Source of the DNA: a virus
Lineage: Duplodnaviria; Caudoviricetes
Length of the DNA stretch: 63,477 bases
Virus record (IMG/VR): IMGVR_UViG_3300009528_000014
Span: 1 to 63,477 of that record
Strand: one strand, 5' to 3'
The notes under the pieces were generated by a model. That model saw nothing but the letters and a program-made list of their open reading frames with translations. It ran no database searches and was not told the origin of the DNA. The translations under genes and the position numbers were made by a program. Below, piece by piece: positions 1 to 63,477 of this stretch (positions are counted from its first letter, which is position 1; every line of letters starts with the position of its first letter).

Positions 1-532
1 CAAAATATAAAATTATAGGTTGTTTACCTTCATGCGCAGCCAATTCAAATCTAACTTTAGCCGAATTAAGAAATGTCAATGATGGATAACCTTTACATGG
101 ATTAAGAGCAACATCCCATTTGTTACAGGTTTCTTCAAATACACCTTGTTGTGCTTTTTTTTCAATAAATACTTCTGGATAATACGGTTGATTATCCCAT
201 CTATTTTTATGATAACTTGTAGCCCAATTTTTTATTTGTTGTTTTGCTATCCCAGATTCAGTTTCTACATCAGTTTCTCCATAAGCCGTACTCCCAATCG
301 TTTCTCTTTCGTGGTCAACAATAGCCTCAAATTCAAGTAACCCTTCCCACCTCGCCCATATCATTGCATTAACCACTTTTTTATAATGAGGCATATCGTT
401 TGTCATTCCCATTGCTACTAATTCATAATAGATTTCACGAATAGTTATATTACCCTCATAACCTTTAGTAACGGGAATTCCATTTTCAATAATCCATTGT
501 TTTGTAAATCTTGATTTAATGTTTTCTTTCAT
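1..532 (-). CDS. Topo VI-A/Spo11-like Toprim protein, N-terminal part (runs off the window start)
   Basis: Hand translation from ATG 532: MKENIKSRF...TIREIYYELV...RWDNQPYYPEVFIEKKA...KGYPSLTF...PIILYFG, with no stop before base 1. It has a WHD-type YY motif and a Toprim E-K motif. Not in the ORF track. Confidence 0.75.
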   Translation of the reverse strand, partial: MKENIKSRFTKQWIIENGIPVTKGYEGNITIREIYYELVAMGMTNDMPHYKKVVNAMIWARWEGLLEFEAIVDHERETIGSTAYGETDVETESGIAKQQIKNWATSYHKNRWDNQPYYPEVFIEKKAQQGVFEETCNKWDVALNPCKGYPSLTFLNSAKVRFELAAHEGKQPIILYF

Positions 533-3465
533 TTCTCCCCTTCCTCCGGTGGTTGACACAAATATTCTCTTTTGAATTTCTCTGGGCCCAATTCCTCGTT
601 AAGATGTTCCTTGAGATAGTCACCCCATAGTGCCTCATTTAAGAACCGGCTCGGCAACTGCGTCCTTGCCTTCCCGGTGAAGCCTATCCTTTCCTCTGCC
701 CGAGTAAACAATAATCTTTCCTTTGCCCGAGTAACCGCAACATAAAACAGTCGGCGCTCTTCCTCAATCAAATCCCTTTCGGTCTTTCTGGTTACGGGGA
801 ATGTCCCCTCCTCGCAACCGGGTATGATAACCACCGGCCACTCAAGACCCTTCGCGCAGTGGACAGTCATCAGGGATACCCTGTCCTCGTCCTTCTTGAT
901 TGAATCGGTCGCCTCTATCTGAACCACGCTGTCAAGGAACGACCTCAGGTCAGAGCCCTCTTCCCGCTCAAGGAAGTCGGGGATTTTATACTTCAGGAGC
1001 CAGTCCACGTTCTCAAGTCGTGTTTTAAGTTCCTGCTCCTTTAAGGAGTGAAGGAAACACCCCTGAGTCTCCAAAGACTTATTGATAAACTTCTCCACCA
1101 GGGCATCAACGGACAGGTTCTTTAGATCCTCTTCCCATCCGTAGACCTCCAGTACCTTCGCTGTCAGGGTAGGCTCTATTGATTTAAAGAGGCTCATCCC
1201 CTCTTCTATGGCGATTGACTTCATGGTCTGGAGCTCAACCTTGTCTATGAGCAGATGGGAAATTTTCAGTATCCGCTCCATTATATAGTCATCATCTGGG
1301 TTCAGGATAGTCCTTAAATAAAGCATAATCTCCCTTATTTCAGACCGGTCCCAGAAGCTATCCCTTGAGATAACTTGATAGGGGATGTCCTTCAGAACCT
1401 CCCGGAACTTGTCAATCTGGCTGTTCGTCCGGGTCAGGATGGCTATATCCTTGTATTTATAGCCCTTTTGCTCAATAAACGCCTTTATTTGCCCCTCAAT
1501 GTATGAAACCTCGGAATCCCCGTTATCTGCCACGTATAGCCCAAAGCTCGCTTCTGTAGGGGCTTCTCGCGTGGGTTTGATGATTTTATCCGCCCTTTCC
1601 TTATTATGGGCTATAAGGTTGTTAGCCAACCGGCAGATTTCGGGGACTGAGCGATAGTTATACTCAAGGTTTATAGTCTCTAAATCGGGGTGTCTTTCCT
1701 TGTATTTCATAATATATTCTATACTTGTGCCACGGAAACAATTATGGGTTATTATTCCATTGGCAATTATATGAGGAACACCTTCAATAACCAAATCAAT
1801 GAACTCGGTATCACACTTGATTTTCTCAATCTTATAAATTGTATCCTGTGAAAATTTATTTTCATCAAAGGTAGGAATAATCATACCTTCTACTAATTGA
1901 GTGGCAGGCATTATCTTATACCCATTCCCCGCAATCGATGCTTTGTGTTCGTAAAGAGTGTAATACCCCCGATTTTTCAATTCCTCAAGCAAACGATCCG
2001 ACTTCTGATATAGAACCGATGAGATGGAATTACATGAACGAAGTCGATAATAATCTCCTCGTTTTTTTGCTCCATGATGTACCATGATTTCACTCGCGAT
2101 AGCAGTTTCACAAATTAACTCATTTCCATTCTTTGTTCCAGAAATGATATTTACTTTAATTCTTTTCTTCCTTTCTTCACCTTGCACACAACAATGAGGA
2201 AATGAAAAATCATAACCCCTGTTCTTTAACAATTTAAGACCGCTATCCCCAAAGTCTCGGAATATTTTTAAGTGAGCTCTGTCGGGAAGTGCCATTTTTC
2301 GCCTTTGTTCAAAAACACGGGTTGGAATTTTGTATTTTAGAGATAATAATTCTTCTTGGAGAATAGCTTCCCACGATTGTTCATAATGGTCAATAAGCCA
2401 TATCTTATCTGCGTGTTCGCTTCGCATACGTTTATGAATAAAACCACAGTTGTCAAATCGGGATTGGGTGCCTGAGGTTGTCCCAATCCTAAATCCATAA
2501 CCTTCACGATACATCAGATAAACGAAATACCCAGGCATATTCCTTGGTATTTTAACGATAGCAAGATGATCGCCAGTAACTATTAATTCTCGCCCTTTCT
2601 TTGTCATTATTTTTATTGCGTTGTGAGGTTTGGAAATAACTTTTTTTAATATTCTATCTTTGTAAAGTTTTCTCCCTTTATTAGAAAATATTCGTTGTCC
2701 TACTTCTAAATCTTCAATGTTGATTTTACCTTCAGGAGTCAGTATCTCCGTTCCTTTTTTTATGCAATACACGTTCTGATCAGGATCACCTACAACAAAG
2801 GTATTCTCTATGGCGAGAGTCCGGCACATCTTATCTTCGAGCGAAGCCACGTCATGGAACTCATCATAAAATATGTATCCGTACCGGTTACGGTAGTACT
2901 CAAGGACTTCCGGGTGTTCGTTGAGTACCTGAACCGCAAGCGACAGAATCATATCGAAATCTACGGCGTTGAACTTCTTGAGGCGCCGACGGTATTTAGA
3001 GTCAATGTTCCTCATTTCAACTGCCTCTTTATAACTGCCCTGGGACTCCCCTATTGCATAGAAATGAAGCATTTTCTTAATGCTGACCTTATGCTTCCCC
3101 TCTGCTATTATGCCCTCAAGGATGTCCCTCTTGTCAAACGGGTCGTAGATACTGAAGGTTTCGCTCAGCCCTATCTTATCGTGCCACTTCCTCAGTATCG
3201 AAAGACAAAAGGAATGGGATGTCCCTATGGTCATCTTCTTCATTGTCTCATCATCAGTGAGCTTCTTTATGCGCTCCTTCATCTCCCCGGCAGCCTTCCG
3301 GGTAAAGGTAATGCAGAGTATCCTCAAGGGCGAGATACCTTCGTTTAGAAGTCTCTTTGCCCGATTGGTCAGCACGAGGGTCTTACCGCTTCCGGGTACT
3401 GCAAGTATCAGTATATTCCGGGAATTACTTGAAATTGCCTGCAATTGCTGGTCGTTTAGATTCAT
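529..3465 (-). CDS. uvrD: UvrD/PcrA (SF1A) DNA helicase with intein
   Basis: Motifs AVPGSGKT, ITFTRKAA, DEFHD, VGDPDQNVY, NYRS, MTVHCAKGLEW, EERRLFYVAVTRAK. Confidence 0.95.
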   Translation of the reverse strand: MNLNDQQLQAISSNSRNILILAVPGSGKTLVLTNRAKRLLNEGISPLRILCITFTRKAAGEMKERIKKLTDDETMKKMTIGTSHSFCLSILRKWHDKIGLSETFSIYDPFDKRDILEGIIAEGKHKVSIKKMLHFYAIGESQGSYKEAVEMRNIDSKYRRRLKKFNAVDFDMILSLAVQVLNEHPEVLEYYRNRYGYIFYDEFHDVASLEDKMCRTLAIENTFVVGDPDQNVYCIKKGTEILTPEGKINIEDLEVGQRIFSNKGRKLYKDRILKKVISKPHNAIKIMTKKGRELIVTGDHLAIVKIPRNMPGYFVYLMYREGYGFRIGTTSGTQSRFDNCGFIHKRMRSEHADKIWLIDHYEQSWEAILQEELLSLKYKIPTRVFEQRRKMALPDRAHLKIFRDFGDSGLKLLKNRGYDFSFPHCCVQGEERKKRIKVNIISGTKNGNELICETAIASEIMVHHGAKKRGDYYRLRSCNSISSVLYQKSDRLLEELKNRGYYTLYEHKASIAGNGYKIMPATQLVEGMIIPTFDENKFSQDTIYKIEKIKCDTEFIDLVIEGVPHIIANGIITHNCFRGTSIEYIMKYKERHPDLETINLEYNYRSVPEICRLANNLIAHNKERADKIIKPTREAPTEASFGLYVADNGDSEVSYIEGQIKAFIEQKGYKYKDIAILTRTNSQIDKFREVLKDIPYQVISRDSFWDRSEIREIMLYLRTILNPDDDYIMERILKISHLLIDKVELQTMKSIAIEEGMSLFKSIEPTLTAKVLEVYGWEEDLKNLSVDALVEKFINKSLETQGCFLHSLKEQELKTRLENVDWLLKYKIPDFLEREEGSDLRSFLDSVVQIEATDSIKKDEDRVSLMTVHCAKGLEWPVVIIPGCEEGTFPVTRKTERDLIEEERRLFYVAVTRAKERLLFTRAEERIGFTGKARTQLPSRFLNEALWGDYLKEHLNEELGPEKFKREYLCQPPEEGEK
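1741..2766 (-). mobile_element. Intein (342 aa) in helicase motif III
   Basis: Starts CIKKGTEILTPEG, ends IIANGIITHN followed by Cys+1, block B TGDH. Removing it restores DQNVY-CFRG. Lower GC than the exteins. Confidence 0.95.
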
Positions 3466-3812
3466 TGCTCCTTTACCTTCTCCCCCTCTTTTACCGTTCT
3501 CAAGTCGGGCTCTTTGGGCTCTTTGGGTTCCTTATTAAATTCGATTCTTTTTTTAATATCAAATCTATCCATTATTTTTATAATATCTTTTAATGTTGCA
3601 AAAAATGATTCTTCAGATGAGGAACAACAAACTTCTTTATTTTTATCTCTTTCTCTTGTCCACATCCACCACCTATTCCCATCCGTGTTTATTCCTAAGT
3701 CCCAATCATTCTTATGTAAATGCTGTTTTAATCTTGTAGTAAGACTAAATATCATAGAAATTATATACATACTTAAAAATAAAACAAAACAACACATCAT
3801 TAATATCATTAT

Positions 3813-5018
3813 TTATTCTCCTTTTTTTTTTAAAAAAGTATTTATAATATATTTACTGGAATATCCCATCAGCATTGCTTGTTGAAGGTCGGCTATCGTA
3901 GTATTGTCCACCACACTCGTATTGTCCGGTATTTTGGTATCCTGATAAAATGCGTCCATAAATGCTTTGAATGTTTCCATGGAAACATAACCTATATGTA
4001 CCGTGAGGTCTATCCTTCCGGGACGTGTTATTGAGCCATCTAATTTGTCAAAATGATTGGTAGTGGTTATAAGAATACGCCCATGGGTATCCGCGATTCC
4101 GTCTATGTTGTTAAGAATATCGCTGATGTTAGTTGGGTCAAACAAAAGTTGGAGGTCTGGGGGATTATTATTTTCATTTTTTCTAAGACATGTACTCTGA
4201 TTTGTATCTATATCCTCTATAACTAAAATTACATTTTCCGGTAATAATGGTATGGCTACGTCAAGATAAATCATTTTACATGCAGATAATATATAAATAT
4301 CCCTGTTAAGATAAGAAGCCACAGCCTTAATTAAACTGGTTTTGCCCGTGCCCGGGTTTCCTTCTAAACAAATGCCAAGCCTATATGGTATGCCATGTTT
4401 CAAATACCACTCCTCTTTTTTAGTAAAATTGTTAAAAGTATCAATAATTAAATCTTTCTTGGATTGCTCAATAAACACGGAATCCCAGGGTCTTTTATGT
4501 TGACTCTGAGTTAGTCTCCACGTTTCAGTTTTAAATGTGTATACCTTTATCTTATCCGGGTCTTTATTTTCCATCTCGCGTATAATATCATTAAATATAC
4601 TATGACTTCTGCCGAGTTTTGTTATCGTTAATTTTTCTTTATCATGGAAATCTCTTGACTCTATCTCTGCTAATGACAACAATAAAGGATTTAAAAACTT
4701 ATTTTTATAGAACAGGATGTGAGTTCCGGTACCCATACCTTTCTGCTGTATTTCATCTCCCCATCGACCGTTTCTTAATTTTATGACCCTGAACTTTTTT
4801 GAATATTTATTAACATCAACCCATCTCATAAATAAATGAAAAATCTCATTTGAACTGGTCAGTTCTAATTTGGTTGTAACACGTTTTTTAAAAAATTTAA
4901 GTATCGATGCTGGAACATTCCGTAATAGGTATGTGAGTATACCCAATCCATACAAAGATAACATGCCTGACACAACTTGATTCTGTTCAGATAATTTTAA
5001 TATTGAGGGAATATCCAT
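3813..5018 (-). CDS. BCS1-like AAA+ ATPase with N-terminal membrane segment
   Basis: GNPGTGKTS, VIEDID, ITTTN, RPGRID, and BCS1-typical WYLKHGIPYRLG. Confidence 0.85.
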   Translation of the reverse strand: MDIPSILKLSEQNQVVSGMLSLYGLGILTYLLRNVPASILKFFKKRVTTKLELTSSNEIFHLFMRWVDVNKYSKKFRVIKLRNGRWGDEIQQKGMGTGTHILFYKNKFLNPLLLSLAEIESRDFHDKEKLTITKLGRSHSIFNDIIREMENKDPDKIKVYTFKTETWRLTQSQHKRPWDSVFIEQSKKDLIIDTFNNFTKKEEWYLKHGIPYRLGICLEGNPGTGKTSLIKAVASYLNRDIYILSACKMIYLDVAIPLLPENVILVIEDIDTNQSTCLRKNENNNPPDLQLLFDPTNISDILNNIDGIADTHGRILITTTNHFDKLDGSITRPGRIDLTVHIGYVSMETFKAFMDAFYQDTKIPDNTSVVDNTTIADLQQAMLMGYSSKYIINTFLKKKGE

Positions 5019-5030
5019 TTACTATCCTTT

Positions 5031-5676
5031 TTAATCGCACAACAGTTCCCATGCCTTCCCGGAACTCAGGCTACTGGGAATCTTTTTTATTATTTCATAA
5101 CACCCGGGGCCTATTCTTTTTAAATACCCCAACCTTGTGAATTGATTTCTGTAATTATTCATGGTGTCTATATGGTAATATTCTTTAAGGCAGATTTTAG
5201 TCATAAATTCATATTTCAAAACAGCATTTTTTTCTTTTAACTTATTTATTATAATCACCAGTCTTTCCCATGTGGTTACATTTTTCATGGCTTTCTCCTC
5301 CCGATTTTTATAATACCCAGTTCGATTTCTCTTGCGAAATATTCCTTTAAAGTTTTCATCGTATACCCTGCGGATAATTTTGAGATAATGTAATACTCAA
5401 GTTTACTCTTGCAGTAAACATCACTATCGAAGGTTATTAATAATTTGCCTGTTTGAAACTGACTGGACATTATTATCCTTAATAATCCTCTGGTAAATCC
5501 CCCATTTTTTTAATGGCGTCAAATATAGTAACCCCACCAGTAAACGATGTCCTCATGCTTGAGATGTGATATTCTTTCCGTACCTTATCGTAGCCTATAA
5601 AAACCCCCTCTTCCTCATTCTCTGCCTCTTTCGCTATCTTCTTTAGTCCTGCATGTAATCTTTTTGTATCATCCAT
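5031..5676 (-). CDS. Three small hypothetical proteins (5031-5288, 5285-5470, 5479-5676)
   Basis: Co-oriented, abutting or overlapping ORFs with purine-rich upstream sequence. Confidence 0.6.
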
Positions 5677-5679
5677 TAT

Positions 5680-6033
5680 TTACCCCTTTAACAGTTCTGG
5701 GTTAGAATGCATGTTGCCGATTCTTTCTATCCAATTACTTGTGTCTTGTATTTTTCTAAGCGACCACTCATGCCCCTCCTTATTTACAACAGCAAATCTG
5801 AATCGTTCATTGTTCCATTTAACTTTATATATGCCTATTTTATCATCGCCCCAAGTCTGCCGTTCTTCTGTTTTTATTATATCCCCCTCGTATACCTCTT
5901 TTTTGCTCTTGTCTTTTAAGCCGGTGTATTGCATTTCAGGTTTCCATAACATTGATAATTCACTTCCAACTTCAAAAGGACCTATCATTTTATTATTTTC
6001 TTTATCCCAAGCCCTGAATTTATTCTCTCTCAC
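5680..6033 (-). CDS. YopX family protein
   Basis: MRENKFRAWD...MQYTGLKDK..KEVYEGDII...IGNMHSNPELL. Confidence 0.92.
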   Translation of the reverse strand: MRENKFRAWDKENNKMIGPFEVGSELSMLWKPEMQYTGLKDKSKKEVYEGDIIKTEERQTWGDDKIGIYKVKWNNERFRFAVVNKEGHEWSLRKIQDTSNWIERIGNMHSNPELLKG

Positions 6034-7149
6034 TTCCTCATCCTCCTCTGCATTGACTTCGCTAACTTTTTCGCCTTTTTCTTCTTTGCCCTAATCTTCT
6101 TTGCATTAAAGTAGCCCACCTTGGGTAGAGATACCTCCGATGTCTTTGACTCTCGACCAAATCCGAACCAAGAGAGCACTGCCCAAATATAGCTCGAGAA
6201 TAATCCGGGGGAGGACTTTCTCTCATTCCGACCTCTTACATCCTTGCTCCGCTTCTTTCTTATTTTGAAATCCTGTTTTTCTTTATCGTATAGTATTATT
6301 TTTTTCATCATTTACCCTTCAACTTAAATTCTTCTATCCACGACTGCTTGATATTACCGACTTTAACATTGATGGATTTATCAACAAGCTCATCAATGTT
6401 AGTAATCTTTATGCCAAACAATGCTGATGGGGTAGGGGGAATGTTATTTACTATTCCTTCCACTCCTTTACAATTCCCCTTTACAAATATTACCTCATTC
6501 CCTATCTTAAAATTATCCTCTCCTCTTCCTCCATTTTCTTCCTTAATCTTTAAATTCCCTTCGCAGAAATGCTTAAGGAAAGCCATAAAACTCGAAGCAC
6601 AATTCTTAGGTCTGCATTCTGGATCTTGTTTCTCTATCCATTCGTGGAATTTATCTTGTAAGAATTTTCTATCACTAAAAAACAAATCTTTTAAATCAGT
6701 TTTGAATCCAGCCTTGAAGGCACCCATCTTTAGTTCTTCCTTTGTAATTGCTTCAGTTTTCTTTCAAACTCTTTATTACTTATCCCGCCCTCAGCCAACC
6801 TATCCACCTTGTCCAGATAAGCTTCAGCCTCTTTAAACTCCTTCTTGATTCTTAAGTCCTCTCTTACATCTTGAAAAAATTCCACAACCTCGTTGTCTGT
6901 TTTGAATTTCATCCTTGTTTGATTACCCGACGGATAAGGGAAAAACACCTTCCATATATTTCGCTTCACAAAATAACAAATACTGTAAGTAGTGTCTCCA
7001 ACCTCAACAAGAATATGCGGAACGCACTGATTAGAAAGCCTTGATTTACCGTTAAGAACGGTTTCCATCTTAACTACTTTTTCCATCACAAAATCGTTTA
7101 ACCTCATTTCTCTGTCTCCTCTCCTTTTTTTTATTTTCCCATTACCCAT
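6030..7149 (-). CDS. Three hypothetical proteins (6030-6311, 6308-6727, 6730-7149)
   Basis: Coupled ORFs; 6308-6727 has a KOW/SH3-like C-terminus (FKIGNEVIFVKGNCKGVEGIV). Confidence 0.55.
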
Positions 7150-8963
7150 GTCTGATAGTATTCAGCATGGCATTCCTGAATACATCCCGCCATGATAAGA
7201 TTGTCTATTTTTTTCTTGTCTACGAACTTACAGCAGGCATCTATAAATGCGACCCTGTGGTCATCATCCACTGCCTCGATATTGTCAACCAGTAAGACCT
7301 TCAGTTTCGGCTCCTGCTGAAGGATAAGGGCGACCATTATAGCCACTCCGAACAGAGCTTTCTCGCCGTTCGAGAGGGCATGGTAGGGCACGAAGCAGTC
7401 GTTCGCTTTCTGCCACCCGAACTGGAATATCGCCTTCCCGGTCAGCTCGTCCTCGAGCTTGAATTTAATGTTTTTGTTTACGTCAATCTCCTTCAGGAGC
7501 TGATTTATAGTGGCGGTGTAGGGCTTCAAAATAGCCTTTATTATATCCCCGAGTATTCCGTCCTTACCCACGACATCTTGTAAACTCTTAATCGCATCGA
7601 GGCGGGCTTCCATTTTCACACGCTTCAACTTTATGTTTGCCTGTAAAGTCTCGGCTACCTGGATTTTTATTTTCTGCTCGAGTTCTGCCTTTAAGTCCTC
7701 AAGGATTTTACTGATTGAGCCTTCCTGTTCTTTGAGTTCATCGTTGGATACTGGCTTACTGAGGTTCTTCATTTTCTCTTGCAGTTCCTTCAGTTGTTTC
7801 GTCCAGTCCTCGTTATTATATGCGAGTCCTTCCATCCTTTCATACTTGTCAAGTTCCTCATTCCTTGCTTTTAGTTCCTCTTTCACTTCCTGCAAGCTCT
7901 CTTCTATTTTGGGTCGTTCGCTCTTGCGTTTTTGAAGCTCCTCACACTTGATTCCAATGGGACACTGACCGCCGATAACGCTTAATTCAAGTTCCATTTC
8001 GATTATTGCTTTATTAATCTTATATACGCCTTCCTTCACATCTTTCATCTTCACGGTATATTCCTCGAAGGTTATATCCGGGTCAAATTCTTTGGGGAGC
8101 TCGCTAATCCTCTTTAAAATTACTTCAATGTCTTTATTTGTGGTTTCATACAGTTCCCCGGCTCCCCTGTTCCTCTCCATCTCGGCGCTCAGTTTACGCA
8201 GTTCATTCTCGTTCCGCGCTATCTCGGTCTTCAGGGATGGAATGGTCTTGGAGGTCAGATCCTCTTCTTTCTTTTCCTCTATACTTTCAGAGGCTCCCAC
8301 GTTCCCCCGGATCTCGGATGAAGCCTCATTTTTTTCTGTCCGTAGATATTCAAGGATAACTTCAAGGTTGTCTTTAGCGGTCAGGAGCTCGTCCCAGTCC
8401 TCCTCTGTTTGCTTAATAATATCCTCGCACTCTTTTTTCGCATCGCCGATAAGACCCTCGGTATCTTTTTTCATCTTGTCAAATATCTTTTTCTTATCCC
8501 ATCCGACCTCTTTACATTTCCAGAAGAAGAAATTCCTGAATTCTGTATCAGTCATGTTTATAAACGAGTTCAGGTCAAACATCATGGGGAACGAGCCGAC
8601 GAGGTTTTTTATCCGCGCCTCGTAGTCCTTGGAGGTCTGTTCGTCCTCTTTCGGCAGGACGGATACCCCCATCCCAACCGAGCCCTTCCTGTCGCGTTTG
8701 TATACCCTCTTAATCTCACTTACGGTATCGCCATCCTTTACTGTTATAGACACCGATCCCTGGTTCCCGTGAATGTGCTCCATGACCGAGTTCGGCTTCT
8801 TTCCGATTTCGCTATCGTATCCGGTAATGGCGATTTCAACTGTCTTTAACATTCCGGTCTTACCAGAACCGTTGGGCCCGATGATTACGACCTTGCTTGT
8901 AAGATCTAACTCCTTTTTTCCTTTACCCTTTAAATTAGTCGACTTGACTTTTAGAATCTGCAT
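7131..8963 (-). CDS. Rad50/SbcC-like ABC ATPase
   Basis: Walker A GPNGSGKT, long coiled coil with central CPIGIKC (Zn-hook-like), signature LSNGEK, Walker B LLVDNIE. Confidence 0.85.
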   Translation of the reverse strand: MQILKVKSTNLKGKGKKELDLTSKVVIIGPNGSGKTGMLKTVEIAITGYDSEIGKKPNSVMEHIHGNQGSVSITVKDGDTVSEIKRVYKRDRKGSVGMGVSVLPKEDEQTSKDYEARIKNLVGSFPMMFDLNSFINMTDTEFRNFFFWKCKEVGWDKKKIFDKMKKDTEGLIGDAKKECEDIIKQTEEDWDELLTAKDNLEVILEYLRTEKNEASSEIRGNVGASESIEEKKEEDLTSKTIPSLKTEIARNENELRKLSAEMERNRGAGELYETTNKDIEVILKRISELPKEFDPDITFEEYTVKMKDVKEGVYKINKAIIEMELELSVIGGQCPIGIKCEELQKRKSERPKIEESLQEVKEELKARNEELDKYERMEGLAYNNEDWTKQLKELQEKMKNLSKPVSNDELKEQEGSISKILEDLKAELEQKIKIQVAETLQANIKLKRVKMEARLDAIKSLQDVVGKDGILGDIIKAILKPYTATINQLLKEIDVNKNIKFKLEDELTGKAIFQFGWQKANDCFVPYHALSNGEKALFGVAIMVALILQQEPKLKVLLVDNIEAVDDDHRVAFIDACCKFVDKKKIDNLIMAGCIQECHAEYYQTWVMGK

Positions 8964-10184
8964 CTGTTTCTCCTTTCAAAACCATAAGTAATTTTTTTAC
9001 ATCATCATGGATTGGTGAGTTACTGAGTGAACCTTCCCTTACCTGAACTTCTATACCCTCAATTAATGCGGTTGTTTTCATTATTTTATATTCATCACAA
9101 TCCTTAAAATTAAATGGGCAACCATCGGGGCAACAAAGATTACATACTGGTTCGTCCTGCACCTTCCTTTCGTGAAAATACTCACATTCTTTCTTCTTTT
9201 CAATCTCCGCTATCGCATCCCTGTGCTTTTGGATTAGTAACCTTTCCTGTTCCATATTTCCTTCAATACCCGCAATCCTGTCCTGATAGAACTGAATGTC
9301 CTTATCCATATTTATACTCCTTTCAGTATCCTTCTTATTTCAGTCCCATATCTTCTTACAACTTGAAAATCCGCAGGTGCTCCCGGGGCATGTGTGAAGT
9401 ACTCTTCCAATTCTTCTGCGATTTCAGTTGCTTTCATAATCTTATATCTATTACATCTTTTCCCATTATTTGTTCCGTCAAGGCAGGTCCTGCACTCTGA
9501 CAATTTATCCCGATACTCGCATTCGTTCCTTTCTATCTCGGCAATTCTGTATGCTTTTTCTATTGTTATTTTTAATTTACCTAATCCATCTTGCCAATTG
9601 AATAAATCCTCCCTTATTAAATCATTTGACTGTATTTTTAAAATTGAGTAGTCATGTAAAGTATATGTACTTTGCTCAGATATGGTTCCAGTAAATATAA
9701 CCCTTTTAAGTTCTTTAGTTTGTACATATTCAAGTATTACATCTTTTTCTTTTTCCTCATTCATTTTTCCTTCTCAACTTTCCGGCACATCCCCGAACCC
9801 CCGGGACTGCCTGTAATCCTTCTTCCGTTCCCTGTAAATCGTATCAAGGCGCTCAGCTGCTTTGATTATCGCCTTGTAAATCCTTTCCATAGCTTCTTCC
9901 TTTATTCTTAGTTCAGCTGACTCTTTCTTTCCCTGGGCTTCCTTCTCGATGCCCGTTCCTTCGGTAGAACATTGTTTTTCATACTGAACCTTGGCACGCT
10001 CTCCTTTGTATATTCCCGCAGCCCATCCGATATGGATTGCATAACCAGAGAGCTTTCCCATAAGCCTACCTATCTCATCGAGGGGAATATCCTTGCCCTC
10101 TTCTATCCTATCCGCGATCTTCAAGGCGCCTACCACCGCTCCATCCTTTAAGTATTTATCCCAGTCAATTTGATACTCGCTCAT
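8935..10184 (-). CDS. Three hypothetical proteins (8935-9309, 9312-9764, 9774-10184); the first two are Cys-rich
   Basis: Coupled ORFs with SD-like motifs. Confidence 0.6.
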
Positions 10185-11290
10185 TTTTTATCTTCCTTAA
10201 TCTCCTGTTCCTCTATGTTCAGGAACTCGAGCTGTTGGTCAATCTCATCCTTTTCTGAGGTCTTCTTTGCCTTCTTGCGTTTTGCAATGAGGTCAATCCG
10301 TTCTTTCGCTATCTCTTCAAGTTTTTTTAATTTCTCGTTCTTGTTGAGTGCGGGCTTTTCTTTCTCGCCATTCTTTTGAGGAGGTAGTCCCTTACCGTCC
10401 TGCTCTTTCGCTTCTTGTTCAGCATGAGTGATTTCTGCATCCGTGATGTCCTCGGGCTTGGTTTCAATGTTTATAATCTCAACGTCGGAATCAGGATTAC
10501 CTTCCTGAACGGCTTTACATGCCTGCTTCATCTGGGACATAGTTGCTATGTTCTTGAAGTAGAAAGGCTTGACGAGTGCCCTGTGGTATTTTGAGCCCGG
10601 GATTCTTTCCGCTTTGATATTACCCACAGTCATAGACGCCGTTCTTAATAGGGCATTGTTCCGGCAGATTGTGAAAGCCATCCTATCCGCCGTCTTTGTC
10701 CTCTGTATATTCTTCTTCCTGAGTTTTACTATCTCCGGGTCGTTTATGTTAATCCACATCCACATCTGACCCCGAGGGTCAATGCAATATTTTGCACTAT
10801 TTGGGTACGGGGGTGTCATGTTCTCGGTTCCCATTTGACCGGATTCGGGACATTTATCTATTAATTTTGATAGCTCCTCAACCCAGTACATACCGAGGTC
10901 AAGGCACAGGCTATTACTCACCACCTGCACTGCCCCCATCGGTGTATAACCGAACAACATAATAGCCACATACCACCTTGCAATAATTCCATGTTCTTTT
11001 TCGGCGTACGGATTGCTTCTTTGCATTCCATCGATTATCTGATAATTTATCGGGAAGTCGCTCACGCCTGAGATTTGATTCATTTTGTTGCAACCCTTAG
11101 CGCCAATCCCCCACTTAATAGAGTCGCCGAAGCCTATCGGATAAATCTCCCCCAACTCTTCCATTAGCCACATCTCAGCCTGCCCAGATATGAGCTCACC
11201 CTTGTCATTACGCCGGAGCCGGGTGATTTTGGTATCCCCTATCATAACGAGTTCGTTACCTTTAATTGTTAGTGATTTTTCTTTGTCCAT
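10181..11290 (-). CDS. Putative single-strand annealing/recombination protein
   Basis: Lies upstream of the Rad50-like ATPase and UvrD. Has a RecT-like segment (RMAFTICRNNAL) and a charged low-complexity tail. Family call is weak. Confidence 0.4.
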   Translation of the reverse strand: MDKEKSLTIKGNELVMIGDTKITRLRRNDKGELISGQAEMWLMEELGEIYPIGFGDSIKWGIGAKGCNKMNQISGVSDFPINYQIIDGMQRSNPYAEKEHGIIARWYVAIMLFGYTPMGAVQVVSNSLCLDLGMYWVEELSKLIDKCPESGQMGTENMTPPYPNSAKYCIDPRGQMWMWININDPEIVKLRKKNIQRTKTADRMAFTICRNNALLRTASMTVGNIKAERIPGSKYHRALVKPFYFKNIATMSQMKQACKAVQEGNPDSDVEIINIETKPEDITDAEITHAEQEAKEQDGKGLPPQKNGEKEKPALNKNEKLKKLEEIAKERIDLIAKRKKAKKTSEKDEIDQQLEFLNIEEQEIKEDKK

Positions 11291-11677
11291 TATTTACCTC
11301 TCATTTCTTTAATAACTTTATCAATCTTTTCTTTCGCCTCAAGCATAACCTTTCGTGTGTGCTCAAGTCGTTGGAGTAAATATTCCTTAGCCCATTTCAA
11401 TCTTTCGATTTCATTATACATGTCGAATTCCTTATCCGACATGCTCATAAACTTGTCGACATGGTCGCAAAGTATCGAAACGCCAGGCTTGCGAATACCC
11501 TTATGCTCCCTTGAACTAAAAACTATACCATGCCCGCTATCGGTAAACTGTATCTTCGGAATCTTGTTAAACTTCTCGGCTATCTTAGGGCTTGAGGTAT
11601 AAGATCTGTACCTTATATCTTCTGAATGTCTACAATCGGTATTGTAACCAACCAGTTCGTAGACCACCGTTCCCTCC

Positions 11678-12052
11678 TTATTTTATAATTCTAATTTTAT
11701 AAACAATATCTTCCTTTTGGTCTTCGGGTGCCAAAGTGTTCGTTCTGATATAAACCTTTTCACCCACGGATGGCCTATTATCGATATGTTCCCAATAAAG
11801 CGGATGGGCAGTACTGAATAAGTCTCCAGGCTGTAAGTCTTTAGCTTTTATCTTTGGCTTTCTATCGAGCTCAGGATAGCTACATATTTTATCTATTCCA
11901 TCTACGGCTTGGAGTATTTTTTCAAAATGTTTTTCTGTTTTTGGGAACGTACCGTACTGCTGAAGTAACTGCGTGTGAGTTTTAATAACGGTAAGTGAGT
12001 TTCTTATTTCTCCTGCGAATGTTTCTCGACCTTCCTTAAAAGACTGGCTCAT
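11678..12052 (-). CDS. Protein with a degenerate HisKA (DHp)-like N-terminal domain
   Basis: FAGEIRNSLTVIKTHTQLL...HFEKILQAVDGIDKI resembles the H-box consensus AHEIRNPL, with His replaced by Gly. Confidence 0.55.
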   Translation of the reverse strand: MSQSFKEGRETFAGEIRNSLTVIKTHTQLLQQYGTFPKTEKHFEKILQAVDGIDKICSYPELDRKPKIKAKDLQPGDLFSTAHPLYWEHIDNRPSVGEKVYIRTNTLAPEDQKEDIVYKIRIIK

Positions 12053-12273
12053 TCATCACCTCCACCAATAAATTATAACCGTCGCCGGGCGGGTCATGTC
12101 AATGCCGATATGCTCACGAAAACCCATATTATTTATCTTCATCATATAAAAGATTTCATATTGAATACGCTCATGTAGCATAAAGCATCTGAAATCACCC
12201 TTCCTTAATGCTTGAGCTTCCATAACCTCAAGATAGACTCGTTCGAGTTGCTTAAAATTCATCTATTCTCCTT

Positions 12274-12484
12274 ATCATCCATCTTTGGCGAGGCAGGGGG
12301 ATCACCCCTGTTTAACAGCCGTGCATATTGACTGCCTCGCATGCCGTCATTTCGTAAAACGGCATTCGTCCTAATCTCCTCTGCAACACCCGGGAGTATG
12401 GGCTGGACTACGGTTGCACTTAGGCGATCGCCACAACTTGAGTGATGAACTCTTGTGGTTATCTCCCCGCCAGAGATGGATGAC
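12274..12484 (-). ncRNA. Putative multi-hairpin structured RNA of about 210 nt
   Basis: Long closing stem plus at least 4 internal hairpins; the overlapping 81-aa ORF does not look like a real protein. Confidence 0.5.
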
Positions 12485-12493
12485 TTTAGTTTT

Positions 12494-12982
12494 TTAATGT
12501 TCACTTGACTCCCTTTCGACCACTTCTTTCAATCTATCCCTTTCGCACTTCAATTCTTCAATCTCCCTTTCCGCTTCTTCAAGCAGGGAGTTATCAATTT
12601 TCACTTTTTGAAAATGCTGATTTATTTTATGTGCTTCCTGCTCCCTCGGTATGCTTTTGCCCGTTGCCCAATTATGAATCGTCTGTCTTGACACTCCGGT
12701 TGCATTCTGTATTTCAGTAAGCTCAAGAAGGGCCCAGTTCCCTACCCTATACAACCTTTTCATTATGTCTGCGATTTTCTGCGAGTTTATTGTAGGAACT
12801 CCATGAACATAGGAAGGATTCTTTAAAATAAACTTTTCCATTTTTCTTTTCGTTCTCTTGCTTGGGTTGGACTTGCCCGAGAGAATCTTGGATACTGCCA
12901 TCGGGGTTAGCTTAAATTCATCGGCAAGCCCTCTTTGGCTCATTCCTTTATTTATTAGTATGTTCTTAATTTCATTTATCAT
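12494..12982 (-). CDS. Tandem Xre-type HTH regulator
   Basis: MSQRGLADEFKLTPMAVSKILSGKSNPS and IQNATGVSRQTIHNWATGKSIP. Confidence 0.85.
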   Translation of the reverse strand: MINEIKNILINKGMSQRGLADEFKLTPMAVSKILSGKSNPSKRTKRKMEKFILKNPSYVHGVPTINSQKIADIMKRLYRVGNWALLELTEIQNATGVSRQTIHNWATGKSIPREQEAHKINQHFQKVKIDNSLLEEAEREIEELKCERDRLKEVVERESSEH

Positions 12983-13132
12983 AGTATTCCCCCAAAAAGA
13001 AAGCGGGGCAATCGTTTGACTGCTCCGCTTGATACTACCACATAATGTATGGCATTATGTAAGACACACAAGAGGTATACAAATGTATGTCCTATAAGAT
13101 ATATTATGTTTCCACTTGTAAAAAGCATATAC

Positions 13133-13435
13133 TCATAAGACGGTATTTCCATTCCTGCCATCTGCCCATCTCCTTATTATCATGGTAGTTACGAAATCCA
13201 GAAAAGTCGATAAATCCATCTTTATATCCTGCCCAGTATTTTCCTTAAAATCTTTTTCCCAGTTCTTTATCGCCTTTAATAATGCCCGCTTTTTCTCCGG
13301 TGTTACTCTCATGTTTATCTTCTCTGTCTTTCTGTTTAATAAGAAATTGTCCCTTAGGAATATAAAGAACTCTTCTCTCCCGTTGTCCTCTTTTTCCAGA
13401 TACTTGAATATATGTTCAAGTGTTCTATCTTTCAT
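13133..13435 (-). CDS. Ribbon-helix-helix-like DNA-binding protein (likely start ATG 13435)
   Basis: KTEKINMRVTPEKKRALLKA...MDLSTFL pattern. Confidence 0.55.
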   Translation of the reverse strand: MKDRTLEHIFKYLEKEDNGREEFFIFLRDNFLLNRKTEKINMRVTPEKKRALLKAIKNWEKDFKENTGQDIKMDLSTFLDFVTTMIIRRWADGRNGNTVL

Positions 13436-13467
13436 AAAATCCAAATTTCATTATCCCCCATAAAGTG

Positions 13468-13520
13468 GAGAACACCACCGAGATGAGGACCTGACAAGTC
13501 AGGTTCCCGGTGGCGCCCTC
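13468..13520 (-). ncRNA. Long bulged hairpin, candidate antisense regulatory RNA
   Basis: 16-bp basal stem with G-U pairs that work only on the minus strand, a CCUCA bulge and an upper stem. Confidence 0.5.
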
Positions 13521-13530
13521 CTGAGAAAAG

Positions 13531-13561
13531 AAAAAAACCGATACAACTAATTTGTATCGGT
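13531..13561 (-). terminator. Intrinsic terminator/attenuator in the leader
   Basis: ACCGATACAA-ATTAG-TTGTATCGGT followed by a T run. Confidence 0.75.
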
Positions 13562-13617
13562 CTGATTTTTCTTCTTACTATTACTTGTTTTATCCTCATC
13601 TTACTCATCGCGTTTTC

Positions 13618-13646
13618 ATTATACCACAGGGTCTTTTATTTGTCAA
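13618..13646 (-). promoter_or_regulatory. Consensus sigma70 promoter
   Basis: TTGACA-17 nt-TATAAT with extended -10 TG. Confidence 0.9.
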
Positions 13647-13671
13647 GCAAAAAATGAAAATATTTTTTTTC

Positions 13672-14145
13672 TTACAAAACCTTCAGCTTGGTAATTTCAT
13701 TTTTTATTTCTTCTGGATTTTTAATTCCTTTAAAATTTACTTCTAATCCTCCTGTTGCCGAAGAACCCATTTCTATATCTCCTATTCGCAAAATACGCTG
13801 CATAATTGTTTGATTTAGATTTATACCTTTAATATCCTTTAATTCAATCTCTTGAGTTCTTTTAGAAATAATTCCCTTTTTCTCAATTACTCTTTTATTA
13901 GTGACAATAAATTTGAAAGACATTTTTTTTAGGACTGCGGAGAAAGTAAAAATTAATCCAAGTCCAATTATAAGACCAACTGATGCTAACATTTCAAGAA
14001 GTTTTAAAAAATCAAATTTTATTCCGTACCATATTAAGCCTACATTAAGTCCAATCAGAATAATCCATCCCAAAATTAATGAAGGTATCCAATTCAACCA
14101 TGATGGACTTAAATCATAAATTGTTTTTTCTTTCTCTTTTTCCAT
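13672..14145 (-). CDS. Membrane protein with bacterial PH domain (moron)
   Basis: Two TM segments followed by FIVTNKRVIEKKGIISKRTQEIELKDI...QRILRIGDI. Confidence 0.85.
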   Translation of the reverse strand: MEKEKEKTIYDLSPSWLNWIPSLILGWIILIGLNVGLIWYGIKFDFLKLLEMLASVGLIIGLGLIFTFSAVLKKMSFKFIVTNKRVIEKKGIISKRTQEIELKDIKGINLNQTIMQRILRIGDIEMGSSATGGLEVNFKGIKNPEEIKNEITKLKVL

Positions 14146-14177
14146 GTTTCCTTCTTATTTTTTAATTTGAAATAAAT

Positions 14178-14822
14178 TCATTGCAGAACTATTTTATAAT
14201 TGGAGATTGAATTGCTTCCCATTCTGGAATAAATCTTAATATATAAATCTTGCCGAGGATTTATGTCTCCAGTTTCAATATATTCGTCATTATTGTCGAT
14301 TTCATGGGATTCCCCGATTTTATTATATTCAGAATCGTATAATTCAATATCATAATTGCAAGTTGATGGAATCTGAATTAAATAAATTCTCAAAATTCCC
14401 AACTGACTTCTTTTGTAATAATCAACATCATTCAAATTATGAATTGTCCCTAAAATTACAGAGGAAAAAACAGCAGAAGCAGATAAAAAAGTATCATTGT
14501 ATTCATACATATCACCTGGCAAGGGTAATAATTCAAAATCCGCCCTTATCACTTTACCGAAAAATAGACACATGTCTTTAAACGATTTATGATAACCTTG
14601 CTTATCTGCTTTTAAAAGATAATTCGCGGGGTTCAACTCATCAATGATGTAGAATCCTTCCGAATCCGTCAAGGTACTTCTCTCCCCCATAACTATGCTG
14701 ATGGTGGCACCCTGAATAATATAGTCTCCGCTTTTAACATACCCCTCCACACTCTTCTCACCACAACCACAACTTGGCATAAGGAAAATGAGGAGAGAGA
14801 AAAAGAGTAACCGTCGTTTCAT
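14178..14822 (-). CDS. Lipoprotein with carboxypeptidase-regulatory-like and PPC-like domains (moron)
   Basis: Signal peptide with Cys (LMPSCGC); TLTDSEGFY...ADKQGY; DMYEYNDT...GTIHNLNDVDYY...NYDIELYD. Confidence 0.75.
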   Translation of the reverse strand: MKRRLLFFSLLIFLMPSCGCGEKSVEGYVKSGDYIIQGATISIVMGERSTLTDSEGFYIIDELNPANYLLKADKQGYHKSFKDMCLFFGKVIRADFELLPLPGDMYEYNDTFLSASAVFSSVILGTIHNLNDVDYYKRSQLGILRIYLIQIPSTCNYDIELYDSEYNKIGESHEIDNNDEYIETGDINPRQDLYIKIYSRMGSNSISNYKIVLQ

Positions 14823-14828
14823 GTTTCT

Positions 14829-14857
14829 ATTATATTTATAGTTTACATGTTTGTCAA
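14829..14857 (-). promoter_or_regulatory. Consensus sigma70 promoter, leaderless geometry
   Basis: TTGACA-17-TATAAT, then 6 nt, then the ATG at 14822. Confidence 0.9.
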
Positions 14858-14941
14858 GTAAATAATCAATAAACTTTGTTTTGTCAGTTTTTTTACTGGT
14901 TTGTAAAAAATCAGAAAGATATTCTACGAGAAGGAAGGGAA

Positions 14942-14964
14942 GGCGGGCTAATTGAAAGCCCGCC
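14942..14964 (-). terminator. Terminator hairpin ending the late/lysis operon
   Basis: GGCGGGCT/AGCCCGCC inverted repeat just after the holin stop. Confidence 0.65.
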
Positions 14965-14972
14965 CATTTGTG

Positions 14973-15257
14973 TTAAGCGGATTTTTTCTTAATCAAATCA
15001 AGCACGAACTTGACGGCTCCCGACACGATACCGGCAGCAAGTACACCGGTGATCAGAGCCGTTGGTATGTCCGTAAACATCTTGACCAGATAACCGAGAT
15101 ATGCAAACCCCAACCCCAGTACCTGAGCAAGTGCCATGATGATTTTGTTCTCAATCTCATCCGGCAGGAACGCCTTCGCACATTCGGTGAATGAGAAAAC
15201 AAGTACACCGATTACTAAGATGTTCTTAATCCCAACACTCGTCAAAAGCTCTTCCAT
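14973..15257 (-). CDS. Putative holin
   Basis: 94 aa, about 3 hydrophobic segments, basic C-terminus, next to the endolysin. Confidence 0.65.
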   Translation of the reverse strand: MEELLTSVGIKNILVIGVLVFSFTECAKAFLPDEIENKIIMALAQVLGLGFAYLGYLVKMFTDIPTALITGVLAAGIVSGAVKFVLDLIKKKSA

Positions 15258-15272
15258 AACTACCTCCTTGTT

Positions 15273-15878
15273 TTATTTTAAATATTCTCCCCATACCTTG
15301 AAGAGCAGATTACTATTTATACAATTATTCGGCGACGGAAGCGGGTCGTTTATGCCTTGTGAACTCAATATTATATCCTCAACTCTCGCCGAATCAAAGA
15401 CAATCTCATGGCAATGATAATGCGATCTACTCCCCAGCCCTATTCTAAAGATAGAAAACAAACAGAATATTAAGGCATACCAATCGTACTTCGCACCTAT
15501 GAATTGCTTTTTACGCTTGTTCCATTTAAAACAAACTAATCGGTAAAACTCGTCCGTTATATGATTTTGACGTTCCTCACTGATTTTCTCTTTTAGTCTC
15601 CATACTTCTATGTCCATTCTTTTTGTTTGTTTTTTCCACCACTTCTCATCAATCCTGTCCCTCGTAGCCCTCGGGGGATGGGCATGTATAATATATGATG
15701 GGTCTTTATCTATCATTCCGATATGGTTATACCCGTTAAGAACATCCGTGTTGTTTATCTTGCAGATTCGCTCATTCAGTTCTTGGGTATGACCCCCGAT
15801 ATTTTTAAACCAGCGGGTTTTACGATTGGTTTTCCATAGTAAATAATCCCCATGCTTTAAAATCCCGGAAGGTATCAT
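15273..15878 (-). CDS. Permuted papain-like (YiiX/YebB-type) NlpC/P60 enzyme
   Basis: HGDYLL...YNHIGM...KYDW...YHCHEIV, with His before Cys. Confidence 0.7.
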   Translation of the reverse strand: MIPSGILKHGDYLLWKTNRKTRWFKNIGGHTQELNERICKINNTDVLNGYNHIGMIDKDPSYIIHAHPPRATRDRIDEKWWKKQTKRMDIEVWRLKEKISEERQNHITDEFYRLVCFKWNKRKKQFIGAKYDWYALIFCLFSIFRIGLGSRSHYHCHEIVFDSARVEDIILSSQGINDPLPSPNNCINSNLLFKVWGEYLK

Positions 15879-16462
15879 TGTTCCTCCTTTAGGAATGGAT
15901 TGAAATAACCGGCTAATTTACGATCTGTCCGGGGATAAGGCCGGACCTTAATAAACGCATTATGCTTAATCGCATCCTCGACAGTCTTGGTGTTTTTTCC
16001 TCCGCCACTCGCCCCGATAGATAGCTTATCGTTTATGCAGTACTCCACATGACCCACGATTTCATTCTTTGGACCTCTCCAGTAGCAGACAACACAACCC
16101 TCAGACGGGATAGCCACCCTTTGCTTTTCAAATCTCTTCCATAACTGGTCAGCCGTCAGATCCTCATTCCTTCCGATTACCCCATTCATTCTTAGCTCTT
16201 CCACAATTAGTCCCGAGCAATCAAACAAAGGCCCATCGCCACTCCATCTATAATAGTTCCCCACAAACTTCATAAGGTAAGCCGTTGTGGCCGGGATCCT
16301 TATATCCACCTCGTTCCCGTTTCCATTGAAACTCTGAGCCACATCCATCAGCTCCTTAATCTCGCCCTTGAGGTAGGTAATCAGATCCAGAACCTTACCC
16401 AATGCCTCTGATAACTCATCCCCTATGTGTTTGACTGCTTCCATCCTTTTTTTCTTATCCAT
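15875..16462 (-). CDS. NlpC/P60 peptidoglycan endopeptidase (likely endolysin)
   Basis: YRWSGD..FDCSGL...TADQL...GHV. Confidence 0.85.
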   Translation of the reverse strand: MDKKKRMEAVKHIGDELSEALGKVLDLITYLKGEIKELMDVAQSFNGNGNEVDIRIPATTAYLMKFVGNYYRWSGDGPLFDCSGLIVEELRMNGVIGRNEDLTADQLWKRFEKQRVAIPSEGCVVCYWRGPKNEIVGHVEYCINDKLSIGASGGGKNTKTVEDAIKHNAFIKVRPYPRTDRKLAGYFNPFLKEEQ

Positions 16463-16463
16463 T

Positions 16464-18656
16464 TCAACCGTCCTTTCTGAAGGGATTCTCCCAGCATGAA
16501 GTGAGCTTTATCCTATCTATAAACTCCCGGGTCAGCCTCCTGTCCTCTTCTGTCTCATCCGGGTGCTTGGTTATGAAGCTCCCCGCTATCCTGACCCCGA
16601 ACTCCTGGCACCACTCCCCCACGCTCAAACCCTGCTCAACTGTGGTCTTTTTGTTAAATATGTCCAGAATTCTTTGAGAACCGCTCTCAAAGCCTATATA
16701 CAGCGCTCCACAGCCTGATTCTGCCATTATTCTGACCATCTCCCTGTCTAATGAGTCAACCCTCGATTCACAGTTATGAACCAACCCTGACTCTGTTACA
16801 TAGTTATTATTTTTTTCAACTTCAATATTAAAGACAGTCTCATTTAATTCAATCTCCTTGATGCTCCTTAATCTGGGATATAAAATATCATCCTTCAGGA
16901 TTGCCATGCTTTTCTTCCTATTATAAATTGAAATTCTATATATAATACCATTTGAAAATGAATCTTTTCCTTGAAAATTCTGACAAAAAGTAGAAATCTG
17001 CCCCAAGCGAAGAAGTATGGCTTGAACTTGAAGTGCAAGTTTTTTGGATGCTGTCGTGTAAGTCCTTATTATATCGAGATTTATCGAACGTTTTTCCCTA
17101 CAAACACAACCGTCGCCTCGCCACATAGATTCTATAATAATTTTTTGTTTCCACTTCGGTAAATACATAATAGATTGGACAAAATGTTTCTCCTGCGAAT
17201 GGTTATTAATGCAATATCTTTGAATAAAATTTGCCATCTTAACTGAATTTACCCTAACATAACGACTATTTATTCCTTTGTCAATATTTGATTTATTAGA
17301 TGAATTAGCTTGAAATTCTCGTTTTGCCAATTTCATTATTTCTTCTGCGAACTGAATTTCTTTATGATGTAATGAAAAACGCACATGATAATATTTAATT
17401 TCTCCATTTACATTCCTTTTGGTACTTAAATCCCCTTCAGCCATAAAATATCCCAGAAGCTTGCATCTATTCTCATTAAGCTCGGGGATGTCAGTTTCGC
17501 GATTGGAAATAGGTATCATAGTAAAAAACATTTTCTTAGACCATCTGCTTTTCAATTTCATATTCAAGTTAAATTTTTTAAATAATGAAGAAACTTTCAT
17601 AAAACAAGCCGAGGCTGATTCTAAAATCTTATAGCTTGAACCGGATTTTCTATATTTTCTCATGCTTTCTTTTCCTTCAATTATATAATATGGATGGTCT
17701 CCCGTAATCGTTATTGATGGAAGATAAACAAATTTTAGCTTATATACCTTATTTTTGTTTGGTATACGGATTAATTTTGTTACTTGTTTGTACTCAAATA
17801 AATTATCTTTCTCAGAATAAGATAATACCTTGTCACCCATTTTTATTTTCTGAATTTCACAAAATCCATTTTCTGTTCTTATTAGGGTATCTTTTCTCAA
17901 GCAAGCCCATTTAAGCCCTAAATGGCCTATTCCCTCGCTTATACCCAGAACCCTATCCCTATTCAATGTGAAGTTATCCTCCCGGAAGTACACCCCATCT
18001 ATACTGTATTTATTAATAAGACATTCTATATCCTTTATTACTTTATGGGCTGACATGTGGGTATACGTCCTGCCCCATATCTTCTTGACAGAACAGAACG
18101 AGCAGCTGAAGGGGCATCCCCGGGATGTGTTCATATTAAAGACCTTCCCCGGGAACCACGAAACGCTTGTCATATAGGGTTGACTTATGAAGCTCTCGTA
18201 ATCCGGCAGTTCAATAGCATCCAGATCTTTTATGCGCGGGGTCTTGATTATCCGCTCCTTTATCCTACCCTCAACCATGTCGCATATAACATCCTCGCCT
18301 TCCCCCTGGACTATATAATCGACTTCACTGGGTATCATGCCAGGGAAGACTGAGGCGTGAGGACCTCCGACCGCTATTTTAGTCATTCGCCCATTCCTTT
18401 TTCTTTTGGTATACTCAAGCAAATCCATAAACCCCACATAACAGGGAGTGTTCGCGTAAATGCCTATGAAGTCAAAGTCGTTAGGGTCAAAGCTGAAATC
18501 CCTTTTGAGATACTGGTCAATGAAAGTCACCTCATGCCCTGCCTTCTTCAGTATGGTCAGGAGAAAACCGATCCCTAAGGGAAAGCGCTTCTCGGTCAGT
18601 GAGAAGCCCGAGTTATTTACTTTCGGTTCCGGGGACGTCATCATCAAAACTCTCAA
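16464..18656 (-). CDS. Cobalamin-binding (class B) radical SAM enzyme with intein
   Basis: PLGIGFL...GGPHAS...GEGE...TSRGCPFSCSFC...GFESGSQRIL. Confidence 0.92.
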   Translation of the reverse strand: MRVLMMTSPEPKVNNSGFSLTEKRFPLGIGFLLTILKKAGHEVTFIDQYLKRDFSFDPNDFDFIGIYANTPCYVGFMDLLEYTKRKRNGRMTKIAVGGPHASVFPGMIPSEVDYIVQGEGEDVICDMVEGRIKERIIKTPRIKDLDAIELPDYESFISQPYMTSVSWFPGKVFNMNTSRGCPFSCSFCSVKKIWGRTYTHMSAHKVIKDIECLINKYSIDGVYFREDNFTLNRDRVLGISEGIGHLGLKWACLRKDTLIRTENGFCEIQKIKMGDKVLSYSEKDNLFEYKQVTKLIRIPNKNKVYKLKFVYLPSITITGDHPYYIIEGKESMRKYRKSGSSYKILESASACFMKVSSLFKKFNLNMKLKSRWSKKMFFTMIPISNRETDIPELNENRCKLLGYFMAEGDLSTKRNVNGEIKYYHVRFSLHHKEIQFAEEIMKLAKREFQANSSNKSNIDKGINSRYVRVNSVKMANFIQRYCINNHSQEKHFVQSIMYLPKWKQKIIIESMWRGDGCVCREKRSINLDIIRTYTTASKKLALQVQAILLRLGQISTFCQNFQGKDSFSNGIIYRISIYNRKKSMAILKDDILYPRLRSIKEIELNETVFNIEVEKNNNYVTESGLVHNCESRVDSLDREMVRIMAESGCGALYIGFESGSQRILDIFNKKTTVEQGLSVGEWCQEFGVRIAGSFITKHPDETEEDRRLTREFIDRIKLTSCWENPFRKDG
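16773..17903 (-). mobile_element. Intein (377 aa) with LAGLIDADG endonuclease
   Basis: CLRKDTLI...TGDHP...LLGYFMAEG...ESMWRGDG...GLVHN followed by Cys. Removing it restores WA-CESRVD. AT-rich relative to the exteins. Confidence 0.95.
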
Positions 18657-18657
18657 T

Positions 18658-19878
18658 TTATTCTCCCTTCTGGAATATCCCTACATAGGTATCAAGCTCG
18701 CCTTTTCTTTCGTAATGTTCGACTTGGTCATGCAGTAACTTCAAGCCCAGTAGCTTTGCACTTTCGTGAAAAAAATCCTGATTGATGGCTATCTTGTGAC
18801 CTTTCCAGATCTGGTCGGGCTTCCTGATCTCCACATTTATAAACAGCTTGCCCCCGGGCTTGAGTATCCTAACCATTTCCTTCATGCACTGATTGGCATC
18901 CCGGGTGTGGTCAAGGACGTTCATGGTACATACGACATCCGCATAATTAGGGGGCAGGGGTATGTTCTCCCCGGGAGCATTAATCGAAATATAGTTTGGA
19001 TTCTCATCTATCCATCCCATCTCGATATATTTGTTGGACAACGAGTCGACCGCAATGCCTATCCTGCAGGTAAGCCCCCTGATTATTCCCCCCAGTGGGC
19101 CTGAGCCGACATCAACAACGATTTTGTCCTTGCAGGAATCCTCCAGTTCCTTCTTTATTTTTTCGTCCTTCGACATCTGGGGAACGCCTATCTGGGGTTT
19201 GCCGATTCTTTTCAGGACTTTCACCCACCAGCCATGCTCGAATTTTTGGCAGTTGTGCCACTCCTCTTCGGAAGTATCCATTATTAGATTGTCATTTTTT
19301 TTTACGCTCAATTTTCTGACAATACAACTGAAAAAGAAAGTGTTTTGCAGATAGTCTGCTCTTACTTTAATATCGCTGGGATCCTCTGTTAATACACAGA
19401 GAGTTTTTGCAAGACCTTCTTTTGAATAACAACAAGGATGCTCATTGCTCTGAAACTGATTTTCGGAATTATTCATGTGCGGGGTTGAGCCCACAAAATA
19501 CCCCCCATCCTTTATTATCCTTCTGACCTCCTTTAAAAAGAGGATTCCCTCATCCTCGTTGATATGCTCCAGCCCTTCAAAGCAGAGTATAACATCAAAG
19601 GTGTTATCTTTGAACGGTAAGCGTTTCCTCATGTCCCCCTCAACTATGTCAAGATTATATTTCTCTTTAGCGTATGTTCTGAGCTCGGCATCCATCTCCA
19701 TGCCTGTGACATTATAAGAAAAGTGTTTGCAGAGCATTATCCCCAGACCACTGCCACAGGGCACGTCCAGAACCGCATTATTTTTGATATAGTCGAAAGC
19801 ATACATATACCGGTTAAGAAAGTTTTTTAATGCTCTCTTGGTATTCTCGTTGTAAACATCCAGGCAGATTGCTTTCAT
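18658..19878 (-). CDS. Tandem class I SAM-dependent methyltransferase
   Basis: VLDVPCGSG...FEGLEH and VVDVGSGP...NVLDH...RILKPGG. Confidence 0.9.
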   Translation of the reverse strand: MKAICLDVYNENTKRALKNFLNRYMYAFDYIKNNAVLDVPCGSGLGIMLCKHFSYNVTGMEMDAELRTYAKEKYNLDIVEGDMRKRLPFKDNTFDVILCFEGLEHINEDEGILFLKEVRRIIKDGGYFVGSTPHMNNSENQFQSNEHPCCYSKEGLAKTLCVLTEDPSDIKVRADYLQNTFFFSCIVRKLSVKKNDNLIMDTSEEEWHNCQKFEHGWWVKVLKRIGKPQIGVPQMSKDEKIKKELEDSCKDKIVVDVGSGPLGGIIRGLTCRIGIAVDSLSNKYIEMGWIDENPNYISINAPGENIPLPPNYADVVCTMNVLDHTRDANQCMKEMVRILKPGGKLFINVEIRKPDQIWKGHKIAINQDFFHESAKLLGLKLLHDQVEHYERKGELDTYVGIFQKGE

Positions 19879-21287
19879 GGGGAAAATCTCCTTCTTACCT
19901 CATTCTGATGTTCATTCGCAAGTTTTGACCCGAAGCTCGTATTCGACGCATGTTGCCTGTACTTCAGTATGGGCTTATTTATAAACTTAAATTTCTTTCC
20001 GGCTCTATGTGCCCGCAGATACCACTCATAATCAAGGACTCGCTCAACGGAAGGATCGTATTTCCCCACTTCAATGAAACACTGCCGGCTCGTGAGTGAG
20101 CAGTCCTGGGCTATATAATTCCCCTCTTTTATCATAGCATCGAAATCAAACGGCTTGCCGAGCGTCTTGCCTTTTGTGGTTAGATCCTCATCATACACTT
20201 CTACGGTACCGTGGACTATGTCCGAGCCATCAATATTTTCAATCCTCGTCTTGAGTGAGTCAGTATACATCACATCGTCACTTGAAAAGGTGCAAATATA
20301 TTCCCCCTCAGCTTTATCGAGAAGGAAGTTGACGGTCTTTCCGAACCCTTGATGGCTCAGGTCGAAGATTTTTATCCGTCTGCTCTTCCCATATTTTTCC
20401 AGTATCCTGGAGGTTTCATCCGTGCTTCCGTCATTACCGATGAGGAGCTCCCAGTTTTTGAACGACTGTGCTTTTACGCTCCTGATGGCCTCTTCGATAA
20501 ACCCGGACTGATTGTAAGTTGCCATGATTACAGAGATGATGGGCTTAACCTCATAAAGATTTATGAGCATGTCGTTCTTTTTCAAAGACATTCCCCATTT
20601 TTCTTTGAACAACTTATCGCCGTATGAGATGTCAGTATTTTCCCACCCCTTTGCTTTTAGGTGGATTAGCTTCACATCCGCCACGGCAATGTCATATCCT
20701 GCCCTCACAAGCCGGAGGTTATAGTCCACATCCTCACCCCCGTAGGTTGTGAAGTCCTCGTCCAGTTCGCCTATCTCATCGTATACACTCCGCCTGAGCA
20801 TAAGGCAAATCATATTAAGGGGTGTACCTATTTTGATAAAATCAAAGTCCTTAACAAAACTGGACTCTTGCATTTCAGGATTCCCCGAAGCACCATCGTT
20901 TACATAAGGGCTTACGGCGCCGATCCGTTGCTCATCCAGTACCCCCCTCATCTTCTCAAGCCATCCGTCCTCGCAGACAAGTGTGTCATTATTCATAATT
21001 AGCAGGTAATCTCCAGAGGCAGACCTTATGCCCTTGTTTATCGCCTTGGCAAAGTTAAATCTCCCCCCTCCATAATCGATTACGGTACTCCGTTCCGAAA
21101 GCCACTCCCTCGCCTCGGGGATAACCTTATCGGCTATGATGATTAATTCATAATCCTTTGAGTTCCGTTCTATGCTCTCGATGCAGTCTTTTGTGAAATG
21201 AAACTGTGTCTTGAGAGTCCATCTACTGCCGTCATAGACATTCATCTTCCCTGTTTTTATAATGACCGGCATTATAATACTGACCAT
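19875..21287 (-). CDS. Tandem GT2 glycosyltransferase
   Basis: VSIIMPV...MNNDT...GEDVD and ISVIMATYN...NDGSTD...SSDD. Confidence 0.92.
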   Translation of the reverse strand: MVSIIMPVIIKTGKMNVYDGSRWTLKTQFHFTKDCIESIERNSKDYELIIIADKVIPEAREWLSERSTVIDYGGGRFNFAKAINKGIRSASGDYLLIMNNDTLVCEDGWLEKMRGVLDEQRIGAVSPYVNDGASGNPEMQESSFVKDFDFIKIGTPLNMICLMLRRSVYDEIGELDEDFTTYGGEDVDYNLRLVRAGYDIAVADVKLIHLKAKGWENTDISYGDKLFKEKWGMSLKKNDMLINLYEVKPIISVIMATYNQSGFIEEAIRSVKAQSFKNWELLIGNDGSTDETSRILEKYGKSRRIKIFDLSHQGFGKTVNFLLDKAEGEYICTFSSDDVMYTDSLKTRIENIDGSDIVHGTVEVYDEDLTTKGKTLGKPFDFDAMIKEGNYIAQDCSLTSRQCFIEVGKYDPSVERVLDYEWYLRAHRAGKKFKFINKPILKYRQHASNTSFGSKLANEHQNEVRRRFSP

Positions 21288-21298
21288 TCCCTCTCCTG

Positions 21299-22366
21299 TT
21301 ACAGAAAATTTACATGTTCCTTCTTCTGCTTAATGTTCCAGAGAATCACGTTGAACGTATCGCACCTGCAAAGTGACGGGCAGTCCCTGAAGTCGATGGC
21401 CTCGTACACCTTTCTACGTTGACCGGACTCCCATATTTCTTTAAGTGAGTTCTTACTCAGGTCGCCGAGGCAGTACTTCCCCACCCCCCTCATGTGGCAG
21501 CATAGGTACATTTTTCCATCGGCACATATCGTGGTGGCAAAGTGATGCCCGTAACACTTCCCGTAGGGTCTTTTGACTGTATCGTTTTTTATATTATCGT
21601 ATTTATGCTGGGAGTACAGTACCTTAAAGTCCCCCTCGCTGTATTCCTGGCAAAGGCGTTCTATAAACTGAACGGACTCCCCAGTATCGTGCTCAATGTC
21701 CTTAACATCAAATGACGGTAGGTAAGGTCTGAACTGAACATAATCAACCCCGAGGTTCTTACCCATAATCACGAAACGCCGCATGTCCTCAAAGTCAGAT
21801 GGGGTCAGGTACCCGAGCCCCACGGTCGTTCGGAAGCCCGTTAATTTTTTCATCTTTACGAGGTACTTTATATTCTCGACCGTCCTCCTGAAATCCAGCT
21901 CGCCCATCCCGTGGCTCTTGAGATAGCCTTTCGGCGATCCGGCATCGAGGCTGACCCTGACCCACAGGACACTGCCCATTACGGCGACGGCAATCCGTTC
22001 ATTCATAATACTGCCGTTTGTTATCACTCCGACATCAAGCCCCAGAGCACTGGCGTACTCTATAAGCTCCGGGGTGTACTTGCAGCAGAACGACTCCCCG
22101 CCCCCGGTGAAAGTAACTGCCTTCCCACCACAGTCCTTTATCTGTTCAAGGATTGAAATTGTCTGCTCATGCGACAGGGTTACCTTGCTTTTTTCTTTGA
22201 AGCCAAAACACATGGGACACTTGTGATTACAAATATTAGTCATGTCCAGTTCATAAGTGATGGGCTTTGTTATACCATCCCTGACCCATTCGCTTATCCT
22301 GTCGGTATGTGCGAGTATTTTATCCGAGCTGAACTGTTTCACGTGAAACATATTACATCCTCTCAA
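21299..22366 (-). CDS. Radical SAM protein with SPASM/twitch domain
   Basis: CNHKCPMC, FTGGGE, C-terminal KC...ADGKMYLCC...LGDL...C. Confidence 0.92.
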   Translation of the reverse strand: MRGCNMFHVKQFSSDKILAHTDRISEWVRDGITKPITYELDMTNICNHKCPMCFGFKEKSKVTLSHEQTISILEQIKDCGGKAVTFTGGGESFCCKYTPELIEYASALGLDVGVITNGSIMNERIAVAVMGSVLWVRVSLDAGSPKGYLKSHGMGELDFRRTVENIKYLVKMKKLTGFRTTVGLGYLTPSDFEDMRRFVIMGKNLGVDYVQFRPYLPSFDVKDIEHDTGESVQFIERLCQEYSEGDFKVLYSQHKYDNIKNDTVKRPYGKCYGHHFATTICADGKMYLCCHMRGVGKYCLGDLSKNSLKEIWESGQRRKVYEAIDFRDCPSLCRCDTFNVILWNIKQKKEHVNFL

Positions 22367-23186
22367 TTTTCCATTTCTTTTTCAATGCTTCGTCTGACGA
22401 GGTGATGTTTGACATATCGCGCCTTACCCTTCCGTATTCTGTTGTCTGGTCAAACGAGGGAAAATGAAACATAACAGCAAGTGGGCAATACTTAATCCTA
22501 TAACCCTGCTTCCTTGCCGAAAGCATAATATCCCAGTCCTCGTGGTGGTAGAAGTTCGAGTCAAATCCTATATCTTCTAATAGTTTCTTCCTGTAAATCG
22601 TCGCCCCACCAGGAGCGATGTCTATTTTGTCCGGGGACATATATCCCCTTGAGTCCGGGATCTTCAATTTGTCGTTGGAATAGTCTATCCTCAATCTGTT
22701 TTTTATTAAAACAATTTTCCTGCCTCTTGTTATCACATGGTCTTTTTCCATAATCTTGGAAAAGACCACGCCCAGCTTTTCATCTGAACTAATTTCATTA
22801 TAAAGACTCGTAAGGAAGTTTTTCGATACCGTGCAGTCATTGTCAAGAAATAATACATACTCCCCTGCGGAGCTTTCAGTAAGCACGTTCCTTCCCCTCC
22901 CCACGCCTAAATTCGCGGGGCAGAATATAAGGCTGATAATGTCGTTCCCATCCGCCAATTTTATAAGCTCACTCCTTGTCGCCTCATCCGAATTGTTGTC
23001 AAGGACGACTATCTCAAAATCGCAGGGCTTGAAAGCCCGCATTAATGATCGGATACATTTCTTTGTTTCCTCAACCCTGAAAAATGAGAGTATCCCTATC
23101 GAAAGAATGGGATTAAATTTCCTTTTTCTCTTATACCTCTTGCCTATGAGCTCTGTTTTTATAATATATTTCTTTGCCTCAATCAT
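22353..23186 (-). CDS. GT2 glycosyltransferase
   Basis: VLDNNSD, FLDND, HEDWD. Confidence 0.9.
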   Translation of the reverse strand: MIEAKKYIIKTELIGKRYKRKRKFNPILSIGILSFFRVEETKKCIRSLMRAFKPCDFEIVVLDNNSDEATRSELIKLADGNDIISLIFCPANLGVGRGRNVLTESSAGEYVLFLDNDCTVSKNFLTSLYNEISSDEKLGVVFSKIMEKDHVITRGRKIVLIKNRLRIDYSNDKLKIPDSRGYMSPDKIDIAPGGATIYRKKLLEDIGFDSNFYHHEDWDIMLSARKQGYRIKYCPLAVMFHFPSFDQTTEYGRVRRDMSNITSSDEALKKKWKIERM

Positions 23187-23881
23187 AACCCCAAGTCCTC
23201 AATTATTTTATTGGCGCATTTCTTTTGTGCTTTGAGATTTGCAATGCTAATTTGTTTCTCATGCACCCGCCAGTAATAAAGGATTTCACCGACTGATTTG
23301 ATTTTCCATCCCGCTTTTCTTGCCCTCGCCCATAAGTCAAAGTCTTGGGCGTAGTAACAATTTTCATTATATCCATCGAGCTCCTCTATAACTTCCCATC
23401 GTATCAGTGGGCTCCCGCCTGCGAATACACCCGCAAGTTTTCTATCTGGAATGGACTCGGGATTATTACAGGACTGGCTTATCTCATTCCCTTCTTCATT
23501 TATAAGCATATACCAGCAGCCGACTACTCCGTTAAGATTTACGGACTCAACCATCCTGAGTTGCTTTTCTATCTTGAAAGGATGGGCGATGTCGTCCGCG
23601 TCCTGCCGGATAATATTCTCGCCCTCGCAATGATTGAGCCCGTAGTTCAGAGCCCGCGTGAGCCCGATATTCTTCGTGGTATGGACGAGCTTTATTCTGG
23701 GGTCTTGTTCGCTGTATTTTTTGATTACCTGAACTGAATTGTCCGTCGATTTGTCGTCAACTATCACGAACTCGAAGTCGCCGAAGGACTGGGTTAGAAT
23801 GGACTGGATGGCTATGTCGAGCCAGTAATTCCTGTCCCCGTTGTGAACGCACATGAGAACGCTTATTTTTGGACGTTTCAT
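23183..23881 (-). CDS. GT2 glycosyltransferase
   Basis: ISVLMCVHN, VDDKSTD, QDADD, AQDFDLW. Confidence 0.92.
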   Translation of the reverse strand: MKRPKISVLMCVHNGDRNYWLDIAIQSILTQSFGDFEFVIVDDKSTDNSVQVIKKYSEQDPRIKLVHTTKNIGLTRALNYGLNHCEGENIIRQDADDIAHPFKIEKQLRMVESVNLNGVVGCWYMLINEEGNEISQSCNNPESIPDRKLAGVFAGGSPLIRWEVIEELDGYNENCYYAQDFDLWARARKAGWKIKSVGEILYYWRVHEKQISIANLKAQKKCANKIIEDLGL

Positions 23882-23898
23882 TTATTCTCTGGGATTTT

Positions 23899-24204
23899 TT
23901 ATCCCAAAAACTCTTTTCTGATTATGATTACTGCTATTCCCAGAATTGCTACTAAAACGAACCAGATGATTTTTCGATTTATACCGCAGAACTCTTTTAA
24001 CCGCTGAACGCAGGCAACCAGTCCGCCTTTCGCACCCGTTCCCTGTAATACTTTTTCGTGGTTAGAAACCGTTTTCCAGTATTGTTTTGAAATTTCGTCG
24101 TGATGTTTTTTAAAATCAGTAAACGATTTATTCTGATGTTCGTTCTCTGATTTTATAAGGTTTTTAATACCAGTAAACGCGTCCTTTAATTCCTTTTCCA
24201 TCAT
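23899..24204 (-). CDS. Coiled-coil protein with C-terminal TM helix (holin/XhlA-like); likely start 24204
   Basis: ATGA overlap with the upstream stop; IIWFVLVAILGIAVIII. Confidence 0.5.
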   Translation of the reverse strand: MMEKELKDAFTGIKNLIKSENEHQNKSFTDFKKHHDEISKQYWKTVSNHEKVLQGTGAKGGLVACVQRLKEFCGINRKIIWFVLVAILGIAVIIIRKEFLG

Positions 24205-24701
24205 TTCTTCCTCTTTTTCTTTAAGTAAGCACGCCTTGCAATCCAGGCGGTACCCAATCCTATTAAAATAATGTTCCACGGGAAAGGCACGAACATAATG
24301 ATAGCGATTACTGCTGTTATAAGTAAGAGTACTCCAGGCAGAGCGAATCCACCTTCGCCCATCCCCATTCCTGTGGATTTATCTACTTCGTATCTCGGAT
24401 ATATTATTGTCTTACACTTATTACTTCCTGACTTTATTCTTTTTATCTCTTCAATAAGACTTACCTTTTGATTAAGAAAAGGTTGCCCTATTTCCTCGTT
24501 GGGATTTTTTGCAAGTTCCTTGTTTAACTCGCTTATCTTTTCTGTCCTGCTAAAATCCTTTATTCTGTCTTTGACTTCGTTTATGTATATTTGCGTAGTT
24601 GTTGGCTCTATTAATACAGGTTCAGTTACTGTTCCTGTTGAACTATCTTGTGCTTGAATTGTGCCTGCAAACAATAATATGATTAATATTTTAATTAACA
24701 T
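24201..24701 (-). CDS. Signal-peptide protein with C-terminal TM segments
   Basis: MLIKILIILLFAGTIQA-QD; hydrophobic C-terminus. Confidence 0.6.
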   Translation of the reverse strand: MLIKILIILLFAGTIQAQDSSTGTVTEPVLIEPTTTQIYINEVKDRIKDFSRTEKISELNKELAKNPNEEIGQPFLNQKVSLIEEIKRIKSGSNKCKTIIYPRYEVDKSTGMGMGEGGFALPGVLLLITAVIAIIMFVPFPWNIILIGLGTAWIARRAYLKKKRKK

Positions 24702-25437
24702 GAACCTTTTGTCCTTTTGTATAAATTTCTTTTATTTCAGCGGCTGATAAACATCTATCTATATAAAATATTTCATCTAATTGTCCAATAAGACCATAGG
24801 GTGAAGCATGAACCAACCCGCTTATATGTAAATCTACATCAGTATTAGTTCTTGTTCCTGCTTCAGCGTCACTACCAATACTACTACCATCAACATAAAC
24901 CGTTGTGATAGGGGTTGAGGCATTAAAAGTCCCTACCACATAATGCCAAGTATTTGCCGAAAAATCACCATTAAGATATATGCCTGTAAAACCACCCGCA
25001 AAAGAACCATAAATTCTCCAGAGAACATTGCCCGTACTATAAATCGCAAGAACCCAATTGTAAGCACCTACATCACTTATTTTAAGAAATATGAAACTAT
25101 TAGCGGCTGGTGGCGAAACATCCAAATTTACCCAATAACCAACTGAAAAATCTGTTGTGGTATTGAAATCTGCATGTTTAGTTATTTCTGACATATCACC
25201 GCTATCATAATCTGCCATTCCTCCGAATTTCCCACCACTCACCAATGTTACACTGCCTGCTTCTTCAACTGCGGTATGTCCATGTCCAGAATCATCTGCC
25301 ATGCTATCTCCTGTTTCTTCATTACAATGTAATAATATCTTCAAATCAGGGTCATCTCCTAACTGAAATACAGTTACTTTTTCAGTAGCATTTACTGTTG
25401 AGCATACAAACAATAATGTAATTAAAATTATTTTCAT
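24691..25437 (-). CDS. LamG/concanavalin-A-like domain protein with signal peptide
   Basis: FSVGYWV...NTWHYVVGTF...VYVDG...GQLDEI...LSAAEIKEIY. Confidence 0.88.
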   Translation of the reverse strand: MKIILITLLFVCSTVNATEKVTVFQLGDDPDLKILLHCNEETGDSMADDSGHGHTAVEEAGSVTLVSGGKFGGMADYDSGDMSEITKHADFNTTTDFSVGYWVNLDVSPPAANSFIFLKISDVGAYNWVLAIYSTGNVLWRIYGSFAGGFTGIYLNGDFSANTWHYVVGTFNASTPITTVYVDGSSIGSDAEAGTRTNTDVDLHISGLVHASPYGLIGQLDEIFYIDRCLSAAEIKEIYTKGQKVHVN

Positions 25438-26627
25438 CTTTCATATCCTTGTATAGAAATATGAACATCATTGCCAGGATAACCAACAGTTGTTCCATGA
25501 CTTGATATTCCTATTTGCCACCTTTCGCCTTTATCCCACGTTGTAGAACTTAAATTAACCGCCAAATCAATTACTGTTCCTGTGCTTCCTGCTGTTAATG
25601 TAAATAAACTATTCCCATCTTCATCTAAATAACTCCAAGAAGGAGGGCTATCTAATGCTCCTTTATAACCATTCCAGTGTATTTCTATGTCCTCTCCTTC
25701 TGCCGGTGTGCTACACCATATAGTCATACTTGTCAATTCTAAATCATAAGGTATAACAAAACTCCCATCCCAATAATAATCTGTTGAAATAAATACATGA
25801 CCTGAACCGTTGAATGTAAACGTATGAGTTGATTTTGGGATGGTTATTGTTATTCCTGTCAAATTACTTCCATCCCCGTAATGCGTGGCTGTTATTGATG
25901 TTGCTGTTGCGTCTATGCAGGTGAAATCATTTTTAACTATCAAGTCATTTCCTAAATTCCAATTTCCTGTTGCGTGTGTATATGTGGATTTCTTTGTACC
26001 GTAACCAAAATAAATATAATCCATATAAAAATGGTCGGCTATTTCTGCATGACCATTTGTTCCAGATGACCACCCTTCTATCAGGTGCGTGCCACTTACA
26101 TCTAACTGAACCCAATTCGCCTGTCCAAAATCAAGTTTATGTCCACCGTCTACACTACTTAATATTTCATCTCCAATAGTAACATCATTTGTAGCAGTTA
26201 CGTTAGTTCCATAAATTTCATCTCCGAAATGATAATCTGAATATATGTAAGTTCCTGTTATACTTGTAGCCGTGCTATCTCCGTGAGTATAACTATCCCC
26301 GTGATTAATAAGACCACCAACGGTATAAGTATCGGTATGCACTATTTGATTGTTTCCTACCGCACCTATGGCGATTGTACTTACTATCACAGATGTCATT
26401 ACTCCATCAGGAAAAACAAGATAGATTAATTCAAGTGTTCCCGTGCTTAATATCCTGACCTTTGTATCAGCCGTCCCAGTGCTTATCCCTATCCTCATGT
26501 CGCCCCGCAACCGCCAGTCCGCTTTTTCAGTTGTTGTGCTTCTTGTAAAATCATAATATTTACCCGCCTCTGCAAGTGAAATAAAAGCAAGTAAAATTAT
26601 CAAAACCATAATTAATTTTTTATACAT
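25434..26627 (-). CDS. Tail-fibre-like beta-rich protein with signal peptide (likely start 26627)
   Basis: SD AAGGAG before MYKKLIMVLIILLAFISLAEA; fibre motif HYGDGSNLTG; Thr/Ser-rich. Confidence 0.65.
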   Translation of the reverse strand: MYKKLIMVLIILLAFISLAEAGKYYDFTRSTTTEKADWRLRGDMRIGISTGTADTKVRILSTGTLELIYLVFPDGVMTSVIVSTIAIGAVGNNQIVHTDTYTVGGLINHGDSYTHGDSTATSITGTYIYSDYHFGDEIYGTNVTATNDVTIGDEILSSVDGGHKLDFGQANWVQLDVSGTHLIEGWSSGTNGHAEIADHFYMDYIYFGYGTKKSTYTHATGNWNLGNDLIVKNDFTCIDATATSITATHYGDGSNLTGITITIPKSTHTFTFNGSGHVFISTDYYWDGSFVIPYDLELTSMTIWCSTPAEGEDIEIHWNGYKGALDSPPSWSYLDEDGNSLFTLTAGSTGTVIDLAVNLSSTTWDKGERWQIGISSHGTTVGYPGNDVHISIQGYER

Positions 26628-26638
26628 TTCATTCTCCT

Positions 26639-27322
26639 TTATGCTATCTGCCATCTACTGCCATCATATCTATATGCTTGTTTTTCAGCATAATTCCAAT
26701 ACACATCCCCGGACTCTGCGTGCCATGAGGGGTCAACTGAATCCACCCACGTCCGCCTTATGAGTTCACCCAGAGAAATGGGCATCGCAGTCCTCGGGGG
26801 CTCTGTCCCGGGAACGAGCACTGCCCCATCAAAGTAAAAATCCCCCGCCGTATCGGTGGGTCTCAACTCCGCACGAACCCTCGTAGCCGAGGCATCAATC
26901 GTTCTTGCGATATATAAAAATTCCCATGTATTTGTTGAGGTATTCGCGGATGAGTCCGTTGACCCCACTCCATCGGATATTCTTAAAACCACGTTCGTAT
27001 CGGGAGCGTAAACCCAGCATCCCAGGGCAACGCTCAACCCCTTGAAATCGGCAAAATTTATTATGTCCTGATAGGCATGGTGGGCTATATTAGACGGTGA
27101 CATCTTAAGCGAGTAATCCCCGAATTTCTTTTGAGTGCTACTCCTCGCATTGACCACCCCGGACTCCTGCCAGTAATCGCACTGCAAGTCACCGTGAGTC
27201 GTCCGCTTAAAATTACCGTTCGCCAATAGGTTAATAAAGGCATTGGATTTTACATTCGTGATCAAAGCATTAAAGTCATCTTTCGCTACGCTCTCATTCT
27301 CTGCTGTTGGGAATCCTGACAT
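26639..27322 (-). CDS. Tail protein with carbohydrate-binding-like domain
   Basis: INLLANGNF...W...FYFDGAVL pattern; tail-module position. Confidence 0.65.
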   Translation of the reverse strand: MSGFPTAENESVAKDDFNALITNVKSNAFINLLANGNFKRTTHGDLQCDYWQESGVVNARSSTQKKFGDYSLKMSPSNIAHHAYQDIINFADFKGLSVALGCWVYAPDTNVVLRISDGVGSTDSSANTSTNTWEFLYIARTIDASATRVRAELRPTDTAGDFYFDGAVLVPGTEPPRTAMPISLGELIRRTWVDSVDPSWHAESGDVYWNYAEKQAYRYDGSRWQIA

Positions 27323-27323
27323 T

Positions 27324-28627
27324 TTATTCTCCTTCTATTATCTTTTTTTCCTTCAGTATTTCTATCAGGGCATTTAACTTTTCTTTGTCAGTTTTATTTT
27401 CATTATTTATGATAGAGGTTTTTAGATTAATTCTATTCTTCTTTTCTTGTGCTTCAAGTTCTGACCTGCTTTTTCGTTCTTCTCTTGCTTTCTCATAATC
27501 TGATATTTCTTTATCTGACCTTTTGACTATTTTCTTTTTATTAAAATCATATACATAGTGTTGCATGGGTCTTAATTCTCGTTCATCATATACAATCAAT
27601 CTTCCATTAAATTTATTGTTTTTATCTACTGGCAGAGTCCCCGAACTATTGCCAATCACGCTTCCATCATTTGGTTCAATTTCATAATAATTATATGTTT
27701 TCATAAGTTCTCCTTTATGATACATAATATACTACTGCCCATAGTGTAGAAGAAAAAGTTTTTATACTATCGCCATAGTTAAATTGAAGAACATCCCCAG
27801 CATCTTGTTTTATTGCGACAACATTATCTGAATTATCAGGATAAGCTCCTCCTCCACTTTCAAATACTCCCGAGAAATACGCACCTGCTGCTATGTATCT
27901 GATTTTATTAGCGGCTATGGTAGAGGTCATTTGTTTGAAATTATTTCCGCTGTCGACCGCAACAGTATATAGTTTCCATTTCAATCTACTATCAGTATCT
28001 TTACCATTATTTGCTTCGTTTCCGGGGAAAAATTCTCCGTTTTTACTAAGTCCACCAAATATGACTCCATCAACTCCAAATCCCAACTCTCCATTAGCTT
28101 TCATTCCAATATAAGTATCATTTGCAGTGGTTGCATAAAACCTTATTCTTTCATGCCCCGTATCATCTTTTATACCTTTACCCGTTTCATCTTGTAGAGT
28201 TAAATAATCATTTAAAACAATCCGATTAAATGTAAAGTTTTTTGCTATCAAACCTGCATCGGTTTCATCAATCGCGGCTCCTAATATTCGTGGTGCTCCA
28301 CCTGCCCCTTCCGCCAGAGCTTTTAGATTCGCACCAAGTTGTGATATTTTAGTTGAGGTTAATAAACTATTAGCCGCGTAAGTTAGGGCTGCTTCAGTCC
28401 AAGTCGCCATTTCAATCCACCTCTTTCTTTCTTCCCAGAATAAAATCACTTATTGTTTTGGTACATTCAGGACATAACAAAGCATATTTACCGTTTTCAT
28501 CCTGTATCCATAATATATGTTGCCAACCTATCGCACCATCACCGTAGATGTGTTCTGTATGAGTATTATTACATCCTTTCCTGTCGCATTTCACAGTCCG
28601 TGGTTTCTTTATTTCCTTGAACGGCAT
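27324..28627 (-). CDS. Minor tail/fibre-associated proteins (27324-27725, 27715-28449) and a small CxxxxC..CxxC protein (28412-28627)
   Basis: Synteny and composition. Confidence 0.5.
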
Positions 28628-28639
28628 CTTTACCTCCTC

Positions 28640-29986
28640 TCAGAATAAAGGATTATAGGCTTCATCAAGTAACCCATTCACTGCATCATCTAAAATAAAA
28701 TATTGCTTAAAACCAACCTGCTTTAGTTTCCAACTGCATAGCCCAGTCATAACATCCATCGTGAGTTCTTTTAATGTGTAACCTTCCGTATTACTGAAAT
28801 AAACTCCGAATAAAGGATAGTTTACCCGCAGGGCATCCGATAACTGGTGAGGGAATCCCGTAAGTCCGGCATTAAATTCAAGTTCTTTTTTCGGGTCTTT
28901 CCACCATAAAATAATCCGCTCGCCAAAAGAATCCGCGGCAGCAGATGAAGGAATCCAAATTACTGTATCCTCATAATTTTTTGGTCTTAATCCATAAGTT
29001 GATTGAGAATCAGTATCTGCCAGATTAGCATTTTCATCAACGCCCCTATGTCCAGCCCATGTCGGGTCTGGCGGAGTCCCTGCTGTATCAGGGTCGTAGC
29101 CATAAAAAATAGTAACCCTGTTAATTATATCATCCACGCCCTGATTAAGATTAGGCTTTGAAAGAATATTATCTACATCAAAGTCATCCGAGCCGCCCAG
29201 GTCGGGTGAATAAATAATCTCCTCAAGCCAGTACCGACAGTATATAAGACCATCCCCCTCGGCAAATATTGTTGAATGAGAATAGGTCATTATCTTTTTT
29301 AATATGTTGCCTATGGTCTGACCGGTAAAGTTCCCCTGTAAAAGAAAGCCGAGTGAGGTCATTTGAGTTTTCCATGTAGACCATTCGGTATAATTTATAT
29401 CTACATTTGCACTGGAAGCAGTGTTATCAAGGTCGCCCATATCCGGGTCTGTGAGCAAGTACCAAACCATATCCGCTGGATTTATCCCGCTTGAATAATC
29501 TCTTGCTAACCACCCCGTAGCGGAATAAAAATCAATAGGAATATCTTTCGTGCCAATTTTTCTGTCAAATAAGTATCCCAATTTATCCCTGAAAACTAAA
29601 AATGCCTTGTCTCCCCTAAACTTAAAATCGTCAAGTCTGCCAGTAAATATATTCAGGGTCTCCCCGGAATACCATTTAAGCTCATCCCATTTTTTATTAC
29701 CCCACCTGTTCAGATACTGAGAGTCATTGGTTAGTATCTCAAGGCTGATTACTCCTTCCTGCCTTAAATACGCTTCGGGGTTATCTTTTAATTTATTCCA
29801 GTACTTACCCCCATTATAAACCTCAACCGTAGCGTAACCGGTGGAGACCTCATCCGCCTGCCTCGTTATTGAGGGCAGAACCTCGCATCGGTCAGTCTCG
29901 TCCACACCGTTGAAAGTAAACTTCCTTTTAGGATGAACCGCCTGTTCTGATAATTTCCCGAGTGTATCGGAATTAAGGCTTAACAT
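28640..29986 (-). CDS. Minor tail/baseplate hub-like protein
   Basis: Second gene after the tape measure; SQSTYG and FILDD motifs. Confidence 0.6.
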   Translation of the reverse strand: MLSLNSDTLGKLSEQAVHPKRKFTFNGVDETDRCEVLPSITRQADEVSTGYATVEVYNGGKYWNKLKDNPEAYLRQEGVISLEILTNDSQYLNRWGNKKWDELKWYSGETLNIFTGRLDDFKFRGDKAFLVFRDKLGYLFDRKIGTKDIPIDFYSATGWLARDYSSGINPADMVWYLLTDPDMGDLDNTASSANVDINYTEWSTWKTQMTSLGFLLQGNFTGQTIGNILKKIMTYSHSTIFAEGDGLIYCRYWLEEIIYSPDLGGSDDFDVDNILSKPNLNQGVDDIINRVTIFYGYDPDTAGTPPDPTWAGHRGVDENANLADTDSQSTYGLRPKNYEDTVIWIPSSAAADSFGERIILWWKDPKKELEFNAGLTGFPHQLSDALRVNYPLFGVYFSNTEGYTLKELTMDVMTGLCSWKLKQVGFKQYFILDDAVNGLLDEAYNPLF

Positions 29987-30351
29987 TATAACTCCCTCAA
30001 AATTAAAGTGCCTCTAAACTTATCTTCCCAATTAGGCACTCCAAAACTTGATAAAGGTTTTTCGTCATTATGAATTCTGACTGTATATGAAACCGAAGGA
30101 GCATTAATCATATCATCATAAAAAGTTAGTTGCGCTAAATCATCCCGCCAATCATTAAAAGTCGTAGCATCCGCTGTTGCTATATTTTCAAGCGGAATTT
30201 CCCACCTTCGTTTTTTTGAGAATTTATAAGAATATTCTTTCCCGGAAATAGCCGAGTGTCTTATAACATCAAAATCATCTGGCTTAATATATCCCGCTTC
30301 AGGTGAAAAATTAATTATTGTAACTCCATCTGTAATTTTCATTGAGGGCAT
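29986..30351 (-). CDS. Distal tail-like protein
   Basis: Small gene directly after the tape measure, ending TLILREL. Confidence 0.55.
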   Translation of the reverse strand: MPSMKITDGVTIINFSPEAGYIKPDDFDVIRHSAISGKEYSYKFSKKRRWEIPLENIATADATTFNDWRDDLAQLTFYDDMINAPSVSYTVRIHNDEKPLSSFGVPNWEDKFRGTLILREL

Positions 30352-30352
30352 T

Positions 30353-32716
30353 TTATATCACAAATCCTTCCCTTGCTAAATCCTGTAAAGCTGGCAGTAT
30401 GTTTCTTCTCGTAACTTCTTTTATTCTTGTTGGACTCGCTTCTTCCCAATCACTAAAGGTCGTTACATTTGGAAATTGAATATTAATAATAATCGAGGTC
30501 GGTCTTGCTTTTATTTTATTCAAGGGAATAGCCAGTTCCGGTCCCTTTTCTGCAATGGTTGTAAGTGCCGGCCCCATAAAAAGTTTGCCTTCAGCGGCAG
30601 ACTGTATTTTAGAAATTTGACCTACTATATTTGGAACTATCAAAGCCGTCTGAGCGATAGCCAGAATCGGACCAAGAGGGCCCGCTCCGGCAGCCCAAGC
30701 CCATATTTTAGAAATTGCGATTCCCTGTTCAACTAATACTTTCGCTACCGCGAGTGCTTTGCCTTCCTTTGATTCCTTCCCGAAAATAGCCATCGCAGCT
30801 TCAATTCCTGCAAGTGCTATTTGTTGTTTTATCTCTTGGGTCTGTTGTGCTAATACCTGTTTTTTTGTTTCGCTTTCCTCATCTGCTTTGAATTCTGCTT
30901 CTCTTATTGCATTTTTTCGTTCTGCTTCTACCTCATCTCTTTCCTTTTCTCGCTCTATTCTATACTCGTCTATAAGGTCTTTATCGGCTCCGGCTTTTTC
31001 GTATGCCTCAACTTCTTTTTCAAGTTGCTCTGTTGCCTTCTCGTAATCAGATAATCGGATTTCGTCTAATTTCTCGGCAAGTTCTTCCTCAGCTTTTATT
31101 TTTTCTTCTGTGGCTTCTATTGCTGCTATTGCTGCCGCTGCTTTTGCTTCTGTCTCTTTAGCTGCTGCTTCTATAATTGCATCTGAAGCTGCTAATTCAG
31201 CCTCCTCCTTTTCTTTTAACTTGGCGATCCTTAAATCAAGGTTCTTAATGTCTTCCGATGTCTCCTCAGCACCCCGCTGGAGTAATTTAGCTTTAACCAA
31301 TAATAAAGCCTTATGTGTTCCTTCCCACTCCTGCATTTTTCCAATCTGTTTATCAACTTGCGCAAGATTTTCTTCTGCTGCTTTCTCAAAATCCTTAGTC
31401 GCTCTTGTTGCTTTAATCATAGTTCCTATGAAAAGAGCAAAAACTATCGCAAGAGCAGCAACAGGCGGATGAATAGCACCCAGTATCGGGGCTAATTTAG
31501 TAAAGATAGAAACCATTTTCAATGCAGTGCCCACGACTTTAAGGAAAATTCCAGAAAGTAAAGTTATCGCTGGAACGAGAATCGCAACACTTTTAACAAG
31601 CCCCTCGTTCTCTTTTACGAAATCCCTGAACTTATCTATGTTCTCAACAACCTTTTCAGCCAGGTCTTTTATAACCGGGATAAGAGTAGTCCCTACTTCA
31701 ACCATTAAGATATTAACAGTCTCCCTGAGCTTACGCATTTGAACATTCAGATTATCCTGTCGCTTTGCTAACATCTCGTCAGTCTTGCCAGCTCGTTCAG
31801 AAATCGAAATGGTATCTTCCATAAATTCATTTCTTTTATCCAGGATAGTTAGCAGTCCGGTAAGGGCTGTTTTTTCTTCTATTAGTTTTGGTAGTCTGGC
31901 ATCTTCGACTTTAGAAAGTCTCTTTAGAACCTCCGTTAGACCGAGCTGTTGCATTGCGGCTTGAGCCGATGCAAATCCCCATCCCCCCTTTTCCATTCCT
32001 GTTAATGCTGCAAGTTCTTTCGTAGGTTTCAGAAAAGCACCCATAAGTGCCTTGAGAGAAGTAATTGCGATATTAGTTTTAATTCCCCCTCTGGTCATTA
32101 CTGTAAGAGAAGCACCGACTTCTTCAAGGGAGACTCCCAGTGCCTTTGAAAGTGGTAGAACCAGTCCGATAGTAGGAGCTAATTCTGCCATCGTGGTTTT
32201 ACCCTTTTCCACAATAGAGAAGAACCAATCAGAAATATCCCCAGCTCGGTCAGCAGCTAATCCATAAGCGTTGACTACGGTAGTTAATGCGTCAGCTGTT
32301 AAACCGGCTTCAACAAAACCTGCCTCGGCAGCTCTAACCGATACTTCCAAAAATGCTGTAGCTTTTTCTGCGGAAATTGAAGCGGAGAGAATATCGTATA
32401 AACCTTTAGAGAGGGTTGCTGTTGATTGTCCATAAGTTACCGCCATTTTCTTGATAGCCGACTCAAAGCCCGGCATATACTTTTCGCTCTGTTCACCGAG
32501 CATGGTTGCAACATAGCTCATTTGCTCCTGGAAATCCCCCGCCTTCTTTATTGCGAGACCAAGCCCGGCAGCCATTGCAGTACCAGCGATAAGGAATTTA
32601 CTCCCTGCTTTGGAGACGGACTCCCCAAGACCCTTTAACTGTTTATCGGTAACCCCAAGAGTCTTAGTAGCCTCGTCTCTGGCGCGAATTATAATCTGTA
32701 AAATGTTCTCTGGCAT
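30353..32716 (-). CDS. Tail tape measure protein (TP901-type core)
   Basis: IIIRARDEAT start; GLYDILSA...GKTTMAELA; Ala-rich helical sequence, 787 aa. Confidence 0.92.
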   Translation of the reverse strand: MPENILQIIIRARDEATKTLGVTDKQLKGLGESVSKAGSKFLIAGTAMAAGLGLAIKKAGDFQEQMSYVATMLGEQSEKYMPGFESAIKKMAVTYGQSTATLSKGLYDILSASISAEKATAFLEVSVRAAEAGFVEAGLTADALTTVVNAYGLAADRAGDISDWFFSIVEKGKTTMAELAPTIGLVLPLSKALGVSLEEVGASLTVMTRGGIKTNIAITSLKALMGAFLKPTKELAALTGMEKGGWGFASAQAAMQQLGLTEVLKRLSKVEDARLPKLIEEKTALTGLLTILDKRNEFMEDTISISERAGKTDEMLAKRQDNLNVQMRKLRETVNILMVEVGTTLIPVIKDLAEKVVENIDKFRDFVKENEGLVKSVAILVPAITLLSGIFLKVVGTALKMVSIFTKLAPILGAIHPPVAALAIVFALFIGTMIKATRATKDFEKAAEENLAQVDKQIGKMQEWEGTHKALLLVKAKLLQRGAEETSEDIKNLDLRIAKLKEKEEAELAASDAIIEAAAKETEAKAAAAIAAIEATEEKIKAEEELAEKLDEIRLSDYEKATEQLEKEVEAYEKAGADKDLIDEYRIEREKERDEVEAERKNAIREAEFKADEESETKKQVLAQQTQEIKQQIALAGIEAAMAIFGKESKEGKALAVAKVLVEQGIAISKIWAWAAGAGPLGPILAIAQTALIVPNIVGQISKIQSAAEGKLFMGPALTTIAEKGPELAIPLNKIKARPTSIIINIQFPNVTTFSDWEEASPTRIKEVTRRNILPALQDLAREGFVI

Positions 32717-32727
32717 TTTATTTCCCT

Positions 32728-32782
32728 AAAAAAAAGGCTCAACAGTCCCTCAAAAGATAGAGGTCTTTTAACTGCGAGCCTT
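32728..32782 (-). terminator. Terminator-like hairpin before the tape measure gene
   Basis: AAGGCTC...GAGCCTT stem followed by a T run on the minus strand. Confidence 0.6.
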
Positions 32783-32818
32783 CGTTCCTACCTTAATTTA
32801 TTTTGGATATTTAATTAT

Positions 32819-33124
32819 TTACTTATCCGAAGAAGGTTTAGGCTTTAATCCTCCTCCGAAAACCACTCCTTTATTTATGGATTGCATTGTTTCCTCAAAT
32901 GATTTATCCGTCGGGACTAAAAACGAACCGACTTGTTTTTCCGTTAAACCCGGGTCGGATTTTCTTACAAGTACCCAAATCAACATTCTGGCTTGTTTGA
33001 AAGTTAATGGAGTCCCATTTTTGAATTGTTTAAGGTCTCCAAGCCGTTCTTCCAATTCAATTAAATCATTCACATCCAACGCACTCATTTCATAATCTTT
33101 CCCGCCAAGTCTAACCTTTTCCAC
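32819..33124 (-). CDS. Tail assembly chaperone (likely GTG start at 33124)
   Basis: AAGGAGGT SD; located between tail tube and tape measure. Confidence 0.7.
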   Translation of the reverse strand: MEKVRLGGKDYEMSALDVNDLIELEERLGDLKQFKNGTPLTFKQARMLIWVLVRKSDPGLTEKQVGSFLVPTDKSFEETMQSINKGVVFGGGLKPKPSSDK

Positions 33125-33190
33125 TCTTACCTCCTTTTCCCAGAAATCCCCCGACTTTAGCAAATTTTGAAAATAAAACCAAAGTAGTAC

Positions 33191-33219
33191 TTGACATCCA
33201 ATCTAAAATATGATATAAT
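33191..33219 (+). promoter_or_regulatory. Consensus sigma70 promoter of tnpB
   Basis: TTGACA-17-TATAAT with extended -10 TG. Confidence 0.9.
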
Positions 33220-33237
33220 TCTTATTAAGGATACGGA

Positions 33238-34317
33238 ATGAAAAAAACTTTTAAATATAGAATATATGCCAACCGAGACATTCTTACCAAAACCGACGGA
33301 GTCCTTAATCTTTGTAGAATCCTTTATAATCTTTGCCTTGAGCAACGAATTGATGCCTACAAATACCACAGGAAATCCATTTCTAAATATGACCAGATGA
33401 AACAACTTCCCGACCTCAAAAAAGGTTTTCCTGAGTTTAGAAAAGTTTCTTCTCAAACACTTCAGGATGTAATTGACCGTCTTGATAAATCTTACCAGTC
33501 CTTTTTCCGTCGAGTAAAGAGTGGAGAGAAAGCGGGTTTCCCGAGATTTAAGGGATTTGATAGGTACGATTCTTTTACACTCAAACAAGCAGGTTGGGAA
33601 CTTGATGATAAATATCTTACCATAAAGAAACTCGGTAAATTCAAGATTAGACTTTCTCGCCCCATTGAAGGTGTAATCAAAACCGTAACTATCCGCAGAA
33701 CTCTTTCCAATAAATGGTTTGTCTGCTTTGCTTGCGATAATGTTCCCGATAAGCCCCTGCCAAAAACGGGCAAAACAATAGGTATTGATATGGGATGTGA
33801 ATCTTTCCTTACTGATTCTAATAATAGAAAGATAGATAACCCTCGGTTTCTTAACAAGTCGCAAGACGTTCTTCTTAAACGTCAGCAGTCCCTCTCGCGT
33901 AAAAAGAGGGGTTCTATCAGGCGAGGCAAAGCAAGGTTGCTTGTGGCAAAGATACACGAAAAGATTGCTAATCAAAGACTTGATTTTCATTTTAAAGTTG
34001 CTAATAAATTGGTCAAGGAAAATGATATTATCTGTATAGAAAAACTCCATAGTTGGAAAACATTCAGAAAAATCAATAGGTCTATGGATGATGTTGCTTG
34101 GTTTAATTTCTTCAATATACTTCAATTCAAAGCGGAAGAGGCTGGAAAAGAAGTCGTTGAAGTCCCCGCCAAGAACACATCCCAGATGTGCTCGTCCTGT
34201 GGGGCAATAGTTAAAAAGGATTTGTCTATTCGTATCCATCGTTGCTCCTGTGGTCTTGAAATAGACCGTGATTATAATGCTGCTCTAAACATTTTAAGGC
34301 TCGGGCAGAGCCTTTAG
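33238..34317 (+). CDS. tnpB: RNA-guided endonuclease TnpB
   Basis: KTFKYRIY, GFPRFK, RuvC GIDMG / IEKL / DRDYNAA all intact, Zn ribbon CSSCG..CSCG. Confidence 0.95.
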   Translation: MKKTFKYRIYANRDILTKTDGVLNLCRILYNLCLEQRIDAYKYHRKSISKYDQMKQLPDLKKGFPEFRKVSSQTLQDVIDRLDKSYQSFFRRVKSGEKAGFPRFKGFDRYDSFTLKQAGWELDDKYLTIKKLGKFKIRLSRPIEGVIKTVTIRRTLSNKWFVCFACDNVPDKPLPKTGKTIGIDMGCESFLTDSNNRKIDNPRFLNKSQDVLLKRQQSLSRKKRGSIRRGKARLLVAKIHEKIANQRLDFHFKVANKLVKENDIICIEKLHSWKTFRKINRSMDDVAWFNFFNILQFKAEEAGKEVVEVPAKNTSQMCSSCGAIVKKDLSIRIHRCSCGLEIDRDYNAALNILRLGQSL

Positions 34318-34390
34318 GTTTCCGTATCCTCAACCTGAGAATCTCATGGCTTTAGCCATGGAGAATGTCAACTCCCTTTCTTTAATAACT
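34230..34390 (+). ncRNA. Putative omega (re)RNA of TnpB; guide starts at 34372
   Basis: Established TnpB architecture plus hairpins at 34316-34336 and 34343-34363; the 5' boundary is approximate. Confidence 0.6.
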
Positions 34391-36040
34391 CGATTTCCCG
34401 TTTATCAAATATACCCGGCACATGTGAGCCGCGGTAGCATCATATTTAATCTTCCCGGAAGCTCCCGCCATTATCTCCCCGGGGCCCCCAATGGCAATCG
34501 GGAAGGCTGTGTAGAGAACCTTCGGAAATTCAAAGGTCAGCTCATAATTCCACTTACCGCCAGCCGCGATAACCGCTCCAATAAATGACACTCTCCAAAC
34601 CGCCGAGGTCCAACCGGCGTATAAATCAAACTGTGTTGTATTATCAAGTTTGAAAGTGGGAGCAATCGTTCCCGTCCTGAAAGCATCCCCGATAATCCTG
34701 TCAATGTAGTAAGTGCCGTCAAGAACCGGCTTCGCCACCAATCCGTTTTCAAGTGTCATAGCCAGAGTATCAATTTCTTTGTTGAAGGCATAAATCTCAA
34801 AAGTTGAGGTATTATCGGGAGTTGTTCCCCAAGTTGCAACGGTAATTTCGGTACCAGTATTGGCTGTGATTTTACGGATTTGCCCCTCTCCTAAACCCCC
34901 CGTTATCCGAACATAATAACCTATCAGACCAGTTCCGGTAATTGTCCATGTTGCCCCAGAATCTGTCAGAGTGGTAGCAGCTCCAGCCGTTGCTGTTCCT
35001 GTATCGTAAATCCCTATTCCCAGAACTGTCTGGTTCCATCTCCAGGGTTCTGTCGTTTCCAGACTCGCAGTTGTTTTGGTAATCTGGGCATAGGATTTAG
35101 CAAGCCAGGAAGCAGTAAGAGCCAGAATCTTTGCTCCAACCCCGTAACTAAAAGCCAGAGTATTAGCGCAAGCCCCTTTAATCTGAAAAGCCTTACCGGC
35201 TCCTATATCCTTTTCAATCTCAAGCGTATAAGGATAAGGGTCGCATTTAGCCGAGAATGGAGTATTCGTTGGTGTGAACTTATGCAGGTAGACAGGATAT
35301 TGATAAATCTCAAAAGTTGAGGTATTATCAGGATTAACATCCCAGGTTGCAACGGTTAAGGTATCTTCAGTATTACTTACAATCGCTCTCACTTGCCCAA
35401 TAGCAGCGGTTGCTGAACCTGTTCCCCCTGTAATTTTCACATAATGGGCTTTGTAATCATCTACACCCCAACCAGCTCCAGTTAGAACTAAAATTGTGTC
35501 TCCTGCACTCGTTGCAGTACCTGAAACCTCCAGAGAAGGTTGCGTGGTCGTTGGTGCACCGAACCAAGACCTAAATAAATGTCCCAAACAATTAGGATGA
35601 ACTTCATGGACTGTATCGCCAGCAAGAGTTATCAATCCCTGATAACTCGGTGGCTCATCCCTTCTGCCATCTAACTGTGCAGAAACTACTTCTTCAATCG
35701 TTGGAGAAATAGATTCTGTGTTAAACTTCAAATAATCAGCCTCTCCAAAAAGAGCATCTTTGGAAATCTCATAATCGGAAGTAACATCTGGGGCAACCCA
35801 GGTGTCCACTGTGCAGGTTGTCGCATCATTGTCCGTTATCTTTCGGAGCTGTCCGATTCCCAGTCCGACTGTAATCCTTACATAATAACCGATAAGAGCA
35901 TCAACAGACCAGGATGCAGTTGAATCTTCCAATTTGGTCACCGATGACCCAGCAGTAGCATCTCCTGAATACAAAACCACCGGTGTTCCAAAAACATTTT
36001 CCCTCTTAATTCCAATGTGAGTTAATTGTCCTTTTGCCAT
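34382..36040 (-). CDS. Major tail tube protein with three inserted repeat domains
   Basis: HIGIKRENVFGT start, YTLEIEK, LTFEFPKVLY; lies after the tail terminator. Confidence 0.8.
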   Translation of the reverse strand: MAKGQLTHIGIKRENVFGTPVVLYSGDATAGSSVTKLEDSTASWSVDALIGYYVRITVGLGIGQLRKITDNDATTCTVDTWVAPDVTSDYEISKDALFGEADYLKFNTESISPTIEEVVSAQLDGRRDEPPSYQGLITLAGDTVHEVHPNCLGHLFRSWFGAPTTTQPSLEVSGTATSAGDTILVLTGAGWGVDDYKAHYVKITGGTGSATAAIGQVRAIVSNTEDTLTVATWDVNPDNTSTFEIYQYPVYLHKFTPTNTPFSAKCDPYPYTLEIEKDIGAGKAFQIKGACANTLAFSYGVGAKILALTASWLAKSYAQITKTTASLETTEPWRWNQTVLGIGIYDTGTATAGAATTLTDSGATWTITGTGLIGYYVRITGGLGEGQIRKITANTGTEITVATWGTTPDNTSTFEIYAFNKEIDTLAMTLENGLVAKPVLDGTYYIDRIIGDAFRTGTIAPTFKLDNTTQFDLYAGWTSAVWRVSFIGAVIAAGGKWNYELTFEFPKVLYTAFPIAIGGPGEIMAGASGKIKYDATAAHMCRVYLINGKSSY

Positions 36041-36239
36041 TTCTTTTTACCTCCCTTAGATTTAGTTTCTTTCTTTTTTAATATTTCAGTTTCTTCTTTC
36101 TTTTTTTTTATCACTGGGCGTGCAAATCCTTGGGAAATTAACTGGCTTCCCAATTTTTCATCCACATCAAAAACTTCTCCCTCTTTCTTTAATCCTAAAT
36201 CCGCGAACTGTCTTTCCTCTTTCATTTTAATTTTCATTT

Positions 36240-36704
36240 TTACCTCCATTGTATGTGTTCTTGAACATCTATCTGTATCTCACAGAAATGACACAGGACA
36301 GAACCGAACATCCTGTTTTCTCTTATATTAACAGAAGCGGGAGAAGCCGAAAAAGCTGTCCCGTCTAAATCAACCATATAGTTTCTGAATTTATCGCAGA
36401 CACTTTCCGTCAAAGTCCTGAAGGTCTTATCCGTAGCGGTTGAATCTTTTAAAGAAAAATATCCGAAGATCTTGATTGTATGAGTCCGCATATTAACCGT
36501 CGGGGAATGTTCAATTTCAGGTGAAGCGGGAGTCGTTATCTCCCATCCTTTTATTAAATCACCCGATTTGAAATAATTTATGAATGTAGCCCAGTCCGCT
36601 GCCCATCTTTCATAATCGTAAACTTTCGTTCCTACCTCGGAAACGGTCAAAAGTATTTCTTTAGTTTTCGCAACTATATTCGTGAGATTACTTACGTCAG
36701 CCAT
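36240..36704 (-). CDS. Tail terminator-like protein
   Basis: Synteny and size. Confidence 0.55.
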   Translation of the reverse strand: MADVSNLTNIVAKTKEILLTVSEVGTKVYDYERWAADWATFINYFKSGDLIKGWEITTPASPEIEHSPTVNMRTHTIKIFGYFSLKDSTATDKTFRTLTESVCDKFRNYMVDLDGTAFSASPASVNIRENRMFGSVLCHFCEIQIDVQEHIQWR

Positions 36705-37213
36705 TACGCCTCCAATCTCTTAACCACTCTCGCATTTGCCTCGTCAAGAAATTTTATAACCTTTGCCTCATTCTCGTTAAAAGTTTTTTCAAACATCCCC
36801 CAACCTTTTTTTCTATCACGATAGCCCCTTCTGGATATTACTATTGCAATTTTAATAGCTCGCTGTTCAGAAAATTCACTTGCTCCGAATCTACTGTCAG
36901 CCCATTTTCTTATTGCGTCTATATTAGGAAACTTCCCAGCCGGATAACCTTTTTCAATCGCCATTGCGTATTCAGCCGGTGTTCCGATAACCCCGTGTAA
37001 ATTTAGTCCCTTTCCTCTTATCTCCGAAGCAACCGAACCCCTTAAATATCCCGTAACATTCTCAGGCATTTTGGCAGATATTTTACCATGAAGAAATGCA
37101 AGGACTTTTTCAAGAGCTGTCATTATCTCATCTTCCCAAATCGGGATCGCCTTCTCTGGATTCTTTAAGTAAACCCCTTTTACTTCCATTGTTAATTCAA
37201 GAGGTTTTTCCAT
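36704..37213 (-). CDS. HK97 gp10-like tail completion protein
   Basis: TGYLRGS...EYAMAIEKG motif. Confidence 0.75.
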   Translation of the reverse strand: MEKPLELTMEVKGVYLKNPEKAIPIWEDEIMTALEKVLAFLHGKISAKMPENVTGYLRGSVASEIRGKGLNLHGVIGTPAEYAMAIEKGYPAGKFPNIDAIRKWADSRFGASEFSEQRAIKIAIVISRRGYRDRKKGWGMFEKTFNENEAKVIKFLDEANARVVKRLEA

Positions 37214-37214
37214 T

Positions 37215-37913
37215 CTATCTCCACTTCGCGGGATGGGTCAGGTATTCGCCACCCCATGGGAATGTAGTATCATATTCCCTTATAACCAATGCCGCCGAGG
37301 TTTCATCACGCTTCTCCATAGCTTTATCGTAAAGTGTAAATTGCTCTTTTGCCACTGCTCTGCAAATATCCGATTTCGCCCTGTACTCCACAACATCCGC
37401 GGCGATAGTCGGAGCGGAGGATTGTGTGTATTTGTTCGCCATTGCAAGCAATGTAATAGCCGCCGCCAGATGGCAGAGTGCCTGGAAGTCCGCTTCGTAG
37501 GTCGTGTTATTATCAGCATCCAGTGTATGGGGTAAAGCATAAGCAACGATGAATGTTTCCGATGAGGATGGGCTGTCCTCAGTGAATCTGATTTTTTCGG
37601 TCGTGCCATTATGATATAGTCTGAAAAGCTCCTCGTCCATCATCTGCGGTTCCTGATCGCCCGAGGGGTATTCAACGGATTCTATTTTTGAGAAACCGTC
37701 AATCCAGTCCGAGGGCTTGTCATAATCATAAGTACCATCACCGGTATAAGATTTGTATTTAATATAAGGACGGTCTTTGTCATAGATTAGTTCAACCGCA
37801 TCGGTCAGCATTGCCTTCAGTTCTGTTTCCGTTGCCTCATCCACAATGATATGGGCATCATCCTGAAGGATTATTTTAATTTGAGCTACAAAGTCTTCCT
37901 GAACTTTTGCCAT
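37215..37913 (-). CDS. Head-tail adaptor-like protein
   Basis: Synteny; helical N- and C-termini. Confidence 0.55.
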   Translation of the reverse strand: MAKVQEDFVAQIKIILQDDAHIIVDEATETELKAMLTDAVELIYDKDRPYIKYKSYTGDGTYDYDKPSDWIDGFSKIESVEYPSGDQEPQMMDEELFRLYHNGTTEKIRFTEDSPSSSETFIVAYALPHTLDADNNTTYEADFQALCHLAAAITLLAMANKYTQSSAPTIAADVVEYRAKSDICRAVAKEQFTLYDKAMEKRDETSAALVIREYDTTFPWGGEYLTHPAKWR

Positions 37914-39832
37914 TAGTCATTTCCTTCATAATTAATTGTAAAGTATGTCATTGAACTACCTTGAACAACATATTGGTCTGTACCTGCTAAATGATGACCA
38001 ATAACCCAAACCTTATCGTCCGCCGACAAAGAAATTAAATCTGTGACCATAGCACAAATAGGTGCAGCTTTCCCAGTCTGTACACATTTATAAGTTACAG
38101 GTGTCCCATTGACGACTAATCCAACATCATAAGTTGTATCCTTTACGCCAGGGACAAAATTTATTTTTGCTCTCACAGAATAAATCCCTGTTTTCGGAGC
38201 ATAGTAAATTGAACTGGATGTGTGGTGTAGAAAATTAGAACCTTTATCAAAAGTTTCCGTTTCAAAAGTTATGATTGTCGTGGTAGTGCTTTCTATGACT
38301 TGGCTGCTTCCTGATTTGTATGCTCTTGCTGCGTAGGTATTTTTTGAATCCACATGACCATCTGAATCAGAATCATAATCAGTAGTTTTAACGATTGTCC
38401 GTTCTGTTCCGCCACTCTGTGAAGTTTCCTTAAATTTAAGTGTATCCCCAACACCATACAAAAGCAAAGAATTGGAAGTAGCTGAGGGAACAGTTCCCGT
38501 TGACAAATGAAGTTGCCCAGCAACTGAAGTCGTGCTTATTATACATAAACCCCCATCTATGCCAATGCAATCAGAAGTATTCTGATATATTTTCATAGTA
38601 CCCACATAAACTGAACCACTTGAAGTATGGATATCGTGAAGATATAAATCTCCTTCTGCTGTCATTGTGGCTTTTCCTACCCCAAACCATTTAAATACTA
38701 AACTTCCTGTTCCAGTATCTATATTAAAATTAGTCTTATCGTGATGAAAACTTCCCCATTCATTTGTAAGAGAATCCCAGTCTGTTGCAGAGAAAAAATA
38801 AATTCTGGGATTAATTGAAGCGGGTAGACCGTGAGTCTTTGCCCTGTTATCTTTTGTTGTAAATATTATATTCCCTGAATGGTCTGAGCTATTAACATCT
38901 GTAAAAAACACCAATGAATGATTCGTATTATAAATATCCCATCTCCAACCAGAATCCTCGTCATTACCGACAAAGTTAGATATAGTGTCTGGGTAATTCA
39001 CTCTTTCATAAAAATAAACTCTGCCATCGTGGTATGTGGGACCATCAATTTCTTGTTTTCCACATATCATTAAGTCGTTGGGGCTTGCCAAACCATGATT
39101 TGAAGTGCAAGTACTCCCTATTCTCAAATAAGAACCGATGCCTCTGAAGTAAGGGATGTTGGGAGATGTAAGAGAAACACCTATTTCTATCCCATCGTCT
39201 GATTCGCCATCTGGGTATATTTCAATCGATTGTGAACTTGTTACTGTATCAACATCGACTTCGGGGACTGTTAGCTTTCCTGTCATTGTGTCGCCTGCTT
39301 TTTCAACCAATGACCCAGTGGACTGTTGTAAATTATAGATATCAGTATCATTACTTTCAATATTGGTTTTATTAGTTCCTGTCGCCTGACCTATATTATA
39401 ATCAACTGTGACTAATGCTCCCGTCGACTGCCCAATGTTATATACGTCTGTTACCAGACTTCCTGTTGCTTGTCCAATATTGTAATCGGAGGTAACTAAT
39501 TCGCCTGTCGATTGCTGAAGGTTATAAATATCCGTATCGTTAGAATCGACTCGTCCTTTTAGCGTTCCAGTCGCAGATGCTACGTCTGCTTTAATAGCAA
39601 ATGTGGTTGTCGATATTGATGCGATAGAATCAAAATTACTGAACTTCTCCTTTGTTAAATATCCGTCCTGCGTAGCCGTTGCGGATGGCATGCTCACTGT
39701 GAATGTCTGAGCATTAATTACTATCGGTGCATCGGCTGACATCGTCCTTCCGAATCCGCCTCCGAAACCGCTTTGTGAATATACATTCATCGGAAGCATT
39801 ATCAAGAAAAGTAATATTATTATTTTTTTCAT
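37913..39832 (-). CDS. Head-fibre-like protein: signal peptide, 14-aa coiled-coil repeats, C1q-like C-terminal domain (likely start 39832)
   Basis: MKKIIILLFLIMLPMNVYSQ; repeats DYNIGQATG and DIYNLQQSTG; ITFETETFDKGSNF...YAPKTGIY. Confidence 0.65.
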   Translation of the reverse strand: MKKIIILLFLIMLPMNVYSQSGFGGGFGRTMSADAPIVINAQTFTVSMPSATATQDGYLTKEKFSNFDSIASISTTTFAIKADVASATGTLKGRVDSNDTDIYNLQQSTGELVTSDYNIGQATGSLVTDVYNIGQSTGALVTVDYNIGQATGTNKTNIESNDTDIYNLQQSTGSLVEKAGDTMTGKLTVPEVDVDTVTSSQSIEIYPDGESDDGIEIGVSLTSPNIPYFRGIGSYLRIGSTCTSNHGLASPNDLMICGKQEIDGPTYHDGRVYFYERVNYPDTISNFVGNDEDSGWRWDIYNTNHSLVFFTDVNSSDHSGNIIFTTKDNRAKTHGLPASINPRIYFFSATDWDSLTNEWGSFHHDKTNFNIDTGTGSLVFKWFGVGKATMTAEGDLYLHDIHTSSGSVYVGTMKIYQNTSDCIGIDGGLCIISTTSVAGQLHLSTGTVPSATSNSLLLYGVGDTLKFKETSQSGGTERTIVKTTDYDSDSDGHVDSKNTYAARAYKSGSSQVIESTTTTIITFETETFDKGSNFLHHTSSSIYYAPKTGIYSVRAKINFVPGVKDTTYDVGLVVNGTPVTYKCVQTGKAAPICAMVTDLISLSADDKVWVIGHHLAGTDQYVVQGSSMTYFTINYEGND

Positions 39833-39861
39833 CCCATGTTCTCCTTTTCCTTTATTATATA

Positions 39862-40500
39862 TTACCATGCCCAGAGTTTATACGCTTCACCACCAACTGC
39901 CCCTTTTAACCATATAACAGGCGATCTTAATCCTGCAAATGAGGTCCATTCCCCTGCCTCCAAATCCCCCTTATTGGTTGTACCATCAAAAGAGAAATTA
40001 ATCTGTGTGGCAGCCTTATTTACAATCCTGAAATTGTTTGCATCGATATTAAGATCTATCATCTGAAAAGCTGTCGTTAATACTAAATCTGCCTGTGTTC
40101 TATAAATAAGATTTTTTGAGCCTACGGTAATGTATTTTTTACCAATCATGCGATACCTCCTTTATTTCCTTAGCGTTTTGATTTGAAAGGTGAACGACGG
40201 GTTTGTCCCGGCAATGACATAGCTTAGCCGAACATATTTGCCGAACTCTGTTATCGACTCGGGGTAGTTCCCAGCTTTTATTATCTGCCTCAGGTCAGTA
40301 TGGTCGTGCCATGTGGAGTTATCGTAGGATACCTGTACCGTAATATCAAGGGTCGGATTCACACCAGAGACTGCCGTAACATTCACCAGGACAAGGCACT
40401 CCGAGGCATCCCCGAAATCATAACTGTTTGTCTGACCGCTTGAGGACCTTGCCGCTAAAGTTATAATCGGCTGTGGAATTGTTAATTTTGGATTGTACAT
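39862..40500 (-). CDS. Two small beta-rich head-decoration-like proteins (39862-40149, 40162-40500)
   Basis: Directly downstream of the capsid gene; NVTAVSG..PTLDITVQVS.D pattern. Confidence 0.5.
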
Positions 40501-40614
40501 TTCTTATTCCTCCTCGTTCGTTTTATCTTTCAACCCCATATGGTCTGCGTTACAGTCCATGCGGGGTTGGGCGGTGTCACCACCGCCACAACCCTTATTT
40601 CTTTAGTCCCTAAA

Positions 40615-42969
40615 TTAGGAACCTGCTACTGTGTTTCTGTAGAAACCCCTGAAGTCCAGTAGAACTACCAGCCAGATATGCCTTATCTTGTAGATTATCT
40701 GGTCGTTCGTAAACATCGAACCTACATTCGGCATATCCTGCACAAACAACTCCGGCTCCTCTTTGCCCTGATAGAAACCCACACCAAACATCGGTACCTT
40801 TTTGGGGTCAGCACCAACCATCCAGTTGTTGGTATCTGTCCAGTTCGGTATCACTATCGTCTCAAGACCATAGGTTGAGTGAATGTTAGGCGTTGTTGCG
40901 GTTTCGAGCGCGGAAACCGCCACAGCGGAATGGGTCAGCTTGTAGGCAGGATCTTCCAACTCATTAGGCACCATGATGTATTTTGGCTTATTTGCCATTC
41001 CGAGAGTTCTTGCAGTATTCCCATAAGCTGTTTGACTCATCATCGCTGTCTTCGCGGCAGTTAAACCAGCATCAGACAAAGCGACTGCCCCGAGGTTGCT
41101 GTGGTTGATATGGAACAAAACCACCCCATCGTAAGTCGTAGCAACATTAGCAGTTAATGTTCCAAACACCGCATCGTAGAGGGTCTGTGCAGCCGAAAGA
41201 CCGAGCGCCGGTGGGATTTTCTTGATTAGCCTAACATCGTCGTTTGCTAATGTTTCAAGAGTTATACTTTCAGTCCCACCTCTCTTTGCCAAAGCCGCCG
41301 TATTCTCATCGTCACCCGGTGAGGTCAGTGGATCATAAGGGCCTGACTGTGCAACCACCGGTAGATTGGTGTATCCGCCGAACAGGGTGAATCGCTGAGT
41401 CCTGAAATCGTTGATCGGCAGAATTTCGGAAACAATTTTCCTCCAGTCGTTAAGCTCGGGTGTCTTGTAGTCCATTATCATCCTTCTGGTAACGGAGTCG
41501 CCCAGTATCTGTGCGAAAGTCGTTGTGGTTATTGCTTCCGCTAATCTACCGTTCGATTTCTTGGTATAACCAAAACACGCTGCAAGCATATCGCTGGCGT
41601 CACAAACAGGATCGCCTGTAATTACCCTATATGCTTCCTTGAAGGTCTTGAACCGGGGTACCGTTGGCTTTCCCTCACTGGGAGCACGGTCCCAACCATC
41701 GAAAAAGCCATCCATGGCCAGTTGATGATTGTCCCTCTCCTCCTGTCCAAGTTCAATCGTAGCACCGGGAAGCACCATCTTGCTTTCAGTGAGTTTCCCC
41801 ATGATGTCGTCCTGTTCCTTGATAGCCTTGTCAATATCCTCAACCTTGAAGATTCTATCGACGAACCTTTTCCTGATGGACTCCTTCATGGGTTCGGGAA
41901 GTTTGGACTCTAAGAGCTTCTCCTTAAGGATTACACCGCAGTTTCTCTCCTGAGTTTCCTCCTCAATTTTCTTGATGTTGTCCAGTGACGCTTTAGACTC
42001 CTTAACTCTTGCTTCAGCTTCCTTGGTTTCCTTCTCCTTCTTTTCCCTTTCTTTCTTTTCCCTCGCTTCTTTCTGCTCTTTCGTTTCATCCCCAGCTCCG
42101 TACTTTTCACCATAGCCCTTTATTTTCTTCAGGAGCTTTATGGCGTCAGCTTTCTTGTCGCCTTCGACAAAAGCGATGATTTTATCAATCATCTGGCTGA
42201 GTGCCTCCTGGGCTTTCTCACCGAAAGTTTCCTTAAAAACCTCTTCCTTAAAGTCCTCAATGGAAGCCTCGAGTACCGAGTACTCCTGGTCTTCCGTGAG
42301 TTTAGCGGGGTCAAGCCCCTCAACTATATCGGGAGAGGTTTTCTTCAACATCTCTACCAATCTTTTAAATAGATCCTTCATTTCCGTTCCTCCTTGATAG
42401 CTCGCTACGAGCCTTTGAAATTTCCCGCCTGCTGCGGGAGTCGTGACAACTGTTATCTCGTCAATCACTCCAATCTTATCAACTTTTATACGACCATCGG
42501 CAAGTTGATGCTCCACACCGCCGCCGTCTAAGGAAAGACCAAGAAGATTTTTCTTGCCATGCTCCCACGCATCCCTGAGCATTTTTCTCAACCACTTTGC
42601 CGACTCAAGAATATGGAGCTTCCCAAGTACTCCCTCCTTCATCTTTCCACTGCCGTCTTTAAACTCTCCGTACCTGACGTCCGTGAAGAACCCGACGAGG
42701 TTCTTCGTAAAACTTTTCTTAAAGGAATCCCTGACCGCATCCGGCAGATGGTTATAAAACCTGCTACCGAACTCGTAAGCAAAGCACTTGGCACTCTCAA
42801 AGAGACCTAACGCATCTTTCAGAACGTCCTCGGAATAGTCCTTCTTGTTCAGGCTCTCGCCCTTCTCAACAATGACCACATCCCAGTCTTTGCCTTCCTT
42901 ATCCAGCGATTCCTTCAACGTGCATTTGACAATATCATCTCGATATTGCCGTTTATTCAAAATTTTCAT
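40615..42969 (-). CDS. Prohead protease-scaffold-major capsid fusion (Mu gpT-like)
   Basis: N-terminal NH...VG...GLS...VTTPAAGG; charged scaffold; TTTFAQILGD...DFR...ETLANDD...LFHINHSNL. Confidence 0.88.
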   Translation of the reverse strand: MKILNKRQYRDDIVKCTLKESLDKEGKDWDVVIVEKGESLNKKDYSEDVLKDALGLFESAKCFAYEFGSRFYNHLPDAVRDSFKKSFTKNLVGFFTDVRYGEFKDGSGKMKEGVLGKLHILESAKWLRKMLRDAWEHGKKNLLGLSLDGGGVEHQLADGRIKVDKIGVIDEITVVTTPAAGGKFQRLVASYQGGTEMKDLFKRLVEMLKKTSPDIVEGLDPAKLTEDQEYSVLEASIEDFKEEVFKETFGEKAQEALSQMIDKIIAFVEGDKKADAIKLLKKIKGYGEKYGAGDETKEQKEAREKKEREKKEKETKEAEARVKESKASLDNIKKIEEETQERNCGVILKEKLLESKLPEPMKESIRKRFVDRIFKVEDIDKAIKEQDDIMGKLTESKMVLPGATIELGQEERDNHQLAMDGFFDGWDRAPSEGKPTVPRFKTFKEAYRVITGDPVCDASDMLAACFGYTKKSNGRLAEAITTTTFAQILGDSVTRRMIMDYKTPELNDWRKIVSEILPINDFRTQRFTLFGGYTNLPVVAQSGPYDPLTSPGDDENTAALAKRGGTESITLETLANDDVRLIKKIPPALGLSAAQTLYDAVFGTLTANVATTYDGVVLFHINHSNLGAVALSDAGLTAAKTAMMSQTAYGNTARTLGMANKPKYIMVPNELEDPAYKLTHSAVAVSALETATTPNIHSTYGLETIVIPNWTDTNNWMVGADPKKVPMFGVGFYQGKEEPELFVQDMPNVGSMFTNDQIIYKIRHIWLVVLLDFRGFYRNTVAGS

Positions 42970-42971
42970 AG

Positions 42972-45900
42972 TTAGCTCCCCTTCGTCTTGGGCAGTACGC
43001 CTTTCTTAAATACCGCTATCTCAGCACCCGGGCTTACTCGTTTCATTATCCAATATCCCTTTAACTCCTTACCCTCGAACTTAAACGATGCGAACTCTTC
43101 TGTGTCCTCAATCCAGTTGACTGTTCCTGAGTCTATTATCTCCATGAATGCCGGCAGAACCTTATTCGGGTTGCCCTGCTCCTCCCCACGTTCTTGGATG
43201 TCCCTGTAAATGTTGTTCCGGGGGTCGAGCCATACCCGATCGCCTGTCTTAAATAACTTCGCAAGGGTCGGCTTTGTTTCGAGCTTTTCACCCTTGTCAT
43301 CCTCTACTATAAAGTTATCGTCTACTTTTGAAATTATTTTTACTTTTTTATATGTCCAGTCAACGGATTCGCCCTTCTTCGGGGCGATTGAACCTTCCCA
43401 TGTCATCCACTCTTTGAACGACTTTCCCGACGGTGTGGGGCAGTCGCATTTTTTCCTTGTGGCTGTAGTTACCTCAACTACCAAAGGATTTTTTTCTATA
43501 TTCCATTCATCGATAAAATCTTTGCCTGTATCAATTAATAAGTCATAGTGCTCAACAGGCACGCCTCTCACTACAATGGGTCCCCGCCACCAGTGTCTGC
43601 GTAATAAATATCTTCCCACCGCTTCCTTTAATTTCCTTGCTTTTATTTCTTCCCTATCTACAAGGTCGTTAAATGCCTCATCCATCATCTTTATTTTTTC
43701 ACCCCTGCTTAGTTTCTTTTCCCACCACCTCAATTCAGGCTTGACTTTCTTTTCCCATTCCGGGGGAAGCCCAGACTCCCCATCGGGCGGGGCGTAATCC
43801 TTCTTCTGTCTCCCCCGTTTTGATAATAGATAGGGCTGCTGATCCTCGAGGTTTGTCCAGCACTGCCATATCATTTTCTCTTTTGGTATCTTCTCCCATT
43901 CCTTGCCCACGGGGATAAGGCGCTCAACCATTCGTCCCTTGAAGTGCTTCATGTCAAGGAAGAACTCTTTGAAAAATGGCTTCATCACTCCCGGATACGC
44001 CATGCCATCATCCATTGTGATAAATACCCCAGGCTCAAATTTCGTCGCCCCGACTGATTCAGGCTCAAGGACGACCTCGCGGACATTCAACCATTCCAAC
44101 GGTTGTTTCTCCTTTTGAACCATGACTACCTTTTTATTCGGGTCCATGTCGGGAGTGAACTTTCCTTTCTCCAATAAAACCTTATTCCATTTCCTGCCCT
44201 TTTCAAGAGTATCTACTTCCTCGGTTATCTGATCTTTGTGGGCGTTCATTAAAGTCTCACCCTCTAAAAATCCATTCTGCTTTCTTCTGAAGTCAGCATG
44301 AACAGAGCGCCCGCGAAAATGATTGAGCATAACTGCATAGTTCTTGGGATAATCCTTCGGGTTCTTCTTAAACAGTTCCTTCAGTTCCACAGGAATCTCA
44401 ATGGGCGGGGGTGGCACATTACGAGCGACCTTCAACAGGAACAGAGTCTCTTCCGGGCTGAGTCCTTGCGATTCTGTCATTGACACGAACTCCTCGGTAG
44501 ACATAAAGTCTATATCTTCGTATCTTACAACCGACTCATAAATTATCCCCCCATCTTCCATCACGTGTTTTATCTGAAGAACTCGTTCCTTCCGTGCCTT
44601 CTCCACAACATCCTCGACTTTATCGGGCTGAGTCGGAACTTTCATCTCAACGTTCTCGAGAGGTATGAATCTCGGAGCCCATGCCGATACGGAATAAGTA
44701 TCAGTCTTTTTATCATGGATATAGTTGAACGTCTCGAACTCTATCGCTATGATGTCACCTCTCTCTTTCTTCTTGTCCGTGCTAAAGCTCTTTCCGGTTT
44801 CGAGCCAGTTCTTACCTTTGACCTCTGTGAGGTCTCCGGGCTTGACTGGAAGCCTTCCCGGGTCCAGTCCGTAACGGTAATTGAACGTGGTTGGAACTTT
44901 GGTCGGGATTCTCTCAAGGACTATCCCGAACAGGACGGCGTTGTTATGAAACTTAATCCACGCATCCCGGGCGTTACCGTCAAGGTAATATCTGTCCTCG
45001 CTCTTTTTTAAAACGTTGCCTTCCGAAGCGACAAGCTTTCTGACTTTTTCTGTATGCTCCCGCAGTTCTTTTTTATTAGTTGATGTGAGATTAGGAACGA
45101 GGTTAAGCCTGAATTTCATATTCGGCTTTTCCCATGTCGATTGTTTTATTCCTAATTCTTTTAAAGTCTTCTGTCTTACAAGTTCATCCTCTTTGTGCAG
45201 TGCCTTACCCTCGTAGTAAAGGCAGGTGAATAGATTGGAAATCATCTGGCTATCATCTGGCGGGGTCTTTGCGTGCACATACCCTGCTGAAGCTTCTCTC
45301 GGCTGATGCCTACCTTGAATCCAACGCTCGAGTTCCGCTCCAGCTATAAATGATTTTTTTACCTCCTTTATTTCTTCAACCGTTTTTGGTAATCTTTCAG
45401 TTATGATTTCACCATCTTCGGAGAATATCATAACCTTGCCTTTTCCATCCGAATGAATTTCTATCGCCATACCGTCATATTTTTTTGAATTAAAAACGGG
45501 GTAATCATCTTCATCGATAAGATTCAAAAAACTATCTATGGTCATTCTCTGGTTCGGCTTCGCACCCTTGGTCGGCTTCTGCATAAGGAAGAATCTGAAC
45601 AGTTTAATATCATCCTCATCCGCCGACTGCTTCGCCTGTTTCCTGAGCTCGGGCCCGGCTGCCCTTGGGACCTGCTCCTCAATACTCTGATAAAATCTTT
45701 TCTTAAATCCTTCGTCATCGACTTCGTGAACAGATGTCTCCTTCTTCGGGACAAGGACGAGGTCGTATAATCCCATCCACCGCCAATTCGGGCCCGTGGC
45801 TTCTGCGATAAGATGTGCCGGTTCGCCATATATATCCTGCGATATTCTTTCAAGCTTCATCACGAGGGAGGTCGGAAGTTCCTTTGACCTCACAACCCAG

Positions 45901-47903
45901 TCGGCATCCTCGGGCTTACGTTTTTCCGCGAACATCTTCGAGCCGGTCTGTGTCACAAAGTTCTCAATCCACAGGACCGGTCCGACTTCCTGAATCTTCT
46001 TCATTATCTTCTGGGCCCGCCTGTCAATCTTCTCGCTTTCGGTCAGATCGGACTTCACTATTTTATCAAGCTCATTGACTTTAAAGTTTATGCTCCTCTT
46101 TGTAAGTTCCGAAATCATCAGGGCATCCGCATTTATTACAAGCTCATCGTTCTTTCTACTGCCCCTGCCAACCCATAGATCAAATAACTTATCGTGCATT
46201 TTGATTAACTGTTCCTCGCTTGCTTTCATGTATATCTGGGGAGTCCATTCGTCGGGCTTGAAGTCTATTTGTTCATAAAGATGGACTTTCCTTAACAGGA
46301 AATTTGATATTAGTAATTCTTTCCTTGATACATCAATCCATGGATGTTCTCCGATTTTGTTACCTGCCTTTATGGTCATAAAATTGAAACCTGAAAATTC
46401 TGATTTTATTTTCTCATTATCTGGTAATGATAGAATAAATAATCCCGAATATTTTTTCAGTGCTGATGATAATTCCGATATGTCAATCTGTTTATCTTCA
46501 AAATTAGATGAGTCGGGATAGGGCGGATCGAGATAGGCAAAAGATTCTTTCGAATCATATTTGCTTAGAATATCTTTATAATCTTTTGAGTATATCTCTG
46601 CACTTCTTAATCTCTCTTTTAGTTTTGGTAAGTTTTCAATTCCCTTCCATTCTTGATTTATTCTTAATGGATTGGCTTTATCACCACGACTGGAAAATGA
46701 ACCCCAACGAGTAAAAATAAATTTATGAAATTTTTCTTCCATTGTCTGGGGATTGCTTGCTTTAACTTTTTCAAAAGAATCTTTTGTTAATTTCCAATCC
46801 ATATTTTTTAATGCCTCCACGTCGGATTGGTTTGAATTTTTTATAAACTTATATGCAGAAATTATCCCCGAATCAATATCATTTATAACTTCAATTTTAC
46901 TCGGTTTCTTTGAGAAGAAAACAGCTCCCCCGCCCACAAAGGGCTCGACGTAAATTTTATGTTCGGGAATAAAAGACACAATTTGTTTAGATAAAAATTT
47001 TTCCCCTCCCGGTGACCCGAACGCAGGACGGATACCTTCTTTGAAGTTTCCCTCGTCCGCATTCCAGATATTCGGGTTTGTGTTATCCTTAAAATTCTTG
47101 CTCGCTTCGCTCTCCTTTATTTCTTTAACGGAATTGACCTCGCCCTTCCCGTCCCCCTCAAAAGCCCATGTCTTAAAACAGTCCTCGCAGAAAAACGCGT
47201 GAGCCATGCCCTCAGCCCATAAGACCTCATACACCGGGGGCTTTGAACATTCCATGCACTGGTCTCTTCTATGCCTCGCCTCGGCTATACGTTTCAGTTT
47301 GGTATCAAAGAAAATCTGGACATCCTTTGGGACACTCACGGGTACTGGTTCCTTGAAGCCGATGAAATCTTTTATTGGGTAAAAGAAAAACGACTCCTTA
47401 TTCTTCCACCAGCTTATTCGTTCCTGCTCGCTTATTTGGTGTTTATTTAAAAGTTTCTCAAATTCATCAAGTCCGATTTCCTTCGGCGAGTTAAGTCTTA
47501 TAAACCCGTAAGCCTTCTTGCCGGAAGTCAGTAAGTAGAAGTTCCCCGTTATGAATTTCTTTAGCTTAATAATCCCTTTCTTCGTGCCCTCGGCAACCAG
47601 TTGACCGTGGGGCAGTGTAAGGTAAAGTCCTTTATCTACTATTCGTCTGAAGCCCTCAAGGTAAAGCTCTCTTGGAGTTTCCTTCCACTTGTTTGAATGG
47701 AATTTTATCTTTCCGCGCCTTATCATTTCGGACAGGTTCTTAACCAGAGCGTCAAGGATTTGTTTTTTAGTATGCACGAACTCGCCCTTCTCTTTGAGCG
47801 TAGTCCACCAAGCTCCCAAAATCCTCCAGTCGTCGGCTAACTGCATATCCGTTGACTTCGTGGGGTCAAAGGTTTTAATGTCTTTTATTTCTTTTAATCT
47901 CAT
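42972..47903 (-). CDS. Polyvalent protein: ASCH-like, Zn finger, N6-adenine DNA MTase, NTase-like, ATP-dependent DNA ligase, two LigD-like phosphoesterases
   Basis: EPFVGGGAV and LDPPY (46518-46529); GS..DAD; KYDG (45471-45482), EGNVLK, WIKF; HFRGRSVHADFR; HWWRG..EHYDLLI..DSGT..FEGKELKGYW. Confidence 0.8.
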   Translation of the reverse strand: MRLKEIKDIKTFDPTKSTDMQLADDWRILGAWWTTLKEKGEFVHTKKQILDALVKNLSEMIRRGKIKFHSNKWKETPRELYLEGFRRIVDKGLYLTLPHGQLVAEGTKKGIIKLKKFITGNFYLLTSGKKAYGFIRLNSPKEIGLDEFEKLLNKHQISEQERISWWKNKESFFFYPIKDFIGFKEPVPVSVPKDVQIFFDTKLKRIAEARHRRDQCMECSKPPVYEVLWAEGMAHAFFCEDCFKTWAFEGDGKGEVNSVKEIKESEASKNFKDNTNPNIWNADEGNFKEGIRPAFGSPGGEKFLSKQIVSFIPEHKIYVEPFVGGGAVFFSKKPSKIEVINDIDSGIISAYKFIKNSNQSDVEALKNMDWKLTKDSFEKVKASNPQTMEEKFHKFIFTRWGSFSSRGDKANPLRINQEWKGIENLPKLKERLRSAEIYSKDYKDILSKYDSKESFAYLDPPYPDSSNFEDKQIDISELSSALKKYSGLFILSLPDNEKIKSEFSGFNFMTIKAGNKIGEHPWIDVSRKELLISNFLLRKVHLYEQIDFKPDEWTPQIYMKASEEQLIKMHDKLFDLWVGRGSRKNDELVINADALMISELTKRSINFKVNELDKIVKSDLTESEKIDRRAQKIMKKIQEVGPVLWIENFVTQTGSKMFAEKRKPEDADWVVRSKELPTSLVMKLERISQDIYGEPAHLIAEATGPNWRWMGLYDLVLVPKKETSVHEVDDEGFKKRFYQSIEEQVPRAAGPELRKQAKQSADEDDIKLFRFFLMQKPTKGAKPNQRMTIDSFLNLIDEDDYPVFNSKKYDGMAIEIHSDGKGKVMIFSEDGEIITERLPKTVEEIKEVKKSFIAGAELERWIQGRHQPREASAGYVHAKTPPDDSQMISNLFTCLYYEGKALHKEDELVRQKTLKELGIKQSTWEKPNMKFRLNLVPNLTSTNKKELREHTEKVRKLVASEGNVLKKSEDRYYLDGNARDAWIKFHNNAVLFGIVLERIPTKVPTTFNYRYGLDPGRLPVKPGDLTEVKGKNWLETGKSFSTDKKKERGDIIAIEFETFNYIHDKKTDTYSVSAWAPRFIPLENVEMKVPTQPDKVEDVVEKARKERVLQIKHVMEDGGIIYESVVRYEDIDFMSTEEFVSMTESQGLSPEETLFLLKVARNVPPPPIEIPVELKELFKKNPKDYPKNYAVMLNHFRGRSVHADFRRKQNGFLEGETLMNAHKDQITEEVDTLEKGRKWNKVLLEKGKFTPDMDPNKKVVMVQKEKQPLEWLNVREVVLEPESVGATKFEPGVFITMDDGMAYPGVMKPFFKEFFLDMKHFKGRMVERLIPVGKEWEKIPKEKMIWQCWTNLEDQQPYLLSKRGRQKKDYAPPDGESGLPPEWEKKVKPELRWWEKKLSRGEKIKMMDEAFNDLVDREEIKARKLKEAVGRYLLRRHWWRGPIVVRGVPVEHYDLLIDTGKDFIDEWNIEKNPLVVEVTTATRKKCDCPTPSGKSFKEWMTWEGSIAPKKGESVDWTYKKVKIISKVDDNFIVEDDKGEKLETKPTLAKLFKTGDRVWLDPRNNIYRDIQERGEEQGNPNKVLPAFMEIIDSGTVNWIEDTEEFASFKFEGKELKGYWIMKRVSPGAEIAVFKKGVLPKTKGS

Positions 47904-48129
47904 CTTCTCTCATACCTCAACTTTTTTGCAAGTGGTGGTCTCAAACTTAAAACAATTATATTATCGTCAATATATTTGACCTTCTCTACATACTTCCGCT
48001 TGATCTTATGGAAGTCGCAGGCTTCCTGTATTATGTCCTTACCCATCCGGGGAATGGCTTCGTCAATCCTTTCCGTCCCCTGATCAAATAACGGCTTGAT
48101 TCTTTTTAGGTCTGCCCTCGGTTTTATTC

Positions 48130-48945
48130 TCATTCTAACTCCTCAAGATAAGGACCATGCGTACAATTACAGTTTGCGACCTCCTCAACTGGCAACCTCG
48201 GGTCTTTCGGCTCCATGGCTTTGTGCCCACCCACAATAAAAAAATCCTTTACATCAACAACTTGTCCATTTGCTGCAGCATGGGACGGTCTCGGATTAAT
48301 CCCTGTAAACCACTGCTTCTTCAATCCCGGCACTCGCTCTTTCGCCTGCTCCATCCTCAGTTGTGTAGCGATAGATTGTGCCCTTCCTATTTCAGTCCGG
48401 GCTATCCTCATCGCCCTTCCGGTCACACCCTTCCTCTTCGCTATGCCCAGAACAGAATCGACTTCCTTCGCCGCCTGGTATACGTTCTTTTCGCCAGCGA
48501 CCGCCAGGGATACGACACTGTTTATGCGTGTCCTCATGCCCTGAGTGATCCCAGTTATAAGGTCGGCCGAAAAACCTTGTAAAGTTATGAGTTGGGTTTC
48601 TGTCAAAAGAGGCATCGCCGCACTGACCTCCGCAGCAGCCAGTGGATTATCAATCATCTGAACCCCCATCTCCCATGCTCCTGCCTGATTGCCTGTCACC
48701 ATTGCGTTCATCCTTGTCTCGAACCTCCCGATGACTCTTGTTATCTCGTCCCTTATGCCCCGTAAATGCTCCGCCTTAAAGCCCTCGGCTCCTATCATCG
48801 CGGTTCTTATGTCCCGCCTGAGCTCCCGCATAAACCGGACTGTCTCGTTCGCGGAGCGTCTGTCAAGTATCGTAAGCCGTCCCCTCGTCCGCTCAATCTC
48901 CCGTGTCATCCTCCGGCGCCTCGCTGCCAGGCTTACCATCCTCAT
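48130..48945 (-). CDS. MuF/SPP1 gp7-like head morphogenesis protein
   Basis: RAMRIARTE...KKQW...RPSH...NGQ...P.DP...NCNC. Confidence 0.9.
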   Translation of the reverse strand: MRMVSLAARRRRMTREIERTRGRLTILDRRSANETVRFMRELRRDIRTAMIGAEGFKAEHLRGIRDEITRVIGRFETRMNAMVTGNQAGAWEMGVQMIDNPLAAAEVSAAMPLLTETQLITLQGFSADLITGITQGMRTRINSVVSLAVAGEKNVYQAAKEVDSVLGIAKRKGVTGRAMRIARTEIGRAQSIATQLRMEQAKERVPGLKKQWFTGINPRPSHAAANGQVVDVKDFFIVGGHKAMEPKDPRLPVEEVANCNCTHGPYLEELE

Positions 48946-50359
48946 CCTCCATCTTCTTCTTTAATTCGTCCTGCTTTTCTTTTGAGTAGTCCTTATCCGT
49001 TCTCTCCCCGGATACGTCAAGTTCAAACCCGGTCTGACCCGCCACGTGGGCAAAGAACTCCCTCGCCTGTTTATCCGTGACCCAGTCGTTATCAAGTGCC
49101 ACCTGTAAGGAAGTTGCGATCTGGGTCATGGCTGTTGCTATCTGCGAGAAGTCACGCTCAGCCAGGGGCTGCATGTGAATTGTGAATTTCCTGTTGAGCG
49201 GCTTTTCTTTTGTGTCTTTTAGAGTACCGTGAATAATCGCCTGGTCAATCACAAAGTTGAATATGAATTTAAGGATATATTTGAAGTAAAACTGACGGGA
49301 TTTGAAATGTTTATAAGAAGGACCTCCCATCTCCATCGCTGTCGCACGGGTTGTTTTCTCGCCCTCCCCTATCCAGTGAGGTGGTATACCATAACCCGAG
49401 GCAATGTGATTTTTAATGAGCCTTGCATGAGTGCTCATGTCAGATGATTCGAGCTTAGGTGTTTCGGCTTTCCACTCTATGTTCTCATTGTGATACCTAA
49501 TAGACCCGGGCTTAGGGACTTTGAGCCCGTGTTTCTTCACCCATTCCCTAATCCTTTTATCGCTCCATCCCTTGAACGTTACATCCCAAATGAAGACCGA
49601 AAGTAATTTTGCCCTCTCGGCTATGTTGAATAAAAACCGCTCATGAACATCTATCCAGTCCGCCAGGGGCAGCAGATCCGACCTCCCCCGGGTGCCGTTT
49701 GATACCCTGTTCACTGAGAAAAAGAATATCTCCCCGACCAGTCTTCCGTAAGTCTTGGAGTTCATGTCCCGGTCAAAGTCGATTATTCTGAATAAGTCCT
49801 TCTGGGCTCCCGGATGATCTTTAGAACCAGTGACGGGTTTAAGGGATTGGTTAGTCCTGACTGCCATTAACTGCATGGGGTTCATTGGATTCCTCGTGAC
49901 TTCCTTCACGAAGGTGGGATCGATATAACCCAGCTTTACGGCACCGGTATAGTTGTTTACCCACACTGGGTAGAACTGTTCCCCGAAAAGCGAGAGTTCG
50001 GTCGCCTTCATGTACTGTGACATTTCCCAGTTGTTTATGGGGTCATACCAGAACTCGTCAAGGACAGTCTTGACATCCTTATCCTCAGCTTCGTACTTTA
50101 TCCCCTCGCCGATAACGAAGTCCTTGTGCATCTCTATGAGTCTCTTGCCCATCGGCGTAGCTTCGTATAAGTGCATGACTATGTCCTGCATACGTCTCTG
50201 GGTCAGGGGCAACAGGTCCCGGGCTTTCTGGGTATCGGTCAGGGGTCTATATAAGTAATCATCTTTATCTATCTGCCCCATCTCCGGGATATTGGAAAAC
50301 TCCATCAACCTGCTCATTACGCTGCCCACGACTTTCTTCACGGATTCTTTTATTTTCAT
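48893..50359 (-). CDS. Portal protein
   Basis: Between terminase and MuF; LFGEQF, RGRSDL, SGYGIPPHWIG. Confidence 0.88.
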   Translation of the reverse strand: MKIKESVKKVVGSVMSRLMEFSNIPEMGQIDKDDYLYRPLTDTQKARDLLPLTQRRMQDIVMHLYEATPMGKRLIEMHKDFVIGEGIKYEAEDKDVKTVLDEFWYDPINNWEMSQYMKATELSLFGEQFYPVWVNNYTGAVKLGYIDPTFVKEVTRNPMNPMQLMAVRTNQSLKPVTGSKDHPGAQKDLFRIIDFDRDMNSKTYGRLVGEIFFFSVNRVSNGTRGRSDLLPLADWIDVHERFLFNIAERAKLLSVFIWDVTFKGWSDKRIREWVKKHGLKVPKPGSIRYHNENIEWKAETPKLESSDMSTHARLIKNHIASGYGIPPHWIGEGEKTTRATAMEMGGPSYKHFKSRQFYFKYILKFIFNFVIDQAIIHGTLKDTKEKPLNRKFTIHMQPLAERDFSQIATAMTQIATSLQVALDNDWVTDKQAREFFAHVAGQTGFELDVSGERTDKDYSKEKQDELKKKMEDEDGKPGSEAPEDDTGD

Positions 50360-50368
50360 TTTAAACTC

Positions 50369-52102
50369 CTAAAATATTAATCCCCGCCTTCCGCCCTCGG
50401 GAACATCTTCTCTGGAACTACTATCCTCCCCGACCTCGATCAGGGTCACATCCCCACCCTCTGACTGTATGTCGTTTATTGCGTGCGACACCGCGCCTGC
50501 CACTGCATCGGAAATATCCTTGCTCCCTTTGGCTGGTTTTTCGATTTTCTTGCCATTCAACAGATCCAACCCTTTAAGTTCCCTGTCCAGGACTCTATTG
50601 GGATAGGTCCTGATAATCTCCCGGTAAAGCCCTTCAATCTTAAAGGCGTCATATTGACTTTTCTGGACCGACATGAACTCGACATTCACTCCTCTTTTCG
50701 TGATATACTGCGCGAGTGATGCCGCAATGTAAGAGTCGAACGAGACCTTATTCATATTAGGGAATCTGTCCAGGATGAGTCCAATCAGGACCTTGAGTTC
50801 CTCAAAGTCTATCTCGCTATTGCCCTTGGCAACGACTCCGTAGGCAAGCGGGACACTGATTATTCCACCCTTCTTACCGGCAATCGCCATGCCGAACGAG
50901 CAGTTATTTACGGCTGGGTCGAGATGCATGAAGTAATTGACATCCTCCTCGCCATGGAACGAGTCCTTGAGCGTGCCCTCATCACTAAACGGGTTGACGA
51001 GCCCGGCTTTCCTGCCCGCGACAAACATCTTCTTGATCTTGAGCCTGTCCCGGATATATTTCTCAATAGCCTTGGCCGGCTGGCAGCCGAAGTCCCGCCA
51101 GAAGTCCTCCGGGGACTTCTTCAGCTCGTTCTGCAGGTACTGGCAATCAAACGGCAGGTTCGGGTTGATTTCCCAGGTAGCAAGCCAGAAGCCCAGCATA
51201 CTCGGGATCTCCTTACTCAGGTCGAAAAGCTCGCATATCATGTCCTCCTCATGGATGACTGAGGACAAAGACGCTATCCTCGCGTCGTCCCGGAAGGGCG
51301 CCGTCGACCGGGTCAGTGAGGTATAAACCGTCTTGCCCGAGCTCCGGCCGGTCTTCTTCTCGGTGAACCGCGCCAGTTCGTCAAACAATACAAGCTTCGC
51401 TGTCCTCCCCACAATCGAGGCCGAGTTGGAATGACCCGAGAGCATCTTCGTGTGCGTGTGCGGAAATTCGAAGGTGTACTGCCCCGACTTGAAATCCCTC
51501 TGCGAGTAAAACTTCGAGTTCTTTATCCGCGCCTCGGTCGAGGCAAAGACCGTATCCTTCGCCTGCTCCTTGTCCGTGGCCACGTTGATGATGTAGATCT
51601 CCTTCCCCTTCGGCAGGCCATAGTGTGCCTGGGGATCGCCCAGAAGATAAAGCTTCCACTCCTCCACACAGGACATCGCCGAGATAAGCTCGGTCTTACC
51701 CCCCTTCATCCCGCACTTCAGCACAAGCTCGCTATACTTCTGCCCCGGCTTCCATGTGGTCTTCCCCTCCGCGACAAGCCTGTCCATCATCCCTCGCTCG
51801 GCCTCATCAAAGGGCAGACCATAAAATGCTTTAATGATTAACCTCTGCATCGGGAACATCGGAAAGCCCAGCCCCTCCGCACTCTCAATGAACTCCACCT
51901 CGCTCATCCCCCGACAAAGCCCCTTCGGCTCTTCCTTGAGGCCTATCTGCTTATAGTACGCCACTGTCCGCTTTGAGAGTTTGAACCTCTCGGCAGCCTC
52001 CTGCTCCGTGCGACCCATACGGCAGTACTGCTGAACCTCGGCGATCAGCTTCTCGCGGTTCACTCGGTACTGTGTTTTCCTCTTAGTTTCCATAATTTGC
52101 AC
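50369..52102 (-). CDS. terL: Terminase large subunit with N-terminal HTH
   Basis: CGMKGGKT, VLFDELA, HLDPA, KDISDAVAG. Confidence 0.9.
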   Translation of the reverse strand: MQIMETKRKTQYRVNREKLIAEVQQYCRMGRTEQEAAERFKLSKRTVAYYKQIGLKEEPKGLCRGMSEVEFIESAEGLGFPMFPMQRLIIKAFYGLPFDEAERGMMDRLVAEGKTTWKPGQKYSELVLKCGMKGGKTELISAMSCVEEWKLYLLGDPQAHYGLPKGKEIYIINVATDKEQAKDTVFASTEARIKNSKFYSQRDFKSGQYTFEFPHTHTKMLSGHSNSASIVGRTAKLVLFDELARFTEKKTGRSSGKTVYTSLTRSTAPFRDDARIASLSSVIHEEDMICELFDLSKEIPSMLGFWLATWEINPNLPFDCQYLQNELKKSPEDFWRDFGCQPAKAIEKYIRDRLKIKKMFVAGRKAGLVNPFSDEGTLKDSFHGEEDVNYFMHLDPAVNNCSFGMAIAGKKGGIISVPLAYGVVAKGNSEIDFEELKVLIGLILDRFPNMNKVSFDSYIAASLAQYITKRGVNVEFMSVQKSQYDAFKIEGLYREIIRTYPNRVLDRELKGLDLLNGKKIEKPAKGSKDISDAVAGAVSHAINDIQSEGGDVTLIEVGEDSSSREDVPEGGRRGLIF

Positions 52103-52612
52103 TCTCGCCTATTTAACCGTTAGGGATTAACTGCATTTTCGATATAGGGGGTGCGACATGCGTTTTGGGAATATTTTTTTCCTAACTTTTGATTTCAAAT
52201 CCTCGTCGACAAACTCCTGAAACCGTCATTATCTCCCGCCTTGGAACGTCATTCCATTTCCTGTCGACGATAAAGTTTACAAAGTATACACTGCGTCTTA
52301 TAACGTTGATTATGTTGTCATCTCTTTTTTGCCCTTATTAATAACATTATTAATAAAATAAATATTCGTTAACTAAATTAAAAATTTCCCTCCACCCCTC
52401 TTTAGAATATAATAAAGTACATAACGTAGTAAGCAAGTAAGGGCTTTATTAAATATATTATTAACATTACTTTGGTAACTATAAGAACAATTTAAAAAAA
52501 ATAATAAGCAAGTATAATTACTACCTACATAAGAACCTTCGTAATGAATTATTAAAGACTTTAATGTCAATCCGTTATTGTCGTTACAAAACATTTTTTA
52601 GATGACTCCGGT

Positions 52613-53368
52613 TCAGGCTATGATTAATAAAAAAATAAAGACTATCGAAAGGCGGGGGGAGAGGATGGTCTTCAGGGTCCGCAGGGCTTGTTTGAAGAGC
52701 TGGCATATCCTTGACTCGCAGACACCCACGTTCCTCCCGGTTTCCTTTAGGGAGAAACCCTCGAGCCCATGGAGCCTCACTATCCTCGCCGTCCTTTCCG
52801 GGAGCTGCTCTATCGCCCTTTGGAGTAGACCCGCCCTTTCATTCTCCACGGCCTTTACAAAGCCTCCTTCCTCCTGCCCTCTTATGTGGGGGATATGCTT
52901 TGCTGTCTGCGCAGGGCCCAGGACTCGCTCCGGGAAGTGCTCTGAGAGCTTATACGCTATGTCCATGAGCTTTAGTCTCTTCCTCCCTTTTTCCTTCCCT
53001 TCCCCCAGAAGCTTCAGTTCCTCCTTCAGGTACCTGCTTATCTGGTCAAAGTCCCTCAGGCCATCAAGGACCGCCCCCCTTATCCTCGCGCAGGCAAAGG
53101 TCGGGAACTTGAAGCCCTTTCCGGGGTCATACCTCTCTATCGCCTGGAGGAGCCCTATAAGCCCCCATCCCCTCAGGTCCGCGGGTTCCATGAGCCTGTT
53201 GGCCCTCAGGTGCCACATCTTGTGCCTTGATATGGTAAAGTTGATCAGGGGCGTATACATGCCCAGTAGGGCGTCCCTATGCCTCATCTCGCCCTTTTCC
53301 TTGTACCTCTGCCACAGCTGGGCCTCTGATAGGGGCTTGCGCCCTCTTTTCTTTTCAGGCTGGCTCAT
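52613..53368 (-). CDS. FliA/WhiG-like (sigma-28 family) sigma factor
   Basis: GLIGLLQAIERYDP.KG.KF.TFA..RIRGAVLDGLR; region 4 LPER...SLKETG...ESRICQL. Confidence 0.92.
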   Translation of the reverse strand: MSQPEKKRGRKPLSEAQLWQRYKEKGEMRHRDALLGMYTPLINFTISRHKMWHLRANRLMEPADLRGWGLIGLLQAIERYDPGKGFKFPTFACARIRGAVLDGLRDFDQISRYLKEELKLLGEGKEKGRKRLKLMDIAYKLSEHFPERVLGPAQTAKHIPHIRGQEEGGFVKAVENERAGLLQRAIEQLPERTARIVRLHGLEGFSLKETGRNVGVCESRICQLFKQALRTLKTILSPRLSIVFIFLLIIA

Positions 53369-53370
53369 TC

Positions 53371-55091
53371 TTAGTCCTTTGTTGGCATGTAATCCTTACA
53401 TTGTGGTATTATCCCGCACACCTTCTTATGAAGACAACTGTTGCACTGCCCCTGCCTGAACGGCTCTTTCCCTGTCGTTATCTTTACTTCCTTGCTTATC
53501 TCCTTCTTTTCCTTTGGCGGTCTTCCTACCCTCGCCTTTGGTTTACTTGCTCTTTGTTTCCGCCTGTGCTTCCCTCGCCATTTCGTATTGTAATGTTTCA
53601 AGCAATGTCCTTTAGTAATCGCTATCTCTTCACATTCTGGTTCCTTGCATATCTTCTTTTTCTTCTCTGCCATTGGCTCCTCCTCTTTCGGCTCTTCCTC
53701 GTTTGGTTTTACATCCACCACCCTTTCCCCGCTATCTATCATGGGTTTATCCTCGCTTGTGAACTTCAGCTGACACTCGCTGCAGTAATAATACTTCTCT
53801 CCCGGGATCCTGAAAGCCTTGTGCCCCTCACTACACAGAACATATTCCCTGTCCATCCACTCCTCCCTTTGCCGGCTGAATATACCCCATCCTCTCGAGC
53901 TCTTCTGTCTCCTTTATGATTGTTATTACATCCATGTTTAGGGTCTCCATCATGTCCAGGTAGTCAATCTCTTCCTTTGCCTTCAGGAGTATGAGAATCC
54001 TTTGTTGATTAGTGTTGAGTTTCATTTCTCTCTTCTATGGAACATTTCTTACAAAGATTAAGATATGTTTGCTTGTCATTTACTAAGCATTTATATTTTT
54101 TTACCCGTCTCCTTTTTTTCCCACAACATTCACATACTCCTATCATGTTATTCCCCTTTCTCTTTAGACATAAAAAAACCCTGACCAGTCCGTTCTTGGA
54201 CTAATCAGGGTTCTTGTTATCGAATGTCCTGAGTCAACTATTATACTTTACTCGTTAATCCCTCCGTTATCTTGTGTCTTTTGAACTCCTCTATAATAAG
54301 GGGTATGCCGTCCTTCCAGTCTATGGTGGTCTTGCCGGTGAAGCTACTCTCGGCAAGTTTGTCTATGAGTTTATGGAGTATTTCTTTCTTACTCATTAGG
54401 TTATTTTCAATTCCTTCATTTCATTATAGTTCGGGATGGGCTCGATTTCCCCATTCTTTATTTTTTCAAATACCTCGGCAGTATTGCAATCACCCGCTTG
54501 AGACAGACACCATGACGGTACGAAACCATATCGGAACAACTCTTTATATATCTCCCTCGCCTTCTTGATTTCGTTCTTTATCCTTTGAATATCGCAACCG
54601 TAAAAAGGATTCTTAGTTAAGAAACCTTTCCCGTTCTGGTAACCCTTAATGCCTGACATTATCTCAAACTGGAGCCGTTTTATTTTTCTTATTTTTTTCA
54701 TTCTATTTTTCTTCCTGCAACATCTTCACCTCTCGCACGGTTCTGGTTCCTAGTCCATCTATACGAACAAGGTCATCATCCACGAGACTGAAATCTTTCC
54801 ATTTGTTTTTAAGGCGTCGCTCATCATCTTTCGTGAACTTCTTTATAATACCATTGCTACCTGATATTTTTATTTTAATGCTCATTCCTCTCGTTCCCTA
54901 CGACTTGCCTCATATTGATTTCCTCTTATTAACGAACTCTCCATGCGGACTCTCTTGTCCTGCTCTGTAAACCAATTATATAAACGATTACGATACTTCA
55001 GCTCTTTATATGTATCACGAATTGTCTTTATTATGGCGAGTATGAAACAGATTATCCTCATTTTTTCAACCCTGTTGTTATAACAAACCAT
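53371..55091 (-). CDS. Small hypothetical proteins, including a Cys-rich ORF (53371-53856) and a wHTH-like ORF (53831-54025)
   Basis: ORF track; CxxC motifs; ELERMGYI motif. Confidence 0.5.
54172..54212 (-). terminator. Intrinsic terminator
   Basis: AACCCTGATTAGTCC-loop-GGACTGGTCAGGGTT followed by a T run. Confidence 0.75.
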
Positions 55092-55400
55092 CCATCTGTC
55101 CTGACAACCACCTTACCGAATACACTGGCTGGATGCTTAATCACATCAGATACTTTAACGCCCTGGGCTATCTCTCTCGCGTCTATTGGTCTGGCGGATG
55201 GTATGACATGTCTGAAATTAGATTTTTTCATTTTATCTCTATTACTCTATATGTTCCCCGTTTTGTTGTCCTTCTTAGCTTAACCCTCTGGATGCCATTT
55301 ATACCATGTATCTGATATGTCGCCCTATTAAGCGCTCTCCAATCCCTGAATAATGTTCTAATTGATTTTATGAAAAGAGATATATTTTTGAATAATCTCA

Positions 55401-55875
55401 TTACTTTAATAGAGTTTCAACTCTTCTATTCCTTGCCCACGCCTTTTCATAATGCCGGATATCAACCGGGCTTTCCTCTCCCCAGCTGACCGTCCTGATC
55501 CTTGAGGCGTCAACTCCCCGGGCAATGTAGTACTTCCTCACCCCCTCTGCCCTTCTTTCCCCGAGGGCTATGTTATACTCCTCAGTACCCCGCTCGTCGC
55601 AATGTCCCTCAATGCTCACTAACATATTATTATCCTTGAGGCTCTGTGCATTCATGTCAAGGACTTTCTTTGAGTCGTTCCTTACGAAAGATTTATCAAA
55701 GTCAAAGTATACCGCTTCAGGGCTCTCATAAACCCTTAGTCACCTTTTCCCTGCCCCTGACCTCTGCCGACTCCTCTTTTGTTTTCGTTATCTCAATCAC
55801 AAAAGATTTGCTTTTCTTGCAACTCATTGTCATCATCAATAAAAACAAAACCATCAACATCATTTTCCTTATCAT
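55401..55875 (-). pseudogene. pal: Pal/OmpA-like peptidoglycan-associated lipoprotein split by a +1 frameshift
   Basis: A lipoprotein-signal ORF (MIRK...TMSC) stops at 55726. The +1 frame reads VYFDFDKS...IEGHCDERGTEEYNIALGERRA...SWGEE...NRRVE. Confidence 0.8.
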
Positions 55876-56865
55876 CTTTTTATCCTCCTGTTTTGGTTGG
55901 GCGGTCAGGACTCTCACCTGAATATTTGGGGGTGACCCGCCGTTTTATCTTAAACTACCCCCCAGTATTTTATGGACTATTTTTCTTATGCCACCTGACC
56001 ATCGTCCCATCTAGCTTAAAGAACGCCCTTGCGTTACCCTCGTCTGTCTCAAGCCATCCGAGCCAGCCTGTCTTCTGTGGTCGCTTGTAGAGTTTAAGTT
56101 TCATGACCTCTCCTCCTTAATTCCCCCTTTGTTTTTTGATTCAAGAATCCTCCCAAACATATCCCTTTGGCATAAGGAGCTGAGTTTGACACTTCCTCAA
56201 AACCTCCCGGATACTTGGATTTAAAATGGAACTCTGTTCGCTCTGAATTTTTACTTCTAGATAGAAATTCCATCTTTCCATGAACCCAGAGTATAAATAA
56301 AGGCATGCCTATTAAGAGAACGACTCCTGCTACTGAAGCAATAATATATCTAATGGTCATTTTTCTTTTTCTCCTCCTCTTTTCTTTTCTCGTAGTTCTG
56401 CACGAAGTCGATTAGTTTCTTTTTGGTTTCGTTTTGCTCGTCGGTAAGTAAGTCATTAGGTGTGTTCACGAATGAATAATACCTCATGTGTACTTCTTCG
56501 TTGGTTCTCGGTTGGTCAGCGGGTATTCCCATTATCTTGAGGACTTCCTTGCAGATTTTATTTCCGAATATCAACCTCGCCTCCTATCTGAATAACTGTT
56601 GCCCCATTGATATGCCAGTAACCAACCATATAAGAGAAAATAAAATTAAGTCTATTATAGAAACTCGTATTTTTTTCATCCCCACCTCCTAATTTTCGTA
56701 GTTGCTGAACTTCAACGGGTAGTTAATTGTTCTTCCCCTGGCGATATATCTTTGAGGCATGTCTTTTGTTTTGTCAGTTATAAAAGAAAAATCCCGGCGA
56801 GTAATAAGGAATACCCCAGGAGCTAATCTAAATATTTTGATGTTAGTTTTTCGTGCCATAGTTAT

Positions 56866-56894
56866 ATTATAATACACATTCCATCATTTGTCAA
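56866..56894 (-). promoter_or_regulatory. Consensus sigma70 promoter, leaderless geometry
   Basis: TTGACA-17-TATAAT, then 6 nt, then the ATG at 56859 (MARKTNIK). Confidence 0.85.
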
Positions 56895-58265
56895 TGATTA
56901 TTTTTCATTAACTTCTTTCCTCTTTTTTTCGCTTGCTTTATTAAGCGGTAACACCTCGGGATCCTTGTGGGTAAATATTATCTTGTTTCCCTTGATGATT
57001 TTTATTTCTTTCACACCATAAAGGAACTTCGTCTCCTCGTTTGCTCCGTCATCTTTTCGTGTCCATTTTATTTCCAGGTTCATCTACAGTGCTCCCGTTC
57101 CAGCAAGTTGCAGGGATCGGATATGTTCTACCCCATTAAATATCCTTATCCCAATCCCACGATATCTCCACCAGCTGAATTGATCCCATTTCTTTTGTTC
57201 AGAGTCACTCGAAAGTGGCAATGGTTTTTTTTCGTCCGACCAACCAGGACTATAATGGTTATACTCCCATTTTTTCTTTTTCTTATTCCACCGCTCCCAG
57301 ATGATGACCCTCCTGATTGTTATTAGTTTCATTTCAAGTCCCACACTCTATCCTTCTTAATCTACCCCGCCGCCTACAAGACGGCGGGGCGTTATCCACC
57401 TATCTATTCGATAAATAAACCGTGCTTACTATCGGCATCACCTCCCCTCACTCCGGCAATAGAGTGCTAAGAGATTGCCGGCTTATTCACTACTGTCAGA
57501 ACTACCCTCGTTGTCTTCTTTTTCCTTCGCTTCTGCTTTTGCTTCGGCTTCTCTGGTTGCCGCCCCTGCATCCTCTTCTTTCTTTTCCTCTCCTGCCTTT
57601 TCCGATTCCTCGGACCCGGGCTGAGTTGTTTCGGGCAGTGGTTTAGCTACCGTACCCTCATCAACTGGCTTATTTTCCGCCTTCTCTTCCTCTGTCTCTG
57701 CCACAGGGGAACCCAGGATCCCCCATAACCTCGTCTTTACAGCTGTAAGCATATCCTGATTTATCGTGTTCTCTGGAACTTCCTTGGCTTCCTTATACCT
57801 TGCGATACATTCTGGGCATACATCATCACATCCCTGCATTACATTCTCACCTATCCTTACAGATGTTTCTAACTTTTGCCAACCACCAATATCCTCCCCC
57901 TCAGCTGAAATCTTTTTGCAGATTCTACATTCCATCTTAATCACCTCCCCTGTTGTTTATTTTTACCAGTGTCCTTTTCTGCTTGTTCCCTTTGCTTCCT
58001 TAAATCCTCGTTTATTTTCTTGAACCTCTCTGTCCGTCTTTCTATCGCGCCCACATGTAACCGGTTAAGCAGTAAACAAAGCATCCATGCTCCCGCCACC
58101 CATCCCCAGTGCAGACCTATCCTGATCCAGATTATTGAGGTCATTACGCAACAAGTATAAAAACCCAGTAATTCTCCCAACTTTAGCATATATCCTCCTT
58201 TTTAAAGGCTGGCCGGGGCAGGAGAGGAGACTCCCCTGCCCGCTGTAATGGCTATGTACCAGCCC

Positions 58266-58880
58266 TTATTCATCTTTTTTGAGTTCATAATATGAAGTCA
58301 TTACCTTTGTGATATGTTCGTATGTTCCGTCCGGGATGTTCTTTCCCTTTACTTTGCTAGCTCCGCAGTTATAAGCCATCAACGCCTTAATTATGTTGCC
58401 GTCAAACATGTCTATCAGGTCCTCTAAGTGCCCGCTACCTATATTTATGCTGAAGAACGGCTTCCTCAGGAGCCGTCTCATTTTCTTATTCGTTATGAGC
58501 CCGGAGGAGATGTATTTGGCTGTTTTAACCTTCATCTGCCATAGACCGATCTCCCCGTGCTTACCCTCGGCCCCGAGTATAAAACCGCTTTCCACCCGTG
58601 CTATCGCAAGATAAAAATACGGGTCTCTTCCGCGCTCCTGGGAGGCGTTCCATGTGTTATTTATTATGCTTAGGGCGTCCTCTTTGGATAGTTTTTTATT
58701 TATCTTTACTATATACCCGTATGCCCTGATTGAGAATTTTTGTCTCTCTTCCGAATGTTCCGAGATGGTCAACTCTGATCCTATTCTTTTGTATCCTCTC
58801 TTCTTGAAGGGGAAGAAGAAAACGACCACAATGATTACGATTAGAAATAGATAGATATAATTTTTCTTAATGAATTTCAT
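58266..58880 (-). CDS. Lytic transglycosylase (SLT) with N-terminal TM
   Basis: AIARVESGF, GLWQM, ALMAYNCG. Confidence 0.9.
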   Translation of the reverse strand: MKFIKKNYIYLFLIVIIVVVFFFPFKKRGYKRIGSELTISEHSEERQKFSIRAYGYIVKINKKLSKEDALSIINNTWNASQERGRDPYFYLAIARVESGFILGAEGKHGEIGLWQMKVKTAKYISSGLITNKKMRRLLRKPFFSINIGSGHLEDLIDMFDGNIIKALMAYNCGASKVKGKNIPDGTYEHITKVMTSYYELKKDE

Positions 58881-59268
58881 CCTCGATTCCTTTCATGCTA
58901 TATTTTACTCTTTCCTCGTCACTCATATTATCGTATTTTTCCTGTAATTTCTGTAACAGAATCGGGCGCCAATATTTCGTCCTCTTATGGAATTTCTGGT
59001 TGTGGCATTTTTCTTCCGTCAGGTTGCTACAGAGCGGAGACATAAACCTCGGGTCGAACAAGAGCTTGCCCATCCTGCCTTTAGTGTGGTTCACATCCAG
59101 CAGCTTTATAATGTCCTTGTAAGGCAGGAACCCGTAGTACTTACCGCAAATCGTGCAGGTGGAATCCTCTCGTTCCCTGACAAGATAATACACTGCTTTT
59201 AATATCTTACCCTTCCGGTAAGAGGTCATCTTCTTTCTTTTCTTCTTGGCGAATGGGAGATGGTTCAC
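58867..59268 (-). CDS. NinG/HNH-like endonuclease
   Basis: RE..TCTICG...VNH..GR...FD.....PLC...CH. Confidence 0.6.
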   Translation of the reverse strand: MNHLPFAKKKRKKMTSYRKGKILKAVYYLVREREDSTCTICGKYYGFLPYKDIIKLLDVNHTKGRMGKLLFDPRFMSPLCSNLTEEKCHNQKFHKRTKYWRPILLQKLQEKYDNMSDEERVKYSMKGIEDEIH

Positions 59269-60016
59269 TTCTTCCCCTCTCTTTCTAATACTGCTATCGC
59301 TTCTTCGGTTTGTTTAATTCCTTTTTTATGTAGATTTATAAAAAAACTCCCCATATTCGTCCCATCTGTTTTAAGTAGTTTTTCAGTAATTTCTTTATTT
59401 GCTTTTAATACTCTTATTGGATAATCAAGCCTTCCCATTCTATTCTCCTCCCTATTTTATTATTTTATGTCTATATTCATATCATCATTTTCTTCCCCTA
59501 AATCTTCTATAAGACCCACTGTTTCATCTGGCTTTAATTGTTTTTCGGCTTTTTCTTTCGCCTCTTCTTCTGTTTCTGCCCTCACTGTTATTCCTATAAA
59601 TTTTTTAATTGTTACATCAAATACTTTCATCCTTCCTCCCTTCCTTGATGGGTTAGACCTCATAATTCTATGCGTCTTTAACTTGATTTAAGGTTATATT
59701 CTGTTCTTCTGATTTTGTAATGGGTCTTGCTTTGATTAAATTTTTCTCACTACCAAAGAAAGCGGTTGCTCTTCCCCTTGCAGAACTTAAAGCAATTTCT
59801 TTATTCTCTGCTCTTATGTAGCCCAACTCATAAAAAGCAGTCATTGAACCATAGGTAATTTTAAAAATCATATCTATTCCCCTTTCTTGTTCTTGGGTTT
59901 TCTTCTCGGAAAATACCAAACTATGTAATTGTATATTTCAAGGATAATTTCCATTCTTATAATCTTAAACCACTTCCAAAACCATCCTTCCTCTTTAGAA
60001 GATATGGCTTTCCAAT

Positions 60017-60304
60017 TCATCCCTTTACTCTTTTCTTTCGTAACTTCCCATAATTTAATCTTACAAATCTTTTCATTTCCTCAAAATCAAGAGTTATCGC
60101 TCCGTTTTTTATTGCCAACTTCCTTTTGTTTGGAGTTAAATCGTAATGAGGCACTGACTTCGATTGAAACCACTTTCTTTGTAATCCTATTTTCTCAGCC
60201 ATTAGATGTAATTCCATATCCTTGCCATCAGTTAATAAATGACACCACATTTTATATTTCAAGTTTGTTTCGTATTTTTTGATTTCATCTACATAAACAC
60301 TCAC
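60017..60304 (-). CDS. DUF4031 family protein
   Basis: VYVD...WCHL...ELH.MA.KIG..RKWFQ...HYDL...AIKNGA. Confidence 0.88.
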   Translation of the reverse strand: MSVYVDEIKKYETNLKYKMWCHLLTDGKDMELHLMAEKIGLQRKWFQSKSVPHYDLTPNKRKLAIKNGAITLDFEEMKRFVRLNYGKLRKKRVKG

Positions 60305-61827
60305 TTCTTCCCCTCCTCCAGTTTACTCTTTGGACATTTATGTTTATTTTCAAAGTCATTTAGATACTGACATTTGAATTTAGTATCAAGTTCACATTTT
60401 TTACATTTATCATAAAATATCTTCATTGATTCTGCTTTTTTAATTACTTCGCAAATTGTTTTTTCGGCACATTCTGTTTCCCCTTCAGGTTCTTCATAAT
60501 TGCCCATTATAAAACCTCTCCAACTATCTGAATCCTGATATTCTAATTTCCAACCCGCTTTCATTAATTTTTCTAATCTGTTTATCAGTTCCCTCTCCTT
60601 ACTCCCCTGCTCTTTCAGCTCCGATAATTCTTTTTTTTGTTTCTTAATTATATCCCACAGGTCTTTCTTGTCTTGTTTCAATTTACTTATTTGTTCTTCC
60701 AATTCTTCCGCTAACGATTCTATTTCATTCATTTCTTACCTCCTATTCAATCTTGATATTACTAATTCGTGTCGCTCCTCTTGCATTAATAATTCTTGTT
60801 TTAATCTTTCGTTATCTTTCTTCAGCTCCGCTATCTCCTGCTTTAGGGTGGCGTTTTCTTTTTTTAAATATTCCGTTTCAAAATAGTAAAGATATATCAA
60901 ACAAAAATCTTTTGACGACTCATGGCAAACTTGTTCTTTTCCCTTAATAATACAAAGTGAATCGTAAGTTAAAAATCTACATTTATCACTCATTCCTTAA
61001 CTCCTTTCGCTAATCATTTCTTCTATGCTTATGTATTTTATAGTGAGGTATTTTTTCGCAGCCTTTCCCTCCCCTCAACTCCTCAACTTCATCACAGTAT
61101 TTTTTAGCCCATTTACTCTCTGATTTTAGTTCTTCTTTTAGTTCCTTGAGTTCGGATTGTAACTTTCCTGTTTTTTCAAAACTTAATTTTATTGTTTCCT
61201 GATTTATTTCAAGGCATTTTTTTGCTTTTTTATATTCCTTTTTCAGTTCCTCATTTTCCTCTTTCAACCCCCTGACCTCTACATGTAAGCCCTCTATATC
61301 TTTTATTAGCCCTTTGCCTACTCTTTCTAAGTTCGCTTTCTCTTGCTTTAGGGTTGCGTTTTCTTGTTCTAATCCCATTTTCTTTTTATCAAGGTTGTCT
61401 ATAAACTTAATTATGTCATAAAACAAACTTCCTTTTTCGTGAGTTGTTCCAATCTTTCTTCTTATATCTCCTATATTATCTCCACTCATTTTTTAACTCC
61501 TTTCCTCAACTCCTTAACTTCCTTCTCCGCCTTAAACCTCAGCCCTATTTGTTTCTGTAAGTCGTTCATAAATACTTTAAGTTCGGATTGTAACTTCTTC
61601 CTTTCTTCTTGCAATTCTTCTACTTGTTCATACGTCGCCTTTAGATGATTATACATTGATTTGTTTTCCTTTACCGTATCCTGTAGGACTGCGAGGGCTT
61701 GCTCAACTTCGTCAAATGGTGTAGTGCATACTATTTTACCTTTATAATCCTTTATAACTAACCTTATGATCTTTACCGCCTCCTCAACGCTTATCTTCTT
61801 ATCCTCTTTCATTTGGACTCCTCTCAT
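60301..61827 (-). CDS. Four small coiled-coil proteins
   Basis: Heptad-rich, coupled ORFs. Confidence 0.6.
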
Positions 61828-62264
61828 TATATTTCTTTTAATATTAATGGCTTTGGTATATCATTGTCTAACGCCAGTGGTATAAGCCATTGAAGATTAT
61901 ATATCGTATTACTTCTCGCTAAAAAATCTAATCGCACTTTTACTATGATTTCATCTGTTGTTTGTTTAATACTATTCCATTGTTTTTTATCCGCAAAGGC
62001 AGTAAAAAAATATACTTTCCAATTCCTTTTGTCCGTTAATTCAATCAACGGGAACCAATCGTTTGGGATTATCTTAACATCTGTTTCTTCTTCAAATTCT
62101 CTTGACATAGCAACAGCAGGATAGGTATGTTCAATATCATTATCTATGTGTCCCCCGACACCATTCAATCTACCTTTTTGCCATTCAGGTCTATTTTTTT
62201 GTATTAATACAACACTCCGTCTTTCAGGATTAAATAAAAATCCACATACATATTCTTGTTTCAT
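61827..62264 (-). CDS. NUDIX hydrolase
   Basis: KNRPEWQKGRLNGVGGHI...AMSREFEEET. Confidence 0.9.
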   Translation of the reverse strand: MKQEYVCGFLFNPERRSVVLIQKNRPEWQKGRLNGVGGHIDNDIEHTYPAVAMSREFEEETDVKIIPNDWFPLIELTDKRNWKVYFFTAFADKKQWNSIKQTTDEIIVKVRLDFLARSNTIYNLQWLIPLALDNDIPKPLILKEI

Positions 62265-63163
62265 CCCTTCACTCCTCTTATGTTTCGTTAGTTCTCCTCA
62301 TTTAATGATTTAATTTTTTCTTTTAGTTTTTTATTTTCTTCAATTAAATCATCCCTCTGTATCATAGTTTCTCGTATACCCTTCATAAAACTATTCATCT
62401 GACTATCGCTTAGGTTAATACGTTTTCCTTCTTCTTCTGCCATTAATAGCAATTGCTTATCTTTTATGTTCATTCCCCTCCCCTATATTGTTAATCCTCA
62501 ACCATTTCATCTACAATGTGTTTCATAAATTTATCAGGTTTACCACAACCACGTTCCCATTTGGTATTCTCTTTGTTTCTTCTTATATAACACTCATTGG
62601 CTCTACCGTCTTTTCTTATCGGGGAAAACCAATTACATACTGCTGTATTTGTTGTTCCTCCACATTTAGCACATTCTATTACTGGCATTGCGGCTCCCCT
62701 TTTAATCTTAAATATATCTTCCCATACTTCCCATCTATAATATACTGTTCAAAATCCCTCGGAGTTATAGACAATCTATTGGCAATATTACAAAATCTAT
62801 CATATTTTTTTGTTTCAATATGTTCTATTATCCATATTATAAACTTTTTCATTCCTTCCCCTCCCTCTCCAATACCTCTCAATCAAAACAATCTGTGCTT
62901 ACACCATCCGTATCTTTATTAATCTTCTCCATTTCCTCGCCTACCTTATCCAAGTAATCTTTCATCTCTTTGTGTATACTGTCAATATCCTCCTGTTTCA
63001 TATTAGGGTCAGATTCAAGTGCAGATAATGAAATTTTTAGTTTTTTCCCAATACCAACAAATAAATCACCTATCCTTTCAATAAATAATAAAATTGCCTT
63101 TCCTTGTTTAATCATTTTTTTTCTTGAATGTTCACTCCCCATGACTATTCCTCCTCTACCTAT

Positions 63164-63477
63164 TTAATCTAACAAAGATTTAAAATCTCTTTCAAGTATA
63201 GCTTTAAATTCTATCCTTTCTTGTTCTTCTATTTTTTGAAGTTCGTCATATAAATCAGTATCAAAAACATCCCTTATCGCACCTTCTAATATTTTTATTA
63301 TTTTTCCTCTTTCAACTGCATCTAATTCGACCTGCCCTATTCCACCCCAAGTTTTACTTCTCGTGTCTGTTGTTTTTGTCGGCGCGGGCGGAAGTTTCCA
63401 TTTCCTTACTTGATTTTCAAGAAGTAATATTCGTTTTACCTCTAATGTAATTCCTATTTTTTCTAAATTATCACAAA
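63164..63477 (-). CDS. C-terminal part of the Topo VI-A/Toprim-like protein (partial)
   Basis: Hand translation: CDNLEKIG...VKRILLLENQV..WKLPPAPTK.TDTR...VELDAV...*. Confidence 0.75.
   Translation of the reverse strand, partial: CDNLEKIGITLEVKRILLLENQVRKWKLPPAPTKTTDTRSKTWGGIGQVELDAVERGKIIKILEGAIRDVFDTDLYDELQKIEEQERIEFKAILERDFKSLLD

Follow-up and report, generated by a model that had tools for sequence, protein, structure and literature searches.

A giant head-gene-block protein of an uncultured tailed bacteriophage combines a DNA adenine methylase, a DNA ligase and a divergent LigD-type 3'-phosphoesterase domain

The phage P1 protein DarB is a very large virion protein with a DNA methyltransferase domain, and it shields incoming DNA from restriction. 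Its methylase is paired with a helicase, no ligase or phosphoesterase is known from it, and its packaging has been demonstrated experimentally. A wider class of phage proteins has been described as polyvalent. These combine many domains in one protein, their domains turn over between relatives and their genes are linked to MuF or other head genes (passages in Iyer et al., 2017, PMC5512222). Cargo linked to MuF is packaged into heads, according to passages in the same paper and in PMC9503650. The mycobacteriophages Omega and Corndog circularize their genomes at entry by NHEJ, for which they use the LigD of the host (PMC12848934, in a passage citing Pitcher et al., 2006). Like the LigD of Ku-dependent bacterial NHEJ, the protein described here has an ATP-dependent ligase and a 3'-phosphoesterase (PE) domain of the same fold in one polypeptide. 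Unlike Omega and Corndog, as that passage presents them, the phage encodes its own ligase and PE.

The protein is encoded in a stretch of 63,477 nucleotides (the window), which is an entire IMG/VR record, IMGVR_UViG_3300009528_000014. This is a metagenomic viral contig estimated to hold 54% of a genome, and other ligases or repair genes may lie outside it. An uncultured tailed bacteriophage encodes the giant protein among its late head genes, and the protein is multi-domain, or polyvalent (Table 1). The gene order is TerL, portal, MuF, a 77-aa ORF, the giant ORF and a fusion of protease-like and major-capsid parts, with junctions that overlap or span 2 nt; 2 nt separate the giant ORF stop from the ATG of the capsid fusion. 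A sigma-70 factor gene lies directly upstream of the terminase gene. An earlier note on this DNA had set one uninterrupted ORF between MuF and the protease-capsid gene and had left out the strand. The ORF is indeed uninterrupted, and its strand is minus. However, it is not the immediate neighbor of MuF, as a 77-codon ORF without a homologue in related loci lies between them. The open frame reaches just two codons further upstream of the giant ORF's ATG. All motifs quoted in the note were found in the translated protein: LYLTLPHGQLVAEGTKK at residue 93, the finger cysteine pairs CMEC at 216 and CEDC at 239, the nucleotidyltransferase-like G654-S655...D666-A-D668, the ligase motifs KYDG at 808, EGNVLK at 961 and WIKF at 982, and the PE motifs HADFR at 1202, HYDL at 1452, DSGT at 1591 and GKELKG at 1611. 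The methylase motifs F-V-G-G-G at 322 and DPPY at 459 are present besides.

Table 1. The giant ORF, its modules and the neighboring head genes; positions are those of the window.
Feature	Residues or length	Position	Strand	Basis
Giant ORF P0001, polyvalent head-module protein	1643 aa	42972..47903	-	One uninterrupted frame of 1643 codons
Module A, mobile module	1-93	47625..47903	-	Present in 43/166 relatives
Module B, ASCH-like (PUA-like barrel)	92-200	47304..47630	-	Profile match to PDB 1wk2/2dp9
Module C, Cys/His zinc-finger-like (C216, C219, C239, C242)	205-281	47061..47291	-	CxxC...Cxx[C/H]
Module D, D12-class N6-adenine DNA methyltransferase	286-545	46269..47048	-	PF02086, phrog_56, motifs
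Module E, helical module	546-640	45984..46268	-	Fold model, pLDDT mostly >85
Module F, minimal nucleotidyltransferase-like core	641-720	45744..45983	-	G654-S655, D666, D668
Module G, ATP-dependent DNA ligase adenylation domain	801-990	44934..45503	-	PF01068, motif residues
Conserved post-ligase region	991-1165	44409..44933	-	Co-occurs with ligase, 78/166 relatives
Module H (PE1), LigD 3'-phosphoesterase fold	1166-1420	43644..44408	-	AlphaFold model, Foldseek, VIA, profiles
Module I (PE2), degenerate LigD-PE-like, conserved C-terminal tail	1421-1643	42975..43643	-	Sequence profile
Insert in PE2, small OB-like beta barrel	1515-1570	43194..43361	-	VIA; missing from several relatives
77-codon ORF between MuF and giant ORF	77 codons	47900..48133	-	Shares ATGA overlaps with MuF and the giant ORF
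MuF-like head morphogenesis protein	271 aa	48130..48945	-	PF04233 30.0 bits (cut-off 29.6); phrog_2468 6.3e-32
Portal protein	488 aa	48893..50359	-	phrog_10963, 3.2e-48
Terminase large subunit	577 aa	50369..52102	-	phrog_17415, 6.3e-15
Fusion of protease-like N-terminal third, linker and major capsid protein	784 aa	40615..42969	-	PF25209 5.7e-38; phrog_4523/29592

PE1 has the eight-stranded beta-barrel fold of the LigD 3'-phosphoesterases. In an AlphaFold model of residues 1166-1643 (pLDDT 90.8), the fold occupies residues 1187-1353 and is elaborated by a helical insert of ~60 residues and a C-terminal helical extension. Foldseek ranks seven LigD-PE structures at the top of its PDB matches (E 4e-6 to 4e-5, probability 1.00). 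By VIA, residues 1187-1353 align with 3p43 over 123 of 124 residues (Z 15.3, rmsd 2.2), with further matches to 3p4h (Z 15.1), 3n9d (12.7) and 5dmp (12.7); for the Pseudomonas aeruginosa LigD-PE (3n9b/3n9d) the range is Z 12.6-12.7. Sequence profiles lead to the same place. Profile A3 finds just five PDB sequences at E<=10, all of them LigD-PE, with 3p43 at 1e-9, and the PE1 match to archaeal stand-alone LigD-PE reaches E 1e-9 and 7.8e-8. These archaeal proteins (3p43, 3p4h, 5dmp) are the best structure and sequence matches of PE1. However, they have only 118-169 residues, whereas PE1 has its insert and extension and sits within a protein of 1643 aa.

Catalytic residues add to this. PE1 has the metal-binding His-His-Asp and the Arg that mark the LigD 3'-phosphoesterase superfamily, numbered H42, H48, D50 and R52 in the P. 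aeruginosa enzyme. Across 121 relatives, H1195 is kept in 118, H1202 in 120, D1204 in 121 and R1206 in 119. H1202-x-D1204-x-R1206 lines up with the H-Y-D-F-R of 3p43, 3p4h and 5dmp; H1195 falls one position off the first His of LigD-PE in the alignment. PE1 differs from LigD-PE in the H-P-x-x-Y motif, whose His (H84) and Tyr (Y88) contact phosphate. Against 5dmp, Q1267 aligns with this His and W1271 with the Tyr. The His position is Gln in 68 of the 121 relatives, Glu in 36 and His in 9, and the Trp is kept in 119. The Pfam model LigD_N (PF13298) has no match in the protein, in its segments or in the six-frame window, and in one relative (L020) it scores 19.1 bits, below the cut-off of 31.1. 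On sequence grounds, PE1 is a divergent LigD-PE with invariant residues of its own: K1264, W1271, E1313 and R1328.

It had been claimed that the protein has two LigD PE-like domains. This holds for PE1, by fold and catalytic set. PE2 is a different case: a sequence profile links it to LigD-PE, and most catalytic residues are absent. Profile A3 relates PE2 to 3p43 with a domain E of 4.4e-5, also to 3p4h, and to 3n9b/2lj6 across the domain. H1452 and D1454 are each kept in 12 of 21 relatives (seven have Glu at the latter), while Leu occupies the catalytic Arg position and Ser the His position. Comparing PE1 with PE2 by hhalign, on shallow profiles, lent no support (probability 0.7%). Given this profile-only evidence and the missing catalytic residues of PE2, the protein probably has a single active phosphoesterase instead of two. 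The insert in PE2 matches the proteasomal ATPase OB domain, EF-P and IF1 by VIA (Z 7.2-8.4) and appears as an insertion in alignment A2.

The ligase motifs KYDG, EGNVLK and WIKF, read earlier as those of an ATP-dependent enzyme, prove to be firm. Module G matches DNA_ligase_A_M (PF01068) at 2.1e-12, with 47.6 bits against a cut-off of 26.2, and its key residues are the catalytic lysine K808 (in KYDG) and, for motifs III, IV and V, E859, E961-G962...K966 and K984. Among 92 relatives, K808 is kept in 90, D810 in 89, G811 in 91, E961 in 91, G962 in 92, K966 in 86 and K984 in 87, and motif residues overall in 78-92. Other positions vary. Where motif I has its Arg, this protein has A813, and 49 of 92 relatives keep the Arg; at the second Lys of motif V it has H986, where 46 relatives have Lys and 39 His. 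The family profile matches archaeal and human DNA ligases among PDB sequences down to 1e-19. Its 37 PDB matches include 35 DNA ligase sequences (archaeal ligases, Lig1, Lig3, Lig4 and the LigD ligase domain) and no RNA ligase. The post-ligase region gave no Pfam or PDB sequence match, and an OB domain with motif VI was not found by these searches; residues 991-1165 are presumed to hold an OB domain.

The LigD ligase domain of Mycobacterium tuberculosis (1vs0) is matched by the family profile at 2e-8, yet the giant protein's ligase is nearer to archaeal and Lig1-type ligases (1e-19). Its order is ligase then PE, with the PE duplicated. No archaeo-eukaryotic primase-type polymerase domain was found in it by Pfam scans, and no Ku was found at E<=1 in the window, which is about 54% of a genome. 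Again unlike LigD, the protein is joined to a methylase and further modules, and its gene lies in a phage head operon.

The N-terminal half is a mixture. Module D is a firm D12-class methylase, as the earlier note held: it passes the cut-off of PF02086 (3.5e-20, 73.2 bits, cut-off 22), matches phrog_56 (2.9e-41) and the PDB sequences of DpnM and Dam (2e-7 to 3e-6), and has both the SAM-binding FxGxG (322) and the catalytic DPPY (459) intact. The proposed ASCH-like segment has profile support. A profile of 13 copies (A6) matches PDB 1wk2/2dp9 (TTHA0113), an ASCH fold, over its full length (E 6.5e-5). Pfam ASCH (PF04266) matches three of the 13 copies, with a best E of 1.3e-4, and does not match the window's own copy; an Atlas lead to ASCH scored 0.77. 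The suspected finger occurs in only six of 166 relatives, and its CxxC...Cxx[C/H] is conserved in all seven aligned copies. The suggested Pol-beta-like GS..DxD motif is conserved, but the fold comparison is weak. G-S...D-x-D, which fits the hG[GS]-x9-13-Dh[DE]h signature of such enzymes, is kept in 29 of 30 aligned relatives, judged by eye, with G654 and D666 at least 90% conserved. The modeled topology, beta-alpha-beta-alpha-beta-beta, fits a minimal nucleotidyltransferase core of the Pol-beta type, and the fold matches are within noise (HI0073 Z 4.8, MntA Z 3.9; Foldseek E 0.25-0.8). Module A has no Pfam match, and the fold search with module E gave just unspecific helical matches at Z of about 6.

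How widespread is such a protein? Because there are 20 long relatives, and because the C-terminal 643 residues match 816 clusters at 50% identity, the giant ORF is far beyond chance. The C-terminal module is a large metagenomic family, so far undescribed, that has no Pfam model, and no PHROG covers this half of the protein. Ligase and PE modules occur together in 102 of 166 relatives, and domains are freely exchanged between relatives. Effector-like domains appear among them (zincin-like, metallo-beta-lactamase and trypsin-like), and one relative, P0019, has a C-terminal Peptidase_S78_2 prohead protease domain (2.1e-18). No fusion to MuF, portal, terminase or capsid protein was found in the 166 by phmmer with the window's own proteins. 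The head-module position recurs among related loci. In 26 related IMG/VR loci, where head genes were detected by single-sequence phmmer only, MuF lies directly upstream in 10, portal directly upstream in two, and the protease/capsid gene directly downstream in eight. No head gene was detected beside the gene in 12 loci, some of which are cut by contig ends. In the window, the PF25209 match falls in the C-terminal half of the capsid fusion. Residues 1-330 of the fusion resemble S78/S77 prohead proteases in the ESM Atlas only (feature score 0.92, structure TM 0.42-0.50), a likeness not confirmed by Pfam or PDB sequence searches; H74, H119 and S146 are invariant in nine relatives.

With its many unrelated domains, their turnover and its linkage to MuF and head genes, the giant protein is a polyvalent protein. 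It shares with those described in the passages of PMC5512222 the combination of many enzymatic and binding domains, including DNA methylases, and even a zincin-like peptidase domain, which replaces the ligase in one relative (in L018; 26.8 bits, below the cut-off of 27.4). However, its constant core is a repair pair, ligase and PE, not a host-targeting effector. In the main text of PMC5512222 the terms 'DNA ligase' and 'LigD' are absent and the three uses of 'ligase' concern RNA ligases, although its supplementary tables may list such architectures. No cultured phage with the family turned up in 50,697 phage and virus records. The only match beyond the methylase is AJP62006.1 of ANMV-1, a record whose host is an uncultured archaeon. 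This 'ATP-dependent DNA ligase' of 866 aa covers residues 766-1450, that is, ligase, post-ligase region and PE1. However, it has no methylase, ASCH-like module or PE2, and its gene adjoins that of a MutT-like hydrolase rather than lying between MuF and a capsid gene.

What might the protein do? One proposal, to which we would give an even chance, is that it is made together with MuF and the capsid protein, packaged, ejected with the DNA, and then repairs and methylates the incoming phage genome. The support for packaging is contextual: the head-module position is conserved, the domain turnover is of the polyvalent type and one relative is fused to a prohead protease. From these features we infer both packaging and ejection. 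DarB and the giant protein are both very large and have a DNA methyltransferase, but the packaging of the latter is proposed from gene context. A protein of ~190 kDa would need unfolding to cross the tail channel, which counts against ejection. Under this proposal the protein would be built into the procapsid alongside MuF and the protease/capsid protein and would exit the particle together with the DNA. Once inside the new cell, PE1 would use a divalent metal to clear nicks and breaks in phage DNA of 3'-phosphates or other 3' blocks, and the ligase, self-adenylated on K808, would then seal the cleaned nicks. The methylase would modify adenines, probably in GATC, ahead of host restriction. The ASCH-like module, finger, PE2 and OB insert could hold nucleic acid, and gaps may receive a nucleotide from the nucleotidyltransferase-like module. 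Ligase and PE would be the constant core of the family, with the remaining domains swapped between relatives. GATC occurs 74 times in the window against 260 +/- 15 expected and is its third most avoided 4-mer, after CTAG and GGCC. This scarcity may reflect restriction pressure and is counted in favor of packaged repair and methylation.

Which breaks would be healed is another matter. The earlier note had restriction and Cas cuts in mind, an idea that does not hold up well. Such cuts end in a 3'-OH and a 5'-phosphate, which a ligase can join directly, and a 3'-phosphoesterase fits blocked 3' ends better. For this reason the conserved 3'-phosphoesterase points to blocked 3' ends, such as those of abasic-site, thermal or oxidative breaks or of metal-independent nucleases. 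Tentatively, and with more doubt than confidence, we suggest that this uncatalogued tailed-phage head protein family is a virion-borne, Ku-independent machine for end healing and sealing that acts before phage gene expression, with PE2 and its OB insert as a DNA-end clamp replacing Ku. The phage would bring a LigD-like 3'-phosphoesterase and a ligase of its own, in many cases accompanied by a methylase and a nucleotidyltransferase, and would repair blocked nicks and breaks that arise in the dormant particle or are inflicted at entry.

What if the protein never enters the virion? It could be a late cytoplasmic enzyme of genome maturation that methylates progeny DNA and cleans and seals nicks in concatemers before or during packaging. 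Methylation would then spare progeny from restriction in the next host, and the terminase would package intact DNA. The evidence for methylase, ligase and PE domains applies equally here, and translational coupling to late genes tells when the protein is made but not where it ends up. Methylation before packaging needs no delivery, and the producing cell is presumably rich in S-adenosylmethionine. The lack of fusions to MuF, portal or capsid protein in all 166 relatives and the 12 of 26 loci without detected head genes beside the gene also suit such an enzyme. Nevertheless, we consider it somewhat unlikely. MuF or portal upstream in 12 of 26 loci and protease/capsid downstream in eight is the position of packaged cargo, as passages in PMC5512222 and PMC9503650 describe it. 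Furthermore, the prohead protease domain fused to one relative must work inside the procapsid, and free shuffling with effector-like domains suits conflict cargo better than a housekeeping maturation enzyme.

Packaged or not, the ligase and PE might instead act on RNA, for example by resealing tRNAs of host or phage that anticodon nucleases have cut, while the PE removes 2',3'-cyclic or 3'-phosphate ends. LigD-PE enzymes act on 3'-ribonucleotide and 3'-phosphate ends, and ASCH domains are generally predicted to bind RNA. RNA repair by 2H domains and RNA ligases is also a known phage counter-defense (passages in PMC5512222). However, this appears improbable: the ligase profile finds DNA ligases and no RNA ligase among its PDB matches, Pfam assigns the domain to DNA_ligase_A_M, Pfam scans of the protein gave no polynucleotide kinase domain for healing 5'-OH ends, and the co-resident enzyme is a DNA adenine methylase. 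Finally, a metagenomic contig of incomplete length, with PE2 and some ligase motif positions degenerate, invites the thought of an assembly chimera or an inactive relic without present function. That is very hard to believe of an open frame of 4932 nt that overlaps its neighbors or lies 2 nt from them, with collinear relatives at 46-52% identity on independent contigs, and catalytic residues conserved over 92-121 relatives.

Regardless of packaging, the analysis defines a large family of 816 clusters (50% identity) for which neither Pfam nor PHROGs has a model. PE1 lends itself to biochemical work and to the building of such a model, and the compact core of ligase and 3'-phosphoesterase may serve as a reagent to seal damaged DNA. 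Some large eukaryotic DNA viruses package repair enzymes, and a virion-borne machine of the kind proposed would be their bacteriophage counterpart. LigD-type end healing would then work without Ku or a primase-polymerase. If the protein is indeed carried in the virion, self-repair of the incoming genome would join host takeover, anti-restriction and signal degradation among the roles of ejected proteins, and this would bear on phage survival through long dormancy outside the cell and in the face of nuclease-based defenses.

The giant ORF had been described in the earlier note as one uninterrupted frame of 1643 amino acids, and this is borne out, with an open-frame check placing it on the minus strand. 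The plus-strand reading of the same interval was ruled out by its many stops. Upstream of the ATG the frame stays open for only two further codons. All of the motifs quoted in that note were located in the protein, at residues 93, 216/239, 654-668, 808, 961, 982, 1202, 1452, 1591 and 1611. The record itself is an IMG/VR contig of 63,477 bases, classed as linear and with an estimated completeness of 54%, whose long ORFs are almost all encoded on the minus strand. The order of transcription is sigma-70 factor, TerL, portal, MuF, a 77-codon ORF, the giant ORF and a 784-aa capsid fusion, which is a late-operon position. The sigma-70-family gene is probably that of a phage late sigma factor. It is also the best clue to the host, and argues for a bacterial one. 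The 77-aa ORF has no homologue among 29 related loci. The N-terminal third of the capsid fusion resembles S78/S77 prohead proteases in the ESM Atlas only, with no match in Pfam, in a PDB sequence search or in BLASTP against P0019, a protease-bearing relative of the giant protein. Residues H74, H119 and S146 of the fusion are invariant across nine relatives. Downstream of the capsid gene, the 651-aa product is a possible head fibre or decoration protein. Further away, inteins seem to interrupt the UvrD-like helicase and B12-binding radical SAM genes, and the modification-type block might act on DNA, on a peptide or on the cell surface.

Coordinates of the giant ORF, its neighbours and other genes of the window
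Feature	Position	Strand	Observation
UvrD-like helicase	529-3465	(-)	978 aa; weak Intein_splicing/Hint matches between helicase halves
BCS1-like AAA ATPase	3813-5018	(-)	BCS1_N 4.6e-13, AAA 7.1e-13; unusual for a phage
B12-binding radical SAM protein	16464-18656	(-)	730 aa; Intein_splicing (5.4e-13) and LAGLIDADG domain
Modification-type block	16464-22366	(-)	B12/radical SAM, double SAM-methyltransferase, family-2 glycosyltransferase and radical SAM/SPASM genes
651-aa protein	37913-39868	(-)	C-terminal C1q-like domain, sub-threshold (22.4 bits, cut-off 23.7)
784-aa protein	start 2 nt past giant ORF		C-terminal half is major capsid protein
Giant ORF	42972-47903	(-)	1643 codons, unbroken
77-codon ORF	47900-48133	(-)	basic product; ATGA overlaps of its ATG with the MuF stop and of its stop with the giant ORF's ATG
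Sigma-70-family factor	52613-53368	(-)	Sigma70_r2 6.6e-10, r4 1.2e-9; directly upstream of terminase/head block

Two enzymes of the giant protein are recognized by Pfam above cut-off, and both had been called correctly in the earlier note. One is a D12 adenine methyltransferase (residues 299-512, 3.5e-20) with intact FxGxG and DPPY motifs. The other is the adenylation domain of an ATP-dependent DNA ligase (residues 806-985, 2.1e-12). A profile built from the ligase region across the family matched 35 DNA-ligase sequences in the PDB and no RNA ligases. The matches comprise archaeal ligases, Lig1, Lig3 and Lig4, with E values as low as 1e-19, and, at 2e-8, the ligase domain of Mycobacterium tuberculosis LigD. 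Over 92 relatives, conservation extends to the catalytic Lys and to ligase motifs I, III, IV and V. In the giant protein itself, Ala stands in for the motif I Arg and His for the second Lys of motif V.

Four palindromes have the lowest observed/expected ratios of all 256 4-mers in the window: CTAG (0.06, 4 sites), GGCC (0.23), GATC (0.30, 74 sites against 260 +/- 15 expected) and GCGC (0.51). The strong avoidance of CTAG, GGCC and GATC shows restriction pressure, and that of GATC is compatible with a putative GATC methylase.

The C-terminal third of the protein has no Pfam or PHROG match, and Pfam searches of five separate segments of the giant protein at E<=10 found no LigD_N, ASCH or nucleotidyltransferase families. 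The C-terminal part belongs to a large family: when residues 1001-1643 were searched exhaustively with HMMER, 816 clusters lay within E<=1e-3, of which 184 were within E<=1e-30. Residues 1166-1643 were modelled with AlphaFold from a 36-sequence alignment (pLDDT 90.8), and the seven PDB structures ranked highest for this model by Foldseek are all LigD phosphoesterases. In VIA, residues 1187-1353 superimpose on 3p43 with Z 15.3 (rmsd 2.2, 123/124 residues), on 3p4h with Z 15.1 and on 3n9d and 5dmp with Z 12.7; unrelated structures follow at about Z 8. When the 36-sequence alignment served as a profile, no more than five PDB sequences matched at E<=10, all of them LigD-PE (3p43 at 1e-9). A fold search of BFVD gave a single credible viral match, A0A516LT18 (probability 1.00, E 1.6e-4).

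Two LigD-PE domains had been proposed, and they fare differently. The first, PE1, has both the fold and the His-His-Asp-Arg residues. Its H1202-x-D1204-x-R1206 aligns with the H-Y-D-F-R motif of LigD-PE, H1195 is one position off the first metal-binding His, and each of these four residues is retained in 118-121 of 121 relatives. At the phosphate-contacting positions of LigD-PE, PE1 has Q1267 in place of His (Q, E or H among relatives) and the near-invariant W1271 in place of Tyr. For PE2 (residues 1421-1643) the alignment with LigD-PE is seen only at profile level, and it puts Leu at the Arg position and Ser at the His position. Its H1452 is retained in 12 of 21 relatives, and it contains a small OB-like insert (residues 1515-1570). 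Therefore, PE1 is read as the active phosphoesterase and PE2 as a degenerate module that probably binds rather than catalyses. An internal duplication is not claimed, the hhalign probability of PE1 against PE2 being 0.7% with shallow, 6-sequence profiles.

Toward the N-terminus, the ASCH-like call is supported by a 13-sequence profile of residues 92-200, which matches 1wk2/2dp9 over its full length at 6.5e-5. Pfam ASCH matches 3 of the 13 copies of this module, and the Atlas lead is also ASCH-like. The predicted CxxC..CxxC finger is present at 216/239, and its CxxC...Cxx[C/H] pattern is retained in 7/7 copies. The case of residues 641-720, proposed to be Pol-beta-like, is less clear. A G-[GS]...D-x-[DE] signature, judged by eye, is conserved in 29 of 30 relatives and the modelled topology is beta-alpha-beta-alpha-beta-beta, but minimal nucleotidyltransferases are matched only weakly, with Foldseek E values of 0.25-0.8 and Z of 4.8 to HI0073 and 3.9 to MntA. 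A wide VIA search with a model of residues 540-800 was swamped by unspecific helical matches to model residues 1-88 (Z <=6.6). Word-index searches at near lengths found no stand-alone versions of residues 540-800 or 1-205.

The domain turnover that the earlier note proposed to survey was found. Twenty long relatives share 32-52% identity with the giant protein, and by BLASTP the modules occur in varied orders and combinations. A module map covered 166 proteins, of which 146 came from the C-terminal query, so that the counts of PE1 (157) and PE2 (137) are favoured by the sampling. The ligase is present in 102, the post-ligase region in 78, the ASCH-like module and N-terminal module A in 43 each, the methylase in 29, the nucleotidyltransferase-like module in 25 and the finger in 6. 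None of the 166 has a MuF, portal, terminase or capsid segment. Other enzymes are swapped in. Metallo-beta-lactamase-fold domains are N-terminal in four relatives (L017, 5678-11272; L020, 1573-6270; P0013; P0020), P0021 has a trypsin-like domain and an extra SAM methyltransferase, and in the relative at locus L018 (2476-6375) a zincin-like peptidase domain replaces the ligase. The C-terminus of P0019 is a Peptidase_S78_2 prohead protease domain (2.1e-18). The ligase and PE parts are linked. In L002, L015, L019 and L021-L023 the ligase and PE1-PE2 parts are separate adjacent genes, and thus fusion is not obligatory.

Among 50,697 deposited phage records, the archaeal virus ANMV-1 alone matches beyond the methylase, and no cultured relative was found. 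ANMV-1 encodes an 866-aa ligase-PE1 protein (KP703175, 3200-5800) that is not part of a head module and lies next to a MutT-like hydrolase gene. Therefore, the ligase-PE1 core crosses the divide between bacterial and archaeal viruses. Megablast of window positions 38000-53000 against phage records gave zero matches, and a viral-contig locus search from the single giant protein confirmed no locus. Among prokaryotic genome contigs there were just two loci, one on a 2.3-kb contig that had been binned into an Aminicenantes MAG and the other on a 54-kb Thermoprotei MAG contig, which is too little for naming a host.

The head-operon position is shared by part of the family. In 26 IMG/VR loci from a pattern scan, with neighbours judged by single-sequence phmmer using the window's proteins, MuF is directly upstream in 10 (L002-L009, L014, L018) and a portal, with no MuF detected, in 2 (L011, L012). 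The protease/capsid gene is directly downstream in 8 (L002-L004, L006, L008, L009, L012, L018), and in 2 more (L021, L022) a terminase lies a few kb upstream. Head genes were undetected by this single-sequence search in the other 12, several of which end at contig edges.

Like LigD, the giant protein combines a ligase with a PE domain, yet it is not LigD. It lacks a primase-polymerase domain, its ligase is from a different lineage, its PE active site is altered, it has no match to the Pfam LigD_N model, and a search for Ku within the window was negative. The protein qualifies as polyvalent by the published definition, but the paper that set this out does not mention DNA ligase or LigD in its main text (PMC5512222). 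No account of a phage head-module ligase/LigD-PE repair protein was found in the literature covered, to which the supplements of that paper, outside coverage, may add.

How might such a protein act? The earlier note saw a packaged and injected machine for methylation, end-healing and ligation. Entry into the procapsid and ejection are suggested by the recurrence of the slot between MuF/portal and the protease/capsid gene, by the fusion of P0019 to a prohead protease domain and by published accounts in which MuF-linked and polyvalent cargo is packaged in heads (PMC5512222, PMC9503650). The main rival is a late maturation enzyme of the cytoplasm that is never packaged; we consider this unlikely, though far from negligible. 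If the giant protein is instead built into the procapsid and ejected into the cell, its domains would divide the work there, with PE1 cleaning blocked 3' ends, the ligase sealing them and the methylase shielding adenines. In a variant of this reading, the end-cleaning and sealing would serve to circularise the genome at entry; host LigD is reportedly used for that purpose by mycobacteriophages Omega and Corndog (PMC12848934). As the source of damage, the earlier note named restriction, Cas or other defence nucleases. Restriction and Cas cuts leave 3'-OH ends. Such ends need no phosphoesterase, yet the PE is universally conserved, and breaks of this kind therefore fit less well as the damage. 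The conserved PE argues instead for 3'-phosphate or other blocked ends as the substrate. These could come from metal-independent nucleases, or from abasic-site, thermal and oxidative breakage of the genome during extracellular dormancy.
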